From Candidatus Thorarchaeota archaeon (lineage in GTDB: Archaea > Asgardarchaeota > Thorarchaeia > Thorarchaeales > Thorarchaeaceae): a stretch of DNA of 64,000 nt. The notes under the pieces are model-generated. The model worked only from the letters and a program-made list of their open reading frames with translations. It did no database searches and was not told the DNA's origin. How positions within the stretch are numbered: position 1 is the stretch's first letter; each line of letters starts with the position of its first letter. This document shows positions 1 to 64,000 of this stretch, piece by piece. The stretch covers positions 192,001 to 256,000 of the forward strand of contig DXJO01000010.1 in NCBI GenBank assembly GCA_019057475.1, read 5' to 3'. A program made the translations under genes and the position numbers.

Positions 1-6
1 ATTGCT

Positions 7-1974
7 TTGCTCGGCATAGACCTGAGGAGGAGCAGTGGACAACGCATCGAGATTGACGATTCAACACTCGCAAAGTCACTTGACTTCGCCCTAAGCGTCT
101 TGAACGCAGTCGAAACAGAAGTTCTGGAACACGACGAGCATGCAGCCTCTGATGTAGCCGAGATTGAACGGCATATGAGCATTAGAGACGTTGCGGAGTC
201 GCTCAGACCACTGGGCCTTGACATGAGTCTCCTAGGAACCACAGAGTACACATTCAGAACAGCCGGAATAATTCCGTCGGGAAGATTATCTTTGCTCAAG
301 TGGAGTCTGAGAGAGATCACCGAGAACGCTTTCGCATTCAGGTCACGTCCCCTTGAGAGGGGCGTTTCAGTTATCAGCGTTAGTGTGGCACTCGAGAACA
401 AAGGAACCGTTCAAAGGATACTCTCCGCCATGGGTTTCGAAGAGGTGGATGTCTTCGAGGATGTGTCGGGACGCCCTGAGGAGATAGCTGCCCACGCCAT
501 TCGTAGGATTGTTGAGCTTGAAGCGGAGCTCAAGAGGTTCCGCAAACGCAAGGCGTTCATAGCGAAAGAATGGCGAATGAAGATCTCAGCAGCTTGGGAA
601 GTCCTCGACGTAGAGAAGAGCAGAATCGGCGTCAAGAACTACCTTGTCTACACCCCACAGTCCGTGAAGGTTTGGGGCTGGATTCCTGCAGGCTCTGAAC
701 AACGCCTCACTACCCTTCTTCGTGAGAGGACAGATGAAACCGTACAGATATCCTTCGAGCAACCTGACTTCGCAGAACTGGAGTCACCAACATGCCTTAT
801 CAACCCCCAAGTAATGAAACCTGCAGAAGAGATGGTCAAGGCCTACGGCACCCCATCCAGGCATGACCTGGACCCAACAAAAATTCTGTTCTTCTCCTTT
901 CCTCTAATATTCGGGCTCATCTTTGCGGATGTAGGCCAGGGCTTCTTGATTCTGTTGATAGGGCTGGCGGCTTGGAGAGCCAAACAGAAAGGCAAGGAAT
1001 GGGGGGATATGCTGGGGTACCTACAGACAGGCGCAACAGGCCTGATTATGATGGGTTTCTGCTCGATGCTTGGTGGATTCCTCTTCGGGAGTTTCTTTGG
1101 TTCACATACTGTAATCGAGCCACTTTGGCCTATCTTCGCCCACACTCTTGAGAATGGAGACCCCAATCCATGGCGGCAAGCTCACATGCTCAAGCTCTCC
1201 ATTGAGATTGGCGCTGTTCAAATTTCCTTGGGAATCGTGTTGAATCTATACAACAGATTGCATCGCCGCGATTTCCGCCGGGCTATTGTGCCATTCTCCT
1301 TTCTGTGGCTCTATCTCGGATTCATCAACCTGCTTCTCTCTGTCAGTTACAATAATATCAATCAGTGGTTTAGTTCAACTGGCCATGTGAATCTCTGGAT
1401 ACCATTTGCCGGAATTGGCTTTGGCTCAGGAAACAACGGAATATATCCTCCACTACCTATCACTCCCATGATGTTCACCATAGCCGCTCTCTTCCTTCCT
1501 CTAGTCATAATGGGCGCGACCTCCTTGTTGTCGGGGGTTAAGGGTATGGTAGAGTTCATGGAGTACTCCCTCGGGATGGTTAGCCACACTGTGAGTTACG
1601 CCCGGATTTTCGCTTTGAACACCGTTCACGTTATCCTCAGCGGTGTCTTCTTCGATTTACTTCCTGGAATAATCGATATCCCGTTCTCAGCACTCACCAT
1701 ATTCGGAATTGTGATAATCCCAGATTTCTTTATGCACGACGGACATGCTGTTGCGCCCCATCTACCTCTGCTGGGTGCGATTGTTGGAACCATGATTGTT
1801 GGCATGCTCGAGGGTCTATTAGCTTTCATGCATACGCTACGGCTTCACTATGTCGAATGGTTCAGCAAGTTCTACCATGGCGATGGTATACCCTTCAAGC
1901 CATTTGTGACCAAACGAATTCACACCGTGTCCATAATGTCAGGGTCTGCTCGGTCTAATTATCCTATACCCTAG
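7..1974 (+). CDS. atpI: V/A-type ATP synthase subunit I (a), probably 5'-truncated by the window edge
   Basis: Soluble coiled N-terminal half, then YGTP..DLDPT..FP.IFGLIFADVGQG, multiple TM helices, SHTVSYARIFAL with the essential Arg, and HTLRLHYVEWFSKFY. The reading frame is open to position 1. Confidence 0.93.
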   Translation: MLGIDLRRSSGQRIEIDDSTLAKSLDFALSVLNAVETEVLEHDEHAASDVAEIERHMSIRDVAESLRPLGLDMSLLGTTEYTFRTAGIIPSGRLSLLKWSLREITENAFAFRSRPLERGVSVISVSVALENKGTVQRILSAMGFEEVDVFEDVSGRPEEIAAHAIRRIVELEAELKRFRKRKAFIAKEWRMKISAAWEVLDVEKSRIGVKNYLVYTPQSVKVWGWIPAGSEQRLTTLLRERTDETVQISFEQPDFAELESPTCLINPQVMKPAEEMVKAYGTPSRHDLDPTKILFFSFPLIFGLIFADVGQGFLILLIGLAAWRAKQKGKEWGDMLGYLQTGATGLIMMGFCSMLGGFLFGSFFGSHTVIEPLWPIFAHTLENGDPNPWRQAHMLKLSIEIGAVQISLGIVLNLYNRLHRRDFRRAIVPFSFLWLYLGFINLLLSVSYNNINQWFSSTGHVNLWIPFAGIGFGSGNNGIYPPLPITPMMFTIAALFLPLVIMGATSLLSGVKGMVEFMEYSLGMVSHTVSYARIFALNTVHVILSGVFFDLLPGIIDIPFSALTIFGIVIIPDFFMHDGHAVAPHLPLLGAIVGTMIVGMLEGLLAFMHTLRLHYVEWFSKFYHGDGIPFKPFVTKRIHTVSIMSGSARSNYPIP

Positions 1975-1994
1975 CGATACGCGTGTGACCACCA

Positions 1995-4316
1995 CTACTC
2001 TCCTGCGCCGCCTAAGTACAAAATAGCGAGCTCAGCATCTTGTTTGAACATCGGGTCCTGATCCCGGCTGAGCCTTTGCTTGTTGTCCCATACACCCCTC
2101 GCCAGAAGATCAGTGGTCTTTGCCTTTGTTTCGACATTCTGTGCCGCTTGAGTGTCACCGGCCTGCTGGAATACTTGTGCGGCATAATTGTAATTGCCCA
2201 CTGCCTCTCTGAGCTGGTCACTTGCATTGGAGTAGTGCTTCTTTGCCTTGGTCTTCTCTCCCTTTCTATACAGGTACTCCGCCATGAAGTCGCTTTTTGC
2301 TCCTTCCATGCGCAACAGGTCTCCCCTGAACTTCATTACAACACCTTGGAGTTGCTTGACCTGGCCATCGACATTGTTCTTCTGACGAATCGATTCTATC
2401 TTCACACTGGCGAGCTCGTTTGCGGCGGACGTGAATGAAACTACTGCTTGCTTGATTTTCAGGATACTTTTGTCGTGAGCTTGAATGACCTCATCAAGGC
2501 TATCCTCGTCCTCGAACTCAGCAAGTTCATCAGCAAGTTTGACGATGGCATTATTCCTCTCAATCTGAGCCCTAAAAGCCCCCTGCTCGGATTGCTTAGC
2601 AAATACTTGGGCCTCGGATGCGAATGCAGTAGCCAAGGCTAACCTGCCAAGATCCATTAGTTCTTCAGCTGTTCCCATCTCTCCGATTACCTTGTAATAT
2701 GACGCGGCCTCCGCAGCGTGAAGATTCTCCAGGATTCGCGACATGATGAACTTAACGCCCTGCTGAAGCTGCGAGCTCAGCTGGAACTGGATGACGTATT
2801 TTACATTGTTGAGGATTGCGAGGGTCTTATTCCTCAGATTTCCCACTTCTTCATCTTCTGGTTCAACGCTCAACAGTATCCCCAGACTATCCAGTCCTTC
2901 ACGAATCGCCTCTAAGGACTCCGCTGGGTTGGTGCCCATGTGCTTCAGAGCCTCGTCCAGCGCTTTGTTCACATCCTTGATGAGCCCAGTTTTACGCAGG
3001 TCTTTGGCGAAATCGATCTGACTCTTGATGCTTCGGATGTTATCAGACTGCTTAAGGAGGTCTTTCACGAATAAGAAAGTCTTCAGGTTCTCGCTTATGG
3101 CGCCCGTCAGCTCTCTCGTCTTCGAGAGCTTTTCTGCTTTCTTCAGATCCTTGAGTATGTCCTTGAGGACTGTTATCGCCTCTTTCTTGTTGTTGACTAC
3201 TAGCAATTGTGATAGTTCCATGGATGAGGTTTCTGCCTCGCAGAAATGAGCTTGAGCCTTCTTGTGCTCCTTGTCGTTGCGAGACTGTGCTGCATTGGGC
3301 TGCAGTGAAACGACCCGTCCGAAACACTTCTCAGCCCGACCAAACGCATCTGACGCGGAAGTGTAGAGCTTGGCTGCATCTTCGAGATTTCCGGCTCTCA
3401 TCTGAGCGTTGGCGATATCATTGTAGGTCATCGCCAGGTATACCTCACTAAGGCCTGCAGTATTAGATTTCCACGCATCTAGGCTGGACATCTTCTGCTT
3501 GCTAACTGCCTTACTCTCTCTGAACAGCGGAATCGCTTCGTTGTACAGATCAGTAGCCTGCTCGAAGATGAAGGAGCTGAGGATGTCCCTCCAGATCAGC
3601 TCATCGAACGGATTGAACGCCTGTCTGAATGTGCTTTCTTGTCCAATTAAATCATTGAGGAATTCATCATAGAATTCCGCCTCCGCGCCTTTATTCTTAC
3701 CACGGAGCTCTGTAAGCTCCTTCTCTCCTGCATCTCCAGCTTCTCGTACAAGACTGTAGGCCTTGTGACCCAATGCTACTCTCCTAAGTTTCTGGGTGCC
3801 GTCCACCTTTGATGGGATTGCAGAGAACGGCTTCTCAAGCATTGTGTAGACAGCAGCCAAGTAGCGCGATGCTTCCTTTCCCTTTTGCTCGCTCTCTTGT
3901 TCAACAAACGGGCCACTTGCAGCACCAGCCTGGTGGAGCCATGCCATGACCTTTGCCATCCATACATCTGCCAAATTGCCCTGGTGCCGTAATGTACTGT
4001 CTTCGAGTGCTTCCTTGATTTGCTCCTTTGCTTCTCCTTCTGCAGCACGATATCGTTCTCTTAGGTATGTTATTTCAAAATCATCACTCATCATCTGTTC
4101 GCTGAACGTTGCTATCTCGTCATAGAGCTCAGTGAATGCATCGTGCATGAGAATTCGCTTTCTTTCGAGGGTCTCCTTATCATCGATATCAGTTAGTGCG
4201 AACTCTTTGACGCCGTCTTGCGCCAGGATATTCAGCTCGTACAACCTGCTAGTATGGACGGTCACATCATCTGTCAGGTCTTCTTCTTTTGAACGCTTGT
4301 TACTCAAAGAGAGCAC
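1995..4316 (-). CDS. Large all-alpha helical-repeat protein (TPR/alpha-SNAP-like repeats), function unknown
   Basis: 773-aa ORF rich in A/E/K/L with no TM segments. Helix-pair motifs include GNLEDAAKLYTSASDAF, GEKTKAKKHYSNAS and AVGNYNYAAQVFQQAGD. Confidence 0.6.
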   Translation of the reverse strand: MLSLSNKRSKEEDLTDDVTVHTSRLYELNILAQDGVKEFALTDIDDKETLERKRILMHDAFTELYDEIATFSEQMMSDDFEITYLRERYRAAEGEAKEQIKEALEDSTLRHQGNLADVWMAKVMAWLHQAGAASGPFVEQESEQKGKEASRYLAAVYTMLEKPFSAIPSKVDGTQKLRRVALGHKAYSLVREAGDAGEKELTELRGKNKGAEAEFYDEFLNDLIGQESTFRQAFNPFDELIWRDILSSFIFEQATDLYNEAIPLFRESKAVSKQKMSSLDAWKSNTAGLSEVYLAMTYNDIANAQMRAGNLEDAAKLYTSASDAFGRAEKCFGRVVSLQPNAAQSRNDKEHKKAQAHFCEAETSSMELSQLLVVNNKKEAITVLKDILKDLKKAEKLSKTRELTGAISENLKTFLFVKDLLKQSDNIRSIKSQIDFAKDLRKTGLIKDVNKALDEALKHMGTNPAESLEAIREGLDSLGILLSVEPEDEEVGNLRNKTLAILNNVKYVIQFQLSSQLQQGVKFIMSRILENLHAAEAASYYKVIGEMGTAEELMDLGRLALATAFASEAQVFAKQSEQGAFRAQIERNNAIVKLADELAEFEDEDSLDEVIQAHDKSILKIKQAVVSFTSAANELASVKIESIRQKNNVDGQVKQLQGVVMKFRGDLLRMEGAKSDFMAEYLYRKGEKTKAKKHYSNASDQLREAVGNYNYAAQVFQQAGDTQAAQNVETKAKTTDLLARGVWDNKQRLSRDQDPMFKQDAELAILYLGGAGE

Positions 4317-4450
4317 CTTCAGGAAGCAGCTTTCCCTTTGACCAAGATATCTGCATCTATTAAGAGTACCTAAGCAGGACTCAAGAAATATGACTCAGAA
4401 GAGAGAATCACGCATCGATTCAGCCGATTTCGAACCTGCTAGATCATATT

Positions 4451-4831
4451 CTACTCTTCAGCTGGCCTGAACCTAATGCTTCGGCCATCTCTGAACTTGG
4501 CTAATCTTCCCTCTTCGACAAGCTGGTTCAACACCTCGCTGGTCCTGGACCTAGACTTTCCCCATTGTCTGGCAAGTTCAGCAGCTGTAAATCCTGAATC
4601 TGTACGCTGAATCAGGTCAACCAACTTCTCCCAGGCTACATCTCGTGCAATGCAACTTTCCTGGTTCGCGAAAACGTTGTATTGATTCGCATCCGTGGGC
4701 ATGGTCTTTCCTGGGGGGGTCTGTTTCAGTTTCGAGGCCAGTTCGTTCATAGTTTCATGAATCATCATTACGGTCTTTCTGAGCTCCTTGATTTCTTCCC
4801 GAAGCCCTACGATCTCATAGTTTTTCGACAC
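4451..4831 (-). CDS. Winged-HTH DNA-binding protein with N-terminal coiled coil
   Basis: N-terminal heptads LREEIKELRKTV..LASKL. C-terminal FTAAELARQWGKSRSRTSEVLNQLVEEGRL..RDGR matches a wHTH pattern. Confidence 0.75.
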   Translation of the reverse strand: MSKNYEIVGLREEIKELRKTVMMIHETMNELASKLKQTPPGKTMPTDANQYNVFANQESCIARDVAWEKLVDLIQRTDSGFTAAELARQWGKSRSRTSEVLNQLVEEGRLAKFRDGRSIRFRPAEE

Positions 4832-4842
4832 TTGATTTCCCT

Positions 4843-5211
4843 CTACTTATTACGCCCTTTTCGAAACTCGAGGTAATTGCGTTTCTTCTTCTTCTCGAAG
4901 GTCTCCTTTGCTTCTTTGGATTCAAAATGAATCTCTTGAGTTGACGAGTATTCCGGACAATCCTCTGCAATCATTGAATTAGTGGCCGCATTAGCTTCCT
5001 CTTCAGCATCGGCGGAGAGCTCTTCACTATCTCCTGGGAGCGCATTCCGGTCATGCTCCTTCTGAATCACGTCAAGTGGCGAAGACCCAGTCTGGTCTAG
5101 TTCTGGCACCTCAATCTCGTCGTATTCTGTTTTCTTTGAATCTGTGACTTCTTCAGCCAAGATGTCCTTGGTCTTCTTTGCGTATGTTTTTCTCTTATGT
5201 TGGTAAACCAA
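4843..5211 (-). CDS. Hypothetical acidic, probably disordered protein with basic termini
   Basis: 122-aa ORF 11 bp upstream of the wHTH gene on the same strand, with a TATA-like CTTATAA (minus strand, about 5261-5267) upstream. Confidence 0.55.
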   Translation of the reverse strand: MVYQHKRKTYAKKTKDILAEEVTDSKKTEYDEIEVPELDQTGSSPLDVIQKEHDRNALPGDSEELSADAEEEANAATNSMIAEDCPEYSSTQEIHFESKEAKETFEKKKKRNYLEFRKGRNK

Positions 5212-5293
5212 GGTATGCCACCAGCGTCGTCAACAACAATCAACAATTAACAACGTTTTGTTATAAGATTAGTTATGCGGACCTATAGCATTC

Positions 5294-6082
5294 TCAAGTG
5301 GAATCGGCAAGGGTTCTGGCAAAGGTCATGTACCCCGTGTGTGCGATCATCCATGTGGTTGGACGTGTCTTGTTCTCGCGCACCATGATCTCTCGCTCGA
5401 GTACTTCCAGAGTTCTAATCATGCCCCATTGTCTGCTTTCGCCCATAGCCTTGCAGGTCTTCATGACCTGTTCGATTGTGGGACTATAGCTCACAAGATA
5501 ATGGCTTGGCTTTAGTGCATTGTGAGCCGTATCAACAACCAACCAGGGGGTTGCTAGATCCAAGACCACCGCGTCAACCGCCTTCTCTTCGATGCCTTCG
5601 ATGATGTCCTTCAAATGCATAGTCACGTTGTCCAACGCATTGTGCCGCTTCAAGTTCTTCTCGGCTTGGATGTAATGATTCTCTCGGGCTTCGTATGTGT
5701 AGATATGGCCTTGCGGACCCACAGCTTTGGACAATATGTATGTGAGCGCACCAGATCCAGTTCCTGCCTCAACAACTCTGCATCCTGCAGATATCCCCGC
5801 TTCAATCAAGATTGTGCCTGCATCCTTTGGATAGATAATCTGAGTGTTTCGGCCCATCGAAATCTGAATGTCCGTTTGACTGGGCTTGTGGATTTGAAAG
5901 GTTTGACCCGAATGGCTCTCCACCTTGATACCGTAGGGACGACCGATGATATCATCGTATTTGATGATGCCCTTGTTGGAATGAAATTCCTCTCCTGCCT
6001 TGACCTTCCTTATCCAGTACCTCTTGGCATCCAAAAAGATGTAGATGTAACTGCCATCTTGAATCGGGTCCTGCATGAGCAA
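5294..6082 (-). CDS. trmI: tRNA (adenine-57/58-N1)-methyltransferase
   Basis: TQIIYPKD, VEAGTGSGALT (SAM binding), DAVVLDLATPW, YSPTIEQV and HTGY motifs. Confidence 0.93.
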   Translation of the reverse strand: MLMQDPIQDGSYIYIFLDAKRYWIRKVKAGEEFHSNKGIIKYDDIIGRPYGIKVESHSGQTFQIHKPSQTDIQISMGRNTQIIYPKDAGTILIEAGISAGCRVVEAGTGSGALTYILSKAVGPQGHIYTYEARENHYIQAEKNLKRHNALDNVTMHLKDIIEGIEEKAVDAVVLDLATPWLVVDTAHNALKPSHYLVSYSPTIEQVMKTCKAMGESRQWGMIRTLEVLEREIMVRENKTRPTTWMIAHTGYMTFARTLADST

Positions 6083-6191
6083 TCAAATCACCTGCAGTCG
6101 TTTTGAGTGTTCCTGCTCTTGTCAGGTCGACTCGCGCCAGCCCACAAAGCTTTATCCGAAAACTCTTTGCTGGCCCAAGAGAGGGAGACCC

Positions 6192-8384
6192 TTGGACGAT
6201 AGTAGTAAGAAGCACGCCCCGGAGCGGACTCTGGATTCCGACACCTTGGAATCTGATCGTCCGATAGAACTTATTCCAAAGAATGTCCTTGAGTATCGAC
6301 CCCGAGTCAAAGATCCACCTGACCTGTTTGTGGATCTAAGTGTTGGCGTGGTTCTGGGCCGGTCCAACTCCTTTCACCGGAAATATCGAAATGCGGGTCT
6401 GGGAACGATTGGTGCAATCGCGGAAACCTCGGATGACATTCTTACCTCGCTGCTAGGAATGCCAGTAAATCTGGACATGGTGAGTCCGCATGTCATATTC
6501 GTTTCAGGGAAGAGGGGGTCAGGCAAGAGCTACACACTTGGAATCCTGGTTGAAGAGCTTGCCTCTGCGATGGAGCGCAAGGAAATCGAGGTCGCAACCG
6601 TTGTGATTGATACTGTCGACGTCTTCCGGCAAGCGGTTGAGCCAAATGTGGATCAAGATGCTCTCCTGAAAAAGTGGAACTTACAGTCCAGAGGATTTCC
6701 AGTGGCTGTTTTCATCCCGCTGAAAACGTACAACAGTCTTCCAGAGGAGGTCCGGATAAAAGCCCGTCTTCATCCATTGGCAATAAGCCCACGCGAGATT
6801 ACTGTGAGTGATTGGGGATATGTGCTTGAGAAGGGGGGTCAGCTCAGCACGGCAATGGAGAACCTCATCGGAGACCTCCTTGAGAGCATTCGTCGAGGGT
6901 ACGCTCTGGCGTCCGGTGAACACGTTGCATTGAAACGCAGCTTCAGCATCAGGGATATGGTGCAGTGCATAGAGTCGAATCCTTCCATCACTGAGCTCTA
7001 CAAGGCTTCAACAAGAATCGCAATGATTCAAAGGCTCAAGAGGGCCGCAAGACTAGGAGTCTTCCATCCTAGTGGAACAAGCGCTCAAGATCTTGCAGTA
7101 GCAGGCCAAACCACGATAATTGATGTAGCACCGCTTGGGTCTGATGCAGAGGTTGTCCTCGCGATTTTAACCAACATGCTCTGCAGACAGGTTTTGACAT
7201 ATAGAATGGCATGGACAGAAGAGGGGACAAGCGCACGAGAGGAGCTTCCTCCGACATGGTTAATCATCGATGAAGCTCATACACTGGTCCCAAAGGGCAG
7301 CGCGACTCCCGCGAAGGATGCTATTGTAGGCTATGCAAAGCTTGGGCGACGTTTCGGATGCAGCTTGGTCCTGTGTACACAACAACCCTCAGCAGTGGCT
7401 GACGAGGCGATATCTCAGGCTGACATCATTATCTCGCATTCACTTTCTCATGATAGTGATATTCGCGCGCTTCAGCAACGAGCTCCAGCAGTAATGCCCA
7501 ACATGTTCCGCGACAAGGTTTTCATCAGTAGTCTGCCGCGCGGCGTGGCACTGGTCTTTGACCAGAGCACAGAGAATAAGCGCGGATTCATCACTCAGAT
7601 TCGCCCTCGATTATCTCAGCACGGAGGCACAGACCGACTGTCCAGTCTCTTTGAAGCAGCCCGGCTGATGATTCCTGAGGGGATTCAAGAAGAGTCAGAT
7701 CTCCAGTGGGACTTAGAAGAAATCGCCGCCGAACCCGCAGGCGAATTGACTGAAGGGCTTTCAGAGGTTCCTCGTCCTCCACTTAAGCTAAGCAAGGAAG
7801 ACTGGAATATGCTTGATGATTGGATTCAGGAGTATATTCGGGTCCTCTTCGAGAGGGAGCGGCAGGAGTTCTCAATCACGGATGAACCCGCCCCAAGAGC
7901 CGCTGAGCCTACGATTGAACAGGAGCCTGAAGCAATACCTCACGTCATTGAACCTTCTATGGCCAGCGTGGACACTCAGGTAATCGATAGTTCAAAGGTG
8001 CGCGTTCGGCAATTCGGCCCTCTCTCGCCATCAGTGCTCTTGAAAGCAATTACAAGAAAGATACTCTACTCCAAGCAGCCACACAGGTATCTCTTCACTA
8101 AGGGTCCCTTCTATAGAGACACAATTCCGGTGCAAATTCAAGACATAACGCCGTCCGACTTGGTAGAATGGTTGGCCTCAGGCCTTGTATCAGCTGGCCT
8201 AACAATTGAGAAACTGAAGGATGATGACGAGATTACTTTCGTCATGTTCAGCAAAAATGGTGTGCGAGGTGTCTTCGCAACCGGAGTGAGTGGTTCAATA
8301 GTATGTTCGCCAGTTGTAATCGTAGGAACCAACCGTGCCGCAGTTCTTCAGATGGTTGACAAGATTCGAAGGGCGATGAGCTAG
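6192..8384 (+). CDS. HerA/FtsK-superfamily ATPase (DUF87-type) with acidic linker and extra C-terminal domain
   Basis: Walker A GKRGSGKS, Walker B WLIIDEAH, GRRFG and CTQQPS. ORF track gives 6075; the TTG at 6192 follows GAGGGA and avoids overlap with trmI. Confidence 0.85.
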   Translation: MDDSSKKHAPERTLDSDTLESDRPIELIPKNVLEYRPRVKDPPDLFVDLSVGVVLGRSNSFHRKYRNAGLGTIGAIAETSDDILTSLLGMPVNLDMVSPHVIFVSGKRGSGKSYTLGILVEELASAMERKEIEVATVVIDTVDVFRQAVEPNVDQDALLKKWNLQSRGFPVAVFIPLKTYNSLPEEVRIKARLHPLAISPREITVSDWGYVLEKGGQLSTAMENLIGDLLESIRRGYALASGEHVALKRSFSIRDMVQCIESNPSITELYKASTRIAMIQRLKRAARLGVFHPSGTSAQDLAVAGQTTIIDVAPLGSDAEVVLAILTNMLCRQVLTYRMAWTEEGTSAREELPPTWLIIDEAHTLVPKGSATPAKDAIVGYAKLGRRFGCSLVLCTQQPSAVADEAISQADIIISHSLSHDSDIRALQQRAPAVMPNMFRDKVFISSLPRGVALVFDQSTENKRGFITQIRPRLSQHGGTDRLSSLFEAARLMIPEGIQEESDLQWDLEEIAAEPAGELTEGLSEVPRPPLKLSKEDWNMLDDWIQEYIRVLFERERQEFSITDEPAPRAAEPTIEQEPEAIPHVIEPSMASVDTQVIDSSKVRVRQFGPLSPSVLLKAITRKILYSKQPHRYLFTKGPFYRDTIPVQIQDITPSDLVEWLASGLVSAGLTIEKLKDDDEITFVMFSKNGVRGVFATGVSGSIVCSPVVIVGTNRAAVLQMVDKIRRAMS

Positions 8385-8484
8385 GCGAAAAGCTCTCACA
8401 ATTGCTCTGTCGGCGATTGCACGGTTGGAACCCTTACTATTAGCTTATAAGGTACAGTCGCAGTTTGCCGGCTTGGTGCAGAGC

Positions 8485-8841
8485 ATGACCAAATCCGACC
8501 TTCGCCCCCCTGTGAATCTTAAGTTAGCATCAATGGCAGATCTAGCCCGAATGCTGGTGTCTTGGTCCCAGAGAGACCGAGCGGCAAGCATGCTATACTT
8601 CGAGGACAAAGGAAAACACATCTACGGCACGCTCATTTCGAACCGCGGTTACTATGAGATGCAAGGAATCCCGCTGTGGGTCTACACCGAAGGTGAGTCC
8701 GCTCCTGCTGGGAATTTCTTGGCATACAGTACCCGCCCAAAGGAATCTGTTGAGTTTGTCGAATCTATTGAGTCCGAACCAAGGGTGGCTTACCTTCCGA
8801 TAATCACGCTGGCTGAGAAACTGGAGATACTGGACATATAG
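8485..8841 (+). CDS. Conserved archaeal hypothetical protein
   Basis: ORF 8425-8841, likely start ATG 8485. The pattern DLAR...YYEMQGIPL..Y resembles small uncharacterised TACK/Asgard proteins (recollection only). Confidence 0.6.
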   Translation: MTKSDLRPPVNLKLASMADLARMLVSWSQRDRAASMLYFEDKGKHIYGTLISNRGYYEMQGIPLWVYTEGESAPAGNFLAYSTRPKESVEFVESIESEPRVAYLPIITLAEKLEILDI

Positions 8842-8865
8842 GCACGCTCCTCTTGATCTCTGAGC

Positions 8866-9306
8866 CTAGTCACGGTCCATCGTGGACCAGAATGTCGTGC
8901 GATTCTTCAACCATTGTCTGAAATCCTGAACTATCATCTCATGATCGAAGGCGAGCCGCTCCTCACGCAGGTCATTCACGTCATACCACTTGGTATCAGC
9001 CGCATCGTCCCCTCCCTGCAGTTGACCACCAACCATTTTCCCAACGAAGACTACTGACACAGTGTGGCCGCGAGGGTCTCTCTCTGGGTCACTGTAGACC
9101 CCCAATATCTCACTGAGGTCAATCGCCATTCCTGTTTCTTCTTGAATCTCTCTCCTGGCGGCCGCCTCCACCGTTTCGCCATACTCCACGAATCCGCCAG
9201 GCAATGCCCACTTACCTTGATGCGGAGGTTGTCCCCTTTTCACGAGCAGTATCTTGTTACCATCAACCACTACAACATCAACGGACAGTGCTGGGTTTCG
9301 ATGCAT
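8866..9306 (-). CDS. NUDIX hydrolase (ADP-ribose pyrophosphatase-like)
   Basis: Nudix box GGFVEYGETVEAAARREIQEETG plus SDPERDPRGH and AFDH. Confidence 0.92.
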   Translation of the reverse strand: MHRNPALSVDVVVVDGNKILLVKRGQPPHQGKWALPGGFVEYGETVEAAARREIQEETGMAIDLSEILGVYSDPERDPRGHTVSVVFVGKMVGGQLQGGDDAADTKWYDVNDLREERLAFDHEMIVQDFRQWLKNRTTFWSTMDRD

Positions 9307-9307
9307 C

Positions 9308-10396
9308 TCAATACAGCTCCCTCGGTGATGCCCGCAGGAAATTGACTATGATGACTACAGCGAAGATTAGAAAGGCAAGCCAAATAATCAGGGTCTTGAC
9401 AGGCACCTCATACTCTTGAAGGAATGAGATTCCTTTGAAGAGCCCCTCCACAACGAGAAACATGCCTACGATGATGATGTTTGAGGTACCTCCCATCGTA
9501 CTTGTGTCTTCTACCTTGAGTCCTTTTCTTACTAGAATCATGATGACGACGATAATCAGGGAGATATTGTTGATGTAGCTGGTGAAAAGCCAGCTCATAT
9601 CGAAGAAGGGGATTGTGCCGAACGGGGTGGGAACTGGCGGCAACCACAGCGCTACGAAGATGAAGAAAAGCAGGAGTTCACCAATTCGAATCCACTTTGT
9701 CGGGGGCTTGGTATAGGATTCCCCGTAGACACCCTTGTCATATTCGCCGGCCGCATAGTACATGAAGTAAACAGGCGCCCCAAAGCTCAAGGCATTCACC
9801 AAGCTTTGTGCAACTCCATAGACCACATTGAACCAGAATGTCCTCCAATTGAGCAGAATAGACTCCCACACTTGCATATACATTGGCATGAAATTAAGCA
9901 ACACAAAGGTGGGAACGATACAGAGGATAATAGCAACCACCACCGCGAGAGCAGCTGCTGGTTTCCCTCCGCCAAGTCTACCTACTCCAACACCATAGAA
10001 GACATGTCCAGCCACCGCAAGGCCCCCAAGTATTGCTAGTGGCGCAGTCACCATTGGGAGGATAAAGAACATCAGCACGAATGATGCGTTGGTGCCATAG
10101 AAGAGTCGCCATCGCAAAGGCACGGCAGTGGTGCTCTCCTGCATTAGTTGAATGGTGTTTGCAAGCCTATAACGCCTGTAGTACAAGAGTGCTAACCACG
10201 GGACCGAGAAGACCGCTGGCGCAACGGCGTAGTGGAAAATCCAGTTATGAAGTGGGTCTGAAAACGGAGTCATCTGCGGTAGCAGGAAGACCAGCAATAG
10301 GAAGTACACTGGAGTGATCACTGCTATTGCGACTACTGTGATGCGGGTCATCATCCAGTCTGATTTCACTTTACGTCGCCAGCAGCTCGTTATCAT
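9308..10396 (-). CDS. Polytopic membrane protein, unknown function
   Basis: About 9-10 hydrophobic segments. Ends 1 bp before the NUDIX start. True start is probably the MMTRI ATG near 10354. Confidence 0.7.
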   Translation of the reverse strand: MITSCWRRKVKSDWMMTRITVVAIAVITPVYFLLLVFLLPQMTPFSDPLHNWIFHYAVAPAVFSVPWLALLYYRRYRLANTIQLMQESTTAVPLRWRLFYGTNASFVLMFFILPMVTAPLAILGGLAVAGHVFYGVGVGRLGGGKPAAALAVVVAIILCIVPTFVLLNFMPMYMQVWESILLNWRTFWFNVVYGVAQSLVNALSFGAPVYFMYYAAGEYDKGVYGESYTKPPTKWIRIGELLLFFIFVALWLPPVPTPFGTIPFFDMSWLFTSYINNISLIIVVIMILVRKGLKVEDTSTMGGTSNIIIVGMFLVVEGLFKGISFLQEYEVPVKTLIIWLAFLIFAVVIIVNFLRASPRELY

Positions 10397-10440
10397 AATG
10401 TGTTATAAGTATGCTCGGCAGATAGTTTGGTCGTGGTGCT

Positions 10441-11232
10441 TTGGAATTGACTAGGCAATCATTCACAAGGAAGCTCTCGGCAGCCTCCTATGTTCGGAAG
10501 AGTCGGTTGATAGTTGGACTTGACCTGACTGCAGACATGGCAGTCAAACGCAGGGCCGAAAAAGACCGCCTTGAGAAAGAGGCGTTGCGAATCGTATCAC
10601 TGACTGCCGAGCATGCAGTTGCCTTCAAGTTCAATCGACAATTGGTCCTTCCTCTCGGCGTTTTCGACGGAGTCCCGAAGATTATAGACGCCATTCATGA
10701 CCTAGGCCTAACTGCCATAATGGACTGCAAGATAAACGATATTGGCAACACGAACTCGTGGATTGCTCGCTACTACTTTGAAGCCGGGTTCGATGCTGTG
10801 ATAGTGAATCCGCTTGTCGGCTGGGAGGGCGGGCTCGACTCAGTCTTTGAGATGGCCGAGGGCCAAGATAGAGGTGTCATAACGCTCTGCTACATGTCGC
10901 ATCCAGCAGCTGATGAGGGTTACGGGCTGTACGTGACCACTGAGAGGAAAAAGAAGGTACACGAGCCGCTATACATGACTTTTGCACAGCGCGCTAAGAA
11001 CTGGCACGCCGATGGTGTTATTGTAGGCGCAACATATCCTGAAAAGATAACTGAGGTTAGGAGTGTGCTTGGCTCTACCATTCCAATCATTAGTCCAGGC
11101 ATAGGTGCGCAGGGTGGCAGCGCACGGCAGGCAATCGAGGCCGGGGCATCCTATGTCATTGCCGCGAGGTCGATTGTGGAATCTGATGATCCGGCTGCAG
11201 TCGCTGCGAGCATCGCTGCAGAAACTCAATAA
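10441..11232 (+). CDS. pyrF: Orotidine-5'-phosphate decarboxylase
   Basis: LIVGLD, catalytic DCKINDIGNT (DxKxxDIxxT), VGATYP, SPGIGAQGG and RSI. Confidence 0.93.
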   Translation: MELTRQSFTRKLSAASYVRKSRLIVGLDLTADMAVKRRAEKDRLEKEALRIVSLTAEHAVAFKFNRQLVLPLGVFDGVPKIIDAIHDLGLTAIMDCKINDIGNTNSWIARYYFEAGFDAVIVNPLVGWEGGLDSVFEMAEGQDRGVITLCYMSHPAADEGYGLYVTTERKKKVHEPLYMTFAQRAKNWHADGVIVGATYPEKITEVRSVLGSTIPIISPGIGAQGGSARQAIEAGASYVIAARSIVESDDPAAVAASIAAETQ

Positions 11233-11460
11233 AACACCGCCCTATCTCCGCAGACATCGTATCACTTCTTTGAGAATCTCACATTACGGTACACTGTTGT
11301 ACATTGTAGCCCGTAGGCGCTCACCAGAGATTGCAGCAAGCTCGAAATAAATATAGGCCGAGTAACTTCTGTTTTCAGTGGTGATGTACGCCTCTGTACA
11401 CGCTGCGCAACGACGGGGACAGGATGTACGTGACAATCAACAAACGTGGAGCCCTAACCG

Positions 11461-12732
11461 ATGGCCGATAACAAGAACAGGTATCAATTCGCAACATGGA
11501 CTTCCTTCATTGCGGAGTCCCAGATTAGAGCACTGCTGAAATACACTGTCAAATACTACTTTGCTGGTGGGAAACCGGGAATCATTCCAACTGATATTTT
11601 TGCAAAGATACTAGCTGACCTGAGTGAGCAGTATATCAAAGACCCCAAGATGGCCCTAGACGATCTCAACTACGGACCAACTGGTGGACAGCCTTGGTTC
11701 TTGAAGACCTTGGCGAAACGACTCCACGATGTTAGAGGAATCCATATAGACTGTGAATCAGAGTGGGAGTGCGTATCCATAACAAGCGGGTCACAACAGG
11801 CGCTCTACGCCATTCTTGATACCATGGTCGATCCTGGTGATGTCATAATCACACCTTCGCCAGCATATCTGGGTTTTCTGGTGCCCGCGGTAAAGCTTGG
11901 TGCGCGGGTCATTACAGTGCCCACGGATCTTGAAGGAATAATTCCGGAGTACGTTACAAAGGCAATCCAGTTGTCTGAAATCAAGTTTGGCAAGACTCCT
12001 GACATTCTCTATGTGGTCCCCGACTCGGATAATCCAAAGGGAACAACTCTACCTCAGAAGAGGCGTCAGGAACTCTTTGATACCTGCGAGAGTCACAACA
12101 TTCTGTTGCTTGAGGATTCAGCTTACGCTGAGATTCAGTTTAAGAAAACGCCCAAACCCATTAAGGTTCTCGACAAGGATAACTCGCGTATTGCGTATCT
12201 AGGCACTACAAGCAAGGAGGCCGCAGTGCTAAGAGTAGGATATTCTGTCCTGCCACCAAACGTTAGAGAAGAGGTGTTGAAGGACAAGGGCTATCTAGAC
12301 CTCTGCACATCTACTATGATTCAGCGCATATTGAACGAGTACTACATAAAGTACATCGATGAAGCTATGCGTGTGGGCATACCAAAATACAAGAAACGGT
12401 ACGAGGCGATGGCTACGGCCATTGACGAATCATTCCCCGCAGGGCAACGAACTGACCCAACGGGAGGATTCTTCATCTGGTGGCAGAGTGAGAACAAAGC
12501 GTTTGACAGTGGAGAGTTCCTGCAGAAGACGGCAATCCCCAACGACCTGCTCTACGTTCCTGGGAAGCCATTCTATCCAATCACTGGCTACGCGATTAAT
12601 GACAGTGGCAATGACCTTATTCCTAGTATGCCAGAGCTCAATACAATGCGTCTAGGCTTCTCATATGTGACGCCTGAGATTATTTCGGAGGGCGTATCCA
12701 AACTGGGCAAGCTTCTAACAAAAGAGCTCTAG
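11461..12732 (+). CDS. PLP-dependent class I/II aminotransferase (LysN/Aro8-like)
   Basis: YGPTGG, ITSGSQQAL, NPKGTT, EDSAY, GTTSK (PLP Lys) followed by LRVGY, and GGFFIW. Confidence 0.88.
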   Translation: MADNKNRYQFATWTSFIAESQIRALLKYTVKYYFAGGKPGIIPTDIFAKILADLSEQYIKDPKMALDDLNYGPTGGQPWFLKTLAKRLHDVRGIHIDCESEWECVSITSGSQQALYAILDTMVDPGDVIITPSPAYLGFLVPAVKLGARVITVPTDLEGIIPEYVTKAIQLSEIKFGKTPDILYVVPDSDNPKGTTLPQKRRQELFDTCESHNILLLEDSAYAEIQFKKTPKPIKVLDKDNSRIAYLGTTSKEAAVLRVGYSVLPPNVREEVLKDKGYLDLCTSTMIQRILNEYYIKYIDEAMRVGIPKYKKRYEAMATAIDESFPAGQRTDPTGGFFIWWQSENKAFDSGEFLQKTAIPNDLLYVPGKPFYPITGYAINDSGNDLIPSMPELNTMRLGFSYVTPEIISEGVSKLGKLLTKEL

Positions 12733-12740
12733 CTTGTCGC

Positions 12741-14456
12741 TTACACTGAGAAGTTGAAGAAGAGAGTTGCGCCGTTCTTCATGTTCGGCACATATGCGCG
12801 ACGATAGGGTCCGAATAAATCATGAACACCTGAGTTGAGCATCCATTCAATCCAAGACCAGGACGCCTCTTGGCCAAGCTTGTTTTCAGCATATTGTCCA
12901 AACACCCAGCTCAAATAGCGCTCAACCTCAAGAATGGTAGCAAGGAGATCTTTCAGTTCATCGCCCTTTGCAGTCTTGCGCTGCCCTCTCAGGTCTTCCA
13001 GTGATACATTCAGCTCCTGATGACTCTCCAGTATCACACTCAGAAGAGACCGGATACTCTCGTTCATTTCATCATGTTTAGCCTTCTTTCTGAAGCGACC
13101 GATTGTCCCCAGCAAACGGAACATTTCTGGTTTGTGAAGCGGTGATAGGCCTTTTTCCTTCAATACTCCCGCAAGACTCTCGCTCCAAGGAGTATTGAAG
13201 TAGGCTCGCGGATACTTCAGAAATGCGGGGAAGGGCGCAGGCAGTGCTTTCGCAATTGGAATGACTTGTGCGTAATAGGCGGTTTCACCGCTTCCTCCCA
13301 CATGAGCGACGATGGGCAAGATCGTGTCGACAATCAATTGTCTGGAGTCAACTCTGGGTGATAGGTAACGTCCCACTTCACTAAGAAACGGTTCATCAGC
13401 CGATGTTTCAATCTCGACATTTTGACCGCACGATGGACATCTGCCTGTCAACACAGCCTCTGTGCCCTTCTCCTTGTACAATAGCTCGGTCCTACTCCTA
13501 TTGCATTCTTTCTCAGGGCACTCGTAGTAGAATGGCACATAGTTGAGCTTTCTAGATCCGGCGCCTGGTCTGAATCCGCTCTTCACAATGAGGTCTGTTG
13601 CTCTCTCGTGAGTCTTAAGGAAAACATCTCTTTGCTTCTTGGCCAATATGAATTCCATTCCCTCAACCATTAGATCTCGGAACACCTCATCTGATGCCGG
13701 GATAATCGGGATACCCAAGTTCCCCTCGATATTCAGAAGTCGACCAATTATTTTCTGAGCCCAATCGCCAAGGGTTCTGGAGTTGACAAATCCCCAACGT
13801 GTAATTGCCAGCGCCTGTTCGAGCCTTTCTTCAAAGAGTGTTCGCACAGGTTTGTCGAGGGGCTTGAGAAGGGGTCTATAGCTATGTCGAAGCTTCTCTT
13901 CAATCGCGTTGTACCATTCAATCTCAGGCAGAGGGAGAACGCTGACAGGCGAGTGCTTATAGCCTCTTGGTACAGGAATGCTCAGAAGATTGCCTTCGGG
14001 TCCCATGTTTGGAGTTCTGATATTGATCAGTTCTGATTGAACGATATCATAGTCTGCAACGAAGAAGACCGGAACGACATCGAGTCCTTGCTGAACACCA
14101 AAACTGCTGATTCGTTCTGCTGTGATTGCCTTGTTGAGAATGTATGCGGGGCCTCCCATTACTACACTCTGGTGAGCCGCTTCGACAACTCCATTACCGA
14201 GTCGTTTGATGTTCTCTTCCACACTGGGGGTCAAACATGCAAGCCCACGATTGGCCTTAATCAATGTCTTTCGGAGCAGTTTCATTCTCTCGTCGGTATG
14301 CCAGAGTCTATCCTTGTATTCCGCAAGTATCTTCGGAAACTCTGACACGATCTCTCCCATCGTGACGATTGGAGAACCATAAAGATCAGCTGCAAGACGC
14401 GACTGTGTGCCGCTCCAGATGAACTCCTGATAGATACTCGTCACACCGGGTTTCAA
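12741..14456 (-). CDS. bshC: Bacillithiol biosynthesis cysteine-adding enzyme BshC-like protein
   Basis: HQSVVMGGPAYILNKAIT, PVFFVAD, and SPRVDSRQ..DTILP..AHVGGSGETAYYAQ parallel BshC motifs (GGPLY..K; PVFW; SPNV..RP...LP...VGGPGE.AY.AQ). C-terminal coiled coil. Co-oriented 17 bp downstream of bshA. Confidence 0.85.
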   Translation of the reverse strand: MKPGVTSIYQEFIWSGTQSRLAADLYGSPIVTMGEIVSEFPKILAEYKDRLWHTDERMKLLRKTLIKANRGLACLTPSVEENIKRLGNGVVEAAHQSVVMGGPAYILNKAITAERISSFGVQQGLDVVPVFFVADYDIVQSELINIRTPNMGPEGNLLSIPVPRGYKHSPVSVLPLPEIEWYNAIEEKLRHSYRPLLKPLDKPVRTLFEERLEQALAITRWGFVNSRTLGDWAQKIIGRLLNIEGNLGIPIIPASDEVFRDLMVEGMEFILAKKQRDVFLKTHERATDLIVKSGFRPGAGSRKLNYVPFYYECPEKECNRSRTELLYKEKGTEAVLTGRCPSCGQNVEIETSADEPFLSEVGRYLSPRVDSRQLIVDTILPIVAHVGGSGETAYYAQVIPIAKALPAPFPAFLKYPRAYFNTPWSESLAGVLKEKGLSPLHKPEMFRLLGTIGRFRKKAKHDEMNESIRSLLSVILESHQELNVSLEDLRGQRKTAKGDELKDLLATILEVERYLSWVFGQYAENKLGQEASWSWIEWMLNSGVHDLFGPYRRAYVPNMKNGATLFFNFSV

Positions 14457-14473
14457 GATACTCTCCTACCTTC

Positions 14474-15646
14474 CTATTTACTAATGACTTCCTCAAAGAT
14501 TTTTTCGTACTTGGGAACGATTGCCTTGGCTGCAAAGTGTTCCTCCACACGTTTTCTGCCGGCAGCAGACATCTGCTCCCTCATTTTCTCTTTGTCCAAG
14601 AGCTCGATGACTGCATCCGCGAACTCCTCGATTTCGAAGCCTTTGGTTACAATCCCATCCTTGCCGGGTCGAACCAGCTCTGGAATACCTCCTGCGGGAG
14701 TAGTGACCACTGGCAGACCGCACGACATAGACTCCAAGAGAACAAGTGGCATGCCTTCTAGCATCGAGTTGAGCAGGAATGCATCCGCAGAGCACATAAT
14801 CTCCAGCATGTTGCTCTTTATCCCCAGAAGATGAACATTATTGCAGAGGTCAAGTGCATCTATTCGTCTCTCAACCTCTATTCTTGTTGGACCATCGCCG
14901 GCAATCAGAAGACGGGTGTTCGGATGATGGTCGACAACTATCCGCATGATGTCAACCAGCTCGACGACTCGTTTCACCTTGCGGAAGTTTGACGCATGAA
15001 GCAGGACTATCTCTCCGGGATTAATCTCTTGGGCTTCTTCTGTACTCCTTACAGAAACGCAACCACTCTCAACTACCAGTTTGAAGTCGCTCTTTGGCGC
15101 GAATTTTTTCACGTCGATGAAGTTCGGTATCACATGTACTTCCCGTGTGATTCCCAATTCCCCGACTATCTTCTTCTTGAGGAACTCGGATACTGTTGTC
15201 ACGGCATCAGCGTTTTGAACGACATGTTCGACCACTGGCCTATAGGCAGGGTCCTGACCGAGTGAGTGCACATCTGAACCATGTAGAGTGACCACGTAGG
15301 GGATGCCACATATTTCCCGGGCCATGTAAGCTGACATTGCGTGTGGTATTGCGTAGTGTGAGTGAATAAGATCAAGCTTAGAATCCTTGGCCACCTTGAC
15401 TATCTTTGATGTCAATGCCATTGTATATGGTGGTCCCACATCCTTGAACAACGGGTAGTCAAAGCGGTCGACAAGGTCCACGTGGACCCCTCGCGTTTGC
15501 TCCCACATCAACGAGAACGGGCGCTCGTAGGTGATGAAGTGCATCACATGCCCTCGATGTGTCAAATGTTGTCCAAGGCGGGTTGCCAGATATCCGGACC
15601 CTCCCATCGAGGGATATAGATTCACACCAATGTTCAAGCGTGTCAC
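14474..15646 (-). CDS. bshA: N-acetyl-alpha-D-glucosaminyl L-malate synthase (GT4)
   Basis: IGVNLYPSMGGSG..ATRLG, HSHYAIPHA, TLHGSD, HASNFRKVKR are diagnostic of BshA. GT4 motif EGMPLVLLE. Confidence 0.93.
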   Translation of the reverse strand: MTRLNIGVNLYPSMGGSGYLATRLGQHLTHRGHVMHFITYERPFSLMWEQTRGVHVDLVDRFDYPLFKDVGPPYTMALTSKIVKVAKDSKLDLIHSHYAIPHAMSAYMAREICGIPYVVTLHGSDVHSLGQDPAYRPVVEHVVQNADAVTTVSEFLKKKIVGELGITREVHVIPNFIDVKKFAPKSDFKLVVESGCVSVRSTEEAQEINPGEIVLLHASNFRKVKRVVELVDIMRIVVDHHPNTRLLIAGDGPTRIEVERRIDALDLCNNVHLLGIKSNMLEIMCSADAFLLNSMLEGMPLVLLESMSCGLPVVTTPAGGIPELVRPGKDGIVTKGFEIEEFADAVIELLDKEKMREQMSAAGRKRVEEHFAAKAIVPKYEKIFEEVISK

Positions 15647-15750
15647 CTTTTCAGTAGGGTTGTCTTATGCCTGTGGGCCTCGTGGTTTGAGCGGTTCAAG
15701 ACTGACCAGCGGGCCAAAGCTTGATTAGACACCAACCTGAACACGAGGAT

Positions 15751-16419
15751 ATGAGTGATGCGGATGAGGCCTCCATGCTCGTTGTAGTTGCTCATCCTGA
15801 TGATGAGTGTCTTGGAGCGGGCGGCACAATCAGAAGACATGCGGAGCTCGGGGTTCCTGTGAGTGTTCTATGTCTCACTGGGAATGATGAGCGTAATGCC
15901 GAACTGAATAAGGCCTGCAAAACGCTTGGTGTGGCAGAGGTGCACACCAGTATGCGCGGCGACTTTGATGTTGACTGGTCACTCTCACATGAAATCGCTC
16001 AGACAATCCTCCGGACCCGACCCAGAATCATAATCACTCATTCTGTTGAGGACTACAACCGTAATCATAATCTCTGTGCGCAAATCGTAATGGAGGCAGT
16101 GGAATGGGCTTCCCACGTCACAATGTTTGATGATGCCCATAGGGTTGAGCGCATATACAACATGGAGATCAACTCCCTTCTTTCGCGTCCAAGCATCATG
16201 GTCGATGTTTCTGACTGCTACGATACTGCTGTACAAGCTCTTAAGCAGCACGAATCCCAGATGTCTAAGGCAAGCGGCTTTTACCCCAATTTATACGACG
16301 CCCGCACTCGCCTTCGTGGAGTGCAAGCTGCCTGTAACCGAGCTGAGGCCTTTGGTCTATCACCTTTAAGACATGCAGGCCCATTTTATCCTGTCAACAG
16401 CGTCCGAAGTTTGATCTAG
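15751..16419 (+). CDS. bshB: PIG-L/LmbE family deacetylase (BshB-like)
   Basis: VVAHPDDE Zn motif, HESQ, RG....AEAF. Divergent from bshA. ORF track start 15721; ATG 15751 is likelier. Confidence 0.8.
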   Translation: MSDADEASMLVVVAHPDDECLGAGGTIRRHAELGVPVSVLCLTGNDERNAELNKACKTLGVAEVHTSMRGDFDVDWSLSHEIAQTILRTRPRIIITHSVEDYNRNHNLCAQIVMEAVEWASHVTMFDDAHRVERIYNMEINSLLSRPSIMVDVSDCYDTAVQALKQHESQMSKASGFYPNLYDARTRLRGVQAACNRAEAFGLSPLRHAGPFYPVNSVRSLI

Positions 16420-16437
16420 CCTTTGGCAATCATTCTT

Positions 16438-16830
16438 CTACTGACCGGTAGCATCAGTTTTTCTTCTTCTAGCTGCAAGAAGGCTCTTCAACTCGCCCAT
16501 GAGCCCGCCTCCACCTCCAGTTGGTGGGGGTCGTGCTGAGGGCGCCTTGGCTATCGGGGCACTAGCCATATCGGGGGCAGCAGAAGCAGCAGCTGAGGCT
16601 GCTGACGGGGGCGCAACTCCGCGACTAGCTATTTGGTTGACCTTCGAATCGAGTCCGTCGAGTTTTGTTTCAAGGTCATATAGGCGCGTATCCAGGCCTC
16701 CTATCGCATCCACTAGCTTCTTTGTAATGGTGCTGACGACATCCCCTAGGGCTCGAAGCTTCTCTTCAGTGGGATCTTTGAGAGCCCATTCGAATTCTTC
16801 AAGGATGAAATCCTCGTCGTCACCAGACAT
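16438..16830 (-). CDS. Small coiled-coil protein with Ena/VASP FAB-like (WH2-related) C-terminal motif; candidate actin regulator
   Basis: Acidic DDEDFILEEFEW, heptad repeat LDTRLYDLETKLDGLDSKVNQI, Ala/Pro linker, then PPPTGGGGGLMGELKSLLAARRRKT. Confidence 0.7.
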   Translation of the reverse strand: MSGDDEDFILEEFEWALKDPTEEKLRALGDVVSTITKKLVDAIGGLDTRLYDLETKLDGLDSKVNQIASRGVAPPSAASAAASAAPDMASAPIAKAPSARPPPTGGGGGLMGELKSLLAARRRKTDATGQ

Positions 16831-16908
16831 ATAGCTTAAGCCCCTTTTTCTTGTGTGAGGTTAATAGTTTCGCTATAAACATTGTCTATATAGAAGCGCT
16901 TCATTGCA

Positions 16909-18294
16909 TCATAAAGACTCCACAATTCTCTCAACAGTGCCTTTTGCATCCAACATGATTGACTCAGCAATCTCTTGGGTCGGAGCCTCGCAGGTCACCC
17001 TAATGACTGGCTCTGTCCCTGAAGGCCTGACAAGCACCCAGCCCTCTTCGAGGAAAACACCAAGACCGTCAACGGTGAGAATATCCACAGTCTTCTTCAT
17101 GGCCTCAGGCAGCGCCTTGGCCAGCTCTTTCATGGCGGCTTCCTTCTTGTTGTTCGGACACTCCACTTTGGCTTTAAGGAGCGGATAGACTGGAATCTCT
17201 GACATCAAGTCCCCGAAGCTGCGTTTCGTTTTTGCCATCAGTTCGAGTACTTTGCATGATGTAAGAAATGGATCGGGCGCTTCGTGAAACTCCGGATGAA
17301 TGAATACACCACAGGCTTCACCGCCAAAGATGGCATTGGTTTCTTGCATTTTGATAGCCACCTGAATATCCCCTACTGGCGTCCTAACCGTTTCTCCACC
17401 AGCCGCTTTGACGGTTTCATCCAAGACTCTGGAACTGTCCACTGTGGTAACGATAATCTTGTTCTTGGAGTTCTTGAGAATGTGGCGTGCAATGAGTGCA
17501 ATAACTCTATCACCCCTCACAACCTCCCCGGACTCGGTCACAAAGACAACGCGATCAGCGTCCCCATCGTGGGCTATGCCAAAGTCCGCGCCGGTCTTCC
17601 TAATCAAGCTCACGAGGTCTCCAAGAGACTCCTCATCGGGCTCAGATCTTCTTCCTGGGAAATGGCCATCTGTCTGCCCGTTGATTGTCACCATCTTGCA
17701 TCCAAGCTCTCTCATCAGATATGGTGTAAGGACACAGCCTGCGCCGTTTCCCGGGTCAACGATAATCTTGAATTCCCTTGATTTTATGAGGTCTGCATCA
17801 CAGACAGCGAGAATCTCATTGATATGACGGTCAACAGCGGTTTCCAACTTCCTGTCGGTTCCCAGCTGGTTCCATTCAGCAATCTGAAATTCCTTGGAGT
17901 TGTAGATCTCCTCAAGGCGCGCCTCCTCTGCCTGCGTGTAGCCCATGCTTGACCTCGACCAGAACTTCAAGCCAGTGTACTCGGGTGGATTGTGAGACGC
18001 TGTTACCATGACGCCGGTGTCATAGCCGTGGTACTTTGTCATGAATGCCAGAGTTGGAGTGGGGATGAGACCTGCTCTGACAACATTCACTCCTGTTGAC
18101 ATTATTCCTGCCGCAAGGGAGTCCTCCACCATGGGGCTTGTGGTTCGTGCATCGTGAGCGAGAAGAACCGTTCCGCTGCCCAAGTATGTTCCGAGAGCTT
18201 TGCCTAGTTCAATGGCCATGTCCAGCTTGAACTCAGTACCGTAGATCTTTCTCACACCAGTTGTTCCGAAGAGATTTCCTGTCATCCTTCTCAC
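16909..18294 (-). CDS. glmM: Phosphoglucosamine mutase / phosphomannomutase
   Basis: LFGTTGVR, TASHNP (phospho-Ser), DGDADR (metal), GGE and VRPSGTEP. Confidence 0.9.
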   Translation of the reverse strand: MRRMTGNLFGTTGVRKIYGTEFKLDMAIELGKALGTYLGSGTVLLAHDARTTSPMVEDSLAAGIMSTGVNVVRAGLIPTPTLAFMTKYHGYDTGVMVTASHNPPEYTGLKFWSRSSMGYTQAEEARLEEIYNSKEFQIAEWNQLGTDRKLETAVDRHINEILAVCDADLIKSREFKIIVDPGNGAGCVLTPYLMRELGCKMVTINGQTDGHFPGRRSEPDEESLGDLVSLIRKTGADFGIAHDGDADRVVFVTESGEVVRGDRVIALIARHILKNSKNKIIVTTVDSSRVLDETVKAAGGETVRTPVGDIQVAIKMQETNAIFGGEACGVFIHPEFHEAPDPFLTSCKVLELMAKTKRSFGDLMSEIPVYPLLKAKVECPNNKKEAAMKELAKALPEAMKKTVDILTVDGLGVFLEEGWVLVRPSGTEPVIRVTCEAPTQEIAESIMLDAKGTVERIVESL

Positions 18295-18661
18295 AGTCCG
18301 CTCGAATACAGTAATAGAAAAAAAGGCTACCGACTATGACTTATGCAGTGAATATGTAACTACTTATTCGAGGTTGACCACGAATGCCGTTGCCAGAAAC
18401 TTGTACAATCCTGGACATCAATGTCCTTGACTGATGTTCGGTTCCTGATTCATTGAGGTCTGCTCTGCAGATCCTGCTGAATCTGCGACAAGTCTCACGT
18501 CCTCTCCACAGGCGTTTTCTGTCTCCATCCAACTGGCGGCGACCAAACTACATGGAGGCCCTAGCAATCAGCATTGAACATCCACACCACTCAATCCTGA
18601 ACAGTATGTTATAACCCCTTACAAAATGTTTAAGATTGTACAAGTTCTTAGCAGCTGTTGT

Positions 18662-19456
18662 ATGCCCTTCTTTAAGCACAATGGACTCAAACTCCACTAT
18701 GTTGATGAAGCACCCACAGAGCCTGCAGCGGCGAGACCAGCGCTTCTCTTTATCCATGGCGCTGGCGCTTCGCATATGCTTTGGACTCCTCAGGTCAAGC
18801 ATTTCAAACAGACCCACCGAGTCATCGCATTAAATCTATCAGGTCACGCGGAGTCAGAAGCCAAAGAGGAAGATCCCGAAATCGAAACTCAATTTGCTCC
18901 CGAGCTTGCATCGCTGATTCAACATCTATCTCTTGACATCTTTGTTCTGATTGGACATTCCATGGGCGGGGGCGTAGCCATGTCGTACGTCCTGCAAGAT
19001 GGAGTCCGCATGCCTCGAGCACTAGTTTTGGTGAGCACCTCTTCTGACCTTGACATGAGAAAGCGTGGCCCTGGCGTTGCAAAGGAAGCTATCGAGATTA
19101 ACCTGTTCCTTCTTCAGAGTGCGCTCAAGCGGGACAAATCAATTGAATATGAGCTAAAACGTGCGGGGGCCAAGGTGAGCCTGACCAACCCTTGGATAAT
19201 GCAGAGAGACCTTCGTGCCTGTGACCATTTCAACATCTCCGACAGAGTAGGGGAAATCACAATTCCTGCATTTGTAATCGTTGGCGAACACGATGACCTC
19301 ATCCCGCCCTCGATAGCCAAGCAGCTAGAGGAAGCCCTTCCGCGGGCTGATATCGCTGTCGTCAGAGGTGCAAATCATTCACCCATGATTGAACAACCTG
19401 AGGAGTTCAACGGGCTCCTTTCCAAGTTCCTGAAGTGGGTGGAGTCGAATCCATAG
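18662..19456 (+). CDS. Alpha/beta hydrolase
   Basis: FIHGAG oxyanion region, GHSMGG nucleophile elbow, GEHDD acid and ANHSPM His. Start taken at ATG 18662 (ORF track 18626). Confidence 0.9.
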   Translation: MPFFKHNGLKLHYVDEAPTEPAAARPALLFIHGAGASHMLWTPQVKHFKQTHRVIALNLSGHAESEAKEEDPEIETQFAPELASLIQHLSLDIFVLIGHSMGGGVAMSYVLQDGVRMPRALVLVSTSSDLDMRKRGPGVAKEAIEINLFLLQSALKRDKSIEYELKRAGAKVSLTNPWIMQRDLRACDHFNISDRVGEITIPAFVIVGEHDDLIPPSIAKQLEEALPRADIAVVRGANHSPMIEQPEEFNGLLSKFLKWVESNP

Positions 19457-19632
19457 CCCGTTGCTCTCCTCAATTGCCCGCATCTCATCACTCACACTAA
19501 CAGGGGCGTTTAACTCACGAAAGCTTATTAGTGCGCAGCAACCCTGTCCCTCCAAGATAGCTCCCTAGAAAGCCCCCGTGATGATTCCATTATAGTAGGG
19601 CTACACGGGATGAGCAAACGGCGGTCGAATAA

Positions 19633-20190
19633 ATGAGCAGCAGTACGTATGATTATCTGTTCAAGGTTGTTGTTCTGGGAGAAGGCGCCGTAGGAAAAAC
19701 AGCGATCGTAACGCGCTTCTCTCACGGTTTCTTCCGCACTGACTACAAGACGACAATCGGGTCTCAATTCGCCGTCAAGAACATCACCGTGACTAGGACT
19801 GATGGCTCAAAGGTTACGGTGAAGCTGCAAATTTGGGACGTGGCAGGTCAATCACGGTTCCAGATTCTGAGACCAATGTACTATCGCGGTTCAAGCGGCG
19901 GGATTCTTGTCTACGATGTGACTCGAAGAAGGACGTTCATGGTCCTTCAGGAATGGATGGATGAGCTTACAAAGGCTATCAACAAGGAGATTCCTTTAAT
20001 CCTCGTTGCCAATAAGACGGACCTGCCAGACCGCGTGGTGCAGCCCGCTGAGGGGCGCAAGTTCGCTGATGAGCACAATATGCCCTACCTTGAATCGTCA
20101 GCTAAGACGGGCGAGGGCATTGTTGATATATTCGCAAGGCTGGGCAAAACATTGGCACGGACTCGCGAAGAGCACTCAAGTCTGCAGTGA
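19633..20190 (+). CDS. Rab-like small GTPase (eukaryotic signature protein)
   Basis: YDYLFKVVVLGEGAVGKT (G1), TTIG (G2), KLQIWDVAGQ (G3), YYRG, LVYDVT, NKTD (G4) and SAK (G5). Confidence 0.93.
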   Translation: MSSSTYDYLFKVVVLGEGAVGKTAIVTRFSHGFFRTDYKTTIGSQFAVKNITVTRTDGSKVTVKLQIWDVAGQSRFQILRPMYYRGSSGGILVYDVTRRRTFMVLQEWMDELTKAINKEIPLILVANKTDLPDRVVQPAEGRKFADEHNMPYLESSAKTGEGIVDIFARLGKTLARTREEHSSLQ

Positions 20191-20288
20191 CCGGAATTCC
20201 AAGTGCAGGGTTTCTCCAAGAGCATACATCATTTCTGAGGTTTAGCAACTCATATCTGTGAGTGTGAAGCGTAGGAGCTGGGTATCCG

Positions 20289-20870
20289 ATGACGAAGCCT
20301 GATGAACACTACCCAGTGAACTTGTTTCCAGCACTTCAGTGGGCTCTTGATCTGTACTTCAAGAAGCATCCCAAGTACAGGGACCCGCCAATTGTGGAGG
20401 TCATCTTTCCCGCGGGCAGCCACAAGGTGCTCATGAAGACCCTTGGAGAACATGAGATTGTGTTTTGGATGTCAAAGAGGAAGCTCTACGTCAAGGCGAG
20501 ATGCTTGGCGGATAAAGAATGCAAGTTCAACGTTTCAAGGGTAAATGCTGATGATAGGGAAGCGCTCAAGACCATTAACTGGAAGAAGATTGACTCTCGC
20601 CAATTCTTCCAAATAATGCGCAAGTGGGTCATCAGACTTGACCTAGACTTCATCACCCTGATTCGTGCGCTGAATACGATTTGCGACACGCGCGTCAAGA
20701 TACCGCTAACAACTCAATACGGCCGGACTTTCGAAAAGTTTGACGATTACAGGCGCAATCGCTGGCCTGCAGACGCGACGCCGAATAATCCACCCAAGTT
20801 CATTGAGGAAGTCTTAGTGCGAGTGACCTTCTGGTTCATGACGGCTGCAACAGTAGGTGCACTTGTCTGA
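20289..20870 (+). CDS. Hypothetical protein (basic, soluble)
   Basis: 193-aa ORF with normal codon usage filling the gap between co-oriented genes. No recognised motif. Confidence 0.7.
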   Translation: MTKPDEHYPVNLFPALQWALDLYFKKHPKYRDPPIVEVIFPAGSHKVLMKTLGEHEIVFWMSKRKLYVKARCLADKECKFNVSRVNADDREALKTINWKKIDSRQFFQIMRKWVIRLDLDFITLIRALNTICDTRVKIPLTTQYGRTFEKFDDYRRNRWPADATPNNPPKFIEEVLVRVTFWFMTAATVGALV

Positions 20871-20969
20871 ACTGTGCTTGACAGTACGTACTGTGCACAC
20901 GCAAGGAACCAATCACAATTGCTAAAGCGCTGCTATTCTTCTCATGAATCATCAGGTGTATGCTTCAAG

Positions 20970-22100
20970 ATGCTCGTCGGTTTAGTTGTGAATCCGATTG
21001 CGGGAATGGGTGGGCGCGTCGGGCTAAAGGGCACAGACGGTGTTGTCGATGAGGCATTGAAGCTTGGTGCAGAACCCGTTGCGCCTGGCCGTGCCAAGGA
21101 GTTTCTGGAGTCACTCCTTCCCTTAGTTAGTTCAGATGTTCGAAAGATCGAGCTTGTTACTTGCCCGGATGCAATGGGCGCTGATTCTTCCCGCAAGATT
21201 GGAATCAATCATCAAATCGTTGATGTTCAGATTGGAGAACAAACCACTGCAGCTGACACGAAGGCTTGCATTCTGGCTCTGTATAAGGCTGGAGCACGAC
21301 TGATTGTGTTTGTTGGAGGGGATGGAACAGCAAGAGACATCTTTGACACTGTAGAGGAGAACGATCTCAACGACCTCATGATCCTGGGAGTTCCCTCTGG
21401 TGTTAAAATGTATAGCGGCATATTCGTCATTAACCCTCGGGATGCCGCTGACGTAATCCGCCTAGTATCTGAGGGCACTGCAACAATGGCTGAATTCGAG
21501 GTGATGGATGCTGACGAGGCGGCTTTCAGGGAAGACCGGTTTATCATCCGGCTCTATGGATACCTCCGGGGGCCCTCTGTGCCTGCAAGATTTCAAGGTG
21601 CAAAGCAAGCTAGTCCCGAAACTGTTGACGAGCACGAGGCACAAGAGGCTATTGCGAAGTATGTTGTAGAATCCATGACTCAAGATGGCACCTACATTCT
21701 TGGACCTGGTACTACAGTCAAGAATGTGGCTGACATGCTGGGCGTGAAGAAGACCACACTTGGTGTTGATGTCTACAGCGAAGGAACTATCTACAACGAT
21801 GTAAATGAAGAAAAAATCATGAGCATTGTCGAGGACTTCGGAAAAGTCTGGATCATCGTTTCGCCCATTGGCCATCAGGGAATGCTTTTTGGGCGCGGCA
21901 ATCAGCAGATCAGTCCAACAGTGATTCGACAGGTTGACCGTGATAAGATACTCATCATGTCAACTCCTGCTAAGCTCAGGGACATTGAGGGGGGCACGCT
22001 CAAGGTGGACACTGGAGATTCCAATGTGGATGACCTACTTCGCGGGTACATAAGAGTCATAACGGACTATAACGAGCTTAGAATGGTTGAGGTAGAATAG
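20970..22100 (+). CDS. ATP-NAD/AcoX kinase family protein
   Basis: GLVVNPIAGMGGRVGLKGTDG, FVGGDGTARD, GVKMYSG and GRGNQQIS. Start ATG 20970 (ORF track 20874). Confidence 0.85.
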   Translation: MLVGLVVNPIAGMGGRVGLKGTDGVVDEALKLGAEPVAPGRAKEFLESLLPLVSSDVRKIELVTCPDAMGADSSRKIGINHQIVDVQIGEQTTAADTKACILALYKAGARLIVFVGGDGTARDIFDTVEENDLNDLMILGVPSGVKMYSGIFVINPRDAADVIRLVSEGTATMAEFEVMDADEAAFREDRFIIRLYGYLRGPSVPARFQGAKQASPETVDEHEAQEAIAKYVVESMTQDGTYILGPGTTVKNVADMLGVKKTTLGVDVYSEGTIYNDVNEEKIMSIVEDFGKVWIIVSPIGHQGMLFGRGNQQISPTVIRQVDRDKILIMSTPAKLRDIEGGTLKVDTGDSNVDDLLRGYIRVITDYNELRMVEVE

Positions 22101-22155
22101 AAAGAATAATCAACCCCCTGTTGTCTGTTTTGCCGAAGGGCTCAAGCGAGGTGAA

Positions 22156-22890
22156 GTGATGATAGTTCTGATGACTGACTTCTCAGAGTCAGAGTATGCA
22201 GGTATGATGAAGGGAGTGATATACACAATTCATCCTAAGGCTAGAGTGGTAGACCTCACTCATGAGATATCACCTCAATCAGTGAGGGAGGGGGCGTGGG
22301 TTCTATTTCAAGGCTATCAATACTTCCCCAAGAAGACAACCTTCGTATGTGTGGTTGATCCTGGTGTCGGAACTGGACGCGATGCAGTCTTGGTTAGAAC
22401 CAAGAATTACATCTTCATCGGTCCCGATAACGGCTTGATGTACCCCTCCGCATACAAGGATGGCATCAAGGACGTGTTCAAGATTCAGATTGACCAGCCG
22501 GAGTTTACAACCTTTCACGGGCGAGAAATCTTCGCCAAGGTGGCTGCCTATGTGGCTAGCGGAGCCGGCGAGAAGTTTCTAGGGGAACGCAAATCAGATC
22601 TCGACGTCGTCCTGAGGTTTTGGCAGGAGGGACGCAGTGGAGAAGTAGTCCGCGTTGACCATTTTGGCAACATAATCACCAATCTGCCGCCGCTGGACAA
22701 GGATATGTATCATCTAAATTATCGGGCTCTAAATCGGGACATCACATGGGCTGGTACATACGGTGAAGGGCCTGAGTATGATATGTTTCTCGTCACTGGT
22801 AGCGCAGGCACGCTCGAGCTCTCAGTTAAGAATGGACGAGCCGTTGACCGCCTTCCGGCAAGGGTAGGCGACACTATTGTCATCAAGTAG
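22156..22890 (+). CDS. SAM hydroxide adenosyltransferase / chlorinase-fluorinase family (DUF62)
   Basis: LMTDF, VVDPGVGT.R, GPDNGL, TFHGRE.FA and VDHFGNIITN. Confidence 0.92.
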   Translation: MMIVLMTDFSESEYAGMMKGVIYTIHPKARVVDLTHEISPQSVREGAWVLFQGYQYFPKKTTFVCVVDPGVGTGRDAVLVRTKNYIFIGPDNGLMYPSAYKDGIKDVFKIQIDQPEFTTFHGREIFAKVAAYVASGAGEKFLGERKSDLDVVLRFWQEGRSGEVVRVDHFGNIITNLPPLDKDMYHLNYRALNRDITWAGTYGEGPEYDMFLVTGSAGTLELSVKNGRAVDRLPARVGDTIVIK

Positions 22891-23626
22891 ACATTGATGC
22901 GACGTGATACATGCACTCGTCCTCGGCACAGTCCGGGTTTGTTTCTGAATGAGCACAGGACTGAGGCTTGGGAACGGGACCGAGGTCAATGTTGTATTCA
23001 TTCTTGAGCATCTCAATCGCCGCAGTCAGTCCATAGTATGTAGCTCTCTTGCAGCATCGAATAAGCTCGTCTTGTGATAGATCTAGTGCAGCAGACGTTG
23101 TTCGGTGAGCTTGCAGTCTTGGGGTTGCACGTTTGGGTGTAGAATCCAGATACAGAGCTAAGGCAACCCCTGCACCCACACAAGCTCCGCAAGTACCTGC
23201 GTAGCCACAGAATCCGCCAGGAATCTTGGATCCTCTGCGAATTCCCTCAAGAATAACATCCTTAGTTATTGGCGACCCGTCGTGTCTGCTGATTCCTCTG
23301 CTTTTCATAACAATCAGTATCGCTGCGGGAACCAGACTATGATGCTCGGGACCATGGAACTTGAAGCTTGGATGGGTCATCGCTCGGTCCACGATCTCAA
23401 TTGGATCAATGCTAGTTTCTGTTTCCGTCAGGCGATTGAGAAAATCGAGGGCTTCCTCAGCATGACAAATATCGCAGACGAAATGACCTTCGGGGCAGTA
23501 TATGGGCGAGTATGTTGACATACCGCAGAATGTGCAGGTCTGCTCCTTCTCAGTTCCGCCGTAGATCAGAGTGGTACCACAGACAGTACATTCTGAAACA
23601 TGTTCGGTGTCGGCATTCCTGTTCAT
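22883..23626 (-). CDS. Cys-rich metal-binding protein (DUF5714-like)
   Basis: CxxC...CxxC...CPEGHFVCDICH, HGPEHH, GGFCGYAGTCGAC and RCCKR. Start taken at MNRN 23626 (ORF track 23722). Confidence 0.75.
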   Translation of the reverse strand: MNRNADTEHVSECTVCGTTLIYGGTEKEQTCTFCGMSTYSPIYCPEGHFVCDICHAEEALDFLNRLTETETSIDPIEIVDRAMTHPSFKFHGPEHHSLVPAAILIVMKSRGISRHDGSPITKDVILEGIRRGSKIPGGFCGYAGTCGACVGAGVALALYLDSTPKRATPRLQAHRTTSAALDLSQDELIRCCKRATYYGLTAAIEMLKNEYNIDLGPVPKPQSCAHSETNPDCAEDECMYHVASMST

Positions 23627-23779
23627 CGAATCGCCTCTTGCTAGGTTCTCGATTTCCAGCTTGCTTTGATTACAGTTTCGATGGAGGACAGGGGGCGCTA
23701 GTGGTACGATATGTCGCCTCACAACGCTTAACTAGTAAAGCTTACCATATTCTAAAACTGGTTGGAAGTGTGCCTGATG

Positions 23780-24112
23780 ACAGTTGAACAGGCTAGGAGA
23801 GTGGCTCAGAAGCATTACGACCTGCTTCAGCAGGATGATATGGCCAAATGGGTGGACACCCTCACTAATGAAAACAAAAAAGTGGTGCTGACCAAAGGCA
23901 GCTCGCCCAGCATGTGGTGGGATCTAGGTCGGCGTTATTTCGAGCAATACGGCGTCCACTACAAGTTCAACCGCGTGGAAGAAAAGAAAGAGGACTACTG
24001 CAAGCTCTTCTTCACAAGGTATAACGCAGACGGTTCTGTGCGTGGAATGCCTGTGTCTATCCACTTGAGAAAGGTAGATGACAAGTGGAAAGTAGAGCAG
24101 GCATCCCACTGA
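23780..24112 (+). CDS. Small hypothetical protein, possible NTF2-like fold
   Basis: Helical N-terminus, then beta-rich C-terminus ending in LRKVDDKWKV, typical of NTF2-like small domains. ORF 23762-24112. Confidence 0.55.
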   Translation, partial: TVEQARRVAQKHYDLLQQDDMAKWVDTLTNENKKVVLTKGSSPSMWWDLGRRYFEQYGVHYKFNRVEEKKEDYCKLFFTRYNADGSVRGMPVSIHLRKVDDKWKVEQASH

Positions 24113-24160
24113 TTCCCCTACCGCAACAGACCTAAATACGCAGCGCACAACACCGCAACC

Positions 24161-25375
24161 ATGTCTCGGGTTGTTGTTCTAGGTGGCTGTGGAGTTGTCG
24201 GCTCTATTGCCGTTAAGACGCTGACATCAATCGGTGAGTTCGATGAGATAGTGGTTGCTGACCTCAACTACGAAGGAGCACAGACCTGCGTTTCCGAGAT
24301 TGGCGAAGGCTGTTTATCAGCGGTGATGGTGGATGCTTCTAATCCAGATTCCATAAAGGAGGCCATCAAGGGCTCAGATGTGGTGCTTAACTGCTGCGGC
24401 CCCTTCTACAAGCTTGGGCCTATTGTGCTAAAAGCTGTGATCGAATCTAGCATAAACTATGTCGACATCTGTGATGATTACGATGCCACCACGATTCTTC
24501 TTGCAATGGACAAGGCTGCGAAAAAGGCTGGCATCTCAGCACTTACTGGCCTGGGAAGCTCACCCGGTGTTGCGAATCTTCTTGCCAAGCTCTGCGCTGA
24601 CCAGATGCTGGATGAGGTCGAGTCAATTGACATTCTCCATGCTCATGGCGGCGAGCCCAAGGAGGGAGCGGCTGTTGTTGAGCATCGAATCCATAGCATG
24701 ACCTCTCCTATACCCATGTATCTGGATGGGAAGTTCGAAACAGTCGAATACTTTGGCGAGAGCGGACGGGCACTGGAGTTGGACGTTGATTTCCACCGCA
24801 TTGGCGTTTACAGATGCTATCCTTATCCGCATCCTGAAACGATAACGCTGCCCATCTATATCAAGTGTAAGCGTGTCACGAATCTGGGTTGTGTCATACC
24901 CACCCCGTACTATGACCTGATTAGAAACATTGCAAGGTTGGGAATCGTTGGTGAAGACCCGCTAGTTGTCAAGGGGACTGAAGTAATTCCTCTGGATTTC
25001 GCTATTGCCTACATACTGGAGCAGAGAGAGAAGATTCTGAAGGCGACAGATTTCGGGGTGCAGCGTGGCTGCCTTAAGATTATCATTAGGGGCACTGTTG
25101 ATGGGAGGTCGCATCGGTTCGACTTCTCAATGGCTTCTGTGGGCCAATCGATGGGAGAAGGTACGGGCATTCCCGCCGCCATTGGTGCAGTCCTCATGCA
25201 GCGTGGCAAAATCACCAAGAAAGGAGTTCTGCCTCCTGAGGGCTGTGTCAATCCGCTTGACTTCCTTCTAGTCATGAAAGACCAGCTCAAGCTCGAAAAG
25301 GTGAGTGGCGAGGGCTCCCCTCTCATCATCGAGTCAATAGACGCTGATGGCAATGTAGAGCAACTGGAGATTTAG
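24161..25375 (+). CDS. Saccharopine dehydrogenase family oxidoreductase
   Basis: Rossmann VVLGGCGVVG, NCCGPFY, NYVDICDD, GLGSSPG, HPETITLP and GVLPPE. Confidence 0.88.
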   Translation: MSRVVVLGGCGVVGSIAVKTLTSIGEFDEIVVADLNYEGAQTCVSEIGEGCLSAVMVDASNPDSIKEAIKGSDVVLNCCGPFYKLGPIVLKAVIESSINYVDICDDYDATTILLAMDKAAKKAGISALTGLGSSPGVANLLAKLCADQMLDEVESIDILHAHGGEPKEGAAVVEHRIHSMTSPIPMYLDGKFETVEYFGESGRALELDVDFHRIGVYRCYPYPHPETITLPIYIKCKRVTNLGCVIPTPYYDLIRNIARLGIVGEDPLVVKGTEVIPLDFAIAYILEQREKILKATDFGVQRGCLKIIIRGTVDGRSHRFDFSMASVGQSMGEGTGIPAAIGAVLMQRGKITKKGVLPPEGCVNPLDFLLVMKDQLKLEKVSGEGSPLIIESIDADGNVEQLEI

Positions 25376-25411
25376 TTCAGATAGCGAGAATGAGCGTCGG
25401 AGCTGTAGATT

Positions 25412-26461
25412 TTGGCAGATGACAGCATGCATCTTGGAGTTTGGGAGAAGTACCTCGCAGTCTGGGTCGCCCTCTGTATGGCCATTGGCCTCTTGCTGTC
25501 CCAAGCCTTCCCCGGTTTGAGCATAGCGATTAACAGCTGGCAGTACATGGGCATCTCAATACCTATTGGCATATGCCTGTTCCTCATGATTTACCCTGCC
25601 CTCTTGAATATCCAACTAACAGAGATTAGGAAAATCACCAGAGCACCCAAGCCTATAGTCCTCACTATCCTCTCCAACTGGATACTAGCCCCAATAGTTA
25701 CAGTGGTTCTAGCCAATATGTTCCTAGCAGGACATGATCAGCTCATAGTATCCCTGATACTGCTGGGGGCAAGCCCATGCACAGCTATGGTCCTAGTATG
25801 GGGCAAGATGGCTGAGGGCAACCAAGAGCAGAACCTCATCAACACCAGTCTGAACACCGTGACCATCATGATCTTGTACGTGCCCATCGTTACGCTACTG
25901 ACGGGCATTCAAAATATCCCGATCGATTGGATGATGCTCGTGATATCCGTGGTCGTGTTCATAGGCATCCCCATGGTCTTGGGCTACCTTTCAAAGAGAT
26001 ACCTTACCAGCACGCGGGGTGAGGAATGGTTCCAAGGCGTGTACCGACCAGCCGTGGGCAAGGTTTCAGTGATTGCCCTCCTGACGATACTTATCGTATT
26101 GTTTAGCCTGAATGGCAATGTCCTCATCCAGCATCCGGACCTCATACTGCTCGTTTCGATTCCCCTGCTATTAGGATTCTTCATAGTCGTTGGCATCAAT
26201 CTGCTGGTCACGAAGTTCGCTAGCCTCCGGTACGAGGAAGGCATAATTACCGTGATTATTGGTTCTTCAAGCCACTTCGAGATAGCCATCGCGACAGCCA
26301 TCGCCCTCTACGGGCTGGGCTCTCAAGCCGCTCTCGGCACCACGATGGGTCTCTTCTGGGAGGTCCCCATCATGCTAGGCTTGGTCTACCTTGGCAAAAG
26401 GCTCAACAAGAGAGGATTCTGGAATAAAGAAACGGTAGATTCCATTAGTACTATCTCTTAG
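25412..26461 (+). CDS. acr3: ACR3 family arsenite efflux transporter
   Basis: EKYLAVWV, MIYP, NW..AP, ASPCTAMVLVW (conserved Cys), SSHFEIAIA and EVPIML, with about 10 TM segments. Confidence 0.92.
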   Translation: MADDSMHLGVWEKYLAVWVALCMAIGLLLSQAFPGLSIAINSWQYMGISIPIGICLFLMIYPALLNIQLTEIRKITRAPKPIVLTILSNWILAPIVTVVLANMFLAGHDQLIVSLILLGASPCTAMVLVWGKMAEGNQEQNLINTSLNTVTIMILYVPIVTLLTGIQNIPIDWMMLVISVVVFIGIPMVLGYLSKRYLTSTRGEEWFQGVYRPAVGKVSVIALLTILIVLFSLNGNVLIQHPDLILLVSIPLLLGFFIVVGINLLVTKFASLRYEEGIITVIIGSSSHFEIAIATAIALYGLGSQAALGTTMGLFWEVPIMLGLVYLGKRLNKRGFWNKETVDSISTIS

Positions 26462-26500
26462 CCAAGAAGCTTTCCGCTTCAGGAACCGGGATGGCGTTTC

Positions 26501-26836
26501 TCAGGACGCTTTGACTTTCCTCAGGAGCTCGACAGCCTTGTCATCACCGTGTTTGACACGATAGGCGAGCACACCTGCTCTGATAATAGCGTTTTTCTGT
26601 CCCTCAGGATTATCGGGGTCATAGTGGCTGATGAATAACTTGCATGGAAAATCACTGCAGAGACCACAGTGATCCACTCCCTTTCCTTCATGGCATTTGT
26701 AGACCTTGCACCTACCCCACCAAGGCCTGCCTTGGGTTGCCGCACAGCCAAGACATGAATGTTCGTTTTCGCCTTTGTAAGAGGGGCAGTCGCTACATAA
26801 CGCTCCACATATGGAGAAGTGAACGTCGTTTCTCAT
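26501..26836 (-). CDS. Small Cys-rich Fe-S/Zn protein (DUF3795-like)
   Basis: CGALCSDC...CLGC...CKVYKC....DHCGLCSDFPC pattern. Confidence 0.8.
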   Translation of the reverse strand: MRNDVHFSICGALCSDCPSYKGENEHSCLGCAATQGRPWWGRCKVYKCHEGKGVDHCGLCSDFPCKLFISHYDPDNPEGQKNAIIRAGVLAYRVKHGDDKAVELLRKVKAS

Positions 26837-26955
26837 GGCGGTTCTTCGTGAACGTGTTCAAATAAAATACGTGCTCTTCCTTAGAACACGTGTTCCAAGA
26901 AGAGAGTGTTATCTTATTTATAGCGGATTCTCCACTGGTGATAAAGGGATAGGCA

Positions 26956-28536
26956 ATGACAGCCGACGAACGAGAGAGGAAGTATGTCCTAGCGGTGGAC
27001 CATGGCACTTCAGCCATGAAGGTAGCCCTCGCAAACATGAGTGGCGACATTCTCGCCTTTGAAACGGAAAAGACGCCTTTGTACCTCTTGGAAGGTGGTG
27101 GTGCAGAACAGGACCCAGATGAGTGGTGGGCAGCTCTTATCGCCTGTGCTAAGCGGATTGTTGACAGGAATATTGTTCCTGTCGATGACATTATTGCAGT
27201 CTGCAACTCGAGTCAATGGTCCGGTACTGTGGCTGTCGACGCGAATGGCAATCACCTCATGAATGCGATAATCTGGATGGACTCTCGAGGAGCTCCATAC
27301 ATCAGCAAGTACCTACGAGGGATTGTAAACATCCAAGGATACGGCATCTTGAACGTTCTCAAATGGATTCGCAAGACTGGGGGGATTCCCGCCAGCGCTG
27401 GCAAGGACCCAATCGCGCACATCTTGTTCCTGAAGCACGAGCGCCCGGAGATCTATGAAAAAACGCACGTGTTCCTGGAGCCAAAAGATTTCTTGAACCT
27501 GAAGTTCACTGGGAAATTCGCAGCCTCCTATGACTCCATCATGCTTCACTGGCTGGTGAATACCCAGGACATCTGGAATATCCATTACGATGAAGCGCTC
27601 ATCAAGAAATTACGCATAGATAGAAACAAATTACCCCCTTTGCAGAGTTCCATTGATGTACTTGGAGTTGTATCTGGGGACGTTGCAGACCTGATTGGTA
27701 TCAATCGAAACGTGCAGGTCGTAACGGGGTCTCCTGACCTTCAATCTGCTATGATTGGCTCGGGCGCAGTCAAGGATTACGAGGGTCATATCTACATTGG
27801 CACTAGTAGCTGGATACTCTGCCATGTACCTTTCAAGAAGACAGACATCTCCCACAACATGGCTTCAATTCCCTCTACGATTCCCGGCAGATATTTCGTT
27901 GTCAATGAGCAGGAGTCTGCGGGGGCATGCTTAACATTTCTAAGAGACAACATCTTCCACACCGACGACAAGACACGCTATGGCAATCCAGAGGTCTACA
28001 GGGAATTCGATAAGATAGTGGAAGGGGTACCCCCAGGAAGTAACAAGCTAATCTTCACTCCATGGTTGTACGGTGAGCGCACTCCTGTGGAGAATCACAC
28101 AGTACGTGGAGGATTTCACAATCTTTCTCTGCCGGTGGATCGGCCAAATATGATTCGGGCGGTGTTCGAGGGCATTGCTTACAATAGTCGATGGCTGCTG
28201 CAGCTTGTTGAGAAGTTCATTAAGAGGAAGATGGACCCGCTAAATATCATTGGGGGTGGAGCACAGTCCGACATCTGGTGCCAGATATATGCAGATGTCC
28301 TGAACAGGACCATCCGACAGGTCAAGGACCCGATATACGCAAATGCGAGAGGCGCTGCACTCATTGCATCAGTGGGCTTGGGGTACTGCACTTTCGACGA
28401 AATCTGTCATTTGGTCCAGTTCTCGAATGAGTTCAATCCGAATCCCGATAACAGGGCACTCTATGATGAACTCTTTGCTGAGTTTCTGCAGCTATACAAG
28501 AGCAATGAACAGATCTACAAGCGATTGAATGCGTGA
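26956..28536 (+). CDS. FGGY-family carbohydrate kinase (xylulokinase-like)
   Basis: LAVDHGTSAMK, EQDPDEWW, IIWMDSR, YIGTS, P.LYGERTP, RAVFEG and GGGAQS..WCQI.ADV. Confidence 0.9.
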   Translation: MTADERERKYVLAVDHGTSAMKVALANMSGDILAFETEKTPLYLLEGGGAEQDPDEWWAALIACAKRIVDRNIVPVDDIIAVCNSSQWSGTVAVDANGNHLMNAIIWMDSRGAPYISKYLRGIVNIQGYGILNVLKWIRKTGGIPASAGKDPIAHILFLKHERPEIYEKTHVFLEPKDFLNLKFTGKFAASYDSIMLHWLVNTQDIWNIHYDEALIKKLRIDRNKLPPLQSSIDVLGVVSGDVADLIGINRNVQVVTGSPDLQSAMIGSGAVKDYEGHIYIGTSSWILCHVPFKKTDISHNMASIPSTIPGRYFVVNEQESAGACLTFLRDNIFHTDDKTRYGNPEVYREFDKIVEGVPPGSNKLIFTPWLYGERTPVENHTVRGGFHNLSLPVDRPNMIRAVFEGIAYNSRWLLQLVEKFIKRKMDPLNIIGGGAQSDIWCQIYADVLNRTIRQVKDPIYANARGAALIASVGLGYCTFDEICHLVQFSNEFNPNPDNRALYDELFAEFLQLYKSNEQIYKRLNA

Positions 28537-28559
28537 CAGTAGAGCAAGTCACTGCCGGT

Positions 28560-29558
28560 CTACTCGCCATGGTATCTTCGTAGAACCCTTAGCGCACGCA
28601 GAGTGATCCACTTCGATGGCTTATGCTTAACCTCGATGTCACACAGCATTTTGCCATTGAAGCTGTCCTTGAGAAGCCACTTGCCATCCGCTGGACGATT
28701 CGCAATTACTAGGTCGATTGTGTCCTGCATTCTCTCATCATAGATTCCAAGACCAGTCAGCAAATCAAGAACCTCAAGAGCATCCGACTGGTAGAACATA
28801 GGGAATCCAAATCTCTTCCATCCCGCCTTGTCCTTGCGACTCCCATCCGGAGCGCGCAGATACTTGTAGATTCTGTTCTCCAAGATTATCTCCACCTCTT
28901 GGTCGATAATCTCTCTAATCCTCTTCGACCGTTTCTTCCTCGGGATAGAAGCAAGTCCCCTGAGAAGCTTGACTCCACCCATGTAGCAGTTCTCTGGGAA
29001 CACTCTTGATCTGTTAATAGGATAGGCTCTGCACTTCCAACCTCCAACATCATCAGAATGGTATTCGATCTGGAACTCAATCAATCGTTTCACTCTGGGG
29101 TCTTCAAGGTAGCCGAAGTGTATCATGAAGTAGAGAATATTGCCATCAAGACAGCATCCATCTTTGACAACACTGGCCCGACCCCGTTCGGTCTTTGGCG
29201 CCTCAGTCAGGAAGTGCCCAGAATCCCTTTGAAACCCAAAGATGGATTCAATGCCATGCTCAATGGCCTCGGTTCTCTTTGCACCCAATTCAGCCATAAT
29301 CAGAAGACTGTGTGTACTGGCAGTGTACTTGGGCAAGTACATGTTGTCTGCGCTACCCCAGTGGCCCTCTGATTTTTGCGCACTGAGAATTGTCTTCACG
29401 CAGGGCGACTTCATAATGGCTTTCTGAGCCGCAACTACGTCTGGATGGTCCCTATCCATGTCCTTGAGATGCTGCAATGCCCAGAAACGGATGCTTGGGT
29501 CAGAGGGCTCATGGAGCCAATCGATGACTCCCTCTTCAACGAACTCAACCCACTTCAT
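28560..29558 (-). CDS. Prenyltransferase/terpene-cyclase-like (alpha/alpha) barrel protein, function unknown
   Basis: QW-like repeats QKSEGHW, QRDSGHF, DVGGWKC and RPADGKW; FGFP.FYQSD.LE; SKWITLRALRVL. No DxDD motif. Confidence 0.7.
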   Translation of the reverse strand: MKWVEFVEEGVIDWLHEPSDPSIRFWALQHLKDMDRDHPDVVAAQKAIMKSPCVKTILSAQKSEGHWGSADNMYLPKYTASTHSLLIMAELGAKRTEAIEHGIESIFGFQRDSGHFLTEAPKTERGRASVVKDGCCLDGNILYFMIHFGYLEDPRVKRLIEFQIEYHSDDVGGWKCRAYPINRSRVFPENCYMGGVKLLRGLASIPRKKRSKRIREIIDQEVEIILENRIYKYLRAPDGSRKDKAGWKRFGFPMFYQSDALEVLDLLTGLGIYDERMQDTIDLVIANRPADGKWLLKDSFNGKMLCDIEVKHKPSKWITLRALRVLRRYHGE

Positions 29559-29611
29559 GTCCTAGCATAAAGTGGCTCTGAGCTATTAAGGGGTTGCAAA
29601 CAGCTGCTGTA

Positions 29612-29759
29612 AAGTTGGACATATCTGGACAATTCCATTGTGGGCTTTATATAGACCAATACGACATTGATCTCTGAGGAATATGACACACCTGTGAAGG
29701 TTCCTCACGGAGTAGTCCAGTGCCGTTTTCTGGACGTACTAGACTTCGGTGTCCAACTT
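29612..29759. repeat. Nested inverted repeats (structured RNA or MITE-like remnant)
   Basis: AAGTTGGACA (29612-21) pairs with TGTCCAACTT (29750-59). Inner hairpins CTGTGA/TCACGG (29692-29710) and AGTA-GTCCAG/CTGGAC-G-TACT (29711-29740). Confidence 0.45.
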
Positions 29760-29801
29760 CGTACAACTTACAATGAACGGTGCCCGTCCGAGATTCAGGT
29801 A

Positions 29802-31175
29802 TCATAGGTCAAAGCCTGTTCTGCCGCTGCCCCAGGATTCCATTGCTCGCTTGAGTTCCTCATGTTCCTTGGCGTATCTGCTGACAGGAATCCCCTGCAT
29901 CTTGGCGTCGATTGCCTGCCTGAATGCGACAGCACCTGCAGTTGAGCCGTCAGGATGAGCGTGAATTGCACCGCCAGACCCTATCACGATGTCTGGCCCG
30001 AGGTCGTCAACCACCTCTTCTACCATTCCTTGCGATATGCCTCCGCTGGGCATTGGAGCTGTCTGTTCGATATTATGTAGTGGCATAATCATGTCATGTG
30101 CCATAGCGAGGAATCGCTCTTTCAGAATGGGCGCTTTGCCATAGGGCGCCGGGAATACTGTGATATCAGAGCCACAGATGCGTGGAAGCTTCCCAATCAC
30201 GAGGTTAGTTGCAATCCCTGTGATTGGCGAGTACGATATTGCACCTGCTATGTCCATGTGTGCCAGGACTGGAACTTTGATTGAGGGATCTTCGCAGACG
30301 TGGCGAAACGCTGAATACCCTACGGCCATGAAGTTGATCATCAGGGCGTTCGCACCAAGTTCGATTGCTCTCTCTGCGTTCTCAAACAGTTTTGGGACAG
30401 AATCGGTGATATTCACGGTAAAGAGAGTCTTCTCACCCTTCTCCGAATCAGCTCGGTCAAGGGCTTCCATGAAGAGTGGAATTCTCTCCTCGATTGTGTT
30501 AAAGTGGGGATTCGCCAGGAGCTCGTCATCCTTGATGATGTCTGCGCCACCAACAGCGGCTTTGTAGCACAACTCCGCTCCCATCTTAGCACTCGTATAT
30601 ACACATGGTTTAATCATGTTGTTCAGAAGCGGTCTCTTCTTCACACCAAGCAATTTCCTGAGACCCCTTATTCCAAACCTGGGCCCCTTGAAACCCTTGA
30701 GCCAGCTTTTCGGAAACCGCATGTCAAGGACTTTGATTCTACCACCTAGTGAGATGTTCCCGACAACCGTGGAGAGGAGCATTGGTATCTGCTGCCCGAA
30801 GTTCTCCCATGGATAAGCAACCTGAATGATGTACTGTCGGCGCTCAGTATCCCTTGGATAGCTGTATTCGTATGCAGGGACCTCATAGATTCCGATGACC
30901 TTGGCAACATGCCTCTTGCGCACAGCCACAGTCTCGCCGGGAACCAGCGTCCAAGTTCCTGTGCTCTGTTCAACAGCGGCAGCATAGGCAACCTCTCTCA
31001 CGTCAATCATCGGCGGTAGACCAACGTAGTAAGTGGTTATGACGTATTTTTCCATCTCAATCGCATCAGGCAATGCGTCCGGCATTGCTTCAAGTGGCAG
31101 TCTATTCATCTCAATCAGTCCCATTCTTTGTTGTGCTACCCTGCTTATTTCACTTTGGAAGATTGTTTTCCGCAC
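29802..31175 (-). CDS. RuBisCO-like protein (form IV RLP)
   Basis: EQSTGTW, GPRFG, IKP, GADIIKDDE, PSGG and GGAIHAHP. The HRA motif is replaced by HMD and loop 6 reads APYGK. Probable start 31109 or 31124. Confidence 0.88.
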   Translation of the reverse strand: MRKTIFQSEISRVAQQRMGLIEMNRLPLEAMPDALPDAIEMEKYVITTYYVGLPPMIDVREVAYAAAVEQSTGTWTLVPGETVAVRKRHVAKVIGIYEVPAYEYSYPRDTERRQYIIQVAYPWENFGQQIPMLLSTVVGNISLGGRIKVLDMRFPKSWLKGFKGPRFGIRGLRKLLGVKKRPLLNNMIKPCVYTSAKMGAELCYKAAVGGADIIKDDELLANPHFNTIEERIPLFMEALDRADSEKGEKTLFTVNITDSVPKLFENAERAIELGANALMINFMAVGYSAFRHVCEDPSIKVPVLAHMDIAGAISYSPITGIATNLVIGKLPRICGSDITVFPAPYGKAPILKERFLAMAHDMIMPLHNIEQTAPMPSGGISQGMVEEVVDDLGPDIVIGSGGAIHAHPDGSTAGAVAFRQAIDAKMQGIPVSRYAKEHEELKRAMESWGSGRTGFDL

Positions 31176-31281
31176 TTCCCAGTTGAAGAAGCTTCAATCA
31201 TGATTCCTCTAGAGCTTGTTTTATCTGAAGATACGAAATTGTTATGATGTAGCATTCTCATAGAGTCGTAGGTGTAGGTGC

Positions 31282-32880
31282 ATGATTCCCATAGCAGAAG
31301 TAGCAGAACGAGCTGGTATACCAGCTGAATTCTTGGAACACTATGGCAAGTACATAGCCAAGATTGATCTTAACATTAAGAAGAATCTGGGTGAGCGAAA
31401 AGGAAAACTCATCCTTGTGACTGCAACCAATCCAACCCCTGCAGGTGAGGGTAAGACTACAAACTCGATTGGTTTATCGATGGCCCTCAACGCGATGGGG
31501 CATAATGCAGTTGTAGCACTGAGAGAGCCTTCTCTTGGGCCAGTTTTTGGTGTGAAGGGAGGCGCTGCTGGTGGCGGGATGTCTCGAGTTCTTCCATTCG
31601 AGCGAATAAATCTCCTATTCACCTCTGATTTCCCTGCGATATCTGCTGCGCACAATCTTCTCTCAGCCATGATTGACAATTACGCACATTATGATCACCA
31701 ACCGGAACTGGATATCAGGAGGATCTATTGGCCCCGTACTGTGGATATGAATGATCGAGCTCTCAGGAGAGTCATTATTGGGCTCGGCGGGCGGTTTGAC
31801 GGACTTCCACGTGAGGAGAGATTCATCATCACCGCAGCTTCCGAAATAATGGCAATTATGGCTCTTGCCAAAGATTACCCTGATTTGAAAGCACGATTGG
31901 GCAACATTCTCATTGGAAGAAGTCAGAGACTGAAGGAGATGTTCGCCCGAGACCTTCAGGCTGAAGGCGCAATGGCAGTACTGCTTCGTGATGCGCTCAA
32001 GCCTAATCTTGTTCAGACGTGCGAGGACACACCGGCGCTCATCCATATAGGCCCATTCGCAAACATTGCTACTGGCACGAGCTCCATAATCGCGACAGAC
32101 ATCGCCCTGAGGCTGTTTGACTATGTCGTGATAGAAGCTGGGTTCGGCGCAGACCTTGGTGCTGAGAAGTTCTTCAACATCGTCACCAGAGCCGGCGAAT
32201 TTGGCGTCGACGCCACAGTCCTATTAACGACCATTCGTGCACTCAAGCATCATGGAAAAGGAGACCTCGCCGCAGGATTCCCGAATCTTGAGAAACACAT
32301 GGAGAACATCCAGAATTTCGGTGTGCCAGCCATCGTTGCTCTCAATCGTTTCCCAGACGATACTGACAAGGAGATTGCCCTCCTGAAGAAGATGTGCAAG
32401 AAACGTGGCTGGAAGATGGAAGTTTCAGAGGTCTTTACCAAGGGCGGCGAAGGTGGAAAAGCACTAGCTTCTGCTGTCATTGAGTCAATAGGCAATGAAA
32501 GAAGCGAGATCAAGTACACGTACGACCTTGACGATGATCTGAGGACTAAGATTCTGAAAGTTGCGAAACAAGTGTACGGCGCGGATGGTGTCGATTACAC
32601 CACCGGAGGTCGTGGACGTCTACGTTCACTTGAGAAGCGAGGTTATGGAAATTTCCCCGTCTGCATTGCCAAGACTCAATTCAGTCTATCCCATCACAAG
32701 TCATTGCGGGGTAGACCAACTGGCTTTGAGATGGAGGTAGTAGGTGCCGATGTCAGTGCTGGAGCTGGCTTTGTAATAGTCTACATGGGTGACGTGCGAC
32801 TGATGCCAGGATTACCCGAGGAACCTGCAGCCATTCGAATGAATATCGACGATGATGGAGACATCTTCGGTGTTTCCTAG
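31282..32880 (+). CDS. fhs: Formate--tetrahydrofolate ligase
   Basis: PTPAGEGKTT, REPSLGPVFGVKGGAAGGG, ITAASE.MA, GPFANIA, EAGFGADLGAEKF, AKTQ.SLS and MPGL. Confidence 0.96.
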   Translation: MIPIAEVAERAGIPAEFLEHYGKYIAKIDLNIKKNLGERKGKLILVTATNPTPAGEGKTTNSIGLSMALNAMGHNAVVALREPSLGPVFGVKGGAAGGGMSRVLPFERINLLFTSDFPAISAAHNLLSAMIDNYAHYDHQPELDIRRIYWPRTVDMNDRALRRVIIGLGGRFDGLPREERFIITAASEIMAIMALAKDYPDLKARLGNILIGRSQRLKEMFARDLQAEGAMAVLLRDALKPNLVQTCEDTPALIHIGPFANIATGTSSIIATDIALRLFDYVVIEAGFGADLGAEKFFNIVTRAGEFGVDATVLLTTIRALKHHGKGDLAAGFPNLEKHMENIQNFGVPAIVALNRFPDDTDKEIALLKKMCKKRGWKMEVSEVFTKGGEGGKALASAVIESIGNERSEIKYTYDLDDDLRTKILKVAKQVYGADGVDYTTGGRGRLRSLEKRGYGNFPVCIAKTQFSLSHHKSLRGRPTGFEMEVVGADVSAGAGFVIVYMGDVRLMPGLPEEPAAIRMNIDDDGDIFGVS

Positions 32881-32893
32881 GCGGTGACATGTC

Positions 32894-33781
32894 ATGTCTT
32901 CAAAGGAATTCACAAAGGACGAAGTCTTCAAGGATCATGTAATCAGTGGCAGGAAGCTCTCCAAGCACATCAGACGCGAGATCAAAGTGGAAGTAGCGCG
33001 TCTAACTGAACAGCACGGAATCTCGCCAAAGCTTGTCACAATCCTGGTGGGGGCGGATCCGGGCTCGCAGATGTATGTTCGGATGAAACTCAAAGCCTCA
33101 AACAAGGCTGGGATTCTCTCAGAGAATCATGATCTTCCTGAAAAAACGACTCAAGAGGAACTACTGGCTCTGATTCAAAAGTTGAATGCAGATCGTGAGG
33201 TTCACGGGATTCTCGTGCAGCTTCCCCTGCCAAAGCATATTGACGAGAAGGCAATCATCAGTGCCATAAACGCACGCAAGGATGTTGACGGGTTCTCCCC
33301 CGCGAGCATCTATCGGTTGTTTTATGGAGAGGAAGAGCTGAGCTCAGCCACTCCCCAAGGAATCGTGACGATGTTGGACTACCTTGGGATGGATGACCTT
33401 TCCGAAAAACACGCAGTTATCATCAATAGATCCAACATTGTTGGGAAGCCTCTCATTATGCTTCTTCTAAATCGCAATGCTACTGTGACGGTCTGCCACT
33501 CACGAACCGCAGATCTTGCTTCATTCACGCGACAGGCTGACGTGTTAGTGACTGCCATCGGTAGGCGGAAATCGGAGAAGGACCCCTTTTACATCACGTC
33601 GGACATGGTCAAAGAGGGTGCAGTAGTCATTGATGTGGCTACCCCGCATGGCGATGTCGATTTCGAGAATGTGAAGGAGAAGGCTCTCTGGGTGACGCCT
33701 GTTCCTGGCGGAGTTGGCCCAATGACAATCACAATGCTTCTGAAGAATGTAGTCGCAGCCTACACCACTCAGATTTCATAA
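32894..33781 (+). CDS. folD: Methylene-THF dehydrogenase/methenyl-THF cyclohydrolase
   Basis: YVRMK, HGILVQLPLP, KDVDG, RSNIVGKP, ATVTVCHSRT and TPVPGGVGPMT. Confidence 0.96.
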   Translation: MSSKEFTKDEVFKDHVISGRKLSKHIRREIKVEVARLTEQHGISPKLVTILVGADPGSQMYVRMKLKASNKAGILSENHDLPEKTTQEELLALIQKLNADREVHGILVQLPLPKHIDEKAIISAINARKDVDGFSPASIYRLFYGEEELSSATPQGIVTMLDYLGMDDLSEKHAVIINRSNIVGKPLIMLLLNRNATVTVCHSRTADLASFTRQADVLVTAIGRRKSEKDPFYITSDMVKEGAVVIDVATPHGDVDFENVKEKALWVTPVPGGVGPMTITMLLKNVVAAYTTQIS

Positions 33782-33862
33782 GCTTCTCAATCGGAGCGAA
33801 TAGAAACCACACTCCCAAACGCTTTTGTAGAAGGCCGCTCCGTGCGGGCCGCGGTGACTCAT

Positions 33863-35425
33863 ATGAAGATTGTCGAATGCGTGCCCAACTTCTCTGAAGG
33901 CAGGCGCAAAGACGTGATAGACGCCCTTGAAGGGGCAATACGAAGCGTTGAAGGCGTTAGACTTCTGGACATCGAGTTCGATCCAGATCACAATCGGTCA
34001 GTCTTCACTTTCATCGGTGAACCTCAGAAAGTCAAGGAGGCAGCCCTGAAGGCCGCTGACATTGCAGTGGAGAAGATAGACCTCACAAAGCACGATGGGG
34101 CTCATCCCAGAATGGGGGCAGTAGATGTAGTTCCATTCATTCCCCTCCACGGTACGACTATTGGAGAATGCATTGAGCTTTCCAAGCAGTTCGCTGAGGA
34201 GTACTCAAAGAAGCATAACGTACCTGTGTATCTCTATGCCAAGGCAGCAACACGACCCGAGCGTGTCGACCTGCCAAACATCCGAGAGGGCGAGTTTGAA
34301 GGCCTCCGTGAGGTCATTGGCAAAGATTCCGCGAAGGATCCAGACTACGGCCCCAACAAGATTCACAAAACCGCAGGAGCCACCGCGACAGGCGCTAGGA
34401 ACTTCCTAATCGCAATCAACTTCAACTTGAACACGACGAATGTGAAAGTCGCAAAGGCCTGTGCAAATGCAGTACGAGGCACCACAGGTGGTTTCGTAAA
34501 CGTACAAGGCATAGGACTGGATTTGCCTGACAAGGGTATGGTGCAGGTTTCATTGAATCTGACCCATCCGAAACGGACCAAGATTCACCAGGTTCTGGAA
34601 GTCGTAAGAAACGAAGCAAGGCGTTTTGGTGCTACTGTAGTTGAAACCGAAATAGTGGGCATGGTCCCGCTGTTTGCCCTGCTTGATGCGCTGAAATACT
34701 ACCTCCAGCCCGAGAAACTCGACGAATCCATGATTCTTGACCTACACTATCTTGGTGGAGCGGAGGGTCCAAAGGAGAAGACCTTCTCTGAGATGACTCT
34801 CATCGAGTTCGGAAACCAAATTAGAAGAGCACGTGCCACACCCGGAGGAGGAAGTGTTGCAGCTGCCTTGGGCTCGTATGGCTCTGCTCTGGTTTGTATG
34901 GTGACCGGTCTCTCTCTCAGTGGTCGCAGGTTTGCTGCGATTAAGGAGGAGATGCTCAAAGTCCGACATGCAGTGGAAAACGACCGTGGAGTACTCATGG
35001 GTCTTGTCGAAGAGGATTCCGTGGCATTTGATGAGGTTATGAATACCTTCAAGATGCCCGAGGATACCCCTGCAGAGAAAAAACAGAAAGCAAAAGCAGT
35101 TCAGGCAACAACCAAGGGCGCGGCTGAGGTCCCACTGCAGACAATGCGTCATTCTTTCAAGGCACTTGAGGGAGCGAAAATAGCCGCTGAGAAGGGGAAC
35201 ATCAACACAATCACTGATGCTGGCATGGCCGCACTGTCATTGCTCGCAGCCATTGAGGGTGCTGCTCTAAACGTGAAGGTCAATCTTGGCAATATCACCG
35301 ACAAGGACTTCGCGAAGAAGATGGGTGATGAAGTTGAGGACCTGTTAACGAAGGGCCGCGCACTCAAGGAAGAGATTATGGTTATTGTCGAAGATAGGAT
35401 GAAGCAGCTCGCCGAGAGTTCATGA
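33863..35425 (+). CDS. ftcd: Bifunctional glutamate formiminotransferase / formiminoTHF cyclodeaminase
   Basis: FT domain ECVPNFSEGR, DHNRSVFT, HPRMGAVDVVPF, IREGEFEGL. CD domain TPGGGSVAA, D..AFD.VM, NVKVNL. Start ATG 33863 (ORF track 33842). Confidence 0.93.
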   Translation: MKIVECVPNFSEGRRKDVIDALEGAIRSVEGVRLLDIEFDPDHNRSVFTFIGEPQKVKEAALKAADIAVEKIDLTKHDGAHPRMGAVDVVPFIPLHGTTIGECIELSKQFAEEYSKKHNVPVYLYAKAATRPERVDLPNIREGEFEGLREVIGKDSAKDPDYGPNKIHKTAGATATGARNFLIAINFNLNTTNVKVAKACANAVRGTTGGFVNVQGIGLDLPDKGMVQVSLNLTHPKRTKIHQVLEVVRNEARRFGATVVETEIVGMVPLFALLDALKYYLQPEKLDESMILDLHYLGGAEGPKEKTFSEMTLIEFGNQIRRARATPGGGSVAAALGSYGSALVCMVTGLSLSGRRFAAIKEEMLKVRHAVENDRGVLMGLVEEDSVAFDEVMNTFKMPEDTPAEKKQKAKAVQATTKGAAEVPLQTMRHSFKALEGAKIAAEKGNINTITDAGMAALSLLAAIEGAALNVKVNLGNITDKDFAKKMGDEVEDLLTKGRALKEEIMVIVEDRMKQLAESS

Positions 35426-35426
35426 C

Positions 35427-36515
35427 TCACTCCCTTAGGATGGTCAGGGATGCTCCTTGGCCTATCCTTGTGAGAAAAGGTATACCCCCAGTGTTTCTAA
35501 TCGCTTCAGAAACTTTCTCTTCATTGCCCGGCGCGAACGCCAGAATCGTACCCCCGCCACCGCTGCCGTTTATCTTGCAACCCAATGCACCAGCCTTGGT
35601 AGCCGCGCGGATTATCCTTTCAATCTTGGGGGTTGATCGTTCGAAACCATCTCTCAGTAGGGTGTGGTGTTCATCCAACATTGCGCCAATGATTTCCGGG
35701 TCTGGGCGCTTGCTTTTCAGGATGTCTAGAGCTCGGCTTGTGAGGTCTCTATTACGAATGGTGGTTTCTGTGATGACCCTGCAATGCTTTGGGATTTTAT
35801 CCAGATGCTCCTGAACCTCGATGAGGGGGGTCTCTCTATGGTCGAAATTATCAATCTGTGATGCTAGGTGTTGATAGCCCTCTTCCACTGTCAGTCGTAT
35901 CTTTCTCAGGTCTCCGACTGTGTCTTGCTTTTTCTCTTGGGAGTCCCCTATGACAATGCCCTCAAGGCGCGCATCAAGCCTAGTCAGTCGGTCGTTATGT
36001 CCACAGTCAACGTGAATGATTCCTCCCATGACTGATGCGAAGTGATCCATCATGCCCCCACTCTCTCCGAACTCGGTGACCTCAGCATCAAACGCCAGTT
36101 GGACGCATTCTTCCTCCTCTAGTGTAGATTCCGCTATCTGCGCAACAGTCATTACTGATGCAACGGATAGGGCTGAGGAACTCGAGAGACCTGCGGCTAA
36201 GGGGATATCGCCACTTACTCTAAGGTCAGCACCAAGTGAAGGCCGGATATTCCTTCGCGAAAGGACATTGAACGCGCTCCGAAGGTAGTCCCGTCTATTT
36301 TGGTAAGTGATGTCAGTATCAAGCTGGAACGAGTCTGTCGTTCCCAAATCGACATAGTTCACTTTAATCGACTTGTCATCTCGTGGCGAAGAGTAAATCT
36401 CAATTGTCTTATCTATCGCCGCAGGAATCACGGGTAGGCCAAGGTAATCACTATGCTCACCGAAAAGGCAGATGCGCCCGGGTGCTAGCACACGAAATGG
36501 TCTCCTAATGGCCAT
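35427..36515 (-). CDS. GHMP kinase, galactokinase-like
   Basis: APGRICLFGEHSDY, IPLAAGLSSSSA, GMMD and GSGGGG. Confidence 0.88.
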   Translation of the reverse strand: MAIRRPFRVLAPGRICLFGEHSDYLGLPVIPAAIDKTIEIYSSPRDDKSIKVNYVDLGTTDSFQLDTDITYQNRRDYLRSAFNVLSRRNIRPSLGADLRVSGDIPLAAGLSSSSALSVASVMTVAQIAESTLEEEECVQLAFDAEVTEFGESGGMMDHFASVMGGIIHVDCGHNDRLTRLDARLEGIVIGDSQEKKQDTVGDLRKIRLTVEEGYQHLASQIDNFDHRETPLIEVQEHLDKIPKHCRVITETTIRNRDLTSRALDILKSKRPDPEIIGAMLDEHHTLLRDGFERSTPKIERIIRAATKAGALGCKINGSGGGGTILAFAPGNEEKVSEAIRNTGGIPFLTRIGQGASLTILRE

Positions 36516-36593
36516 CCAATCTCATCCCGCATTCATGGAGAACGACATCTCGCAGTAAGAAGGTTCCGCCTTGTTCAACGCAACAATCACCCC

Positions 36594-37571
36594 TCATTCC
36601 ATAGATTTGACCCACACATACTGTTTCTTCTCAAGGTTGAAACCAAGGCGGCGATAGATTCGGATGGCTTCTACTTGTGTCATGCCGGAGTCCGCCAAAG
36701 CCATTGGGATTCCATATGCCTTCATCCCCTTCAGCAGTCCATAAAGGAGCGCGGTGCCGATGCCTCTCCCTCGATTTTCTGGCAGCACCCCTCCGATGCC
36801 AATCCTCGGACTTCCTAGTGTAAGGTCCGCGACACCTACTACATCGCCATTGAGTTCAGCAACGAGTACATCATGGCCAAAGGTGCCGCTGATATAGTCA
36901 GTCGTCCACTTCAAAGCCGAACACTCTTCACACCACCATACATTGCGCCTGTGAATTTCTGCAATCGAGTTGATGTCATCGGGTCTTGCCTTTCTTACCC
37001 TCACATTGGAGTTGAGTTTGATGTTTGACAGTTGTTTTGTCAAGTCAAGGGTCGCGTATACTGAGCTGTTGAAAAGCGGTCGATCCTCGGAATACTCTGG
37101 GTCCATGAAGACATCTGGCTGTGAAAAGCCAAAACTCTCGAACAATTTCTTTGCAGATATATTGTCACTGTGCGAAAGCGCTGCCGCATAGAGTAATCCT
37201 TGGCGAAGGCATTCATCGAGTACCGTCTGCAGGAGTCCGGATGCGACTCCCATCCGTTGAGATGACGATGCAACGGCAATACGACTCTCACCTAGATTCC
37301 AATCAGTTGGAACGATGTATAGAGTAGGAATCTCCTTTTTCCCCTTCTCTATGTTCACTCTCGTGTGAGCATACCCCACAGACGAGCTCCCAACGTCAGC
37401 CAGCCATATATTGTCTTTTTCTGTTTCGAGCCAATCCCCTATCTCTTCCACAGTGGCGTGATGAAATTTGTAGGATTCTCCGAGTGCCCTTATGCGTTCG
37501 TTGAAGGCTTCATTATGAAGTCTGCAGACTACTTCCTCATCTCCTGACGTGAATTGCCTGATTTTCATCAA
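36594..37571 (-). CDS. Tandem GNAT N-acetyltransferase
   Basis: Two acetyl-CoA motifs: QRMGVASGLL...AKKLFESFGF and NRGRGIGTALL...AIRIYRRLGF. Confidence 0.85.
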   Translation of the reverse strand: MMKIRQFTSGDEEVVCRLHNEAFNERIRALGESYKFHHATVEEIGDWLETEKDNIWLADVGSSSVGYAHTRVNIEKGKKEIPTLYIVPTDWNLGESRIAVASSSQRMGVASGLLQTVLDECLRQGLLYAAALSHSDNISAKKLFESFGFSQPDVFMDPEYSEDRPLFNSSVYATLDLTKQLSNIKLNSNVRVRKARPDDINSIAEIHRRNVWWCEECSALKWTTDYISGTFGHDVLVAELNGDVVGVADLTLGSPRIGIGGVLPENRGRGIGTALLYGLLKGMKAYGIPMALADSGMTQVEAIRIYRRLGFNLEKKQYVWVKSME

Positions 37572-37653
37572 GATGGAATTACAGTACCGCCTTATTTTGG
37601 TCTCCTTGGTTCGGAAAATTCCTGAATAGCATCTAAACTACGTGCGGAATTCT

Positions 37654-38748
37654 TCACTTCGGTCCCAGCGCCATCCTAATGGCTGTGTTGAAGTCTTCAG
37701 GAGTTATGAGTGGGGACTCGATCTTGAGGTCCTTGTAGGCTTTTTCGATTCTTGGAAGGATTTCTTCCTCGGTTGTCTTCACCCCAATAAGAGCCTTCTC
37801 GAGTCCAGAGATCGCGTCGCTTGGCAACATGAAGAAGTCGCCACTGATGACAATCTCATGGATTCGATCTTCAACTTCCTCCACAGTGATCCTGATGAGA
37901 CCTCCTTCTGCCTTGTAGCTAGCAGTTCCAATCTGTGTGGTGGCCGAGATTCGCACTGTTCTGGCATCGAGTCTGCCACGTCGTCTCCAGTGCAACCATT
38001 CGTCAGAGAGGTACCTACCCCTCATCCGAGCCATGCGACTCTTCTCCCAATCTGATAGATGTCCCAGCTTGAGCTCTATGTCAAGGGTTTCCTCGTACAG
38101 TCGCACAAGGTCCTTTTTGACTTCGTCGCGGTCTGGAATTCCCCCTGTTTCGAGCAGGATTGTGCTCATCCTCTCTCTCAAGCTCTTTGCAATCTTGTCC
38201 CTGAATTTTTCGTCTGGCACTCTCAGCACCTTCACCATCATATCGAAGTTGAAGTCGAAGATTAGATTTCCAGTCAGGATTCTTGCGTCACCGACATCAC
38301 CCGCTCCGTTTCCAGAAACCTTCTTGCCTCCAGCTTGAATGTCGTTGACAGGTTTAAATTCAGCATCGATTCCAAGATTCCTATAGGCTTGGACCGGCGC
38401 CTGCAGGAATTTCCGGTAGTATGCGTCTATGCCCTTGGGTGTTGTTGGACTGTCGATTCTACCTATGAGTTGATAGAACATCTGACCATCGTCAAGGTAG
38501 ACCCCGCCTCCCCCAATCACTCTTCGAGTAACAAAGATATCATTCTTCCGACAGAACTCGAGGTCAATGTCTTTGTCAATCTCTTGGAAGTAACCCAAGC
38601 TAACGAGTGGTTTTGCCGGCCAACAGATAACGAGAGTATTCTCAGATTCGCCCTCAGTTATTCCTTGGGCAATCATGTCGTAAATTGTCTGCGTTTCCAG
38701 CGGGTCAATGGGCCCGAGGTCCAACAGTCGCCAAGTTTCGAGTGTCAT
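37654..38748 (-). CDS. lplA: Lipoate-protein ligase A with C-terminal domain
   Basis: SLGYFQ, RRVIGGGGVYLD, NDI..GGKKVSGNG and ISGDFF. Start taken at MTLET 38748 (ORF track 38778). Confidence 0.9.
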   Translation of the reverse strand: MTLETWRLLDLGPIDPLETQTIYDMIAQGITEGESENTLVICWPAKPLVSLGYFQEIDKDIDLEFCRKNDIFVTRRVIGGGGVYLDDGQMFYQLIGRIDSPTTPKGIDAYYRKFLQAPVQAYRNLGIDAEFKPVNDIQAGGKKVSGNGAGDVGDARILTGNLIFDFNFDMMVKVLRVPDEKFRDKIAKSLRERMSTILLETGGIPDRDEVKKDLVRLYEETLDIELKLGHLSDWEKSRMARMRGRYLSDEWLHWRRRGRLDARTVRISATTQIGTASYKAEGGLIRITVEEVEDRIHEIVISGDFFMLPSDAISGLEKALIGVKTTEEEILPRIEKAYKDLKIESPLITPEDFNTAIRMALGPK

Positions 38749-38890
38749 CGTGATTACTGGTGGAAATCCGCAGAACATAAAATCCTATTTATTCAACCGT
38801 GGCTGCGAATTGAAGAATTGGGCATCAAGCTTCTGTCCCTTTCACTGCCAACAGTTGGACTAACTCTTGATATTTAAATTAACTAGAATT

Positions 38891-40246
38891 CTAAGCTGCA
38901 TATTTCATTCCTTTTATCTTGAAGTATGGAATCAATGCACTATTATCCTGATCTCGAATGGCTTTGCGTTCTTTACTCAAGGCTACAATGTTCTTCAATC
39001 CCTCAAAGAGGTTTCCAGTGATGGATATCTCTTTGAGAGTGCAGACAATCTCACCATTCTTAATCAGCTGACCCCCCTTCACGGGTCCAGTAAAAATGCC
39101 TGAAACAGGATCGGGAAATGCGCTGACACGTGGAATAAGAAGCCCATGATCAACATCAGAGATGATATCATCTAACGACCGCTCTCCAGGTGCAATGTCG
39201 ATATTGGTTGTTGAGATTGTAGGTGATTTTCTAAAATCGCCACTGGCATGTCCAGTTGATGAGAGGCCTTCCCTATTTGCGGCAAATGTATCATAGAGAA
39301 TACCCTTGAAAACACCCTTCTCAATTATGGGATGTCTTTGATGAGGGACACCCTCACGGTCAAAAGAACTACTTCCTGTCAACCCTTCAAGGGTACCATC
39401 ATCCACGATTGTCAAATTAGGTACAGCAATTTCCTCTCCAAGTCTATCAGCTAGATAGCTTGACCCTGATTGAATCTGAGTAGCACTTGCTGCCGTTAAA
39501 ACGATGCTAAGTAACTCAGCCATTGCATCAGGGGTTATTATCGCAGGCCCTTCGAAGCTTTCTGTTTTCTCAGCACCAAGATTTCTAAGAACCTTCTCTG
39601 CATACTTTTTAGCGGTGCCATCGATGTCTACATCTTTGATCCTCACAACTGAATCATACTCGTAATCAAATGAGCCAATGTCATCACCGTCAATTGCCAT
39701 ACCAAAAATGAACCAGTACAAACTAGAGCGTAGATCAAATGATTCGATGCCAGTAGAGGAAACAATTGCAGTTTCCCGTGTACTGACTTCAAAGGATCCC
39801 GCGTCAATAGAGATTCTTTCATCAAATGCTTTAGATGAATCGAGCAAATTCTGACTGTAACCCAATACATCATCCATTGTGAGCTTTTCAATTGCTGAAT
39901 CGTATAACCCAGCTACTTTCGAAACACTCTGGGGATCGGGGAGGGTGTAGTAATCCAAAGAGGGCGTTGTCTTTGCAATGGACACAGCTACTTCGATACC
40001 TTTCTGTATTCGCTCAGCATCAAGGGAATTAACACCTGCGAATCCAAGCGCTTTCTTAATCAGAACACGAATTCCTACACCTTCAAGAATTGATCCAGTA
40101 GCAGACTTGAGAGTGTTGGCCTCAAAATTGACTGACTTGTTACGTATTCTTTGTCCGAACAGCTCAACCTCATCAGCTCCAAGTTTTAATGCCTTCTCTA
40201 CGAATGGCTCAAGCGATTTCAGTACCTCATTCGCCATTTCATGCAC
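38891..40246 (-). CDS. pmbA: PmbA/TldE metalloprotease partner
   Basis: GVGIRV, IVDDG...SFDREG, STGHA and EISITGN. Lacks HExxxH. Overlaps the tldD stop. Confidence 0.9.
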   Translation of the reverse strand: MHEMANEVLKSLEPFVEKALKLGADEVELFGQRIRNKSVNFEANTLKSATGSILEGVGIRVLIKKALGFAGVNSLDAERIQKGIEVAVSIAKTTPSLDYYTLPDPQSVSKVAGLYDSAIEKLTMDDVLGYSQNLLDSSKAFDERISIDAGSFEVSTRETAIVSSTGIESFDLRSSLYWFIFGMAIDGDDIGSFDYEYDSVVRIKDVDIDGTAKKYAEKVLRNLGAEKTESFEGPAIITPDAMAELLSIVLTAASATQIQSGSSYLADRLGEEIAVPNLTIVDDGTLEGLTGSSSFDREGVPHQRHPIIEKGVFKGILYDTFAANREGLSSTGHASGDFRKSPTISTTNIDIAPGERSLDDIISDVDHGLLIPRVSAFPDPVSGIFTGPVKGGQLIKNGEIVCTLKEISITGNLFEGLKNIVALSKERKAIRDQDNSALIPYFKIKGMKYAA

Positions 40247-41627
40247 CTCCTACATCACCTGAAACCAATGCTATAGCACGTGTGGTTCCACCACCACCAT
40301 CAACCTTAGCAAGTTGACCCTTGCCACAATGTCCGGCACCCATATCTAATCGCCATTCTTTGCTGATTGCATCTACAGACCTGAGAACATCAAAGGCATT
40401 TCCTGTGAGTGAGAGACTTCGAACAGGTTGTCCAATCTCACCATTCACAATTTCAAGTGCCTCGGTCATTTCAAACATAAACTCTGCACTACTATCAGCT
40501 TGACCTCCACCAGCTCGTCTGCACAAGTAACCAAACTTGATCCCTTCAAGTAATTCCTCTTCTGAGAAATCTCCAGGCTCTAGGTATGTGTTTCTCATCC
40601 GAATAAGTGGTTCAACATCATACTCAAAGGCACGCTCATTACCAGTGGGGGCGACACCAAAATGATGGGCTGAATGCCTACTATGGAGATAGGACTTTAA
40701 AACCCCCTTCTCGATAATCACTGTCTTTTCTGCTTTCACACCAGCATCATCTACAGCTAGCCAACCTGCTGCATAATCCTGTTCACCTGAGTCAACCATA
40801 GTAACCTGTTCATTTGCGACGTGCGTTCCAATCTTTCCTTTGGCAGCACTTCCTGACATAACAAAGTCGCTCTCTACAGTATGACCAATTGCCTCATGGC
40901 AGATGATTCCAACTACTTCGGGCTCCATCACAACGGTGTGTTTTCCACCCTTTGGAAATGGTGCATCTAGTAGCTTTACAGCATAGTCCGCAACAAATTC
41001 AGCCATTTCTAAGGGATTCTTCTGTTCAAAGATCTCCCATCCACCAGTTATCCCATAGGTCGACCAGCTTGGTACAATCTTGCCTGCTTCCGCAGCAACA
41101 GCACGGAGGATTATACTTGGTCTGCTATCGAACAATTCTACGCTAGTACCATCTGAGTTCATTATGATGCGATGGTTTCTTGGTTCGCGCACCCAAGAGT
41201 CAGACCCACTTATTTTGTCATCATAATTGGTGATAATCGAGTCAAGCTCTTTTACCAGACCAACTATCTCTTCCATATCATGATTTTCAAAGGGATCTTT
41301 TCCAACCGACTTGAATGTCCCTTTGACTGGCTTTATCGGGGCAATCTCGATTTTATTTTTCATACTCCTTGCTAGATTTCTTGCAGCAGTGACCGCGTTT
41401 TCTAGGGTTTCATCCACAGCAGTCCTATCTAGTTTGCTTGTACTAGCATAGCCCCATGCACCATCTGCAAGAACACGAATTCCAATCCCTGCAAAATCAT
41501 CGACAACAGCCATTTCTAGCTGACCCTTTTTCATACGAACTTGAGTATACAGCCTCTGATGGTAACGTGCTTCTACATGAACACCTTCTGGACCATTGTC
41601 AATAGCTCTTTGTACTAAATCCTTCAA
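40239..41627 (-). CDS. tldD: TldD metalloprotease
   Basis: GIGIRVLADGAWGYAST, HEAIGH (HExxxH), DDAG, IRMRNTY and CGKGQ. Confidence 0.93.
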   Translation of the reverse strand: MKDLVQRAIDNGPEGVHVEARYHQRLYTQVRMKKGQLEMAVVDDFAGIGIRVLADGAWGYASTSKLDRTAVDETLENAVTAARNLARSMKNKIEIAPIKPVKGTFKSVGKDPFENHDMEEIVGLVKELDSIITNYDDKISGSDSWVREPRNHRIIMNSDGTSVELFDSRPSIILRAVAAEAGKIVPSWSTYGITGGWEIFEQKNPLEMAEFVADYAVKLLDAPFPKGGKHTVVMEPEVVGIICHEAIGHTVESDFVMSGSAAKGKIGTHVANEQVTMVDSGEQDYAAGWLAVDDAGVKAEKTVIIEKGVLKSYLHSRHSAHHFGVAPTGNERAFEYDVEPLIRMRNTYLEPGDFSEEELLEGIKFGYLCRRAGGGQADSSAEFMFEMTEALEIVNGEIGQPVRSLSLTGNAFDVLRSVDAISKEWRLDMGAGHCGKGQLAKVDGGGGTTRAIALVSGDVGGA

Positions 41628-41866
41628 AATTATCTTCCTCCGGCAGAAAAATCGATCCGTGCCTGAAAATTGTGACTGCTACTTAAAAGTAAATCCAAAA
41701 GTATCGTGGCCTCTTGGATTGCATGAGCATAGAGTAATTCTCCTTGGTATTGAACTATCTCCGCAACTCTCTGACCACGTTGGAGTTCTCCTTGGAAAAC
41801 ATCAATACTGTGGTCAACCACGCCTAGATACTAAGGCATAAATCGTCAGTATCGACGAAAGAGAGC

Positions 41867-42640
41867 TTGATTTCAATGATTGAGGCTATGGAGCTTACAA
41901 AGGTCTTCAACGAATTCATTGCCGTGAGGAATCTGTCCTTTCAGGTCAATCCTGGAGAGATCTACGGTCTTCTTGGGCCCAACGGATCTGGGAAGACTAC
42001 GACCATGCGAATGCTCCTTGGACTTTTGCAACCCACTGCTGGCAGTGCTAGAATATCCGGCCATGACATTCGAGAGGAGATAGTCGCTGCGAAGCGCGTG
42101 ATGGGTTATGTCCCCGAGGAGCCAGTACTTCCTGAACGGCTAACTGGTTGGGAGTACATCCACTACATCAGCGATATCTGGCGAGTGCCGAGAAGTCCAG
42201 AACGTGAGGATGACATTCAGGAGCTTATGAATCTTCTCGACATCAGTGATGCCAGCGATGATCTCATAGAAACCTACTCGAAGGGAATGTCACGTAAGAT
42301 TAGTCTGGTAGCAGCACTGATACACAAACCGACAGTGCTCATCCTTGATGAGCTGCAAGCGGGAATAGATCCTCGTGGAGCTGCCACAATGAAGGAGATT
42401 CTGAATGGCTTGCGAGAGCGGGGCGCGACAATCCTGATGTCAACCCATATCCTTGAGATTGCAGAGCGGATGTGCGACCGAATAGGAATCATCGACGAGG
42501 GGGAACTGATTGCAGAGGGGACCATGGAGGAGCTTAGGACGAAAGCCAAAGGTCAGAGTTCCTTGGAAGAGATATTTCTCTCTCTAACAGGAGGTCCCGA
42601 TATGCAGCTAATCGCACAGTACCTGGGTGAATCGGCTTGA
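41867..42640 (+). CDS. ABC transporter ATP-binding protein
   Basis: GPNGSGKTT, YSKGM signature, LILDE and STH. Confidence 0.95.
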   Translation: MISMIEAMELTKVFNEFIAVRNLSFQVNPGEIYGLLGPNGSGKTTTMRMLLGLLQPTAGSARISGHDIREEIVAAKRVMGYVPEEPVLPERLTGWEYIHYISDIWRVPRSPEREDDIQELMNLLDISDASDDLIETYSKGMSRKISLVAALIHKPTVLILDELQAGIDPRGAATMKEILNGLRERGATILMSTHILEIAERMCDRIGIIDEGELIAEGTMEELRTKAKGQSSLEEIFLSLTGGPDMQLIAQYLGESA

Positions 42641-44355
42641 GTCCATCAGACTTGCTTCTCCTTCTACGCGAGGACCTCACTCGGTCCTTCAGGCTAAGGA
42701 ATGCAAAGGGCAAGAGAACTGAGAAAAGGGGGCTTCTCAAACGGGTCTCCAATTTTGCGATACCCGTTATCGTTAGCGGGGCACTCCTGTGGGGGGTACT
42801 CGCAATTGCGCCGATGTTCTGGGATTTGATTGAGTCCTATATCTCGGAGAATCTCGGAATGGGGGCTGCCATATTCAATGCAGTCTTGCTCATCTCATTT
42901 ATTGGCTCAATAATGATTTCTGCTACAACTGTGGGAAACAGTTCCAAGATGGAATACCTCCTTATAACCCCCATTAAGATGCGGACGATATTCCTGGAGA
43001 AGACGATTATCATCATCTTCTACAACTCACTCATCTGGATGATGATTGGTGTTCCGTTATTCCTTGGGCTGAGCATAGTGTCACCCTTTGCATTTGCGCT
43101 TCTCTCGGTGCCAGCATTCATCGTAACGCTCTTGATTCTAATCACGATTGGCGTATCTGCTGGGGGGTTAGTTGGACTAGGGGTTGCCCGGGCAGTGGCT
43201 GGAAGACGCGCACTCAAGCAGATTGGCACTGCGATCATGAGTGCGGTGGCAATAATAGGGACAACATTGTGGTACGTCAGTTTCTACACAAACAGCTGGA
43301 ATGATGGGCCCAACCCTTTTGATGCGTTGTTTGATCTTGCAGATTCACTGGGCTTCACATCAATCTTAACGCCTGGCTATACCGTTAGTTCTGTTTCATT
43401 AGGTCTGCTGATTGGTGCTCCATGGAGATGGCAGGATCTTCTCTCAGTCAGCTTGTTCCTTGTATTGGGCGTAGGTATGGTGCTCCTCAACTCTTACGTG
43501 AGCGAAATGGCTCATTACAGTGGTTGGTTGGCGAGTGACGCTACAAGAACATCAAAGGAAGCGATACGCAAGGAACATGGAACTTGGAATCCTCGATCCT
43601 TCCCAGGTCTGAAGCTTAGCAACATAGTGACTGCATCAATGTGGTTCACCATCACCTCGGTGCGTAGAGATGCACGAGTGATTACCAACTACCTACTGGG
43701 ACCTATTCGCTTTGCGATCTGGCTGATTCTCCCGGGTCTTGCTTTCGGAGCGGAGCTCGGCGGTATCACCTCCTACTTCATCTTGGCAGCCCTGATACCT
43801 TTCGCAACCTCATACGGGCTTTACTTCGCAGGCTACGAGCTTGTCTATGAAGGCAAAAACATAATGAACCTGCAGCTCGCAGCGACCAATCTGGAGGAGT
43901 ATGTGCGGGGGAAAGTGTACAGTGCTGTGCCATTCGCAATCATAGCAAGCATCATTGTTTCACTAATTGTCCTCTTCATATCGCCACTGATGTGGGTATA
44001 CCTTCCAGCTGTACTCGTTGCTTGCGCCTTCCTGTGCATGGCCTCAGGCGGCATTGCTGCCAATGAAGCTGCAAAAGGCGGCGACTTCAAAGCGGACCGC
44101 AGCATTACTCGTCAAAGAGGAGCTTCCGTCCGAACTCCTTTGCGTGGATGGTCTTCCATTAGAGCATCACTAGTACCCTACGCAATTGGTTATGCCGGTG
44201 TATTCGGGATGATCCTTGCTGGCGTTTTCTTTGGGGTTCTGTACACTTACGCCATTCTCCCCGTGTTTGTCCTCTTCTGCTGGCGATTAACAACGCATTA
44301 CACTCGTAAAGCAGGCCTAAAGCTGGCTCAGATTGACGCCACTAAGTATCTCTAG
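42637..44355 (+). CDS. ABC exporter permease (duplicated ABC-2-like membrane domains)
   Basis: About 12-14 TM segments in two halves, YLLITP motif. Overlaps the ATPase stop by 4 bp. Confidence 0.8.
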   Translation: MSPSDLLLLLREDLTRSFRLRNAKGKRTEKRGLLKRVSNFAIPVIVSGALLWGVLAIAPMFWDLIESYISENLGMGAAIFNAVLLISFIGSIMISATTVGNSSKMEYLLITPIKMRTIFLEKTIIIIFYNSLIWMMIGVPLFLGLSIVSPFAFALLSVPAFIVTLLILITIGVSAGGLVGLGVARAVAGRRALKQIGTAIMSAVAIIGTTLWYVSFYTNSWNDGPNPFDALFDLADSLGFTSILTPGYTVSSVSLGLLIGAPWRWQDLLSVSLFLVLGVGMVLLNSYVSEMAHYSGWLASDATRTSKEAIRKEHGTWNPRSFPGLKLSNIVTASMWFTITSVRRDARVITNYLLGPIRFAIWLILPGLAFGAELGGITSYFILAALIPFATSYGLYFAGYELVYEGKNIMNLQLAATNLEEYVRGKVYSAVPFAIIASIIVSLIVLFISPLMWVYLPAVLVACAFLCMASGGIAANEAAKGGDFKADRSITRQRGASVRTPLRGWSSIRASLVPYAIGYAGVFGMILAGVFFGVLYTYAILPVFVLFCWRLTTHYTRKAGLKLAQIDATKYL

Positions 44356-44374
44356 ATCAGGCGGGCTGGCCTTT

Positions 44375-45106
44375 CTATAGTTCCAACGTTTTAATTATCT
44401 TAGCTGGTGGAACTGTGATGTCTGTGTCGAAGTGGAGTCCAATCATTGGGTTTACCATTTCAACTAGAGTAAGGTCATCGTAACCTCCCTTGAACAACTC
44501 AACCTCAACGTCACCTGAACGGCCGTTCTTCACATCGTAAACGACATGTGCAGCTGTTAGGGCAGCGAAATCAAATCCGTCTGCATCCGCTGATGGGATT
44601 AGCTTGAGGTTGATGTTTGGACCGCTATCAATCCAATCTCCCTCATCGTCGAATGTGCAGGTGGCCCTCATGAGGACCTCTCCTCCACGCTCAGTGGTGG
44701 CAACCAAGGTATCATCCTTCCACTTCATGGATATCTTGGCATACTTGCGGGGGTATCCCCACACCTCTCTGCCTACGGCAATGGCAACATCAGTATTAGC
44801 AAAGGCATTGGAAAAGTAGAGTCCGACATCTTCCTCTCCCGTGTCGGGGTTCTCATAGATGCACTGGATGAGCAGAGCCGATTCCATGAAGGGACCCGTT
44901 TCCTTGCAGGGTTGATACGCGTGAAGCATTGCAGTGAGTCCCATATCTGTCGGTCGCAGAGGTTCGGGAAGCAGTTTCTGCAATGATTCCTCAGTTGCAT
45001 TGAACAGTGCCAGGAACAGTTTTGCATCAATATAATGCAGCGGGGGTTTCGGATAGAATGGACTCGTAAAGGGTGTGCTGAATTCGTCTCCCATTGAATA
45101 CACCAA
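44375..45106 (-). CDS. Acetoacetate decarboxylase superfamily protein
   Basis: YPKPP, LLPEPL, GPFME and GREVWGYPRK (canonical GRE.WG.PKK), INLKLIP. Confidence 0.8.
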   Translation of the reverse strand: MVYSMGDEFSTPFTSPFYPKPPLHYIDAKLFLALFNATEESLQKLLPEPLRPTDMGLTAMLHAYQPCKETGPFMESALLIQCIYENPDTGEEDVGLYFSNAFANTDVAIAVGREVWGYPRKYAKISMKWKDDTLVATTERGGEVLMRATCTFDDEGDWIDSGPNINLKLIPSADADGFDFAALTAAHVVYDVKNGRSGDVEVELFKGGYDDLTLVEMVNPMIGLHFDTDITVPPAKIIKTLEL

Positions 45107-45175
45107 TCACTCATGATGAAGGGCAGGTATTGAATCTACCGAGATGAGTCGTAGGATAGGTTGACCTAACACGAG

Positions 45176-46051
45176 TCAAAGATTCAGTTTCTTGAATATG
45201 AATGGCCAGATGAATGTCCCAAACAGGAGCACGAATCCATACCTCACGGTTCTAAGCCAGATGTCTTCAGATGGCAGAAATGATCTGAGACCGAGCATAG
45301 CGCCAAGCATAAGGACCAGACCAACGATAACTCTCACAACTAGTCGCCATTTCTGTCCGTCATGCGGCTCGACGCTGAAATCAACGAACTTCTTCTCAAG
45401 CAGAATGCCCAAAGTCAGACCCATTGTGAGCCCACCGGTCAATCCGAAGTTATCATCGGGCGGCTGAGGGAGGAGGTATGCGCAGATAACCAATCCCACA
45501 AACCCAACTAGGAACAGTACGATGTAAGGCGCCTCTTCTCTGTATTTCGATAGGAACTGCTCTACAGACGGCCATGCGTAGATATACGCGAGCAAGATGA
45601 CAATGCCCACTCCCCATCCAAGGATAATGTCCTCCAAGTAGTGAACACCTAGATAGACTCTCGAAACACCAATCAGAATTGAAAGAAGCGCAGCCGCCAG
45701 CATCAGCCACCACCTTCTAGCCTTGGCTGCAATCCCTCCATAGAACGCCGTTGAGTTCTGGGCATGTCCGCTTGGTGTGCTGTAGTTAGGTGCATCGACT
45801 TCAGGCAACCTGTAGCTCAGAGGCGGCCTTGGATTGGCAATTGCTACCTTAAGCCAGTAGTTGGTCAGAACGCTTGCCACGAGCAAAAACCCAACTTGCA
45901 TTGATTCCTTCTTCTTGTATGCCCAGTACCCTGTAAAAATGAGAACCACAAAGGCTGTTTCAGCACCAATGTCGGTGATTATCCTGAAGAACGATTCTGC
46001 CCAGGGCAGGGCGTCGCGAAGCACGTTAGTTATCTCTGGGTCAAAGAACAT
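45176..46051 (-). CDS. PAP2 family membrane phosphatase
   Basis: K.....PRP, TPSGHAQ and SRVYLGVHY..D motifs, with multiple TM segments. Confidence 0.92.
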   Translation of the reverse strand: MFFDPEITNVLRDALPWAESFFRIITDIGAETAFVVLIFTGYWAYKKKESMQVGFLLVASVLTNYWLKVAIANPRPPLSYRLPEVDAPNYSTPSGHAQNSTAFYGGIAAKARRWWLMLAAALLSILIGVSRVYLGVHYLEDIILGWGVGIVILLAYIYAWPSVEQFLSKYREEAPYIVLFLVGFVGLVICAYLLPQPPDDNFGLTGGLTMGLTLGILLEKKFVDFSVEPHDGQKWRLVVRVIVGLVLMLGAMLGLRSFLPSEDIWLRTVRYGFVLLFGTFIWPFIFKKLNL

Positions 46052-46124
46052 CCACAGACATCTCCTCTGATACGAAACCGTTGAAATTGCACTAGGTTTC
46101 CGTGTGTGAAAAACCTGCTTATTC

Positions 46125-47945
46125 TTAGGATAAGCCGCTCAATCCAAGAGCCGCAATCTTGCTCTTACTTGGCTTTCCGGTCTTCCGGCTCCATTTCCTA
46201 TACTTGTACCATGTATCAAGCTGGGCCTCAACATCAGGGACATGCCTTTCTGTCGGGCCATCAAGTGGCTTTAGCAGCAATTCGGGCAGCCCCTCGTTCC
46301 TAGAGTCATAGCCAAGCTTTAGGTTCATCAGCCGCTGTAGAGTGAATATTCTCTCTCCTGCCTTGACAAGCTCTTCCAAGGTGAAGTCCCATCCAGTCAC
46401 CAGCCTCATCATCTCTGCGAGCTCGTCTGCCTTGATTGGGTAAAAGTGGCAAGTTAAGGCAGAGTTCGTGACGCATCTGAAGTCCTGAACCTTTGCGGCC
46501 AAGACAGCTTCGTTATCAAACCTATCCACACTCTCGACGCCGAGTCCTTCGTCGGTCACACCCATCTGGTAGTTGTACATGTCACAGCTCATGTGGCATG
46601 CTCCTCTAGGTGACGTGGCATAAGCTATAGCCATGCCTGAGAACCCGCGGGGATCATGCATCGGAGTTTCAAGCCCGTTCACCTGTACTGCAAGTTCTCC
46701 TACGCCGAATTTCTCTGCGAATGCAAGACTCCCTTCAGCCATCAAGTCTCCAATCCCCTCCCGGTGCGCAATCTTCTCAATGAGCTTGACGGCTGAGTCA
46801 ACTTCTCCCCATTTTGGGTTGATTTCATCCAGGTCCTTTTTGGTTATCTTCCCTTCCGAAATCAAATAGTACGCCAGTGCGATTGTGTTCCCGCCAGATA
46901 TCGTGTCGATTCCAAAGAGGTCAAGTTGCTTGTTCGCAAATGACAGTGCTTCGGCATCATTGTTCAGAATCAAAGTGCCCATTGTCCCGGTGACTTCCAG
47001 TTCAGGCCCTGCAAATCGACCAGTGGCATACTTACCCTTGTCTATCTGTATCACTCGACCACAACCGATTGGACACCTGAAGCAGGCGGTCTTCCCAACG
47101 AGGATCGTTTCCTTGACTGTGGTGCCGCTTAAGTTGTACGAGTCAAAGTCTGAAACTCCATAGTAACCCGCAGGCAGTGATCCGTACATCATGCTGGCCA
47201 TGTCGACATAGCCTGCTGTTCCTAGTTCTGAGTACATCCTGAATGTGGCATCGTCTGTCTTGTCCGCAGTGAGTTCAGCAGATCTCTTCCTGATTTTCTC
47301 AGGCTCAGCCACTGGGACTTTCCTGTCCGAACCATGAACGACAAGTGCCTTCAGGTTCTTCGAGCCCATCACCGCTCCCATACCTGTACGGCCAGCTGCA
47401 CGGAAATGATCAATCAAGATGGACGCATACTTGACCAAGTTCTCTCCAGCTAATCCAATCCGAGCGACACCTGCCTTCTTGAGGCCGGGCTCTTTCTTGA
47501 GTATCTCCCACGTCTGCTCTGTGTCCTTGCCCCAGAGCTGTGATGCATCTCGGATCTCTACCTTGGCGTCCTTGACCAGTAGATAGACTGGCTTCTCGGC
47601 TTTCCCCACGAACATTATTCCATCGTAGCCCGCGAACTTGATGTCTGCACCTAGGTGTCCTCCGAAGGTGCTGTATCCCCACCGCCCTGTCTGAGGGGAC
47701 TTTGCACACACGGTGGCTTTGCTTCCTGTAGGAACCGTTGTGCCACAGAATGGGCCAGTCAGGAACAGCAGTGGGTTTTCAGGTCCCAAGGGATCTGTAC
47801 TTGCATCTATCAAGTCAAAGAGTAATCTGCAACCTAATCCCATGCCGCCTATGTATTCTCGTGCCATCTCCAAGTCTAGCTTCAACTCTGAAGTTGCACC
47901 TGTACTTAGATCTACTTTGAGGATTTTCCCTCGGTACCCGAACAT
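46125..47945 (-). CDS. aor: Tungsten-containing aldehyde:ferredoxin oxidoreductase
   Basis: GY.GKILKVDLS, KSPQTG, AAGRTGMGAVMGSKNLKA, CFRCPIGC, DTIS, DPRG, RGACH and GERI. Start MFGY 47945 (ORF track 47984). Confidence 0.93.
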   Translation of the reverse strand: MFGYRGKILKVDLSTGATSELKLDLEMAREYIGGMGLGCRLLFDLIDASTDPLGPENPLLFLTGPFCGTTVPTGSKATVCAKSPQTGRWGYSTFGGHLGADIKFAGYDGIMFVGKAEKPVYLLVKDAKVEIRDASQLWGKDTEQTWEILKKEPGLKKAGVARIGLAGENLVKYASILIDHFRAAGRTGMGAVMGSKNLKALVVHGSDRKVPVAEPEKIRKRSAELTADKTDDATFRMYSELGTAGYVDMASMMYGSLPAGYYGVSDFDSYNLSGTTVKETILVGKTACFRCPIGCGRVIQIDKGKYATGRFAGPELEVTGTMGTLILNNDAEALSFANKQLDLFGIDTISGGNTIALAYYLISEGKITKKDLDEINPKWGEVDSAVKLIEKIAHREGIGDLMAEGSLAFAEKFGVGELAVQVNGLETPMHDPRGFSGMAIAYATSPRGACHMSCDMYNYQMGVTDEGLGVESVDRFDNEAVLAAKVQDFRCVTNSALTCHFYPIKADELAEMMRLVTGWDFTLEELVKAGERIFTLQRLMNLKLGYDSRNEGLPELLLKPLDGPTERHVPDVEAQLDTWYKYRKWSRKTGKPSKSKIAALGLSGLS

Positions 47946-47956
47946 TATTCCCTCTC

Positions 47957-49141
47957 CTAGAAGTCGATAGGCTTGCCTGTCCACATGTAGTTGTAGATCT
48001 TTTCAATCGTGTCGCTACCCACGTCGCGGGGGTTCATGGTTATGCTGGAGTCCATCATCGTGAACTTGACTAGTTTCTCCATTCCATCCTTTAGCTGCTT
48101 CTTCTTGATACCGGCCTTCTTGAAGCTCTGAGGAGCTCCAATCTCAGCCATCAAATCCCGTATCTTCTGTGCAAAAGCTATTGAAGCCTTCACATGATTC
48201 TTAATTCTGATGCCAACAAGCGCCGCCAATTCGAAGTAATACATCGCTGCTTCAGGACTGGCAGTGCAATTGTATTCGATCGTGTACGGCAAAGCCATGC
48301 CTACAGCCATTCCGTGTTGCATCCGATGAACAGAGCCCATGCAGTGCCCAAGAGAGTGGGCGAGTGCGACCTGAGAGTTGCTGAATGCCATACCCCCTAG
48401 ATTGGCTGCAATGAGCATCTTCTCTCGAGCTTCCAAGTCTTCAAGGTTTCCGACAGACTTCGGCAGCCATTCAAAGACCAACTTGACTGCCTTCATGCTG
48501 CAGGCATCTGAGAAGTCGTTCTTCCAGAATGACACATACGCCTCAACCGCATGGGTTAGCGCGTCCATTCCTGTGTATGCTGTCAGTGCTTTTGGGAGTC
48601 CTTTGACAAACTCAGGCTCTAAGATAGCAATATCGGGCACCAGTTCTCTGTTGTTAGTTGCGAACTTCCGACCAGTTTCGTCCTCTCTGATGACAACCGC
48701 TCCCGTTGCGTCTGAGCCTGTACCCGCAGTGGTTGGGATGCAAATCAGTCTGGCCTTGTTCCGAAGCCCGATTGGCTGGAGTGGTGTAACTGCTTCCAAC
48801 TCTGTTTCAGGTTGCTCGTAGAGGATCCATGCCGCTTTGGCAGTGTCCATAACACTTCCTCCGCCAATTGCAATAATCCAATCTGGCCCGAACTCGCACA
48901 TGGCCGATGCTGCCGCCTTAGCCACTGAAACTCTCGGGTCTGGTTCTGCACCATCCCAGATTGCCGATTCCCAACGCTTGGTCGCGAGGATTTTGCAGAT
49001 TCTCTCAGGATACCCCAGTTTATTCACAACTGGGTCTGTGATAATCAATGCCTTTTGACCTTCAAGCAGGTCGAGCTCATTTACTGCTTCTTCACCAAAG
49101 ATAACCTTGGGGGTACTGAACCACCAGACCAATGAATACAT
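47957..49141 (-). CDS. Iron-containing alcohol dehydrogenase
   Basis: GGGSVMDTAK, IPTTAGTGS, GMDALTHAVEAY, HSLGH and HG. Confidence 0.93.
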   Translation of the reverse strand: MYSLVWWFSTPKVIFGEEAVNELDLLEGQKALIITDPVVNKLGYPERICKILATKRWESAIWDGAEPDPRVSVAKAAASAMCEFGPDWIIAIGGGSVMDTAKAAWILYEQPETELEAVTPLQPIGLRNKARLICIPTTAGTGSDATGAVVIREDETGRKFATNNRELVPDIAILEPEFVKGLPKALTAYTGMDALTHAVEAYVSFWKNDFSDACSMKAVKLVFEWLPKSVGNLEDLEAREKMLIAANLGGMAFSNSQVALAHSLGHCMGSVHRMQHGMAVGMALPYTIEYNCTASPEAAMYYFELAALVGIRIKNHVKASIAFAQKIRDLMAEIGAPQSFKKAGIKKKQLKDGMEKLVKFTMMDSSITMNPRDVGSDTIEKIYNYMWTGKPIDF

Positions 49142-49225
49142 CTCCTATATCTTATGCAGCCTAACAGACTGCATTGCGACGTCTACGTGTGAGGTGTCGC
49201 TGAACTCCCCTTTAAGGCCGTCGAA

Positions 49226-50323
49226 TCACTTTCCTAACACTTTGCCGGGAACAGTTTCAAGCAACATCTTTGCTTCAGTCATAATGTCGTTGATGAGGTC
49301 TGCTGTTGTTGGCAGGTCGTGTATCCGCCCCACGACCTCGCCGCCAAACATCAATGCGGTGTCCTCTTTGCCATCCATTAGGTCAGTGAATCCCGAGCGC
49401 TCAAGATCGAGAATCGCTTCATTGGATTCCACAGGCTCTCCCAGATAGAACCGAGGCACATCCTCCAGAGTACGCTCTACGATCTCTTCCGCTCTTTTGT
49501 TCCTGATGAACCGCATTGGGCCAAACAGCCCACGCCCTGCAAGTGTCTGTCGCTCCTCTTTATTCACAACTGCTTGTTTCCACATAGGTTCAAAGTCACT
49601 CTCCTGAGTCGCTATGAACCGGGTTCCCATCTGAATGCCCGCTGCACCCATCATCAATGCCGCAGCTAATGACCGACCGTCGCAGAACCCTCCCGCTCCG
49701 ACGACTGGAGTTTTGACTGCCTTTGCGACAGCAGGAACAAGCACCATGGAGTGCACAGGATCCCACGATATGTGTGCACCTCCCTCGTGTCCCGATGCGA
49801 TGATGACATCCACTCCAGCCTTCTCTGCCTTCTTGGCATGATATACTGAAGGCACAACATGGAACCACAACAACCCATGCTTCTTGATTTCCGTCCATGG
49901 AGTTGGATTTCCCGCTGATGTGACAATCACTCGAAGCCGGCGTTCAATGTCAGAATCTGACTGTATAGACTCTACTGTCTGTCGTACAAACATTTCTGAA
50001 GCAAGAAGAAACTCCGCAGCGATAGGTACATTTACTCCGAAGACACCACCTGAGCTTTTTGTTCCGTTTGCGACCGCCTTTATCGACTTCTCGAGAATCA
50101 CCATCGGAGGGTCTGAATCTGAACCAAAGAGTCGCTTGGCGTCAATGGGCGCCGCTTCTGGGAGAAGGGTTGCAGCCATCCCGATGCTGCTAATCATTCC
50201 GAGAGCGCCAGCATTCGCGACAGCAATTGCCAAGCTCTCTGTCTTGTAAGGCCCCATTCCACCTTGAAGTATCGGATACTTAATGCCAAGGATGTCACAG
50301 AGCTCAGTGTTTACGCGGGACAT
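49226..50323 (-). CDS. Nitronate monooxygenase / FabK-like FMN oxidoreductase
   Basis: LGIKYPILQGGM, GHEGGAH, PVVGAGG..DG and GIQMGTRFIAT.ES. Start MSRV 50323 (ORF track 50389). Confidence 0.88.
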   Translation of the reverse strand: MSRVNTELCDILGIKYPILQGGMGPYKTESLAIAVANAGALGMISSIGMAATLLPEAAPIDAKRLFGSDSDPPMVILEKSIKAVANGTKSSGGVFGVNVPIAAEFLLASEMFVRQTVESIQSDSDIERRLRVIVTSAGNPTPWTEIKKHGLLWFHVVPSVYHAKKAEKAGVDVIIASGHEGGAHISWDPVHSMVLVPAVAKAVKTPVVGAGGFCDGRSLAAALMMGAAGIQMGTRFIATQESDFEPMWKQAVVNKEERQTLAGRGLFGPMRFIRNKRAEEIVERTLEDVPRFYLGEPVESNEAILDLERSGFTDLMDGKEDTALMFGGEVVGRIHDLPTTADLINDIMTEAKMLLETVPGKVLGK

Positions 50324-50463
50324 GTTTCCAAAGGATAGCAGGCCTAAATTTAAGCATGTCATTCGGCATGGTGCCTTCGTCACAGCCATGCAAGACTACC
50401 GATCTTACCGTCACGAACCAATCTCATGTTCATAGTACGAGGAGTTCATTTTTCTACCGAGCA

Positions 50464-53400
50464 CTAGAGCTCTTCATCCACTGGTGGCAGAAGGGCTTCG
50501 AGTGCAGACTTGGAGAGTTTCCCGAGTTCTTCCACTCCAACCGCTTCCTTGATTTCTGGAGGTAGGAGATTGATTAGGTCCCTCTTCGTTAACCGCTTCT
50601 TGAGCCTAGTTTTCGACTCTTCAGTTTCGGGTTCGACGTCGGGCTCTGACTCGAGAATCGCTTCTTCCACTGGTTCGATTTTAAGCGTATCAAGGCTCAC
50701 CTCATCAATCACCGGCACAATCTCAGCGCCTTCGTCAGCAATCTTGGAGAGCGATTTCTCCCTGGTATGCCTACCACGCATGATTGTCGATACTCTTGAA
50801 ACCCCCTTCGCCATCCTTGAAGATACGAAGGGAACGATTACTAGGAACACCACAGGCATTAGCACGATGACACCCAGAGAGTAGCTTCTCAGGAAGTCCA
50901 TGGTGAGTACCGTAGTTCCAGTGAGAACTACAAGGAACATGAAGAACTTCATACGTATAGATGAACTCATCTTCTCCACAAGGTCAACGCACTCTTGTTC
51001 CACAACAACTGGTGGTGTCCCCAATACAGCCATCTCTTGGATTCGCATGAGTCCCTTGCCAATCTCCCTGTAGAGGTTCAATACGACTACAACTATTGAC
51101 GAGATATATGCGGCGAATATTGTGAGCATTATGGTAGGAATGGCAACTTCGCCAAAGTGAAAGACATTCTGCAGCACGTAGAATTCCAGCCACTCGATGT
51201 GCTTACCCCACTCGAATATCTGTACGATTACAATGGGAACGAATATCAGATGCCAGAGTCCAAGAATCATCCGTTTCTTGCCAATTTTCTGTGTGCTTCG
51301 GATTGTTGAGCTTGCGTCTCTGTATAGCCAGATGCCGTACAATATGAGTGAAATACCAAGAAGCAAGATGCTTTCTGCCACTGCAAGGCCATAATCCCCG
51401 GCTCCTGCAGATAAGTAGGAATGAAGAACTGTCAATCCGGCCATGCCCACGACACCAAGATAGAGGTAGTCCAATTTTCGGATTCCCTGTATCAGTATCT
51501 CCTGGGTTCCTCTAGTGATCGACAATCCGGATGAGATTCTGAAGTAGACAAGCATTCCAAGGAAGCTGACTAGGAACGAGATTGCAGCAAGGTAGCCAAA
51601 TGATTCGGCATCTAGTGATAACTGTGGAACTGCCACAACTATATTGACCGCTGCCTCGTCTTGGTTGGCGATGCATGTTGCTCCGTGAGCTTCAACTACA
51701 ATGTCCTCCACACCAAAGCCCTGGTCTGCCACTAAGAAATTCACGGAGTACTTTCCGCTATTGGGTATTTCCACAGCATCCTTTGTTTGATTCTGGAATG
51801 TGATGGTAATGGCAAGATTCAACATTAGGTTCCCGTATTTGTCTGTGGCTTCAACTGTGATGTTGAGTTGCTCTCCTTGTTGAGGCTCTTGGGGCCAAAA
51901 TTCTATGCGGAAATTCAACTCGGCCAGGATCTTCACTGTTCCTCTAACTGTCGTATCCTGTGCGAAGTACGTATGACTCACCATCAGAGTCCAATTGTAT
52001 GTTCTTGCGGCCCAGCCTGCAGTTGGTACATTGTATGAATAGGTTCCGTTATGTAGGTCGTTCAGCATGAATAATGATTCATGAATGAGAACTGACACAG
52101 AACTATCATTCATGGCATTGCCAAGCATGTCCTTTAGTTCTACAACAAAGAGTACAGAATCATTTCCCTGTACGTGCAACTGACCTTCCGTTGGTGACAT
52201 CATTGTAATCATAACGTCACTCTTCACTGGAATCACAGTAGTCAGGGTTTTTTGGGCTATGTGTGGCCCTGAAACGGTTACATTGAGAGTATACGAATCC
52301 GGTGGCAACAGCGGAAGGAATGTCCAAGTCTGGTTGTAGAAGGTGGAGCTGCCCGATGTGTTATATTGGTTCCCAAAGCTGATGACATAGTCAAAGTCAT
52401 TCACTGGGTTGCCGTACTGGTCGGTGACAATGATCTCAAATGTCACATTCTGGTTGTTCAGAACCGTTGAGGGCTTAGTAGTCACTGCAATATATGCATT
52501 CCCTGTTATCGAGAAGCTTACAGCTAGCTGCTGGGTGTTCATGAAGCTCTGAGAAACAGTGATCTGTGCGAGATACTCTCCTGGCGGAAAGCTAATAGTG
52601 GCAACTGTGACCGTATAGATGCCTGGTGATGCTTCGACAAGCGCAATAGTGCTACCATATAGAACCAAATCGACATCAGCTTCTGTGATGTTGCTGAAGA
52701 TTTCATCCTGCACATGAACAACGAATTGGATTGGGTTTCCCTGCGCAAAGGACGCCTCGTCCGTTGGCGCAAGTATACGGGCTGATACAACTCCTTGGAC
52801 ATCGATACTGAAGTCGAATGTTGAGAATTGTAGATGTGTTCCGTTCAAGGTCATACCCAACCAGTACGCTCCAGGTGTGAAGCTCGGGTCTACCGTCCAA
52901 GAGAGTCTGTAGGAATTGGATGTCCCCGATTTATTGTAGACTCCGGCGAAATCAAGAGTGTAGTTGAAGTTTGATATTGGGTTTCCGTAGCGGTCAGTGA
53001 TGGTAAAGTTGAAGGTGACATTCAGCTTGTTCTGGACTGGGAATGGTATTGATGTCAATGCGACATCCGCCTCTCCAACTACGGCCAAGCCATGTGCAGT
53101 CTGCCCCTCGTGCAGGTAGGTATGTCCTGCAGTAACTAGAACTGTGTGTTCTCCTAGAGCATAGCCCACGGTGTCAAAGGTCACCGAATAGGTTCCGTCG
53201 CCATTGTCTTGGAAGGCAAGACTGCTAGGACTGATTGCTATCACCGTAGCACCTATCACAGGACTGCCTATCCAGTCACTCAGACTGACGGTGAGTACCG
53301 TAGAATCCGTCTGATTGACGACCCACCCTAGCGACGAGTCAATTGTCATATATGCATCTGAGTACACATAGACATCATAGATGTCAGACCTTGCATTCCC

Positions 53401-56400
53401 AAAGGTGGCGTTCACGTAGATGGTGAAGCTGTTGACCCCGTGAGAAAAGTTGGCCAAAGCAGTGACTCTGAACTCTCCAGCTGAAATCTGAACAGCAGGA
53501 TATATGACTCCGCTGACCTCAGCAGTTATGTTCAGTCCTTCTGGGACAGTGCTGTAGATGTCATAGACGAATACAGATATGTTGAAGTTAGATCCCGCTT
53601 CAGCGGTGCCAATGACGCTCACAGATGGATACAGGTCACCAATAACACCAAGATAGAACTGGTCAAATCTGCTGTTCTGCACGTACGTATGCGACACGAG
53701 AATCTCACACGAGTAGTTGCCTACTGGTAGGGACGCACTCTCATTGAGTAGATACCGTCCGGGTTCTATCTCCGAGAGAGTGAACTCCGTTGTGCCAAAG
53801 TCTAGAGCAACCGTTGCATTCGTGATATCATTGCCGAAGGGGTCTGTGATGTTCAACCAGATGGTGAAATACTCATCCTGGTTCACGAGTTCAGGTACGC
53901 TTCCCGAGATAGTTAAATCGTCTGCGAGAACTGAAACCGAAGCCGTATCAGATGCCGCTGCTGTCGCAAATGGGTGGTCCGCGGATGCTAGCACCGGGTG
54001 ACTTCCTGGAGCCAACGTAATGCTTTGTACCAATCTGTAGTAGGACTCACCCAAGTACTCTGTCGTGTAGTTTGTGCTGTCAAGTGCTATTGTGACATTG
54101 GCGTCCGTGACTTTTCCTCCAATACTGTCTGTTACGGTGACATTCACCTGGAGGTCTTCTCCCTGGGCAACCTGTGGCTGGACAAACAGGGTGACTGTAA
54201 GAGGCGACTCAACCCTCAGTGCGTTTGTGTGCGTTTCTGTGCAGGAGTCATAGTGCTGATGATTGACCGAGTGTGTTAGATTGACGAGCCCAATAGGCCA
54301 GTTCGGGACAATCGTTGTAGTGTAACGTTCCATCATGTCATCATATACTAGCCCCATCGTCTGCTCAGCCGTCCCAGCCCCAAACTCATATTCGACCACC
54401 AAAGATACTGAGGCGTCATAAACTGGCTCATCATACACATTCCAGACGGTCGTATTAGCCCACAGACTACTCCCCTGGATTGTAATGCTGGATTCTAGGG
54501 CAAAGGTAGCATTTAGTACGTAAAGCAGGTTGATGTTGCGAATTGTTGCCTGTGAATAGCGGGCTCGTAGGATCGGGAACGCCGCGATCTCCTCACCTGC
54601 TCCGATGTCAGTACTAGTAACACCAACCATGTTGAAGGTCATTCCAACGACTGCCCGGTAATCTACTTCTCCCTCGAAGCTGACGGCAGTCAACCTGTCA
54701 TCTGAGGTGGCGATAACAAACTCGTCCGCACCGTCGCCGTCATAGTCTAGTACAACCGTGCTCAGAGGTATTGCGTCACTGATGTAGGTACTCCACTGCT
54801 CCGGCTCTGGTTGCGCAAGGTCATGAAGTGATAGGTTCCCGTTTTCCTTGAATATGAAGATCTCCTGAACGCCGTCGTCGTCAAGGTCGTGTGGCACCAA
54901 CATTCTGATGTGATTATTTGAGGTTTCATAGACTGGTGCATCCCCGACCTGTACGGTCTGGTCATCGACAAAGCAGAGGTAGTTTGTAGGAGTGTCACCG
55001 GACCATGCTGTATAGAGGACTAGAAACTGCTCACTTAAGTGACTGGAATTCAGATATGGAAATATATCCATGGGCCAATCATCCACAGTACCCCCAGGTG
55101 ACACGAAGTCCAGTGTTTTGAGCAGTGTCGAATTGTACGCCTGAATGATATCAACCATCTTGTTCTCCCTCAATATGCCTAGCTGCGGCCGCGTACCTGA
55201 TATTGTGGCATAGGCCATTCCTACCACCAGTCCATTCTCGGGAAGATCGACATCTGTCTGTGAAGAGAGGTCACTTTCTACTCTGAATATGGAGGTCTTC
55301 GTGTCGTTACCTGCCACAAAGTGGATTTCATCTAGTCCGTCCTCATCATCGTCGAAGATCTTCAGAGGGTGGTAGGTGTTTGCTGGCGGTCTCGTAAAAG
55401 TAGCATTTTTCCATGACGTGCGATTGGACCCATGAAGGATCCAGAAGCGAGTGTGTGTGTCGTTGTATCCTGCCAGAATTGGGTCCAGAACTGTGTCGCC
55501 ATCTTGCATTCCCGTGTATACCTCGAAGCTTTCCCTGTATGTCACATTGTGGATTTCGAATTCGAGTATGTTTGTACCATTGGTAGCAACGGCTCTCAGA
55601 GTTGCAGTATGCTTTAGAGTTTCCCGTGTCACAAAATAGAGAATCTCTTCAGCCATTGACGTGTTGCCCGGAGCCATGACATGTCTGTGACCTTGGTCAA
55701 CGGTTGCGTTGTAGAAGTATCCGTCACCGAAATGGTCCTCCACGGTGAGAGTTTCTGGATTCGTGAAGTTCCCATATGAGTAGACGTTGAGATATGGATC
55801 CATGACCTCGATGTAATAGTCATAGTTTCCTGCCGTAAGGTCTGTTGTGATGTACAGGTACTTATCGTTGGGAGCCTTGATCATCTCGTTCCCAACGAAT
55901 GAGGTGACAGGTCCTCCACCTGTGGGTCTAATGAACAACGTAGCATGATCTATTGGGAGATCATCTGTGGCTGTTAGTTCAACCTTGAAGTAGCTGTCAT
56001 AGATGGTGGGGTGTGATGGATACAGGGGGTCGAGTGTAACGTCAGGGGCCGTCGTGTCGCTGAGAAGTATTGAGATCTGATCGGTAAGGGCCACCATATC
56101 CTCTCTGCCATCACCGTCTATGTCGAATGTCAGCACTTGGCGGAATGGCCCGGGAACTCTGTACTCCTCATATCCGGTTTCGCCAGTGCTTCCTCTAATC
56201 AGTGTCAGCTGATCGCGAGGCCCCGAGATTGTTATATCAGAATACGTGTCTGAGTCAAGCCTTGCAGTCGCGAACCCCCTGAAGTCTAGGCTAGTTGACT
56301 CTTCCATAGACTGTCCAATCAGTGTCCCATCACTTCCATCGACCACCCACAGGAAGTACCTCATCCAAGGAACAACAACCAAATCCTCTTGAGTGTCCTC

Positions 56401-57390
56401 ATTGAAGAAGCCTGCCTTGACATAGCATGCGTCGTAGTACTCAGGGATGGGTGTGATATAGTGGAGCGTCATGTTCGCATGATATGAAGCAAGGAAGCTC
56501 TTCACGCCCATCAGACTCATGACTGTGACCGCAAAATGGTCTAGCTCGTCATCATACGCGTAACTTGCGAGGTCAACACCCTCCACATGAGCTGAAGACG
56601 AAACACCTCCCAGTCTGGTGCCATTGCCAGCTATCACCGTGACGTTGGCTATGGGTTGAGACAATATATCGAACGTGTTATAGAGTATAGCAATCTCCTG
56701 TTGGTTGCTTGCAGAGAAGTTCCCCACACAGGCCCGCTTGATACGGCCAAAGGGATTGTAGACGCCCAGTTCACTACCATCCGTGAGGTCCATGATTCGG
56801 ACTGTATGGTCGTTGTAGACTGCAACATCAGTCTGACCATCATCGCTGAAGTTTCCGATTACTATCTCAATGGGGTCGATGACATCGCAGAAATGCCCCG
56901 TGACAGTGCCAGCGTCGAAGTCCACCACTACAAGATTCAAGAGAGTGGAGTTGTGCTGCATAAACAGGAACTCGGTGTAGCCATCACCATCAAGGTCTGC
57001 CCCAGTCAGAGTATTATGAAACACATATCCGCCTGAGATTACCAACGAATCGTTGGTCAGAGTGATGGGGTCCTTGAAGCGGATAGTATCCCCATGGACG
57101 TAGGCGTATCCCGACCCTTGTGGTGTTGTACCAACAGCAATTGACTCAACTGGATATGGTAGCTTGACTTTGATTAGGTTTGATGCAGGAGTCATGTAAC
57201 CATCATTCAACATAGGTGTCGCTCTTGCTCCTTCGGATATCGGAGATGTCGCAAGGAGCGGTGCTGCCAATAACAATAGTAAAAACGCGAGGAAGCCTAG
57301 CTTAACAACTAAGACATCTTGCTTTGAGTATTGACGTGCAATCGGTCTGCGGCTGCTCGTTGAAAATGTCTGGTGCATTACTAGTACCAC
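50464..57390 (-). CDS. Giant cell-surface protein: signal peptide, two FG-GAP/VCBS-type beta-propellers, Ig-like repeats, about 7 TM helices, cytoplasmic tail
   Basis: Hydrophobic N-terminal segment, repeated DxDxDG Ca-binding loops, about 100-aa beta-sandwich repeats (.TD.YGNP...., GxY), many N-x-S/T sequons and a C-terminal polytopic region. Confidence 0.85.
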   Translation of the reverse strand: MVLVMHQTFSTSSRRPIARQYSKQDVLVVKLGFLAFLLLLLAAPLLATSPISEGARATPMLNDGYMTPASNLIKVKLPYPVESIAVGTTPQGSGYAYVHGDTIRFKDPITLTNDSLVISGGYVFHNTLTGADLDGDGYTEFLFMQHNSTLLNLVVVDFDAGTVTGHFCDVIDPIEIVIGNFSDDGQTDVAVYNDHTVRIMDLTDGSELGVYNPFGRIKRACVGNFSASNQQEIAILYNTFDILSQPIANVTVIAGNGTRLGGVSSSAHVEGVDLASYAYDDELDHFAVTVMSLMGVKSFLASYHANMTLHYITPIPEYYDACYVKAGFFNEDTQEDLVVVPWMRYFLWVVDGSDGTLIGQSMEESTSLDFRGFATARLDSDTYSDITISGPRDQLTLIRGSTGETGYEEYRVPGPFRQVLTFDIDGDGREDMVALTDQISILLSDTTAPDVTLDPLYPSHPTIYDSYFKVELTATDDLPIDHATLFIRPTGGGPVTSFVGNEMIKAPNDKYLYITTDLTAGNYDYYIEVMDPYLNVYSYGNFTNPETLTVEDHFGDGYFYNATVDQGHRHVMAPGNTSMAEEILYFVTRETLKHTATLRAVATNGTNILEFEIHNVTYRESFEVYTGMQDGDTVLDPILAGYNDTHTRFWILHGSNRTSWKNATFTRPPANTYHPLKIFDDDEDGLDEIHFVAGNDTKTSIFRVESDLSSQTDVDLPENGLVVGMAYATISGTRPQLGILRENKMVDIIQAYNSTLLKTLDFVSPGGTVDDWPMDIFPYLNSSHLSEQFLVLYTAWSGDTPTNYLCFVDDQTVQVGDAPVYETSNNHIRMLVPHDLDDDGVQEIFIFKENGNLSLHDLAQPEPEQWSTYISDAIPLSTVVLDYDGDGADEFVIATSDDRLTAVSFEGEVDYRAVVGMTFNMVGVTSTDIGAGEEIAAFPILRARYSQATIRNINLLYVLNATFALESSITIQGSSLWANTTVWNVYDEPVYDASVSLVVEYEFGAGTAEQTMGLVYDDMMERYTTTIVPNWPIGLVNLTHSVNHQHYDSCTETHTNALRVESPLTVTLFVQPQVAQGEDLQVNVTVTDSIGGKVTDANVTIALDSTNYTTEYLGESYYRLVQSITLAPGSHPVLASADHPFATAAASDTASVSVLADDLTISGSVPELVNQDEYFTIWLNITDPFGNDITNATVALDFGTTEFTLSEIEPGRYLLNESASLPVGNYSCEILVSHTYVQNSRFDQFYLGVIGDLYPSVSVIGTAEAGSNFNISVFVYDIYSTVPEGLNITAEVSGVIYPAVQISAGEFRVTALANFSHGVNSFTIYVNATFGNARSDIYDVYVYSDAYMTIDSSLGWVVNQTDSTVLTVSLSDWIGSPVIGATVIAISPSSLAFQDNGDGTYSVTFDTVGYALGEHTVLVTAGHTYLHEGQTAHGLAVVGEADVALTSIPFPVQNKLNVTFNFTITDRYGNPISNFNYTLDFAGVYNKSGTSNSYRLSWTVDPSFTPGAYWLGMTLNGTHLQFSTFDFSIDVQGVVSARILAPTDEASFAQGNPIQFVVHVQDEIFSNITEADVDLVLYGSTIALVEASPGIYTVTVATISFPPGEYLAQITVSQSFMNTQQLAVSFSITGNAYIAVTTKPSTVLNNQNVTFEIIVTDQYGNPVNDFDYVISFGNQYNTSGSSTFYNQTWTFLPLLPPDSYTLNVTVSGPHIAQKTLTTVIPVKSDVMITMMSPTEGQLHVQGNDSVLFVVELKDMLGNAMNDSSVSVLIHESLFMLNDLHNGTYSYNVPTAGWAARTYNWTLMVSHTYFAQDTTVRGTVKILAELNFRIEFWPQEPQQGEQLNITVEATDKYGNLMLNLAITITFQNQTKDAVEIPNSGKYSVNFLVADQGFGVEDIVVEAHGATCIANQDEAAVNIVVAVPQLSLDAESFGYLAAISFLVSFLGMLVYFRISSGLSITRGTQEILIQGIRKLDYLYLGVVGMAGLTVLHSYLSAGAGDYGLAVAESILLLGISLILYGIWLYRDASSTIRSTQKIGKKRMILGLWHLIFVPIVIVQIFEWGKHIEWLEFYVLQNVFHFGEVAIPTIMLTIFAAYISSIVVVVLNLYREIGKGLMRIQEMAVLGTPPVVVEQECVDLVEKMSSSIRMKFFMFLVVLTGTTVLTMDFLRSYSLGVIVLMPVVFLVIVPFVSSRMAKGVSRVSTIMRGRHTREKSLSKIADEGAEIVPVIDEVSLDTLKIEPVEEAILESEPDVEPETEESKTRLKKRLTKRDLINLLPPEIKEAVGVEELGKLSKSALEALLPPVDEEL

Positions 57391-57642
57391 CTGATAGCTT
57401 GGTCCGTTTAGTCAGAGCTGTTTTGAAACGCCTCCTCCCTGCAAGGGGCTGACTATGGCATCAAACAACCATACCAATACTATTCTGAGCTGTATTTAGC
57501 GTTCTTCGGATGTGTATGCAGCCTCTAGGAAGGACATACGGTTAAAGAACTGAAGCGAAATCACACTAGAACAGGCGACTGTGTTTCAGAGTCGCGAATT
57601 GGCCAGGCATATTGTCCGACATCACAACGGGACTAGTGCAAT

Positions 57643-58083
57643 TCACTCATCGAGGAACTTCGTTGGCACGCTTGCTGCGGTTGACACGAGCTCAGCAGCA
57701 GCCTTTGTGTACCGCATGATTTTGCCCATGTTGTCGCCCTTACCAAGACTGAACTTACGCGACATTAGTCCCTTTATCGGGTCTATCTCTCCAGCAAATA
57801 GCTTCTTCCAATTGGCATAAGTTCCCGAATAGGTAAACTCCGCCTTATCGTCATCCTTTGCCATTCTAGCCTCTCTGCAGTCACCATGCCAGAGGTCTAT
57901 GTAGAGTTTCATAGGCTCTTTGATAATATCCCCGTCGGCGTTGACCTGAAAAATAAAATCGCCTTCCCAGTCGCTCGCAGCGTCTTTGTACGCGGCGTTT
58001 TCATTAAGCAATTCCCAATACTTGGCCACCCACTCTTCAGAGGGGAACAGAAGCTTCTCTTTATTCATCGCAGTAATCTCCAT
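57643..58083 (-). CDS. SCP2 sterol-carrier/lipid-binding domain protein (copy 1)
   Basis: FPSEEW..Y..LLN.N..Y...A.DWEGDF, DLWHG.C, and WKKL..GEIDPIKGLM..K. Confidence 0.85.
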   Translation of the reverse strand: MEITAMNKEKLLFPSEEWVAKYWELLNENAAYKDAASDWEGDFIFQVNADGDIIKEPMKLYIDLWHGDCREARMAKDDDKAEFTYSGTYANWKKLFAGEIDPIKGLMSRKFSLGKGDNMGKIMRYTKAAAELVSTAASVPTKFLDE

Positions 58084-58139
58084 TGTCTACTGTTGACTGT
58101 AATTGAGAATCGAGAGAAAAGCCTTCTGGCTCATGTGTA

Positions 58140-58559
58140 TCATTCATCAGAGAACCTTGTAGGCACTCCTGTTGACGTCGCGACAAGCTCTTGGGCGGCA
58201 CTAATGTAGCGCAACACCTTCACCATGCTTCCTTTGATCTTGAACCTGCGTGAAAGCAATCCCTTGATCGGGCCCATTTCCTGATTAAGGAGTTTCTTCC
58301 AGTTTTCGAGCGTTCCAGAGTAAACAAACTCGGCAGATTCCCCCGGTGCAGCAAGATGAACTGCTCTGCACTTACCATGCCATAAATCTACATACGCTCT
58401 AATCGGTTCTGTCACAGTCTTGCCATCTGAATCAATCTGGAAGATGAAATCGCCTTCCCAGTCTTTTGCCACCTCTTCGTACTGCTGGTTACTGTTGAGG
58501 AGTTCCATGTATCTCTTCATCCAATCCTCGGACAGGAATAGCAGCTTATTCTCGTTCAT
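58140..58559 (-). CDS. SCP2 sterol-carrier/lipid-binding domain protein (copy 2)
   Basis: Clear paralog of 57643-58083, sharing DWEGDFIFQ, DLWHG, YSGT..NWKKL, PIKGL and VPT.F.DE. Confidence 0.85.
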   Translation of the reverse strand: MNENKLLFLSEDWMKRYMELLNSNQQYEEVAKDWEGDFIFQIDSDGKTVTEPIRAYVDLWHGKCRAVHLAAPGESAEFVYSGTLENWKKLLNQEMGPIKGLLSRRFKIKGSMVKVLRYISAAQELVATSTGVPTRFSDE

Positions 58560-58589
58560 GGCAATCTCACAGTAGTGTCCAAGTCAGCA

Positions 58590-59294
58590 TTAGTTTTTTG
58601 GTTTCGAGGCAGATCGCTTCTTCGGCGGGGGCACCCATAGAGGAAGATTGAGCGCATCTGCAAGCTTGGCCTGCTCCTCGTTTCGTCCAACTCCGTTCAA
58701 CCAATGCGCGTCGCTACCGAGTGTGAAGCGGCATCCCTGGTCCTTGGCGGTTTCGAAGAACTCAAGGTTGTCCGGTGGGTACCTAGAATTCAGTTCTACT
58801 GCAATATCATTCTCTGCCAATGCAGCCGCAACGATTTCGCCATCAGCCTGTCTGTATGTGGATAAATAACCATCAAAGTGGCCTAGGATATGCATCACCC
58901 CTCGTTTGGATGCCCCAATCACAGCAGACGCCCACCTAGATGAGTCACTGCCCCAGTGTACGGAACCTATGACAAGGTCAAACTGTTCATGGCCTCCCGC
59001 GACCTTAGAGAAAGTCCCGTCTGGCATGATATCTATCTCTGCACCATCGAGAACTCTAATCTTCGGGAAGTCCGCTCTAGCTGACTCGATTGCGCCTCTG
59101 CGTTCACGGATGAGTCCAATTCCTCCCTGATTGGACCCGATACTCGGCCAAAAGTGGTCACAAATCGCGATGATCTCAAGCCTCAACTGCATTGCGCGTT
59201 CAACAAGTGCTCCGATTGTTTCTGCGCCGTCTGAGAAGCGGGAGTGAATGTGCAGATCTGATTTCCGAGGATTCATTGGACTCACAGAGCCCAA
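58590..59294 (-). CDS. PHP-domain phosphoesterase
   Basis: DLHIHSRFSDG, CDH, GAEID, GSVH, LGH and GSDAH. Confidence 0.9.
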   Translation of the reverse strand: MGSVSPMNPRKSDLHIHSRFSDGAETIGALVERAMQLRLEIIAICDHFWPSIGSNQGGIGLIRERRGAIESARADFPKIRVLDGAEIDIMPDGTFSKVAGGHEQFDLVIGSVHWGSDSSRWASAVIGASKRGVMHILGHFDGYLSTYRQADGEIVAAALAENDIAVELNSRYPPDNLEFFETAKDQGCRFTLGSDAHWLNGVGRNEEQAKLADALNLPLWVPPPKKRSASKPKN

Positions 59295-59810
59295 CTATTT
59301 CAGGAGCTTCTTTCCGAGATTGCGCCCAAAATCCCGGGCTGTTAGCGCTTCAGCCTCATGAAGAGGCCCCTTCATTTCCATAACCTCAGCGGATAGTCCC
59401 TCTGAAACCAATGTTAAACCAGGCACCTTGTTTCTCACCACAGCTTTCATGCTCTCGATTGCCCTCCCATTATGGGCTCCCATGTATGTTTCAAAGAGGG
59501 CTCCGGTCTTTCTTTTTACGCCCGCCTTGCCAACCTTCTTTATGAACCCACGAATCCCTCGAGTTGCCCTGTTCATATGGACGGGACAGCCAAACAGAAT
59601 CACGTCGTATTTCGACACTTCAGCTGGGTCAAGGTCCTTTGGTTTGCTGAGCGTGCAACTAATCTTTCCGGCTTCCTCCATCCCAGCGGCAATTTCCTGA
59701 GCTACCTGCTCCGTATTGCCGTATTTGCTTTCGTAGATGATAATGGCTGTCTTCAAAATCACACCTGCTGCATTTATGCTCTCTGCGGAATTAAACCTAC
59801 CTAAATGCAC
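59295..59810 (-). CDS. Flavodoxin family protein
   Basis: IIYESKYGNTEQVAQEI FMN loop, FGCPV and FET. True start is probably about 55 bp downstream of the ORF-track start. Confidence 0.88.
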   Translation of the reverse strand: MHLGRFNSAESINAAGVILKTAIIIYESKYGNTEQVAQEIAAGMEEAGKISCTLSKPKDLDPAEVSKYDVILFGCPVHMNRATRGIRGFIKKVGKAGVKRKTGALFETYMGAHNGRAIESMKAVVRNKVPGLTLVSEGLSAEVMEMKGPLHEAEALTARDFGRNLGKKLLK

Positions 59811-59876
59811 AATGCGATTTCCTTCATTCGCATGTCTTATTACAAAATGCTTGCTGCTTACTGAGGAGGAATTGGC

Positions 59877-60476
59877 ATGTCACGGCCCATTGATGCAACG
59901 ATTATCGAGGTCGAGCTACCAGACGAAGTGTGGAACAGGGACGGCCTTATCGTTGTGGAGCTCGTTACTGGCGAGCGCCTAAGAATGAAATACGGCCCTG
60001 ATGCAAAAGGAACCTTGCCCAAAATAGGACAAAAAATAACGCTAAGCTACAGGGACTTGATGGCACTCCAAAGGGCACAACCATTGCCACCTGCACCTCA
60101 TTTCGATTCCCGGCCGCAATTTCCCGCCAAGACGTGGGACAATGAGGACCCTTTCGGAAGCTTCGAATCCACCTACAACAAACCTGGGGGTGTTGTTCTG
60201 ATTGTTGTCTTCAACCTAGTAATTTCCATGTTCGGACTTCTTTTTGGATTCCTAATATTGTCTATTTCTTCTGCGGCGATCCTCTTAGGGGCCATTTTCT
60301 TAGTCATTGGTGTCTTTCTGCTGGTCGTATCATACGGCCTTTACAGGCTAGAATCGTGGGCTCGTACGGCATACATGGTTTTCAGCGTGCTCATCTGTTT
60401 CACAATCATTGGAGCTGTCATAGGTGTCCCCATCCTCATCTACCTATACAGTGATGTGAAGAACAGCTTCGATTGA
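59877..60476 (+). CDS. Membrane protein: small N-terminal beta domain, Pro-rich linker, 3-4 C-terminal TM segments
   Basis: GAGGAGG upstream of the ATG. KPGGVVLI..., YGL.RLESWAR membrane motif. Confidence 0.75.
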   Translation: MSRPIDATIIEVELPDEVWNRDGLIVVELVTGERLRMKYGPDAKGTLPKIGQKITLSYRDLMALQRAQPLPPAPHFDSRPQFPAKTWDNEDPFGSFESTYNKPGGVVLIVVFNLVISMFGLLFGFLILSISSAAILLGAIFLVIGVFLLVVSYGLYRLESWARTAYMVFSVLICFTIIGAVIGVPILIYLYSDVKNSFD

Positions 60477-60563
60477 CGCGCGTCAGAAAATGAGTTCCCT
60501 GTACGCAAGAAAGCCCCTCTTCGGCACCTGATGTTTGACAAATGCGGTTCGATTGGAATTTAC

Positions 60564-60632
60564 CGAACGTTTGGCGTTCACCAAACTATTTATAAACAAA
60601 TGCGCTTATGTTTGGTATAAGTCAAACGTTCC
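60564..60632 (+). promoter_or_regulatory. TATA box flanked by inverted operator-like repeats
   Basis: TTTATAAA at 60589-96. CGAACGTTTG (60564-73) and CAAACGTTCC (60623-32) are inverted copies. Inner ACCAAAC/GTTTGGT at 60580-86/60610-16. Confidence 0.6.
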
Positions 60633-60665
60633 GATTTCACGGAACAATCACATGGTGAAACGACA

Positions 60666-61589
60666 ATGTCAAACTCAAAGACTGATTTCAACACGATAAT
60701 AGACGACATGATGACAAGCCTTAGACTTGCAGGGGACAATTTTCTCACTTTCTTCCTTGCGGGTCTTGGAATGGCCGCTTTAGCAATTCTGATGATAGTA
60801 GCAATCACGATACCACTCGGTCTCGCAGCTGCTGTTGTCTTTTCTATGGGTCCCACATTCTGGGCTGACATGGGCCCTGGCATGATGACCTTTGCAACAG
60901 CTAACCCTTACCTCGTTGTAGGTCTAGTTGCTTTGATTGCATTGCCTTTTGTGGGTGTTCTCACGACTGTTGTGGGTGCTATCTATGGCATCAGCAAGGA
61001 AGTCGTGGAAGACGGCGAGACTAAGGCTGAGAATGCTTTCTCCTGGTTCAAGCGCAGATTTCTGGCATTTGCAGGTGCAGGGATCATTCAATCCCTGATT
61101 GTAGTAGGACCTATCTTCCTCCTTAGTGCCATGATTTCTCCAACGTTAGGTGGCAGCGTCACCGGCGTTTACTCCGTTCTCCTTGGCGTGTTCGCATTTG
61201 TGTGGGTCTTCATTACTGAAGGACTCCTCTCCATGATGCTCCCTGCAGTTGTCGACGGGAAGAACCCGATTGAAGCACTCCGCGTTTCGGTTAAACTAGG
61301 CATTGATCGATTCGACAGGGTCTTTGGAATCTGGACTGCATACATCGTACTATTTGCGGCGATGGCAGCTCCAGCTTTCTTGGTCGCTTATGGAGTTGGC
61401 TTCACCCCTGGGATGCACATGGCAATTCCTATGATTGCCGTGGTAGCCGGGGGCTGGACCGCGCTAGCTGGTCTGTTACTGGTTGCAATCGTGCTTCCAA
61501 GCATGATTCTAGCCCGCGCACGCGTATATGCAATCCTGACCGGCAAGCGTCTAGCCGCGCCCAAGGCACTTGAGGTGCCAATTGTATAG
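60666..61589 (+). CDS. Polytopic membrane protein (paralog A)
   Basis: About 6 long TM segments. Shares AE..FSW..R.F..F.G.G.I and PA.VDG..PIEA...S...G...FDRVF with the next gene. Confidence 0.8.
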   Translation: MSNSKTDFNTIIDDMMTSLRLAGDNFLTFFLAGLGMAALAILMIVAITIPLGLAAAVVFSMGPTFWADMGPGMMTFATANPYLVVGLVALIALPFVGVLTTVVGAIYGISKEVVEDGETKAENAFSWFKRRFLAFAGAGIIQSLIVVGPIFLLSAMISPTLGGSVTGVYSVLLGVFAFVWVFITEGLLSMMLPAVVDGKNPIEALRVSVKLGIDRFDRVFGIWTAYIVLFAAMAAPAFLVAYGVGFTPGMHMAIPMIAVVAGGWTALAGLLLVAIVLPSMILARARVYAILTGKRLAAPKALEVPIV

Positions 61590-61669
61590 AACAATCGAGT
61601 GGACTTAAAGGGTGCCTACATTCTTGCAGTGCAGGCACTCACCACTCACCTTGTCGAGGTGTCTGAACG

Positions 61670-62602
61670 ATGATGAAGGGTTCGAGCTTTACAATCCTGA
61701 TGGACGATTTGAAGGCGAGCTTCAAGCTTGCGGTTAAGAACATCCTGTCTTTTCTTTTCGGGATGATTGGTGTGATCATTGTCACGGTTCTCTTGATAGC
61801 AGTCATGGCAATAGCAGTCGTACCGTTCGTAGTCCTCTTTCTAGGCATTGAGGGAATGACCAACGCCATTACTCAACTCGCACCGCTCATGGAAACTGAA
61901 AGCGGAGCTGCTATGGTTATTTTCGGATTTGGCATGATTGTAATCTTGCCATTCCTGATTCCGTTCTTCGTTTCCGTAGGTGCGCTCTTTGGGATGGGCA
62001 GAGAGATTGCTGAGAGTGAGGATACAAATGCTGAAGGTGTCTTCTCTTGGTACTCTCGCAAGTTCTTCTCCTTTGTTGGAGGTGGACTAATCATCTTCCT
62101 GATCTCAATGATGCCGTTAGCTCTTCTGATGCTTGCTCTAATTCCAGTGCATGGAGGATCTCCTGGCGGACCATTTGCGTGGGTTCTCCCAGTTGGGGCA
62201 TTCATCTGGTTGACTGTGAGCTTGAGCATGTTGTCAATGACGTACCCAGCCATAGTGGACGGGTATTCACCTATTGAGGCAACGAAGATATCCTTGAGGA
62301 TGGGCTGGACCTACTTTGACCGCGTTTTCTCGACGTTCCTGTCTTTCATTGTGATAATCGTTCTCCTATTCGCACCCTTCGCCATTGGGGCATTTGTGAG
62401 CCTGTCACTGGGCCCAGAATTCCTCGGGCCGCTAGCGCTGTTTGGCGGCTATGTGATGTTAGCCTTTCTCTTCTTAGCTCTGGTTGTGCTCCCTGCTTTC
62501 ATCATATCGCTCAATCGAGTATACATAATCCTAAGCGGAGAAGACATCACACCACCTCCAGAAGATGAACATCCTGATGTTAGCCTCGTGGGAGGGATAT
62601 GA
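61670..62602 (+). CDS. Polytopic membrane protein (paralog B)
   Basis: Tandem paralog of 60666-61589, preceded by a GAGGTG RBS. Confidence 0.8.
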   Translation: MMKGSSFTILMDDLKASFKLAVKNILSFLFGMIGVIIVTVLLIAVMAIAVVPFVVLFLGIEGMTNAITQLAPLMETESGAAMVIFGFGMIVILPFLIPFFVSVGALFGMGREIAESEDTNAEGVFSWYSRKFFSFVGGGLIIFLISMMPLALLMLALIPVHGGSPGGPFAWVLPVGAFIWLTVSLSMLSMTYPAIVDGYSPIEATKISLRMGWTYFDRVFSTFLSFIVIIVLLFAPFAIGAFVSLSLGPEFLGPLALFGGYVMLAFLFLALVVLPAFIISLNRVYIILSGEDITPPPEDEHPDVSLVGGI

Positions 62603-62605
62603 ACG

Positions 62606-63253
62606 ATGGCAATCATAGAGAAAGACATTGAGCCCATGAAGGATTTGGAGATTATTTCTGATCCAAAGACCATCAAAATCCTCTTTGAACCAACAAGAGC
62701 TGCGATTGTCTTCAAGTACTTGGTACAGGATTCAATGACAGTGAAACAGCTTTCGGACCGGTTGAATAAGAACCCCGGAACTATCCTTCATCACATTGAG
62801 AAACTAAAGAAAGCGGGGCTCATTGTCGAGGAACGCACTGAGCAAACTAGGACTGGAATCGTTCAGCGTTACTATAGGGCAACAGCCAGAGAGTTTCGAC
62901 TCGGAATCAGTGGCATGATGGCGGCAGATGGGGGGGTCGCCAAATTCGCAAAGAATCGCCTAGAATCAATGGTCGCTAGTCTTTCGGTCTATGGCATAGA
63001 GATTTCGGAATCAGAGACCCCTGAAGCAATGGAACTGCTCAGGGCCGTCATAGAACGAGAGAACTACGTGAACTCGAACTTGTCTATCACCGACAAGAAG
63101 AGCTACAAAAAACTCTCCTCTCCGGTACGCAATGATGCGTCGCGAATAACGCGACGATTTGCACTCGAAGAGGATGAGGACTATCGGCGACTGAGAAACA
63201 AGTGGCATAGCTTTCTCCGGTTGCATCAAAAAGGTGGAACAAAGAATGAATGA
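62606..63253 (+). CDS. ArsR-family winged-HTH transcriptional regulator with C-terminal helical domain
   Basis: EPTRAAI..YL....MTVKQLSDRL.KNPGTILHHIEKLKKAGLI...GIVQRYY.ATA. Confidence 0.88.
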   Translation: MAIIEKDIEPMKDLEIISDPKTIKILFEPTRAAIVFKYLVQDSMTVKQLSDRLNKNPGTILHHIEKLKKAGLIVEERTEQTRTGIVQRYYRATAREFRLGISGMMAADGGVAKFAKNRLESMVASLSVYGIEISESETPEAMELLRAVIERENYVNSNLSITDKKSYKKLSSPVRNDASRITRRFALEEDEDYRRLRNKWHSFLRLHQKGGTKNE

Positions 63254-64000
63254 ACAAAATTCTGGATATCAACGGAATACGACAATGGTCGTGTGTGTAG
63301 TGCTTGTAATCGCAATTGGGGGCATACTTGTAGGTCTACTGGCCTTCTATAATCCGCTCCCCCGTGGCGGTGGATGGAACTGGAGTGATGCAACTACTGA
63401 TTTCAGCTTCGATGACACTCTCGGTTCAACAACAGGCACAGTAGAACTTGATTTGGATATTTCAGTTGGAGGCGTTAAGATAACTTTCGAGAACGACTCG
63501 AACTTGCTCTATAGGATCGACATGGAGGTGCCCAACAACACGGTTGCTGAGTATGGTGACCCCGTAGTTACTTTCAGCTCCAATACGATTACTCTAGACT
63601 ATCCTATGGCGGGAGTCAACGTGACTCTGGGCAGTGGTGTCAACTACACCCTCGATATAGACATAACGACTGGTGCCATTGACTTGGAGCTGATAGCGGG
63701 TGCTCACATTGGGGATGTTGCGCTCAACACATCGGTTGGGGCCATCTCGGTGGTCATGACGGACGATGTTGTAGTTAATGGGGATGTGGAGTTCAGCTTC
63801 CTTACCGGCGTTGGAGCCATCAATGTGGTGGCAGACTTTCCAACAGATGTAGGGGGAAGCTTCGATGCGACCGCATCCGTTGGCAGTATCGAGGTGGTTG
63901 CTCCCGGATGGACGGAATCACCGCCGAATCACTACGAAACAGATGACTACGACACTGCATCAAATACGGTCACTATCACTGCAATCACGAACACAGGTTC
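63246..64000 (+). CDS. Membrane-anchored toast-rack/DUF4097/LiaF-like beta-solenoid protein (3'-truncated; absent from the ORF track)
   Basis: Read by hand from ATG 63246, overlapping the ArsR stop: MNEQNSGYQRNTTMVVCVVLVIAIGGILVGLLAF (TM), then repeats DISVGGVKI, DITTGAIDL, NTSVGAISV, LTGVGAINV, TASVGSIEV. Open to the window end. Confidence 0.8.
   Translation, partial: MNEQNSGYQRNTTMVVCVVLVIAIGGILVGLLAFYNPLPRGGGWNWSDATTDFSFDDTLGSTTGTVELDLDISVGGVKITFENDSNLLYRIDMEVPNNTVAEYGDPVVTFSSNTITLDYPMAGVNVTLGSGVNYTLDIDITTGAIDLELIAGAHIGDVALNTSVGAISVVMTDDVVVNGDVEFSFLTGVGAINVVADFPTDVGGSFDATASVGSIEVVAPGWTESPPNHYETDDYDTASNTVTITAITNTG

Follow-up and report, generated by a model that had tools for sequence, protein, structure and literature searches.

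We consider it likely that three neighboring genes in an Asgard archaeon encode a low-molecular-weight (LMW) thiol pathway of the bacillithiol type, with bacillithiol (Cys-GlcN-malate) or a very close compound as its product. The genes lie within a window of 64,000 nucleotides (positions 192,001 to 256,000 of contig DXJO01000010.1, Candidatus Thorarchaeota), to which all coordinates below refer. In the proposed pathway BshA would move GlcNAc from UDP-GlcNAc onto L-malate, a PIG-L zinc deacetylase would then take off the acetyl group, and an archaeal-type BshC-like enzyme would join cysteine to the freed amine. This assignment is based on the families and folds to which the proteins belong, their conserved catalytic residues, the single copies of the genes and their clustering across distant archaea, from which we infer all of the substrates, the added amino acid and the redox-buffer role. 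Judging from these protein sequences, the product is most likely a Cys-hexosamine-malate thiol of the bacillithiol type, with bacillithiol itself favored and a variant possible; in the literature bacillithiol has been measured so far in bacteria alone, with no detection in an archaeon. The genes and their surroundings are as follows.

11461..12732, plus strand: class I/II aminotransferase, kynurenine/aminoadipate-aminotransferase-like (PF00155; PDB 1X0M and 3AOV, E ~1e-44), convergent with the bshC-like gene
12741..14456, minus strand: bshC-like gene of the archaeal type, 571 aa from TTG; product predicted to ligate an amino acid (cysteine) to the deacetylated sugar
14457..14473, minus strand: bshA-bshC spacer, 17 bp, with the Shine-Dalgarno-like stretch GGTAGGAG, read from the sequence
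14474..15646, minus strand: bshA, 390 aa, GTG start; GT4 glycosyltransferase, predicted N-acetylglucosaminyl-L-malate synthase
15647..15750, no strand: intergenic region from which bshA and the deacetylase gene diverge, 74-104 bp according to the start used for the latter, read from the sequence
15721..16419, plus strand: PIG-L/LmbE-family deacetylase, BshB-like, 232 aa from TTG; other ATGs at 15751 and 15775
16438..16830, minus strand: conserved ORF of 130 aa between the deacetylase gene and glmM; context, outside the assigned pathway
16909..18294, minus strand: archaeal glmM (phosphoglucosamine mutase), TIGR03990 526.5 bits against a cut-off of 439; UDP-GlcNAc precursor supply

All three pathway genes have intact frames under purifying conservation, and each is present in one copy in the genome, which is 96.4% complete. 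An earlier note, made from the sequence alone, had described this locus as complete, and in type it is, its glycosyltransferase and deacetylase being joined by a ligase of the BshC family. The arrangement it described was also borne out: the bshC-like gene starts 17 bp past the bshA stop, preceded by the Shine-Dalgarno-like stretch, the divergent gap given as about 100 bp measures 74 bp with the TTG start or 104 bp with the ATG at 15751, and glmM lies nearby, one gene past the PIG-L gene. The bshA and bshC-like genes probably form a single transcript, with the deacetylase gene divergent. Synteny with glmM is kept in Thorarchaeota, as is the position of the intervening 130-aa ORF (41-93% identity), for which no Pfam or NCBIfam family was matched. 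The aminotransferase gene adjoins the bshC-like gene in Thorarchaeota and also, at 52-53% identity, in family f22, where BshA is lacking. We rejected a pathway role for this neighbor, as it is of a broad KAT-II/aminoadipate type, is convergent, and belongs to a ten-gene block that is syntenic as a whole in Thorarchaeota.

The diagnostic motifs previously noted in BshA were accompanied by a score of 364.7 bits against the TIGR03999 equivalog cut-off of 273.7, an excess of 91 bits; it was the only one of 17 GT4 matches in the genome to exceed this cut-off, and only two proteins did so in the control genomes. BshA has the two-domain GT4 architecture (PF13439 and PF00534) and matched the PDB BshA structures 2JJM, 3MBO and 5D00 at E 5e-69 to 1e-67, or, with 6D9T added, at E 5e-69 to 1.5e-55 over residues 3-388. 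Motif conservation was used in place of malate-contact residues: P[ST]xGGSG, HYAxPH, LHG[ST]D and SNFRxxK occur together in BshA alone among the ORFs of the genome and are near-invariant in 80 archaeal orthologues. In S. aureus BshA the Glu and Phe of the ESFG motif touch GlcNAc; here residues 297-300 read EGMP, with Glu kept, Phe replaced by Met and Gly by Pro. This E-x-x-P form recurs as EGMP in Thorarchaeota (60 of 80 sequences), as EGAP in Asgard family f12 and as ESAP in Bathyarchaeia.

The deacetylase is the only PIG-L gene product in the genome and belongs to PF02585 (73.9 bits against 28.2), with B. cereus BshB as its top PDB match (2IXD, E 2.8e-13). It scored below the cut-offs of both TIGR04001 (85.2 against 182.5 bits) and TIGR04000 (61.6 against 195.25). 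The LmbE HxDD+H zinc site and the catalytic Asp are present (H25, D27, D28 and H116, equivalent to His12, Asp14, Asp15 and His113 of BC1534) and invariant among 71-73 archaeal homologues, and Arg53 of Bacillus BshB is kept as R58. The pocket residues Arg109, His110 and Asp112 of the Bacillus enzyme are replaced by Y112, N113 and N115. All PIG-L proteins linked to the archaeal-type cluster have Tyr or Trp in place of Arg109, and in those of Thorarchaeota His110 and Asp112 are changed too.

Assignment of the downstream gene product to the BshC family, as the earlier note had it, stood at the level of family and fold and failed at the level of the equivalog. The protein is the sole PF10079 member in the genome (57.5 bits against 27), and its AF2 model (pLDDT 96.4) had B. 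subtilis BshC as its best PDB match by Foldseek (4WBD, E 4.4e-19, TM 0.66/0.70, 595 columns), a match which spans the whole protein; a sequence search of the PDB returned BshC only. Its TIGR03998 score was 57.2 bits, far under the cut-off of 265.8, and archaeal-type representatives generally scored 19.5-85 bits as against 454-514 bits for bacterial-type representatives. Four residues invariant across 64 archaeal-type and bacterial-type BshC sequences (Q96, K109, D137 and G388) are kept, together with the GxGE-xx-Y motif; in the same set, conservation reaches at least 90% at G102, E142, R322, G390, E391 and Y394. The protein also carries a metal knuckle (C313, C318, C340 and C343) that canonical BshC lacks. 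In a FastTree phylogeny, which gives local support only and carries a long-branch warning, it fell within a separate archaeal clade apart from all TIGR03998-positive sequences. These sequence comparisons place both the BshC-like protein and the deacetylase in unstudied, divergent archaeal branches.

The clustering of the trio extends well beyond this contig. Near-identical proteins are known from Candidatus Thorarchaeota, and among 70 syntenic loci drawn from that group, two closed chromosomes included, the trio occurred together in 57, with 12 of the other 13 cut by contig ends; gene order was kept down to ~50% BshC identity. The three genes are also clustered in Asgard families f12, f14 and f26 and in Bathyarchaeia (35-44% identity). 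The bshA and bshC-like genes adjoin each other in every Thorarchaeota locus of sufficient length as well as in f5, f12, f18, f26 and Bathyarchaeia. By family, BshC-like and BshA proteins were found in 74 and 70 of 76 (f1), 27 and 27 of 28 (f5), 17 and 16 of 19 (f12), and 11 and 11 of 11 (f14), respectively; bacterial bshC was itself originally found through co-occurrence with bshA. Because the trio is syntenic across Thorarchaeota and clustered in other Asgard families and Bathyarchaeia, it is an old archaeal module; the pathway is complete in type, near-universal in the searched Thorarchaeota genomes and shared with Bathyarchaeia.

The redox partners of bacillithiol, which the earlier note had named as a further lead, were not found in this 96.4% complete genome: there was no match to BrxA/B (TIGR04191) or BrxC/YtxJ (TIGR04019), and the best score for Bdr/YpdA (TIGR04018) was 71.4 bits, below the cut-off of 339.9. 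Three DinB_2 proteins scored above cut-off, compared with zero in four control archaea; DinB_2 is the family of the bacillithiol S-transferases, and these proteins are possible users of the thiol. The earlier proposal of bacillithiol or a variant remains the best reading of the locus, tempered by the facts that among the three enzymes only BshA passes its family cut-off, that the deacetylase is without three pocket residues, and that the partners were not found.

The same pathway logic could also yield another product, namely a cysteine-sugar-acid thiol of the archaea's own that differs from bacillithiol in its sugar (e.g., a C4 epimer), its aglycone or a further modification, which we regard as unlikely, though still deserving of weight. 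The E-x-x-P form of BshA in Thorarchaeota, f12 and Bathyarchaeia points in this direction, as Pro versus Gly at the same position sets Gal versus Glc specificity in a related GT4 enzyme (PMC10361700), and so do the altered deacetylase pocket, the separate ligase clade with its metal knuckle, and the failure to find the known partner proteins. Against it, BshA is well within the equivalog range with its BshA-specific N-domain motifs intact, and Arg109 of BshB is a substrate contact by docking only. Moreover, f5, f14 and f26 pair archaeal-type BshC with an ESFG BshA, so that the ligase clade alone implies no new sugar. A more specific form of this proposal holds that Asgard archaea and Bathyarchaeia have vertically kept an old archaeal sugar-thiol pathway, marked by a metal-knuckle ligase, a Tyr-for-Arg deacetylase and an E-x-x-P transferase, whose thiol is chemically distinct from bacillithiol; we hold this, too, to be rather improbable; if true, Archaea would have a native redox thiol built on a sugar, the first of its kind.

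It is a good deal less probable that the trio makes no free thiol but instead an amino sugar that is N-aminoacylated, perhaps with an amino acid other than cysteine, and that goes into a glycan, lipid head group or solute. A GT4 and PIG-L pair also starts GlcN-phosphatidylinositol synthesis. The clade nearest to archaeal-type BshC consists of genes inside polysaccharide rather than thiol clusters, located between PIG-L genes and neighbored by GT2, WbqC, DegT aminotransferases, acetyltransferases and a Wzx-type flippase. Likewise, Asgard family f24 couples the ligase and PIG-L to a GT2 instead of BshA, and f22 retains the ligase with BshA absent. The BshC reaction has never been reconstituted in vitro, bacterial BshC included, and the literature holds no in vitro demonstration of amino-acid specificity for the family. 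The transferase of this locus, however, is an equivalog-level BshA, which the N-acetylglucosaminyl-phosphatidylglycerol synthase model matched at only 70 bits (cut-off 480), and genes for a flippase, a polymerase or other glycan functions are absent from the conserved neighbors from pyrF to glmM.

That the cluster is bacterial contamination, arrived by very recent transfer or survives as an inactive relic, a reading prompted by a pathway otherwise characterized in bacteria only and by the 2025 survey cited below, is very improbable given the three intact frames, the flat GC over the locus (0.486-0.498, against about 0.49-0.51 over most of the window), which the earlier note had already taken to argue against a recent transfer, and a contig of >256 kb that bears archaeal genes (GlmM, A/V-ATPase subunit I, HerA and a Ras-family GTPase); it is also contradicted by the Thorarchaeota synteny and by the tree, in which archaeal-type BshC occupies one side of a branch and the bacterial-type sequences the other, and both contamination and recent transfer are rejected.

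Returning to the bacillithiol-type pathway, the question raised in the earlier note of whether such a locus had been reported has an affirmative answer. In a review, Rawat and Maupin-Furlow (2020) listed 39 archaeal matches each for BshA and BshC, mostly from Asgard archaea, and already proposed the bacillithiol idea (PMC7278568); the protein bears the name BshC in NCBI annotation. The pathway was found in no archaeon by a survey of RefSeq from 2025 (PMC12719100), so that the review and the survey are at odds. Searches seeded with bacterial sequences miss the pathway because its ligase and deacetylase sit in divergent archaeal branches. The gain here is moderate, as the core idea has been published and annotated. 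Sugar-based LMW thiols have been measured in no archaeon, and since eukaryotes have no closer prokaryotic relatives than the Asgard archaea, an Asgard redox buffer bears on how that lineage coped with oxidants. The archaeal ligase is also a fresh target, well folding in its model, for the unsolved BshC reaction; on the proposal of a distinct archaeal thiol, its form would be nearer to that of class I tRNA synthetases, so that it might also reveal the activation chemistry of BshC.

Among known systems, the class I lysyl-tRNA synthetase 1IRX ranked second, after 4WBD, in the fold search with the BshC-like model (E 7e-8, TM 0.37-0.42). Two CxxC pairs also occur in this genome's own LysRS-I, within the stretch that aligns (residues 156-270 of 555); profile comparison of archaeal-type BshC with this LysRS-I was weak (probability 16%), homology of the cysteine elements is not claimed, and no anticodon-binding domain was identified in the BshC-like protein. 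The mycothiol enzymes MshA, MshB and MshC offer a parallel: there, too, a Cys-GlcN conjugate is made by a transferase of the GT4 family, a deacetylase of the LmbE/PIG-L family and a ligase with a Rossmann fold that is akin to class I tRNA synthetases. A mycothiol pathway was nonetheless rejected, with scores far under cut-off for the MshA (70 against 462.5 bits) and MshB (31 against 224) models, a marginal fold match of MshC 3C8Z to the BshC-like protein (E 0.04), and the inositol-phosphate logic absent. Family f27 shares the host phylum and the three functions with the Thorarchaeota cluster but has a canonical bshC-bshB-bshA operon (loci L041-L043), in which BshC groups with the TIGR03998-positive sequences, the deacetylase keeps D-R-H-P-D-H and BshA keeps ESFG; this operon has the look of an independent gain of the bacterial type, in contrast to the archaeal type carried in the window. 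Compared with the bacterial bacillithiol pathway (BshA, BshB1-B2 and BshC of Bacillus, Staphylococcus, Deinococcus-Thermus and Chlorobiota), the Thorarchaeota system differs in its archaeal host, the absence of detectable Brx, BrxC and Bdr, the EGMP of its BshA, the deacetylase pocket, and a ligase that shares 14% identity with 4WBD when aligned by fold and bears a Cys4 (or Cys3-Asp) knuckle. It shares with that pathway all three enzyme families and the inferred reaction order, together with an equivalog-level BshA, the full-length 4WBD fold, the HxDD+H zinc motif and the linkage of bshA to bshC.

The cluster is real, conserved, archaeal and bacillithiol-type, and its predicted product is probably bacillithiol itself, for which BshA would form GlcNAc-malate, the PIG-L protein would act as the deacetylase and the BshC-like ligase would add cysteine. 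Its genes, and the small reading frame beside them, are arranged in the window as follows:

12741-14456, minus strand: BshC-like gene, 571 aa
14474-15646, minus strand: bshA, 390 aa, with its end 17 bp ahead of the BshC-like gene
15721-16419, plus strand: PIG-L deacetylase gene, 232 aa, divergent from bshA
16438-16830, minus strand: orf130, 130 aa, no family match; Thorarchaeota loci keep it (41-93% identity) in the interval between glmM and the deacetylase gene

The 17-bp spacer between bshA and the BshC-like gene contains the Shine-Dalgarno-like GGTAGGAG, which as a sequence feature would fit a single bshA-bshC transcript, and the divergent gap between bshA and the deacetylase gene measures 74 bp with TTG as the start codon of the latter and 104 bp with the ATG at 15751. 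An archaeal glmM (TIGR03990, 526.5 bits) is located one gene past the deacetylase gene. The GC content of the locus equals that of most of the window; a separate stretch at 38001-42000, spanning a pair of minus-strand ORFs that overlap (38891-40246 and 40239-41627), has a GC content of 0.444-0.450 versus ~0.49-0.51 elsewhere and may be a foreign island.

BshA scored 364.7 bits where NCBI's own cut-off for membership is 273.7, and matched solved BshA structures with E-values from 5e-69 to 1.5e-55. Only this protein exceeded the cut-off among the 17 GT4 matches in the genome, and only it, among genome ORFs of at least 200 aa, carries all four of the motifs P[ST]xGGSG, HYAxPH, LHG[ST]D and SNFRxxK, which are near-invariant across 80 archaeal orthologues. 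The deacetylase, the sole PIG-L protein of the genome, scored under the BshB1 cut-off (85.2 versus 182.5 bits); among solved structures it is closest to B. cereus BshB (2IXD, E 2.8e-13), with the zinc ligands intact and both the catalytic Asp and the counterpart of Arg53 retained.

The BshC-like protein is likewise the sole PF10079 protein of the genome. Its AlphaFold2 model, built with 64 sequences, was confident (pLDDT 96.4, pTM 0.94), and the best full-length PDB match of this model was B. subtilis BshC (4WBD, E 4.4e-19, TM 0.66/0.70), followed by a class I lysyl-tRNA synthetase (E 7e-8); all residues invariant in the bacterial-type and archaeal-type sequences were found in it. The BshC-family membership proposed in the earlier note is therefore upheld by fold and by Pfam (57.5 bits versus 27), but the protein lies outside the curated bacterial equivalog, whose cut-off it failed by a wide margin (57.2 versus 265.8 bits). 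An exhaustive profile search recovered ~40 full-length clusters scoring at least 200 bits, with a fall to 84 bits or less below them; representatives below this gap scored 454-514 bits against the equivalog TIGR03998, and those above it 19.5-85. In a FastTree tree, whose support values are local only and for which long branches were flagged, the archaeal-type sequences formed one side of a branch with local support 96, with an unannotated intermediate clade as their neighbour and the canonical clade separate. Named archaeal-type members come from Thorarchaeota, Hodarchaeales, Ranarchaeia, other Promethearchaeota and Bathyarchaeota, and NCBI already names them "bacillithiol biosynthesis BshC".

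The source genome (3.34 Mb, 96.4% complete) places the window on a contig of >256 kb, and proteins with 87-94% identity to the BshC-like protein occur in records titled Candidatus Thorarchaeota. Elsewhere in the window lie archaeal or Asgard-typical genes (A/V-ATPase subunit I, HerA, aldehyde ferredoxin oxidoreductase and a Ras-family GTPase). A bacterial contig, which the earlier note named as grounds for refutation, is not what these data show. The GTPase (PF00071, E 1e-49; 19633-20190, plus strand) is a typical Asgard eukaryote-like signature protein. Also in the window, at 50464-57390 on the minus strand, a 2308-aa ORF gave weak matches to FG-GAP, Big_1 and Wzt_C and probably encodes a large protein of the cell surface.

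The Thorarchaeota gene order (orf276, glmM, orf130, PIG-L, bshA, bshC-like, aminotransferase, pyrF, orf362) was retained in 70 Thorarchaeota-type loci down to ~50% BshC identity, including SMTZ1-45, AB_25 and a closed chromosome. The complete trio was visible in 57 of these 70, and contig ends interrupt 12 others. The exception to the synteny is the Thorarchaeota bin8 chromosome (CP070658.1), where the ligase gene is truncated and bshA is missing; its BshC-like match covers residues 108-571 only, within a 1240-aa open frame, a search of the genome gave no BshA, and the locus may represent a rearrangement or fusion. Across 301 Asgard genomes the archaeal-type ligase was present in 167 and BshA above cut-off in 134, with ligase and BshA tallies that agree in five families: 74 and 70 of 76 genomes in f1, 27 and 27 of 28 in f5, 17 and 16 of 19 in f12, 11 and 11 of 11 in f14, and 3 and 3 of 3 in f26. 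Clustering recurred outside Thorarchaeota in f5, f12, f14, f18 and f26, and also in Bathyarchaeia (ligase identity 35-38%, BshA 42-44%), where PIG-L, archaeal-type BshC and BshA genes are clustered on contigs L120-L130, including the closed 1.5-Mb CP070640.1. One of these, the 6-kb L127, is labeled Patescibacteria and groups within the Bathyarchaeia sequences, so that the label probably reflects misbinning. Bacterial bshC was first identified by this same kind of evidence, and synteny, co-occurrence and clustering across archaea rule out contamination and recent transfer.

A chemical variant of bacillithiol is a rather unlikely product, although several departures point to it. Arg109, His110 and Asp112 of the BshB pocket are replaced by Tyr, Asn and Asn in the deacetylase, the ESFG motif, with a Glu and a Phe that in S. 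aureus BshA touch GlcNAc, reads EGMP in the window, and none of the known partners BrxA/B, BrxC and Bdr/YpdA was found in the genome. In Thorarchaeota, f12 and Bathyarchaeia, the E-x-x-P BshA and the Tyr-for-Arg109 deacetylase accompany the ligase subclade that bears the knuckle; ESFG is retained in f5, f14 and f26. The ligase is employed differently in certain Asgard families. In f24 (genome G089) a co-directional operon at L033:5797-9358 combines these genes, with Amidohydro_2 downstream:

5797-7587: archaeal-type BshC-like gene
7593-8318: PIG-L gene
8336-9358: GT2 gene

BshA was found in none of the 7 f24 genomes searched, and the replacement of a retaining GT4 by an inverting GT2 implies a different conjugate. 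In f22 the BshC-like gene was present in 19 of 21 genomes and BshA in 0 of 21; at four loci (L031:7935-10915, L035, L039 and L040) it is convergent with an aminotransferase 52-53% identical to the window gene at 11461-12732, a pairing as in Thorarchaeota, with no PIG-L or glycosyltransferase gene within 8 kb. A second, separate form of the pathway within Asgard archaea is the canonical bacterial-type co-directional bshC-bshB-bshA operon of f27 (L041:5768-9095, L042, L043), where BshA scored 405-423 bits, the deacetylase retains DRHPDH and BshC groups with the TIGR03998-positive sequences.

A non-thiol aminoacyl-sugar product is improbable. It is kept alive by the intermediate BshC clade (P0195-P0197, P0204, P0207, P0262 and P0237), whose genes lie inside polysaccharide clusters with flanking PIG-L genes (L141:5348-9841; the JGI contig of P0237), among WbqC, GT2, DegT aminotransferase, acetyltransferase and Wzx-type flippase genes. 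This context suggests that an amino sugar within a glycan is aminoacylated, and also that aminoacylation of a deacetylated amino sugar is the general chemistry of the BshC family; but the window transferase is a true BshA, and glycan-export genes are not nearby. A thiol user is weakly supported by three DinB_2 (PF12867) proteins above cut-off in genome G000 (C54:105343-105711, C29:210250-210603 and C47:4424-4744; L134-L136), a family to which bacillithiol and mycothiol S-transferases belong and which had no match in four control archaea.

Metagenome-assembled genomes are scarce in RefSeq. This scarcity, and the fact that the archaeal ligase and deacetylase have diverged, probably explain why a 2025 paper reported no archaeal pathway from RefSeq BLAST with Chlorobaculum queries (PMC12719100). 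The core claim of Asgard bacillithiol pathway genes is already published: Rawat and Maupin-Furlow (2020) listed 39 InterPro hits in archaea for BshA and as many for BshC, mostly Asgard, and proposed that archaea may make bacillithiol (PMC7278568). Our literature search found no paper naming bacillithiol in Thorarchaeota or Bathyarchaeia, and no account of how the deacetylase pocket is altered, of the cluster's extension to Bathyarchaeia or of an archaeal-type ligase clade marked by a metal knuckle. In 32 aligned archaeal-type sequences the knuckle signature comprises C313, C318 (Asp in one subclade), C340 and C343 in a four-stranded insert; one sequence lacks the last Cys, and three show no clear ligand at the second position. 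Unlike these archaeal-type proteins, B. subtilis BshC has no cysteines in the metal-knuckle region.

What the first reader, a model, noticed from the sequence alone, without database searches (positions are those of the whole stretch)
16438..16830. Candidate archaeal Ena/VASP-like actin assembly factor
Seen in sequence: the C-terminus GGGGLMGELKSLLAARRRKT is preceded by a Pro/Ala-rich linker (APPSA...ARPPPT), a clean heptad coiled coil and an acidic N-terminus ending in Trp (DDEDFILEEFEW). Established: the F-actin-binding (FAB) segment of human VASP reads [20 protein letters not shown] (from memory). That gives 12/20 identities ungapped, with the amphipathic L/M pattern, basic cluster and terminal Thr retained. 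Ena/VASP works through coiled-coil oligomerisation, Pro-rich profilin recruitment and WH2/FAB motifs, and WASP-family activators use acidic-Trp motifs to bind Arp2/3. Asgard archaea encode actin and profilin. Inference: this may be a minimal, permuted oligomeric actin nucleator, elongator or bundler. It is too small and low-complexity for routine annotation to catch. Four of the identities are glycines, so convergence is possible.
Basis: partly seen in the sequence, partly recalled or inferred. Interest (0 to 1): 0.9.

Follow-up and report, generated by a model that had tools for sequence, protein, structure and literature searches.

The report
Asgard coiled-coil protein, VASP-like tail
This is a real, strongly conserved 130-residue gene of an unnamed protein family found across Asgard archaea; its conserved tail helix looks like an actin-binding motif of animal VASP, which makes it a testable but unproven candidate for a missing archaeal actin regulator.

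Summary
The ORF is real: window 16438-16830, minus strand, 130 aa. It reads exactly as described.

The gene belongs to an unannotated family found in about three quarters of 400 Asgard genomes. The conserved parts are the N-terminal helical block and a C-terminal core, hh-x-E-L-K-x-h-h-x-x-basic. Thorarchaeota have an Ala/Pro linker. Many other lineages have true polyproline tracts.

The match to VASP beats chance only against the Thor version of the motif, and fades against the family-wide consensus. Pfam and PDB searches never recover WH2, VASP or WASP. The acidic-Trp / Arp2/3 idea fails: the Trp is Thor-specific, and this genome has one actin and no detectable ARPC4. No 16.1-kDa protein is enriched in the published Lokiactin pull-down.

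New here:
- Longer homologues in two other lineages carry tandem helix-plus-L-x-K-[AV] repeats.
- The same ELK tail sits on ribbon-helix-helix proteins of integrated elements.

Best reading, about 40%: an oligomeric scaffold whose tethered tail helix docks on actin. Homology to Ena/VASP is unlikely. The scan had already flagged this family on other DNA.

The parts
16438..16830 (-). Complete CDS (130 aa plus stop) of the Asgard 'ELK-tail' coiled-coil family member (P0001).
   Evidence: Searches give the ORF. One search finds 143 homologues. Searches give the alignments.
16774..16830 (-). Residues 1-19: acidic-aromatic N-terminal helix (DDEDFILEEFEWALKD).
   Evidence: F13, W15, A16, L17 and D19 are invariant in Thorarchaeota. 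Phylum-wide, only the [DE][DE][FY] core persists and W15 does not. AF2 predicts helix 4-18.
16696..16773 (-). Residues 20-45: conserved helix PTEEKLRALGDVVSTITKKLVDAIGG, the family-defining N-domain.
   Evidence: Conserved columns appear. hhalign aligns this region to the long forms of family f8 with probability 94.9%, E 4.7e-8.
16621..16695 (-). Residues 46-70: about 3.5 heptads of coiled coil (LDTRLYDLETKLDGLDSKVNQIASR).
   Evidence: pLDDT is above 90. The hydrophobic residues show a/d spacing, read directly from the sequence. The best PDB profile matches are trimeric coiled coils.
16510..16620 (-). Residues 71-107: disordered Ala/Pro/Ser-rich tether, ending ARPPPTGGGG.
   Evidence: pLDDT is below 50. 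Length and sequence vary among orthologues. Polyproline occurs in non-Thor lineages only.
16456..16509 (-). Residues 108-125: C-terminal docking helix GLMGELKSLLAARRRKTD (ELK motif plus basic cluster).
   Evidence: M111, E113, L114, K115, L117, L118, A120 and R121 are invariant in Thorarchaeota. E-L-K is near-invariant phylum-wide. AF2 predicts helix 110-127.
16831..16908 (-). 78-bp spacer between the upstream phosphohexomutase gene and this gene. It holds TATA-like TTTATA at 16874-16879 and a G-run at 16841-16844, as read on the minus strand.
   Evidence: Read from the sequence. Promoter function was not tested.

Best explanation
P0001 is the Thorarchaeota member of an Asgard-wide, so far unnamed family of small scaffold proteins. 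A conserved N-terminal helical block and a short coiled coil oligomerise the protein, probably as a trimer (inferred). A flexible low-complexity tether follows: Ala/Pro-rich here, polyproline in many other lineages. It presents a C-terminal amphipathic helix of about 2.5 turns that ends in a basic cluster (hh-x-E-L-K-x-h-h-x-x-R/K-R). This helix is a docking peptide.

The partner I judge most likely is Asgard actin. The helix would bind either its hydrophobic barbed-end groove or the filament side, as the VASP FAB, WH2 motifs, arcadin-2 and ParR tails do. An oligomer would then tether, bundle or feed several actin subunits or filaments.

What is shown: gene reality, conservation pattern, architecture and phyletic range. 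What is inferred: oligomeric state, partner identity and any effect on polymerisation. The likeness to Ena/VASP is functional analogy or convergence, not demonstrated homology.
For: 1. The tail motif is the most conserved element of the family. E113, L114 and K115 are invariant or nearly so across 37 diverse members. That fits a specific protein contact.

2. Human VASP FAB scores 22.6 bits against the Thor motif PSSM, above all 11 million random windows.

3. The design has solved precedents on actin-family grooves. A disordered tether followed by a terminal amphipathic helix is the design of arcadin-2 on crenactin and of ParR on ParM (PMC5173319).

4. Among 58 non-Thor orthologues, 35 carry at least one P4+ run and 14 carry two or more. 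In eukaryotes such tracts are profilin ligands. A Thor and a Heimdall profilin bind polyproline weakly (PMC8410842).

5. Range: 305 of 400 Asgard genomes match at E<=0.01. All source-named members are Asgard. In a 61-genome Asgard sample, 60 encode actin. This genome has actin, a weak profilin match and gelsolins.

6. Homologous long forms exist in family f8, in 27 of 31 genomes. hhalign to the family gives 94.9%, and the only hit back in this genome is P0001. Long forms also occur in f10. They add two or three tandem 17-residue repeats of a short helix plus L-[KQT]-K-[AV]. These sit between Pro/Gly-rich spacers, before ELK-like motifs. That layout recalls tandem-WH2 proteins.

7. The same ELK tail, at 19-23 bits, ends otherwise unrelated ribbon-helix-helix (RHH) proteins of integrase-bearing elements in Thor genomes. 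This is the ParR architecture.

8. Literature up to late 2026 names only profilins and gelsolins as Asgard actin regulators.
Against: 1. There is no direct evidence of binding.

2. No Pfam WH2, VASP or WASP hit was obtained for any member or motif segment. No WH2, VASP or thymosin chain appeared in PDB profile searches.

3. The VASP FAB similarity drops to chance level against the family-wide and non-Thor PSSMs: 8 and 74 windows per 11 million. VASP GAB scores only 6.1 bits against the tandem-repeat PSSM, which is chance.

4. The Lokiarchaeum ossiferum orthologue is 152 aa, with a calculated mass of 16.14 kDa. No protein of that mass appears among rows with log2 enrichment of 1.14 or more in the Lokiactin co-IP table of bioRxiv 10.1101/2025.11.30.690169.

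5. Loki profilins were reported not to bind a VASP polyproline peptide (PMC8410842).

6. Gene neighbourhood is uninformative. The gene sits between a phosphohexomutase gene and a bshB-like gene in 30 of 30 Thor loci, and in none of 14 non-Thor loci.

7. No match was found in families f4 (0/3) and f29 (0/4), although genomes of both families in the actin sample encode actin.
Confidence: 0.4

Rival explanations
1. The ELK helix is a docking peptide for a conserved Asgard partner other than actin, for example a GTPase, a trafficking or ESCRT component, an unfoldase or a replication factor. The protein would then be a multivalent adaptor unrelated to the cytoskeleton.
For: Strict E-L-K conservation indicates a protein contact but does not name the partner. 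The motif is reused on mobile-element RHH proteins, which often dock on host hubs, or in antitoxins on a toxin. One singleton protein fuses the module to an Arf-family GTPase. No protein of the orthologue's mass is enriched in the Lokiactin co-IP. There is no statistical link to WH2.
Against: The genome's own ESCRT-III tails (MIM-like) score only about 5 bits against the ELK PSSM. The PIP-box pattern Qxx[LIM]xx[FY][FY] is not met in this protein, and Q occurs only in the Helarchaeota subgroup. The Arf GTPase that co-purified with Lokiactin carries no ELK motif. No alternative partner is positively indicated.
Confidence: 0.3
2. The C-terminal helix is a membrane-targeting amphipathic helix. The protein would be a peripheral-membrane coiled-coil scaffold.
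For: A flexible tether followed by a terminal basic amphipathic helix is the layout of MinD- and FtsA-type membrane anchors (general knowledge). Net charge is +3 to +4. The HeliQuest-style discriminant D is 1.27-1.52, close to the 1.34 threshold I recall for possible lipid binders.
Against: The hydrophobic moment is modest (0.21-0.35) and mean hydrophobicity is low (0.14-0.24). The hydrophobic face spans only about 2.5 turns. An invariant glutamate and near-identical residues, rather than merely conserved hydrophobicity, are atypical for lipid-binding helices. A membrane anchor on DNA-binding RHH proteins is less expected.
Confidence: 0.15
3. The family is a true evolutionary homologue or precursor of the eukaryotic Ena/VASP EVH2 or WASP-family V-C-A modules.
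For: There are 12/20 identities to VASP FAB, including the G-run and the RRRK cluster. The Thor-PSSM score exceeds all random windows. The long forms place helix-LxK[AV] repeats, an ELK/basic helix and an acidic stretch with Phe in a V-C-A-like order.
Against: Similarity is strongest in one derived lineage and decays toward the family consensus, the opposite of what shared ancestry predicts. The module order is permuted, with the coil N-terminal. There is no EVH1, GAB or tetramerisation domain. No HMM-level signal was found. From my own knowledge, not tested here, Ena/VASP has a restricted eukaryotic distribution.
Confidence: 0.05

Closest known systems
Ena/VASP EVH2 region (human VASP GAB 223-239, FAB 259-278, tetramerising coil 343-380; PMC10340426)
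   Same: Both combine an oligomerising coiled coil, a Pro-rich region and a short G-run plus amphipathic helix plus RRRK motif. P0001 shares 12/20 identities with FAB.
   Different: The order is permuted, with the coil N-terminal and the motif C-terminal. There is no EVH1 and no GAB in this protein. The coil resembles trimeric coiled coils, not the VASP right-handed tetramer. No HMM-level similarity was found. Actin binding is untested.
WH2 / thymosin-beta-type motifs (Pfam PF02205), including tandem-WH2 proteins
   Same: Both have a short amphipathic helix followed by basic residues on a disordered, Pro-rich background. The long forms in families f8 and f10 carry 2-3 tandem helix-L-[KQT]-K-[AV] repeats.
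   Different: P0001 lacks the LKK[TV] element. Pfam WH2 never matched. The spacing between helix and LxK is 2-3 residues shorter than my recollection of canonical WH2. VASP GAB scores at chance against the repeat PSSM.
Arcadin-2 of Pyrobaculum (binds the crenactin groove with its C-terminal helix; PDB 5LY3, PMC5173319)
   Same: Both are archaeal proteins with an extreme C-terminal helix. In arcadin-2 that helix is the sole contact with the actin homologue's hydrophobic groove.
   Different: No sequence relationship was examined or found. Arcadin-2 is encoded in the arcade cluster next to crenactin, whereas P0001 is not linked to actin. Arcadin-2 is a sequesterer or depolymeriser.
ParR adaptor of ParMRC plasmid partition (PDB 4A62, cited in PMC5173319)
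   Same: ParR has an N-terminal ribbon-helix-helix DNA-binding domain and a C-terminal helix that inserts into the groove of an actin-like protein. The ELK-tailed RHH proteins of Thor integrated elements have the same architecture.
   Different: This applies to the mobile-element proteins, not to P0001. No ParM-like gene was seen next to them. An antitoxin-type tail is an equally valid reading.
CCDC53/WASHC3 and other small coiled-coil subunits (Pfam PF10152, BLOC1_2)
   Same: There are sub-threshold Pfam matches of the N-terminal helix/coil. CCDC53 gives E 5e-4 and 21 bits on P0308, and matches 5 of 37 family members.
   Different: The matches fall below the gathering score (24.6 bits). The same region matches many unrelated trimeric coiled coils, so compositional similarity is the simpler explanation.

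Membership tests
Unnamed Asgard 'ELK-tail' coiled-coil family | N-terminal [DE][DE][FY]...P..E+h..L..hh block followed by a coiled coil | tested here: met
   Alignments. hhalign to the long forms gives 94.9%.
Unnamed Asgard 'ELK-tail' coiled-coil family | Disordered low-complexity tether, then C-terminal hh-x-E-L-K-x-h-h-x-x-basic helix | tested here: met
   P0001 scores 30.8 bits on the family PSSM.
Ena/VASP | N-terminal EVH1 domain | tested here: not met
   No Pfam match. The protein is only 130 aa.
Ena/VASP | GAB (WH2-like, KLRK) upstream of FAB | tested here: not met
   Absent from P0001. VASP GAB scores 6.1 bits, chance level, against the repeat PSSM of the long forms.
Ena/VASP | FAB motif | tested here: inconclusive
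   12/20 identities. The score is 22.6 bits on the Thor PSSM (0 of 11 million random windows reach it), but 17.4 and 13.5 bits on the wider PSSMs (8 and 74 per 11 million).
Ena/VASP | C-terminal tetramerisation coiled coil (VASP_tetra) | tested here: not met
   The coil is N-terminal. There is no Pfam hit. The PDB look-alikes are trimeric coils.
Ena/VASP | Binds F-actin and accelerates or bundles filaments | not testable with these tools
This needs biochemistry.
WH2 domain (PF02205) | Amphipathic helix followed by LKK[TV]; match to the Pfam model | tested here: not met
   No Pfam WH2 hit, even at E<=10, on whole proteins or motif peptides. There is no LKK[TV] in P0001.
WASP-family VCA | Acidic motif with a conserved Trp that binds the Arp2/3 complex | tested here: not met
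   W15 is conserved only in Thorarchaeota and lies in a predicted helix at the N-terminus. The genome has one actin-family gene and no ARPC4 match.
ESCRT-III MIM1 (MIT-interacting motif) | (D/E)xxLxxRLxxL(K/R) at the C-terminus (consensus recalled from memory) | tested here: not met
   The charge pattern is reversed, with E where MIM1 has R. The genome's own Snf7-family tails score about 5 bits on the ELK PSSM.
PCNA-interacting PIP box | Qxx[LIM]xx[FY][FY] (consensus recalled from memory) | tested here: not met
   P0001 reads MGELKSLL. Q occurs only in the Helarchaeota subgroup, and position 7 is Leu.
Membrane-targeting amphipathic helix | High hydrophobic moment, basic flanks, lipid binding | tested here: inconclusive
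   Hydrophobic moment 0.21-0.35, net charge +3 to +4, D 1.27-1.52. Lipid binding is not testable here.

The most novel reading that the evidence does not exclude
The family, including the long forms with tandem helix-LxK[AV] repeats, ELK/basic helices and acidic-aromatic tails, is the missing Asgard actin assembly machinery. It would be an oligomeric polymerase or bundler that captures (profilin-)actin through Pro-rich tethers and groove-binding helices. It would have evolved independently of, or ancestrally to, eukaryotic WH2/EVH2/VCA modules. Integrated elements would copy its ELK tail onto ParR-like RHH adaptors to ride the host actin cytoskeleton.
Probability: 0.15. Interest if true: 0.9.

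Novelty: new variant of a known kind. Interest (0 to 1): 0.6.

Why it matters
Asgard archaea have eukaryote-like actin that drives protrusions and crawling. Only profilins and gelsolins are known to regulate it. No nucleator, elongation factor or bundler of the formin, Ena/VASP or WASP kind has been reported; a 2026 Nature paper lists formins and Ena/VASP only as filament polymerases of the metazoan and amoebozoan migration machinery.

A small, abundant-looking, phylum-wide protein with oligomerisation, Pro-rich and FAB-like modules is a concrete candidate that can be expressed easily. Testing it would show one of two things. Either multivalent 'tethered helix' actin factors predate eukaryotes or arose convergently. 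Or the ELK peptide marks a different, still unknown Asgard interaction hub. Mobile elements have copied the same peptide, which makes the receptor worth finding either way.

Tried and rejected
- **Co-fold.** Complex prediction with the genome's actin (alignment A5), the tail (A3 residues 96-130) and ATP was not folded. The tool judged actin eukaryote-like. There is no result in either direction, and I did not try to get round it.

- **Pfam.** Scans of the whole protein, 37 family members, 27 tail peptides and the long-form segments gave only sub-threshold coiled-coil families. WH2, VASP and WASP never appeared.

- **PDB sequence and profile searches.** I searched with P0001, the tail profile A4, the family profile A3, long-form segments and the repeat profile A8. 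No actin-binding peptides came up. The best 'real' tail hit was the twinfilin-2 N-terminus at E 0.32, which is chance.

- **ESM Atlas look-alikes.** Only unnamed Asgard clusters were returned.

- **Fused forms.** A search for longer fused forms with a Loki-type tail found nothing at E<=10. The exhaustive profile search found one Arf-GTPase fusion and one 184-aa form among coiled-coil noise.

- **Mapping the L. ossiferum orthologue to a GNAMCCOK identifier.** This was not possible exactly. I could only check that no 16.1-kDa protein is listed among enriched co-IP rows. Whether the protein was detected at all is unknown.

- **Arf GTPase.** The Arf GTPase that co-purified with Lokiactin (38.1 kDa, L086) has no ELK motif.

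- **RNA evidence.** One metatranscriptome contig from a relative covers 16485-16650. This is weak, because DNA carry-over cannot be excluded.

- **Gene neighbourhoods.** They gave no cytoskeletal link.

Full report
**The object**

Window 16438-16830 on the minus strand holds an ATG-initiated ORF of 130 codons. It has an acidic N-terminus ending DFILEEFEW, a long helix, an Ala/Pro-rich stretch and a C-terminus GGGGLMGELKSLLAARRRKT.

An AlphaFold2 model built on 39 homologues gives helices 4-18, 22-69 and 110-127. Residues 72-108 are disordered, with pLDDT below 50.

Hydrophobic residues follow a/d spacing. The register shifts at G44-G45, so residues 20-45 and 46-70 are better seen as a conserved helix followed by about 3.5 heptads of coiled coil.

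The gene follows a phosphohexomutase gene after a 78-bp spacer that contains a TATA-like hexamer. It converges on a PIG-L/BshB-like gene.

**Is it a real gene, and how widespread is it?**

A word-indexed search found 143 homologues. Nearly all are annotated 'hypothetical protein', and those with a taxon name are mostly from Thorarchaeota.

- DFIMEEFEWALKDPTEEKLRxLGEVVSIIT at the N-terminus.
- MMGELKxLLAARRRK at the C-terminus.

A six-frame profile scan of 400 Asgard genomes found matches in 305. That includes 81 of 85 genomes of the window's own family, and E 1e-10 to 1e-15 full-length matches in the families that hold the closed 4.4-Mb and 6.0-Mb genomes.

Translating those loci shows the same architecture. 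The N-terminus reads M-AEEF...P-KE-VEGLADVIEKIM. A coil follows, then a tether that often contains two or three PPPPPG tracts. The C-terminus reads NP-SLRG-IM-ELK-LF-KRR.

Across 37 diverse members only the E-L-K core and neighbouring hydrophobic positions are near-invariant. The Thor tryptophan is not conserved.

Source-named members come from Thor-, Hel-, Hod- and 'Prometh'-archaeota. Helarchaeota have tandem paralogues.

The genome is a 96%-complete Thorarchaeote. It has one actin gene, a weak profilin match and gelsolin-domain genes, but no ARPC4 match. In a 61-genome Asgard sample, 60 encode actin.

A metatranscriptome contig from a relative overlaps the ORF. This is weak evidence of transcription.

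**Is the VASP resemblance more than chance?**

The FAB of human VASP is printed as 259[20 protein letters not shown]278 in PMC10340426. That gives 12/20 ungapped identities.

I built 15-column position-specific scoring matrices (PSSMs) from the family alignment. I compared the VASP score with 11 million random residues, roughly a human proteome, and with this genome's own ORFs:
- Thor-only matrix: VASP FAB scores 22.6 bits, above every random window (maximum 20.9).
- All-family matrix: 17.4 bits, reached by 8 random windows.
- Non-Thor matrix: 13.5 bits, reached by 74 random windows.

The likeness is real for the Thor variant but weakens toward the family consensus. That pattern argues for convergence or coincidence rather than common descent.

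No HMM-level link exists. Pfam WH2, VASP and WASP models never match. PDB profile searches with the tail return no WH2, thymosin or VASP chains.

**What the surroundings and relatives add**

1. *Long forms.* In one Asgard family (f8, 27 of 31 genomes) the counterpart is a protein of about 280-320 residues. Its N-domain aligns to the family profile with hhalign probability 94.9%, E 4.7e-8. Its only hit back in this genome is P0001. After Pro/Ala-rich 'APNLSAAP' repeats it carries conserved blocks in this order:
   - LMKAAANLQKAP.
   - DIQDVRAGL[TK]KVDPDEHRKER.
   - ALNMEVKDALAKRKSR, followed by an acidic stretch with Phe.
   - A C-terminal ALQGELRDAFSSLL.

   A related form in family f10 has three tandem GGGLVSxGALxxALANLKKAP repeats. 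All 27 repeat instances I listed align without gaps, as a short helix followed by L-[KQT]-K-[AV].

   The layout recalls tandem-WH2 or V-C-A modules. However, VASP GAB (223-APGLAAAIAGAKLRKVS-239) scores at chance against the repeat matrix. Pfam and PDB searches are again silent. This is a pattern-level lead, not a demonstrated relationship.

2. *Motif reuse.* Scanning this genome with the tail matrix gives P0001 at 30.8 bits. Next come two neighbouring ORFs on another contig, at 21.2 and 19.4 bits. The 138-aa ORF has a sequence pattern I read as ribbon-helix-helix (Pfam gives only a weak DUF6290 match). The region also holds a phage-integrase fragment. A homologue in another Thor genome and a pseudogene copy keep the same tail (LMQELKQVLEARKR, LNEELKAVFAKMRE; 20-23 bits). 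A short motif shared by unrelated scaffolds behaves like a docking peptide for a host factor. RHH plus a terminal helix is the architecture of ParR, whose tail binds the ParM groove (PMC5173319). It is also the architecture of many antitoxins, so this does not name the partner.

3. *GTPase fusion.* One singleton protein fuses an Arf-family GTPase to the module. The Arf GTPase that co-purified with Lokiactin has no such tail.

4. *Coiled coil.* The coil region's best PDB look-alikes are trimeric coiled coils: reovirus sigma-1, trimeric autotransporter stalks and HA2. This is a weak hint of a trimer.

**Evidence against an actin role**

A Lokiactin co-immunoprecipitation in Lokiarchaeum ossiferum found profilin, gelsolins and an Arf GTPase enriched. 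The orthologue there is 152 aa and 16.14 kDa.

In the preprint's table, sorted by enrichment, no protein of that mass appears down to log2 ratio 1.14. I could not establish whether it was detected at all. A negative co-IP is weak evidence for low-affinity groove binders.

Loki profilins were reported not to bind a VASP polyproline peptide. A Thor and a Heimdall profilin bind it weakly.

Synteny is lineage-specific and unrelated to the cytoskeleton. The gene lies between the phosphohexomutase and bshB-like genes in 30 of 30 Thor loci and in 0 of 14 others.

**Rival readings**

- *Membrane-targeting helix.* This is possible but not favoured. The hydrophobic moment is 0.21-0.35, and the hydrophobic face spans only about 2.5 turns. 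An invariant glutamate is atypical for lipid binders.
- *MIM-type ESCRT motif.* This is unlikely. The charge pattern is reversed, and this genome's own ESCRT-III tails score about 5 bits.
- *PIP box.* The pattern is not met.
- *An unidentified non-actin partner.* This remains the strongest rival.

**Verdict**

The protein works like a multivalent scaffold that displays a conserved docking helix on a flexible tether. Actin is the best single guess for the partner, at about 0.4. The reasons are the FAB-like tail, the polyproline tethers, the tandem helix-LxK repeats of the long forms and the solved precedents of arcadin-2 and ParR.

It is not a member of Ena/VASP, WH2 or WASP families by any tested criterion. 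The acidic-Trp / Arp2/3 idea should be dropped.

I found no description of the family in the searchable literature. Earlier runs of this scan flagged the same family on other genomes, with similar and partly conflicting conclusions. My chance test explains the conflict: the answer depends on which lineage's motif is used.

Noticed in passing
Outside the window: G000 contig C51:9810-11078 (locus L084 3308-4522, minus strand). Homologues at G327:C277:12968-13282 (L098 1498-1875) and a pseudogene at G000:C43:12967-13248.: Proteins with a ribbon-helix-helix-like sequence pattern sit in regions that also hold a phage-integrase / zinc-ribbon fragment. They end in the same ELK-type tail as the family studied here (ALMAELNAILAKRKE, SLMQELKTVIEKRKQ, ELMQELKQVLEARKR, ALNEELKAVFAKMRE; 19-23 bits on the family PSSM). 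The architecture is ParR-like or antitoxin-like, and the partner is unknown.
   Followed up: partly
Other Asgard genomes: L109/L110 (P0308), L112 (P0313), L122 (P0312), alignment A7; L142 and L143.: Long forms of 280-340 aa occur in two anonymised GTDB families: f8 (27 of 31 genomes) and f10. They carry Pro/Gly/Ala repeats (APNLSAAP, GGTPSGPNLGG) and 2-3 tandem 17-residue repeats of a short helix plus L-[KQT]-K-[AV]. An ELK/basic helix, an acidic stretch with Phe and a second ELK-like C-terminus follow.
   Followed up: partly
Window 12741-18294.: The gene sits inside a bacillithiol-type locus. A BshC-like gene lies at 12741-14456 (minus), a GT4 BshA-like gene at 14474-15646 (minus) and a PIG-L/BshB-like gene at 15721-16419 (plus). 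A phosphohexomutase gene lies at 16909-18294 (minus). The mutase / small gene / bshB order holds in all 30 Thorarchaeota loci examined and in none of 14 non-Thor loci.
   Followed up: partly
P0259 (413 aa; locus L052 1519-2760; record CAXCZH010002204.1).: A single metagenomic protein fuses an Arf-family GTPase domain to the conserved helix, coil, linker and ELK tail of this family. It is a singleton on a 3.5-kb contig, so a gene-calling artefact is not excluded.
   Followed up: partly
G124:C202:85-396 and 602-925; P0291/P0301 and P0288/P0306.: Helarchaeota carry two adjacent paralogues of the family. Their tail variant is ALQSELKALFAKRK.
   Followed up: no
Window 16485-16650.: A 247-nt contig of a marine-sediment metatranscriptome run (coded X20) aligns with 10 mismatches and 9 gap letters over 166 bases of the linker and coil part of the ORF. 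It comes from a related organism.
   Followed up: partly

Follow-up and report, generated by a model that had tools for sequence, protein, structure and literature searches.

The window, which is the whole 64,000-nucleotide stretch of Thorarchaeota DNA that was analysed, contains an unbroken reading frame on the minus strand (50464-57390), the strand on which all features described here lie. The likely start codon is the ATG at 57378, which is located 7 nt downstream of a GGTGG element and gives an intact gene (50464..57378) of 2,304 aa; a 2,304-aa version of the protein is also present in the collection searched. Residues are numbered as in P0001, from the GTG at 57390, four residues upstream of this ATG. 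The gene exists as a single copy in the source genome, and its product consists, in order, of a putative signal peptide, a first propeller, an Ig spacer, a second propeller, ten Ig modules, seven helices and a 118-aa tail. This anatomy, which an earlier note had described from sequence alone, is confirmed as real, and a literature search returned no description of a seven-helix adhesin family. The N-terminus (57250..57378) is signal-peptide-like in its hydropathy, with a basic stretch and a hydrophobic segment at aa 26-44. Homologues range from approximately 1,640 to 2,960 aa and differ in the length of the stalk.

Propeller 1 (56056..57198; aa 65-445) is predicted from seven Ca-loop repeats at a spacing of 44-54 aa and from a weak match to Pfam FG-GAP; additionally, the family profile weakly matches the integrin alpha-V propeller (E 0.004, approximately 100 positions). 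A single Ig-like spacer (55741..56055; aa 446-550), which is better conserved than the propellers, leads to propeller 2 (54511..55740; aa 551-960). The latter is degenerate, with three clear D-rich loops, about three partial loops that are visible in the family consensus, and an FG-GAP_3 match at residues 835-892. The strict DxDxDG-type pattern occurs three times in each propeller region (shuffle mean 0.01; 0 of 2,000 shuffles reach the count) and is absent from the Ig stalk. All ten Ca-loop motifs named in the earlier note are found where it placed them, and both of its propellers hold as predictions, the second in degenerate form. Ten Ig-like modules of 90-105 aa each follow (51616..54510; aa 961-1925), where nine to ten had been proposed. 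The ectodomain matches Pfam Big_1, Invasin_D3 and FG-GAP_3 weakly and contains 50 N-glycosylation sequons over its whole length.

The seven-helix membrane domain, or base (50791..51615; aa 1926-2200), is without a family match. The seven helices proposed earlier are borne out by hydropathy, which reveals six strong helices and one weaker helix (TM2), and by the AF2 model, which contains seven long helices (pLDDT 83.7, pTM 0.78). Lysine and arginine residues are concentrated in loops 1, 3 and 5 and the segment following TM7 (3, 6, 6 and 7 residues, respectively, versus 0, 1 and 1 in loops 2, 4 and 6), which argues for an N-out/C-in topology. In the model, the outer cap between TM4 and TM5 (51136..51207) adopts a short helix and a beta-hairpin, and its G, W, F, Y, G and P residues are kept across Asgard clades. 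A cytoplasmic helical hairpin (50947..51072; aa 2107-2148), in which Y2107, K2140 and K2148 are conserved, is predicted to run on from TM5 and TM6. The helices had been described as joined by short or basic loops; basic loops are indeed present, whereas loop 5-6 is this 42-aa hairpin. A homodimer prediction scores 0.07 against a mark of 0.42, which is uninformative either way.

The length of the tail agrees with the approximately 120 aa estimated earlier, but its composition is not uniformly acidic. A basic juxtamembrane stretch and then an acidic, variable linker with 16 D/E in 46 aa (50599..50820; aa 2191-2264) precede a conserved C-terminal helical module of approximately 36 aa (50482..50598; aa 2265-2303). 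This module is present in all 35 long-group homologues and in 70 of the 80 family genomes, and it contains conserved Leu-Pro and Lys positions. It also occurs in a soluble HEAT protein, encoded at G000 C56:47406-48587, and at the end of giant surface proteins that are otherwise unrelated and cross the membrane once. Each of the 20 other membrane proteins checked ends in the module; 19 are large and sequon-rich, and nearly all are single-pass. The HEAT orthologues contain two to three copies (20/20), and 41 of 43 family genomes carry the HEAT-protein gene. The mean charge is -4.6 for the HEAT-protein modules and -1.6 and -2.0 for the surface-protein modules, a comparison in which related sequences are counted and both classes are net acidic. 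The presence of a shared module is by itself no proof that the HEAT and surface proteins bind each other. Among Pfam families, CAAP1 is the best match to the module (E 0.0014), followed by HeH, SAP and SAM, all below cut-offs; with 39 codons and a dS of 0.07, the module yields no informative dN/dS.

The membrane domain is present in 69 of 301 Asgard genomes, and the gene is patchy (49/76 genomes of its own family, 17/90 good-quality genomes of the phylum and none in several families); the family and phylum counts derive from a Thorarchaeota-weighted profile and a loose first look, by which distant copies may be missed. No stand-alone copy of the base is found among the Asgard genomes surveyed. 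The two short matches examined each lie directly behind an upstream gene on the same strand, as is expected of split genes. Two contigs obtained in a single-protein scan are titled Nitrososphaerota; their genomes, G021 and G100, are placed in the source's own phylum.

The base is among the best-conserved parts of the protein. In most Thorarchaeota homologues, the identity is 42-81% for the membrane domain versus approximately 24-57% for the propellers, and in comparison with distant paralogues it is 60-72% for TM4-TM7 versus 25-27% for the propellers. One pair gives a dN/dS of 0.16 in the base, against 0.22 in the last Ig modules. All 92 sequences compared have the same polar residues at the cytoplasmic face, several of which are kept in all three clades. 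As a rule, polytopic domains change less than ectodomains, and the conservation of the base therefore indicates a fold rather than signalling. The outcomes that the earlier note named as refuting its reading are not seen: seven helices are predicted, no known transporter or anchor family is matched, and the membrane domain is strongly conserved.

A comparison of the homologues reveals that the base carries FG-GAP heads in Thorarchaeota, and that Loki/Sigyn-type proteins combine it with BNR heads and double zinc-ribbon tails. Tails with a double zinc ribbon are a mark of one clade, in which BNR heads usually accompany them, and the C-terminal helical module is a mark of one Thorarchaeota clade; many homologues have neither tail type, and many end soon after TM7. 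No enzymatic output domain (kinase, cyclase or phosphodiesterase) is found on the base. The gene neighbourhoods of the homologues lack conservation, name no partner and include no conserved signalling genes. Because the outer heads and inner tails differ across Asgard lineages, the base may be a home-grown adhesion receptor, with signalling as a putative role.

With about even confidence, the protein is read as a giant glycoprotein that serves adhesion or recognition and whose seven-helix base acts as a coupling platform and not as a plain anchor. The Ca-loop propellers on the Ig stalk would bind a surface, a glycan or a partner cell, and the base may present, via the outer cap, TM5 and the TM5-TM6 hairpin, a surface on which a cytoplasmic partner could dock. 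The terminal module of the Thorarchaeota clade may bind other modules of its kind, with those of the conserved HEAT protein as the most plausible partners; such binding would gather surface proteins or tether them from the cytoplasmic side. The contact-sensing receptor role that the earlier note suggested may apply, and it gains weight because the cytoplasmic domains are swapped and the cytoplasmic-face residues are conserved. A broader proposal is tentative and possible rather than probable: an Asgard-own, modular adhesion-receptor family would be built on an undescribed seven-helix transducer in several Asgard classes, relaying contact or force, received by interchangeable propeller heads, via TM5 to the hairpin and to tails that are likewise interchangeable (either a double zinc ribbon or a helical module that pairs homotypically and is read by a HEAT scaffold), as a solution independent of integrins and adhesion GPCRs.

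It is rather unlikely, though worth serious weight, that the base is a structural anchor or oligomerising platform whose helices just hold, space or cluster a long stalk in a wall-less cell, with nothing passed inward. The lack of a stand-alone base, of an enzymatic output domain and of conserved signalling neighbours is consistent with such an anchor, as are the many homologues that end soon after TM7. However, the other giant surface proteins of the source genome mostly have a single C-terminal helix, and a pure anchor accounts poorly for the invariant cytoplasmic-face residues, the 42-aa hairpin and the two different interaction-type tails.

It is improbable that the base is a gated pore or a transporter attached to an adhesin, in which contact would open an ion or small-molecule path in a polycystin-like manner, perhaps in an oligomer. 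The conserved T/S/S residues of TM5 and a TM4 histidine that is invariant within Thorarchaeota would suit such a pore, and structural matches to the long TM5-TM6 hairpin are generic hairpins, among them c-ring and MscS helices, with Z values (7.5-7.9) that do not discriminate. Nevertheless, known families do not match the seven-helix domain, no consistent match to a transporter or channel family emerges among its 122 members, and the cross-clade alignment contains no conserved mid-membrane charge.

That the base is a very diverged eukaryotic membrane fold is similarly doubtful. A GPCR would share the N-out seven-helix topology and the long loop 5-6, the profile aligns TM5 with that of the beta1-adrenoceptor (E 0.14), and the top Foldseek row for the model is mGlu (E 0.053), with nothing at E 0.001 or better. 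However, GPCR rows superimpose on the predicted model with an rmsd of 14-16 Å over 217-241 residues (Z 7.2-8.2, Foldseek TM approximately 0.2), which leans against GPCR helix packing. The 7tm_1/2/3 profiles have no match at the locus, and the base alignment lacks DRY (TM3 ends in Y-R-D), CWxP, NPxxY, the TM3-ECL2 disulphide and any conserved cysteine, as well as a rhodopsin-type retinal-binding lysine in TM7 (aa 2172-2190). The best VIA Z scores (10.3-10.7) belong to de novo three-helix bundles over TM2-4, the best Atlas TM is 0.40, and ESM Atlas feature searches return no usable match. A weak pointer to a three-helix core of the Oxa1 family (TMCO1/EMC3/GET1) in TM5-7, which would aid membrane-protein insertion, comes from hhalign, which pairs TM5-hairpin-TM6 in register with the DUF106 helix-coil-helix (P 0.002, probability 13%), and from PF01956 in 1 of 122 members (E 0.005), but the DUF106 genes of the source genome rank 9th and 223rd of 6,171 ORFs against the TM5-6 profile (best E 3.7), and the top 50 rows for the TM5-7 model contain no Oxa1-family chain and are led by generic hairpins.

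Asgard archaea in culture move by crawling over surfaces to which they adhere, and proteins that decorate their membranes have been proposed to make contacts; no such protein is named in the passages concerned (PMC13716822). The seven-helix family is a concrete candidate for such a contact protein, with a head, a base, a hairpin, a tail and a named candidate cytoplasmic partner, and homologues occur in the Loki-type lineages, where cultures exist. If the base signals, seven-helix receptors coupled to adhesion originated outside the GPCRs, in the archaea closest to eukaryotes; at minimum, the base is an undescribed membrane domain. A 2026 preprint lists clusters of Asgard proteins labelled "7TM" and "class C GPCR" (10.64898/2026.10.28.762692). 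The present family warns against naming Asgard seven-helix proteins GPCRs by topology alone.

Adhesion GPCRs (class B2; latrophilin, CELSR and ADGRV1) have a big adhesive ectodomain, seven N-out/C-in helices, a long cytoplasmic loop 5-6 and a C-terminal tail, all of which the Thorarchaeota protein shares. It differs in that neither a GPS site (PF01825, even at E 1) nor a 7tm domain is matched at the locus, the predicted model deviates by approximately 15 Å, and no G-alpha (PF00503) is found in the source genome (96% complete); an Ig module extends right to TM1, where just one proline is conserved. With integrin alpha, it shares a predicted seven-repeat Ca-loop propeller and the Ig-like legs; it differs in having a second predicted propeller, ten more Ig modules and seven helices where integrin alpha has one, and in lacking a GFFKR single-TM tail. 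No membrane-bound integrin beta was found, the sole PF00362 match being a 387-aa vWA protein without a signal peptide or TM by eye. The likeness to both systems is upheld as architecture only, as the earlier note had held. Bacterial 7TM-DISM sensors have the same plan of an extracellular module, seven helices and an exchangeable cytoplasmic domain, whereas the Thorarchaeota family has no PF07695 match at the locus and none of the enzymatic outputs. Polycystin-1 likewise combines a giant Ig-like ectodomain, a polytopic base and a cytoplasmic tail, but has 11 helices instead of seven and GAIN, PLAT and TRP-like regions, none of which is detected here. Prokaryotic giant Ig-repeat adhesins (invasin/intimin Big_1 type, SiiE and LapA) also place a head on a tandem Ig-like stalk with a variable number of modules; their root is a single helix, a lipid, a barrel or a sortase tag, whereas that of the Thorarchaeota protein is a conserved polytopic domain that extends into the cytoplasm.

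The 7TM gene (window 50464-57390, minus strand) is an intact ORF whose likely start, the ATG at 57378, gives a protein of 2,304 residues. The window has a Thorarchaeota-like character: the named close homologues are mostly from Ca. Thorarchaeota, and the remainder carry other Asgard labels. The ten Ca-loop motifs listed in the earlier note are all found at their positions, the first seven at intervals of 44-54 residues, and a strict Ca-loop pattern far exceeds shuffled sequences in both predicted propeller regions and is absent from the Ig stalk. Ca-loop propellers of this type are common in prokaryotes. Ten Ig-like modules follow the second propeller, in agreement with the nine or ten originally counted.

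The seven membrane helices proposed for the base (residues 1926-2200) are supported by hydropathy, which reveals six clear helices and a weaker TM2, and by an AlphaFold2 model (122 sequences; pLDDT 83.7, pTM 0.78) containing seven long helices, in which TM5 and TM6 run unbroken into a cytoplasmic hairpin. The basic residues are located in loops 1, 3, and 5 and past TM7, which indicates that the N-terminus is outside. The features conserved across all clades are a proline before TM1 and an outer cap (a short helix and a β-hairpin) leading into TM5 on the extracellular side; T/S/S in TM5; and Y1949, Y1977, D2025, Y2107, K2140, and K2148 on the cytoplasmic side. F2152 and P2179 are likewise conserved in all clades.

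The 36-residue C-terminal tail module is present in all 35 long-group homologues and in 70 of the 80 genomes from the taxonomic family. Two further carriers exist in the source genome: a single-pass surface protein of 3,643 residues whose C-terminal end comprises an acidic linker and the module (locus L070, contig C42:422337 onward, plus strand), and a soluble 394-residue HEAT protein (L069:5407-6591, equivalent to C56:47406-48587). The HEAT orthologues contain two or three module copies (20/20 checked), which are more acidic than the surface-protein copies; the other carriers are membrane proteins (20/20 checked) that are large and sequon-rich (19/20). Of 43 family genomes, 41 contain the HEAT gene, as does one genome of the same order; the query used found none in other Asgard families. 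In the source genome the HEAT gene is convergent with a vWA gene, with an SPFH-NfeD pair two genes away, and some orthologues (L115 and L109) contain an additional insertion between modules that resembles a helix-hairpin-helix motif.

The likeliest reading of the 7TM protein, held with middling confidence, is an adhesin whose base and tail would couple it to cytoplasmic partners, in its own clade through module-module docking on the HEAT protein. Outside-in signalling through the protein is a more doubtful proposal. PMC13716822 describes cultured Asgards that crawl and adhere and whose membranes bear proteins that may make contacts, which makes the 7TM family worth testing.

The base and the tail module are the best-conserved regions of the homologue family, and the dN/dS of the base is 0.16 in one same-genus pair; the earlier note had named a lack of such conservation as refuting its reading. 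The general conservation of polytopic domains argues against over-reading the proposed coupling and signalling, as do the patchy distribution of the gene among genomes and the unconserved neighbourhoods of the homologues. A base that is passive and structural is somewhat unlikely, and one that forms a gated pore is improbable.

A search of 1.84 billion representatives yields 104 relatives. No stand-alone copy of the base was found; the two short forms examined look like split genes. A profile detects the base in 69 of 301 Asgard genomes, spread over 11 families; Thorarchaeota often have two paralogues, and the base is single-copy in the source genome. The named members bear Thor-, Promethe/Loki-, Sigyn-, Hel-, Sif-, Odin-, or Hod- labels. 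A Theionarchaea fragment and a Bathyarchaeota-labelled protein, both on short contigs, also carry it and may be misbinned.

In a midpoint-rooted FastTree phylogeny of the TM2-7 core, which shows grouping and not the order of events, a single clade unites the proteins that have a double zinc ribbon at the C-terminus. In nearly all of those checked, BNR (Asp-box) heads stand in place of the FG-GAP heads. An intermediate group has mixed heads and lacks a recognisable tail, and the helical tail module is confined to one Thorarchaeota clade, which contains the 7TM gene. On a Promethearchaeota contig (L065:8001-17860), a zinc-ribbon-tailed 7TM gene is directly followed by a second BNR-bearing gene (1,508 residues).

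Two tandem SCP2 sterol-carrier-like genes (57643-58559, minus strand) lie directly upstream of the 7TM gene on the same strand, and nitronate monooxygenase-like, alcohol dehydrogenase-like, and aldehyde oxidoreductase-like genes lie downstream; this context is not seen around the 7TM homologues. A tandem pair of paralogous membrane proteins of ~310 residues, followed by an HTH regulator, occupies 60666-62602 (plus strand). Sequon-rich ORFs longer than 1,000 residues number more than 30 in the source genome, and most have a single hydrophobic helix at the C-terminus; in this genome-wide ORF survey, no giant other than the 7TM gene ends in seven helices.

No published description of the seven-helix-base family was found, the 7TM clusters of one preprint being outside that comparison. 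Consistent with the earlier note, which claimed no GPCR homology, the base matches no Pfam or NCBIfam family consistently, and the GPCR, GPS, and 7TM-DISM profiles do not match at the locus. GPCR structures superpose on the predicted model at 14-16 Å, and no G-alpha was found in the source genome. The relation to Oxa1/TMCO1 was tested and is unsupported; a remote kinship of the base with GPCRs or Oxa1 is quite improbable. Two EMC3/TMCO1 (DUF106) paralogues are present in the source genome (L001:1489-2034 and L002:1492-2025, both minus strand), as in 15 of 17 sampled family genomes. The propeller profile matches integrin alpha-V weakly, and the sole Integrin_beta match above the Pfam cut-off in the source genome is a soluble 387-residue vWA protein (L143:754-1917, C56 near 55565-55930, minus strand) with no evident signal peptide or TM helix, ~7 kb from the HEAT gene, which probably reflects a generic vWA domain. 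Of the proposed integrin-alpha and adhesion-GPCR resemblance, what therefore stands is the layout, which is that of an adhesion receptor; membership of a known family is unsupported.
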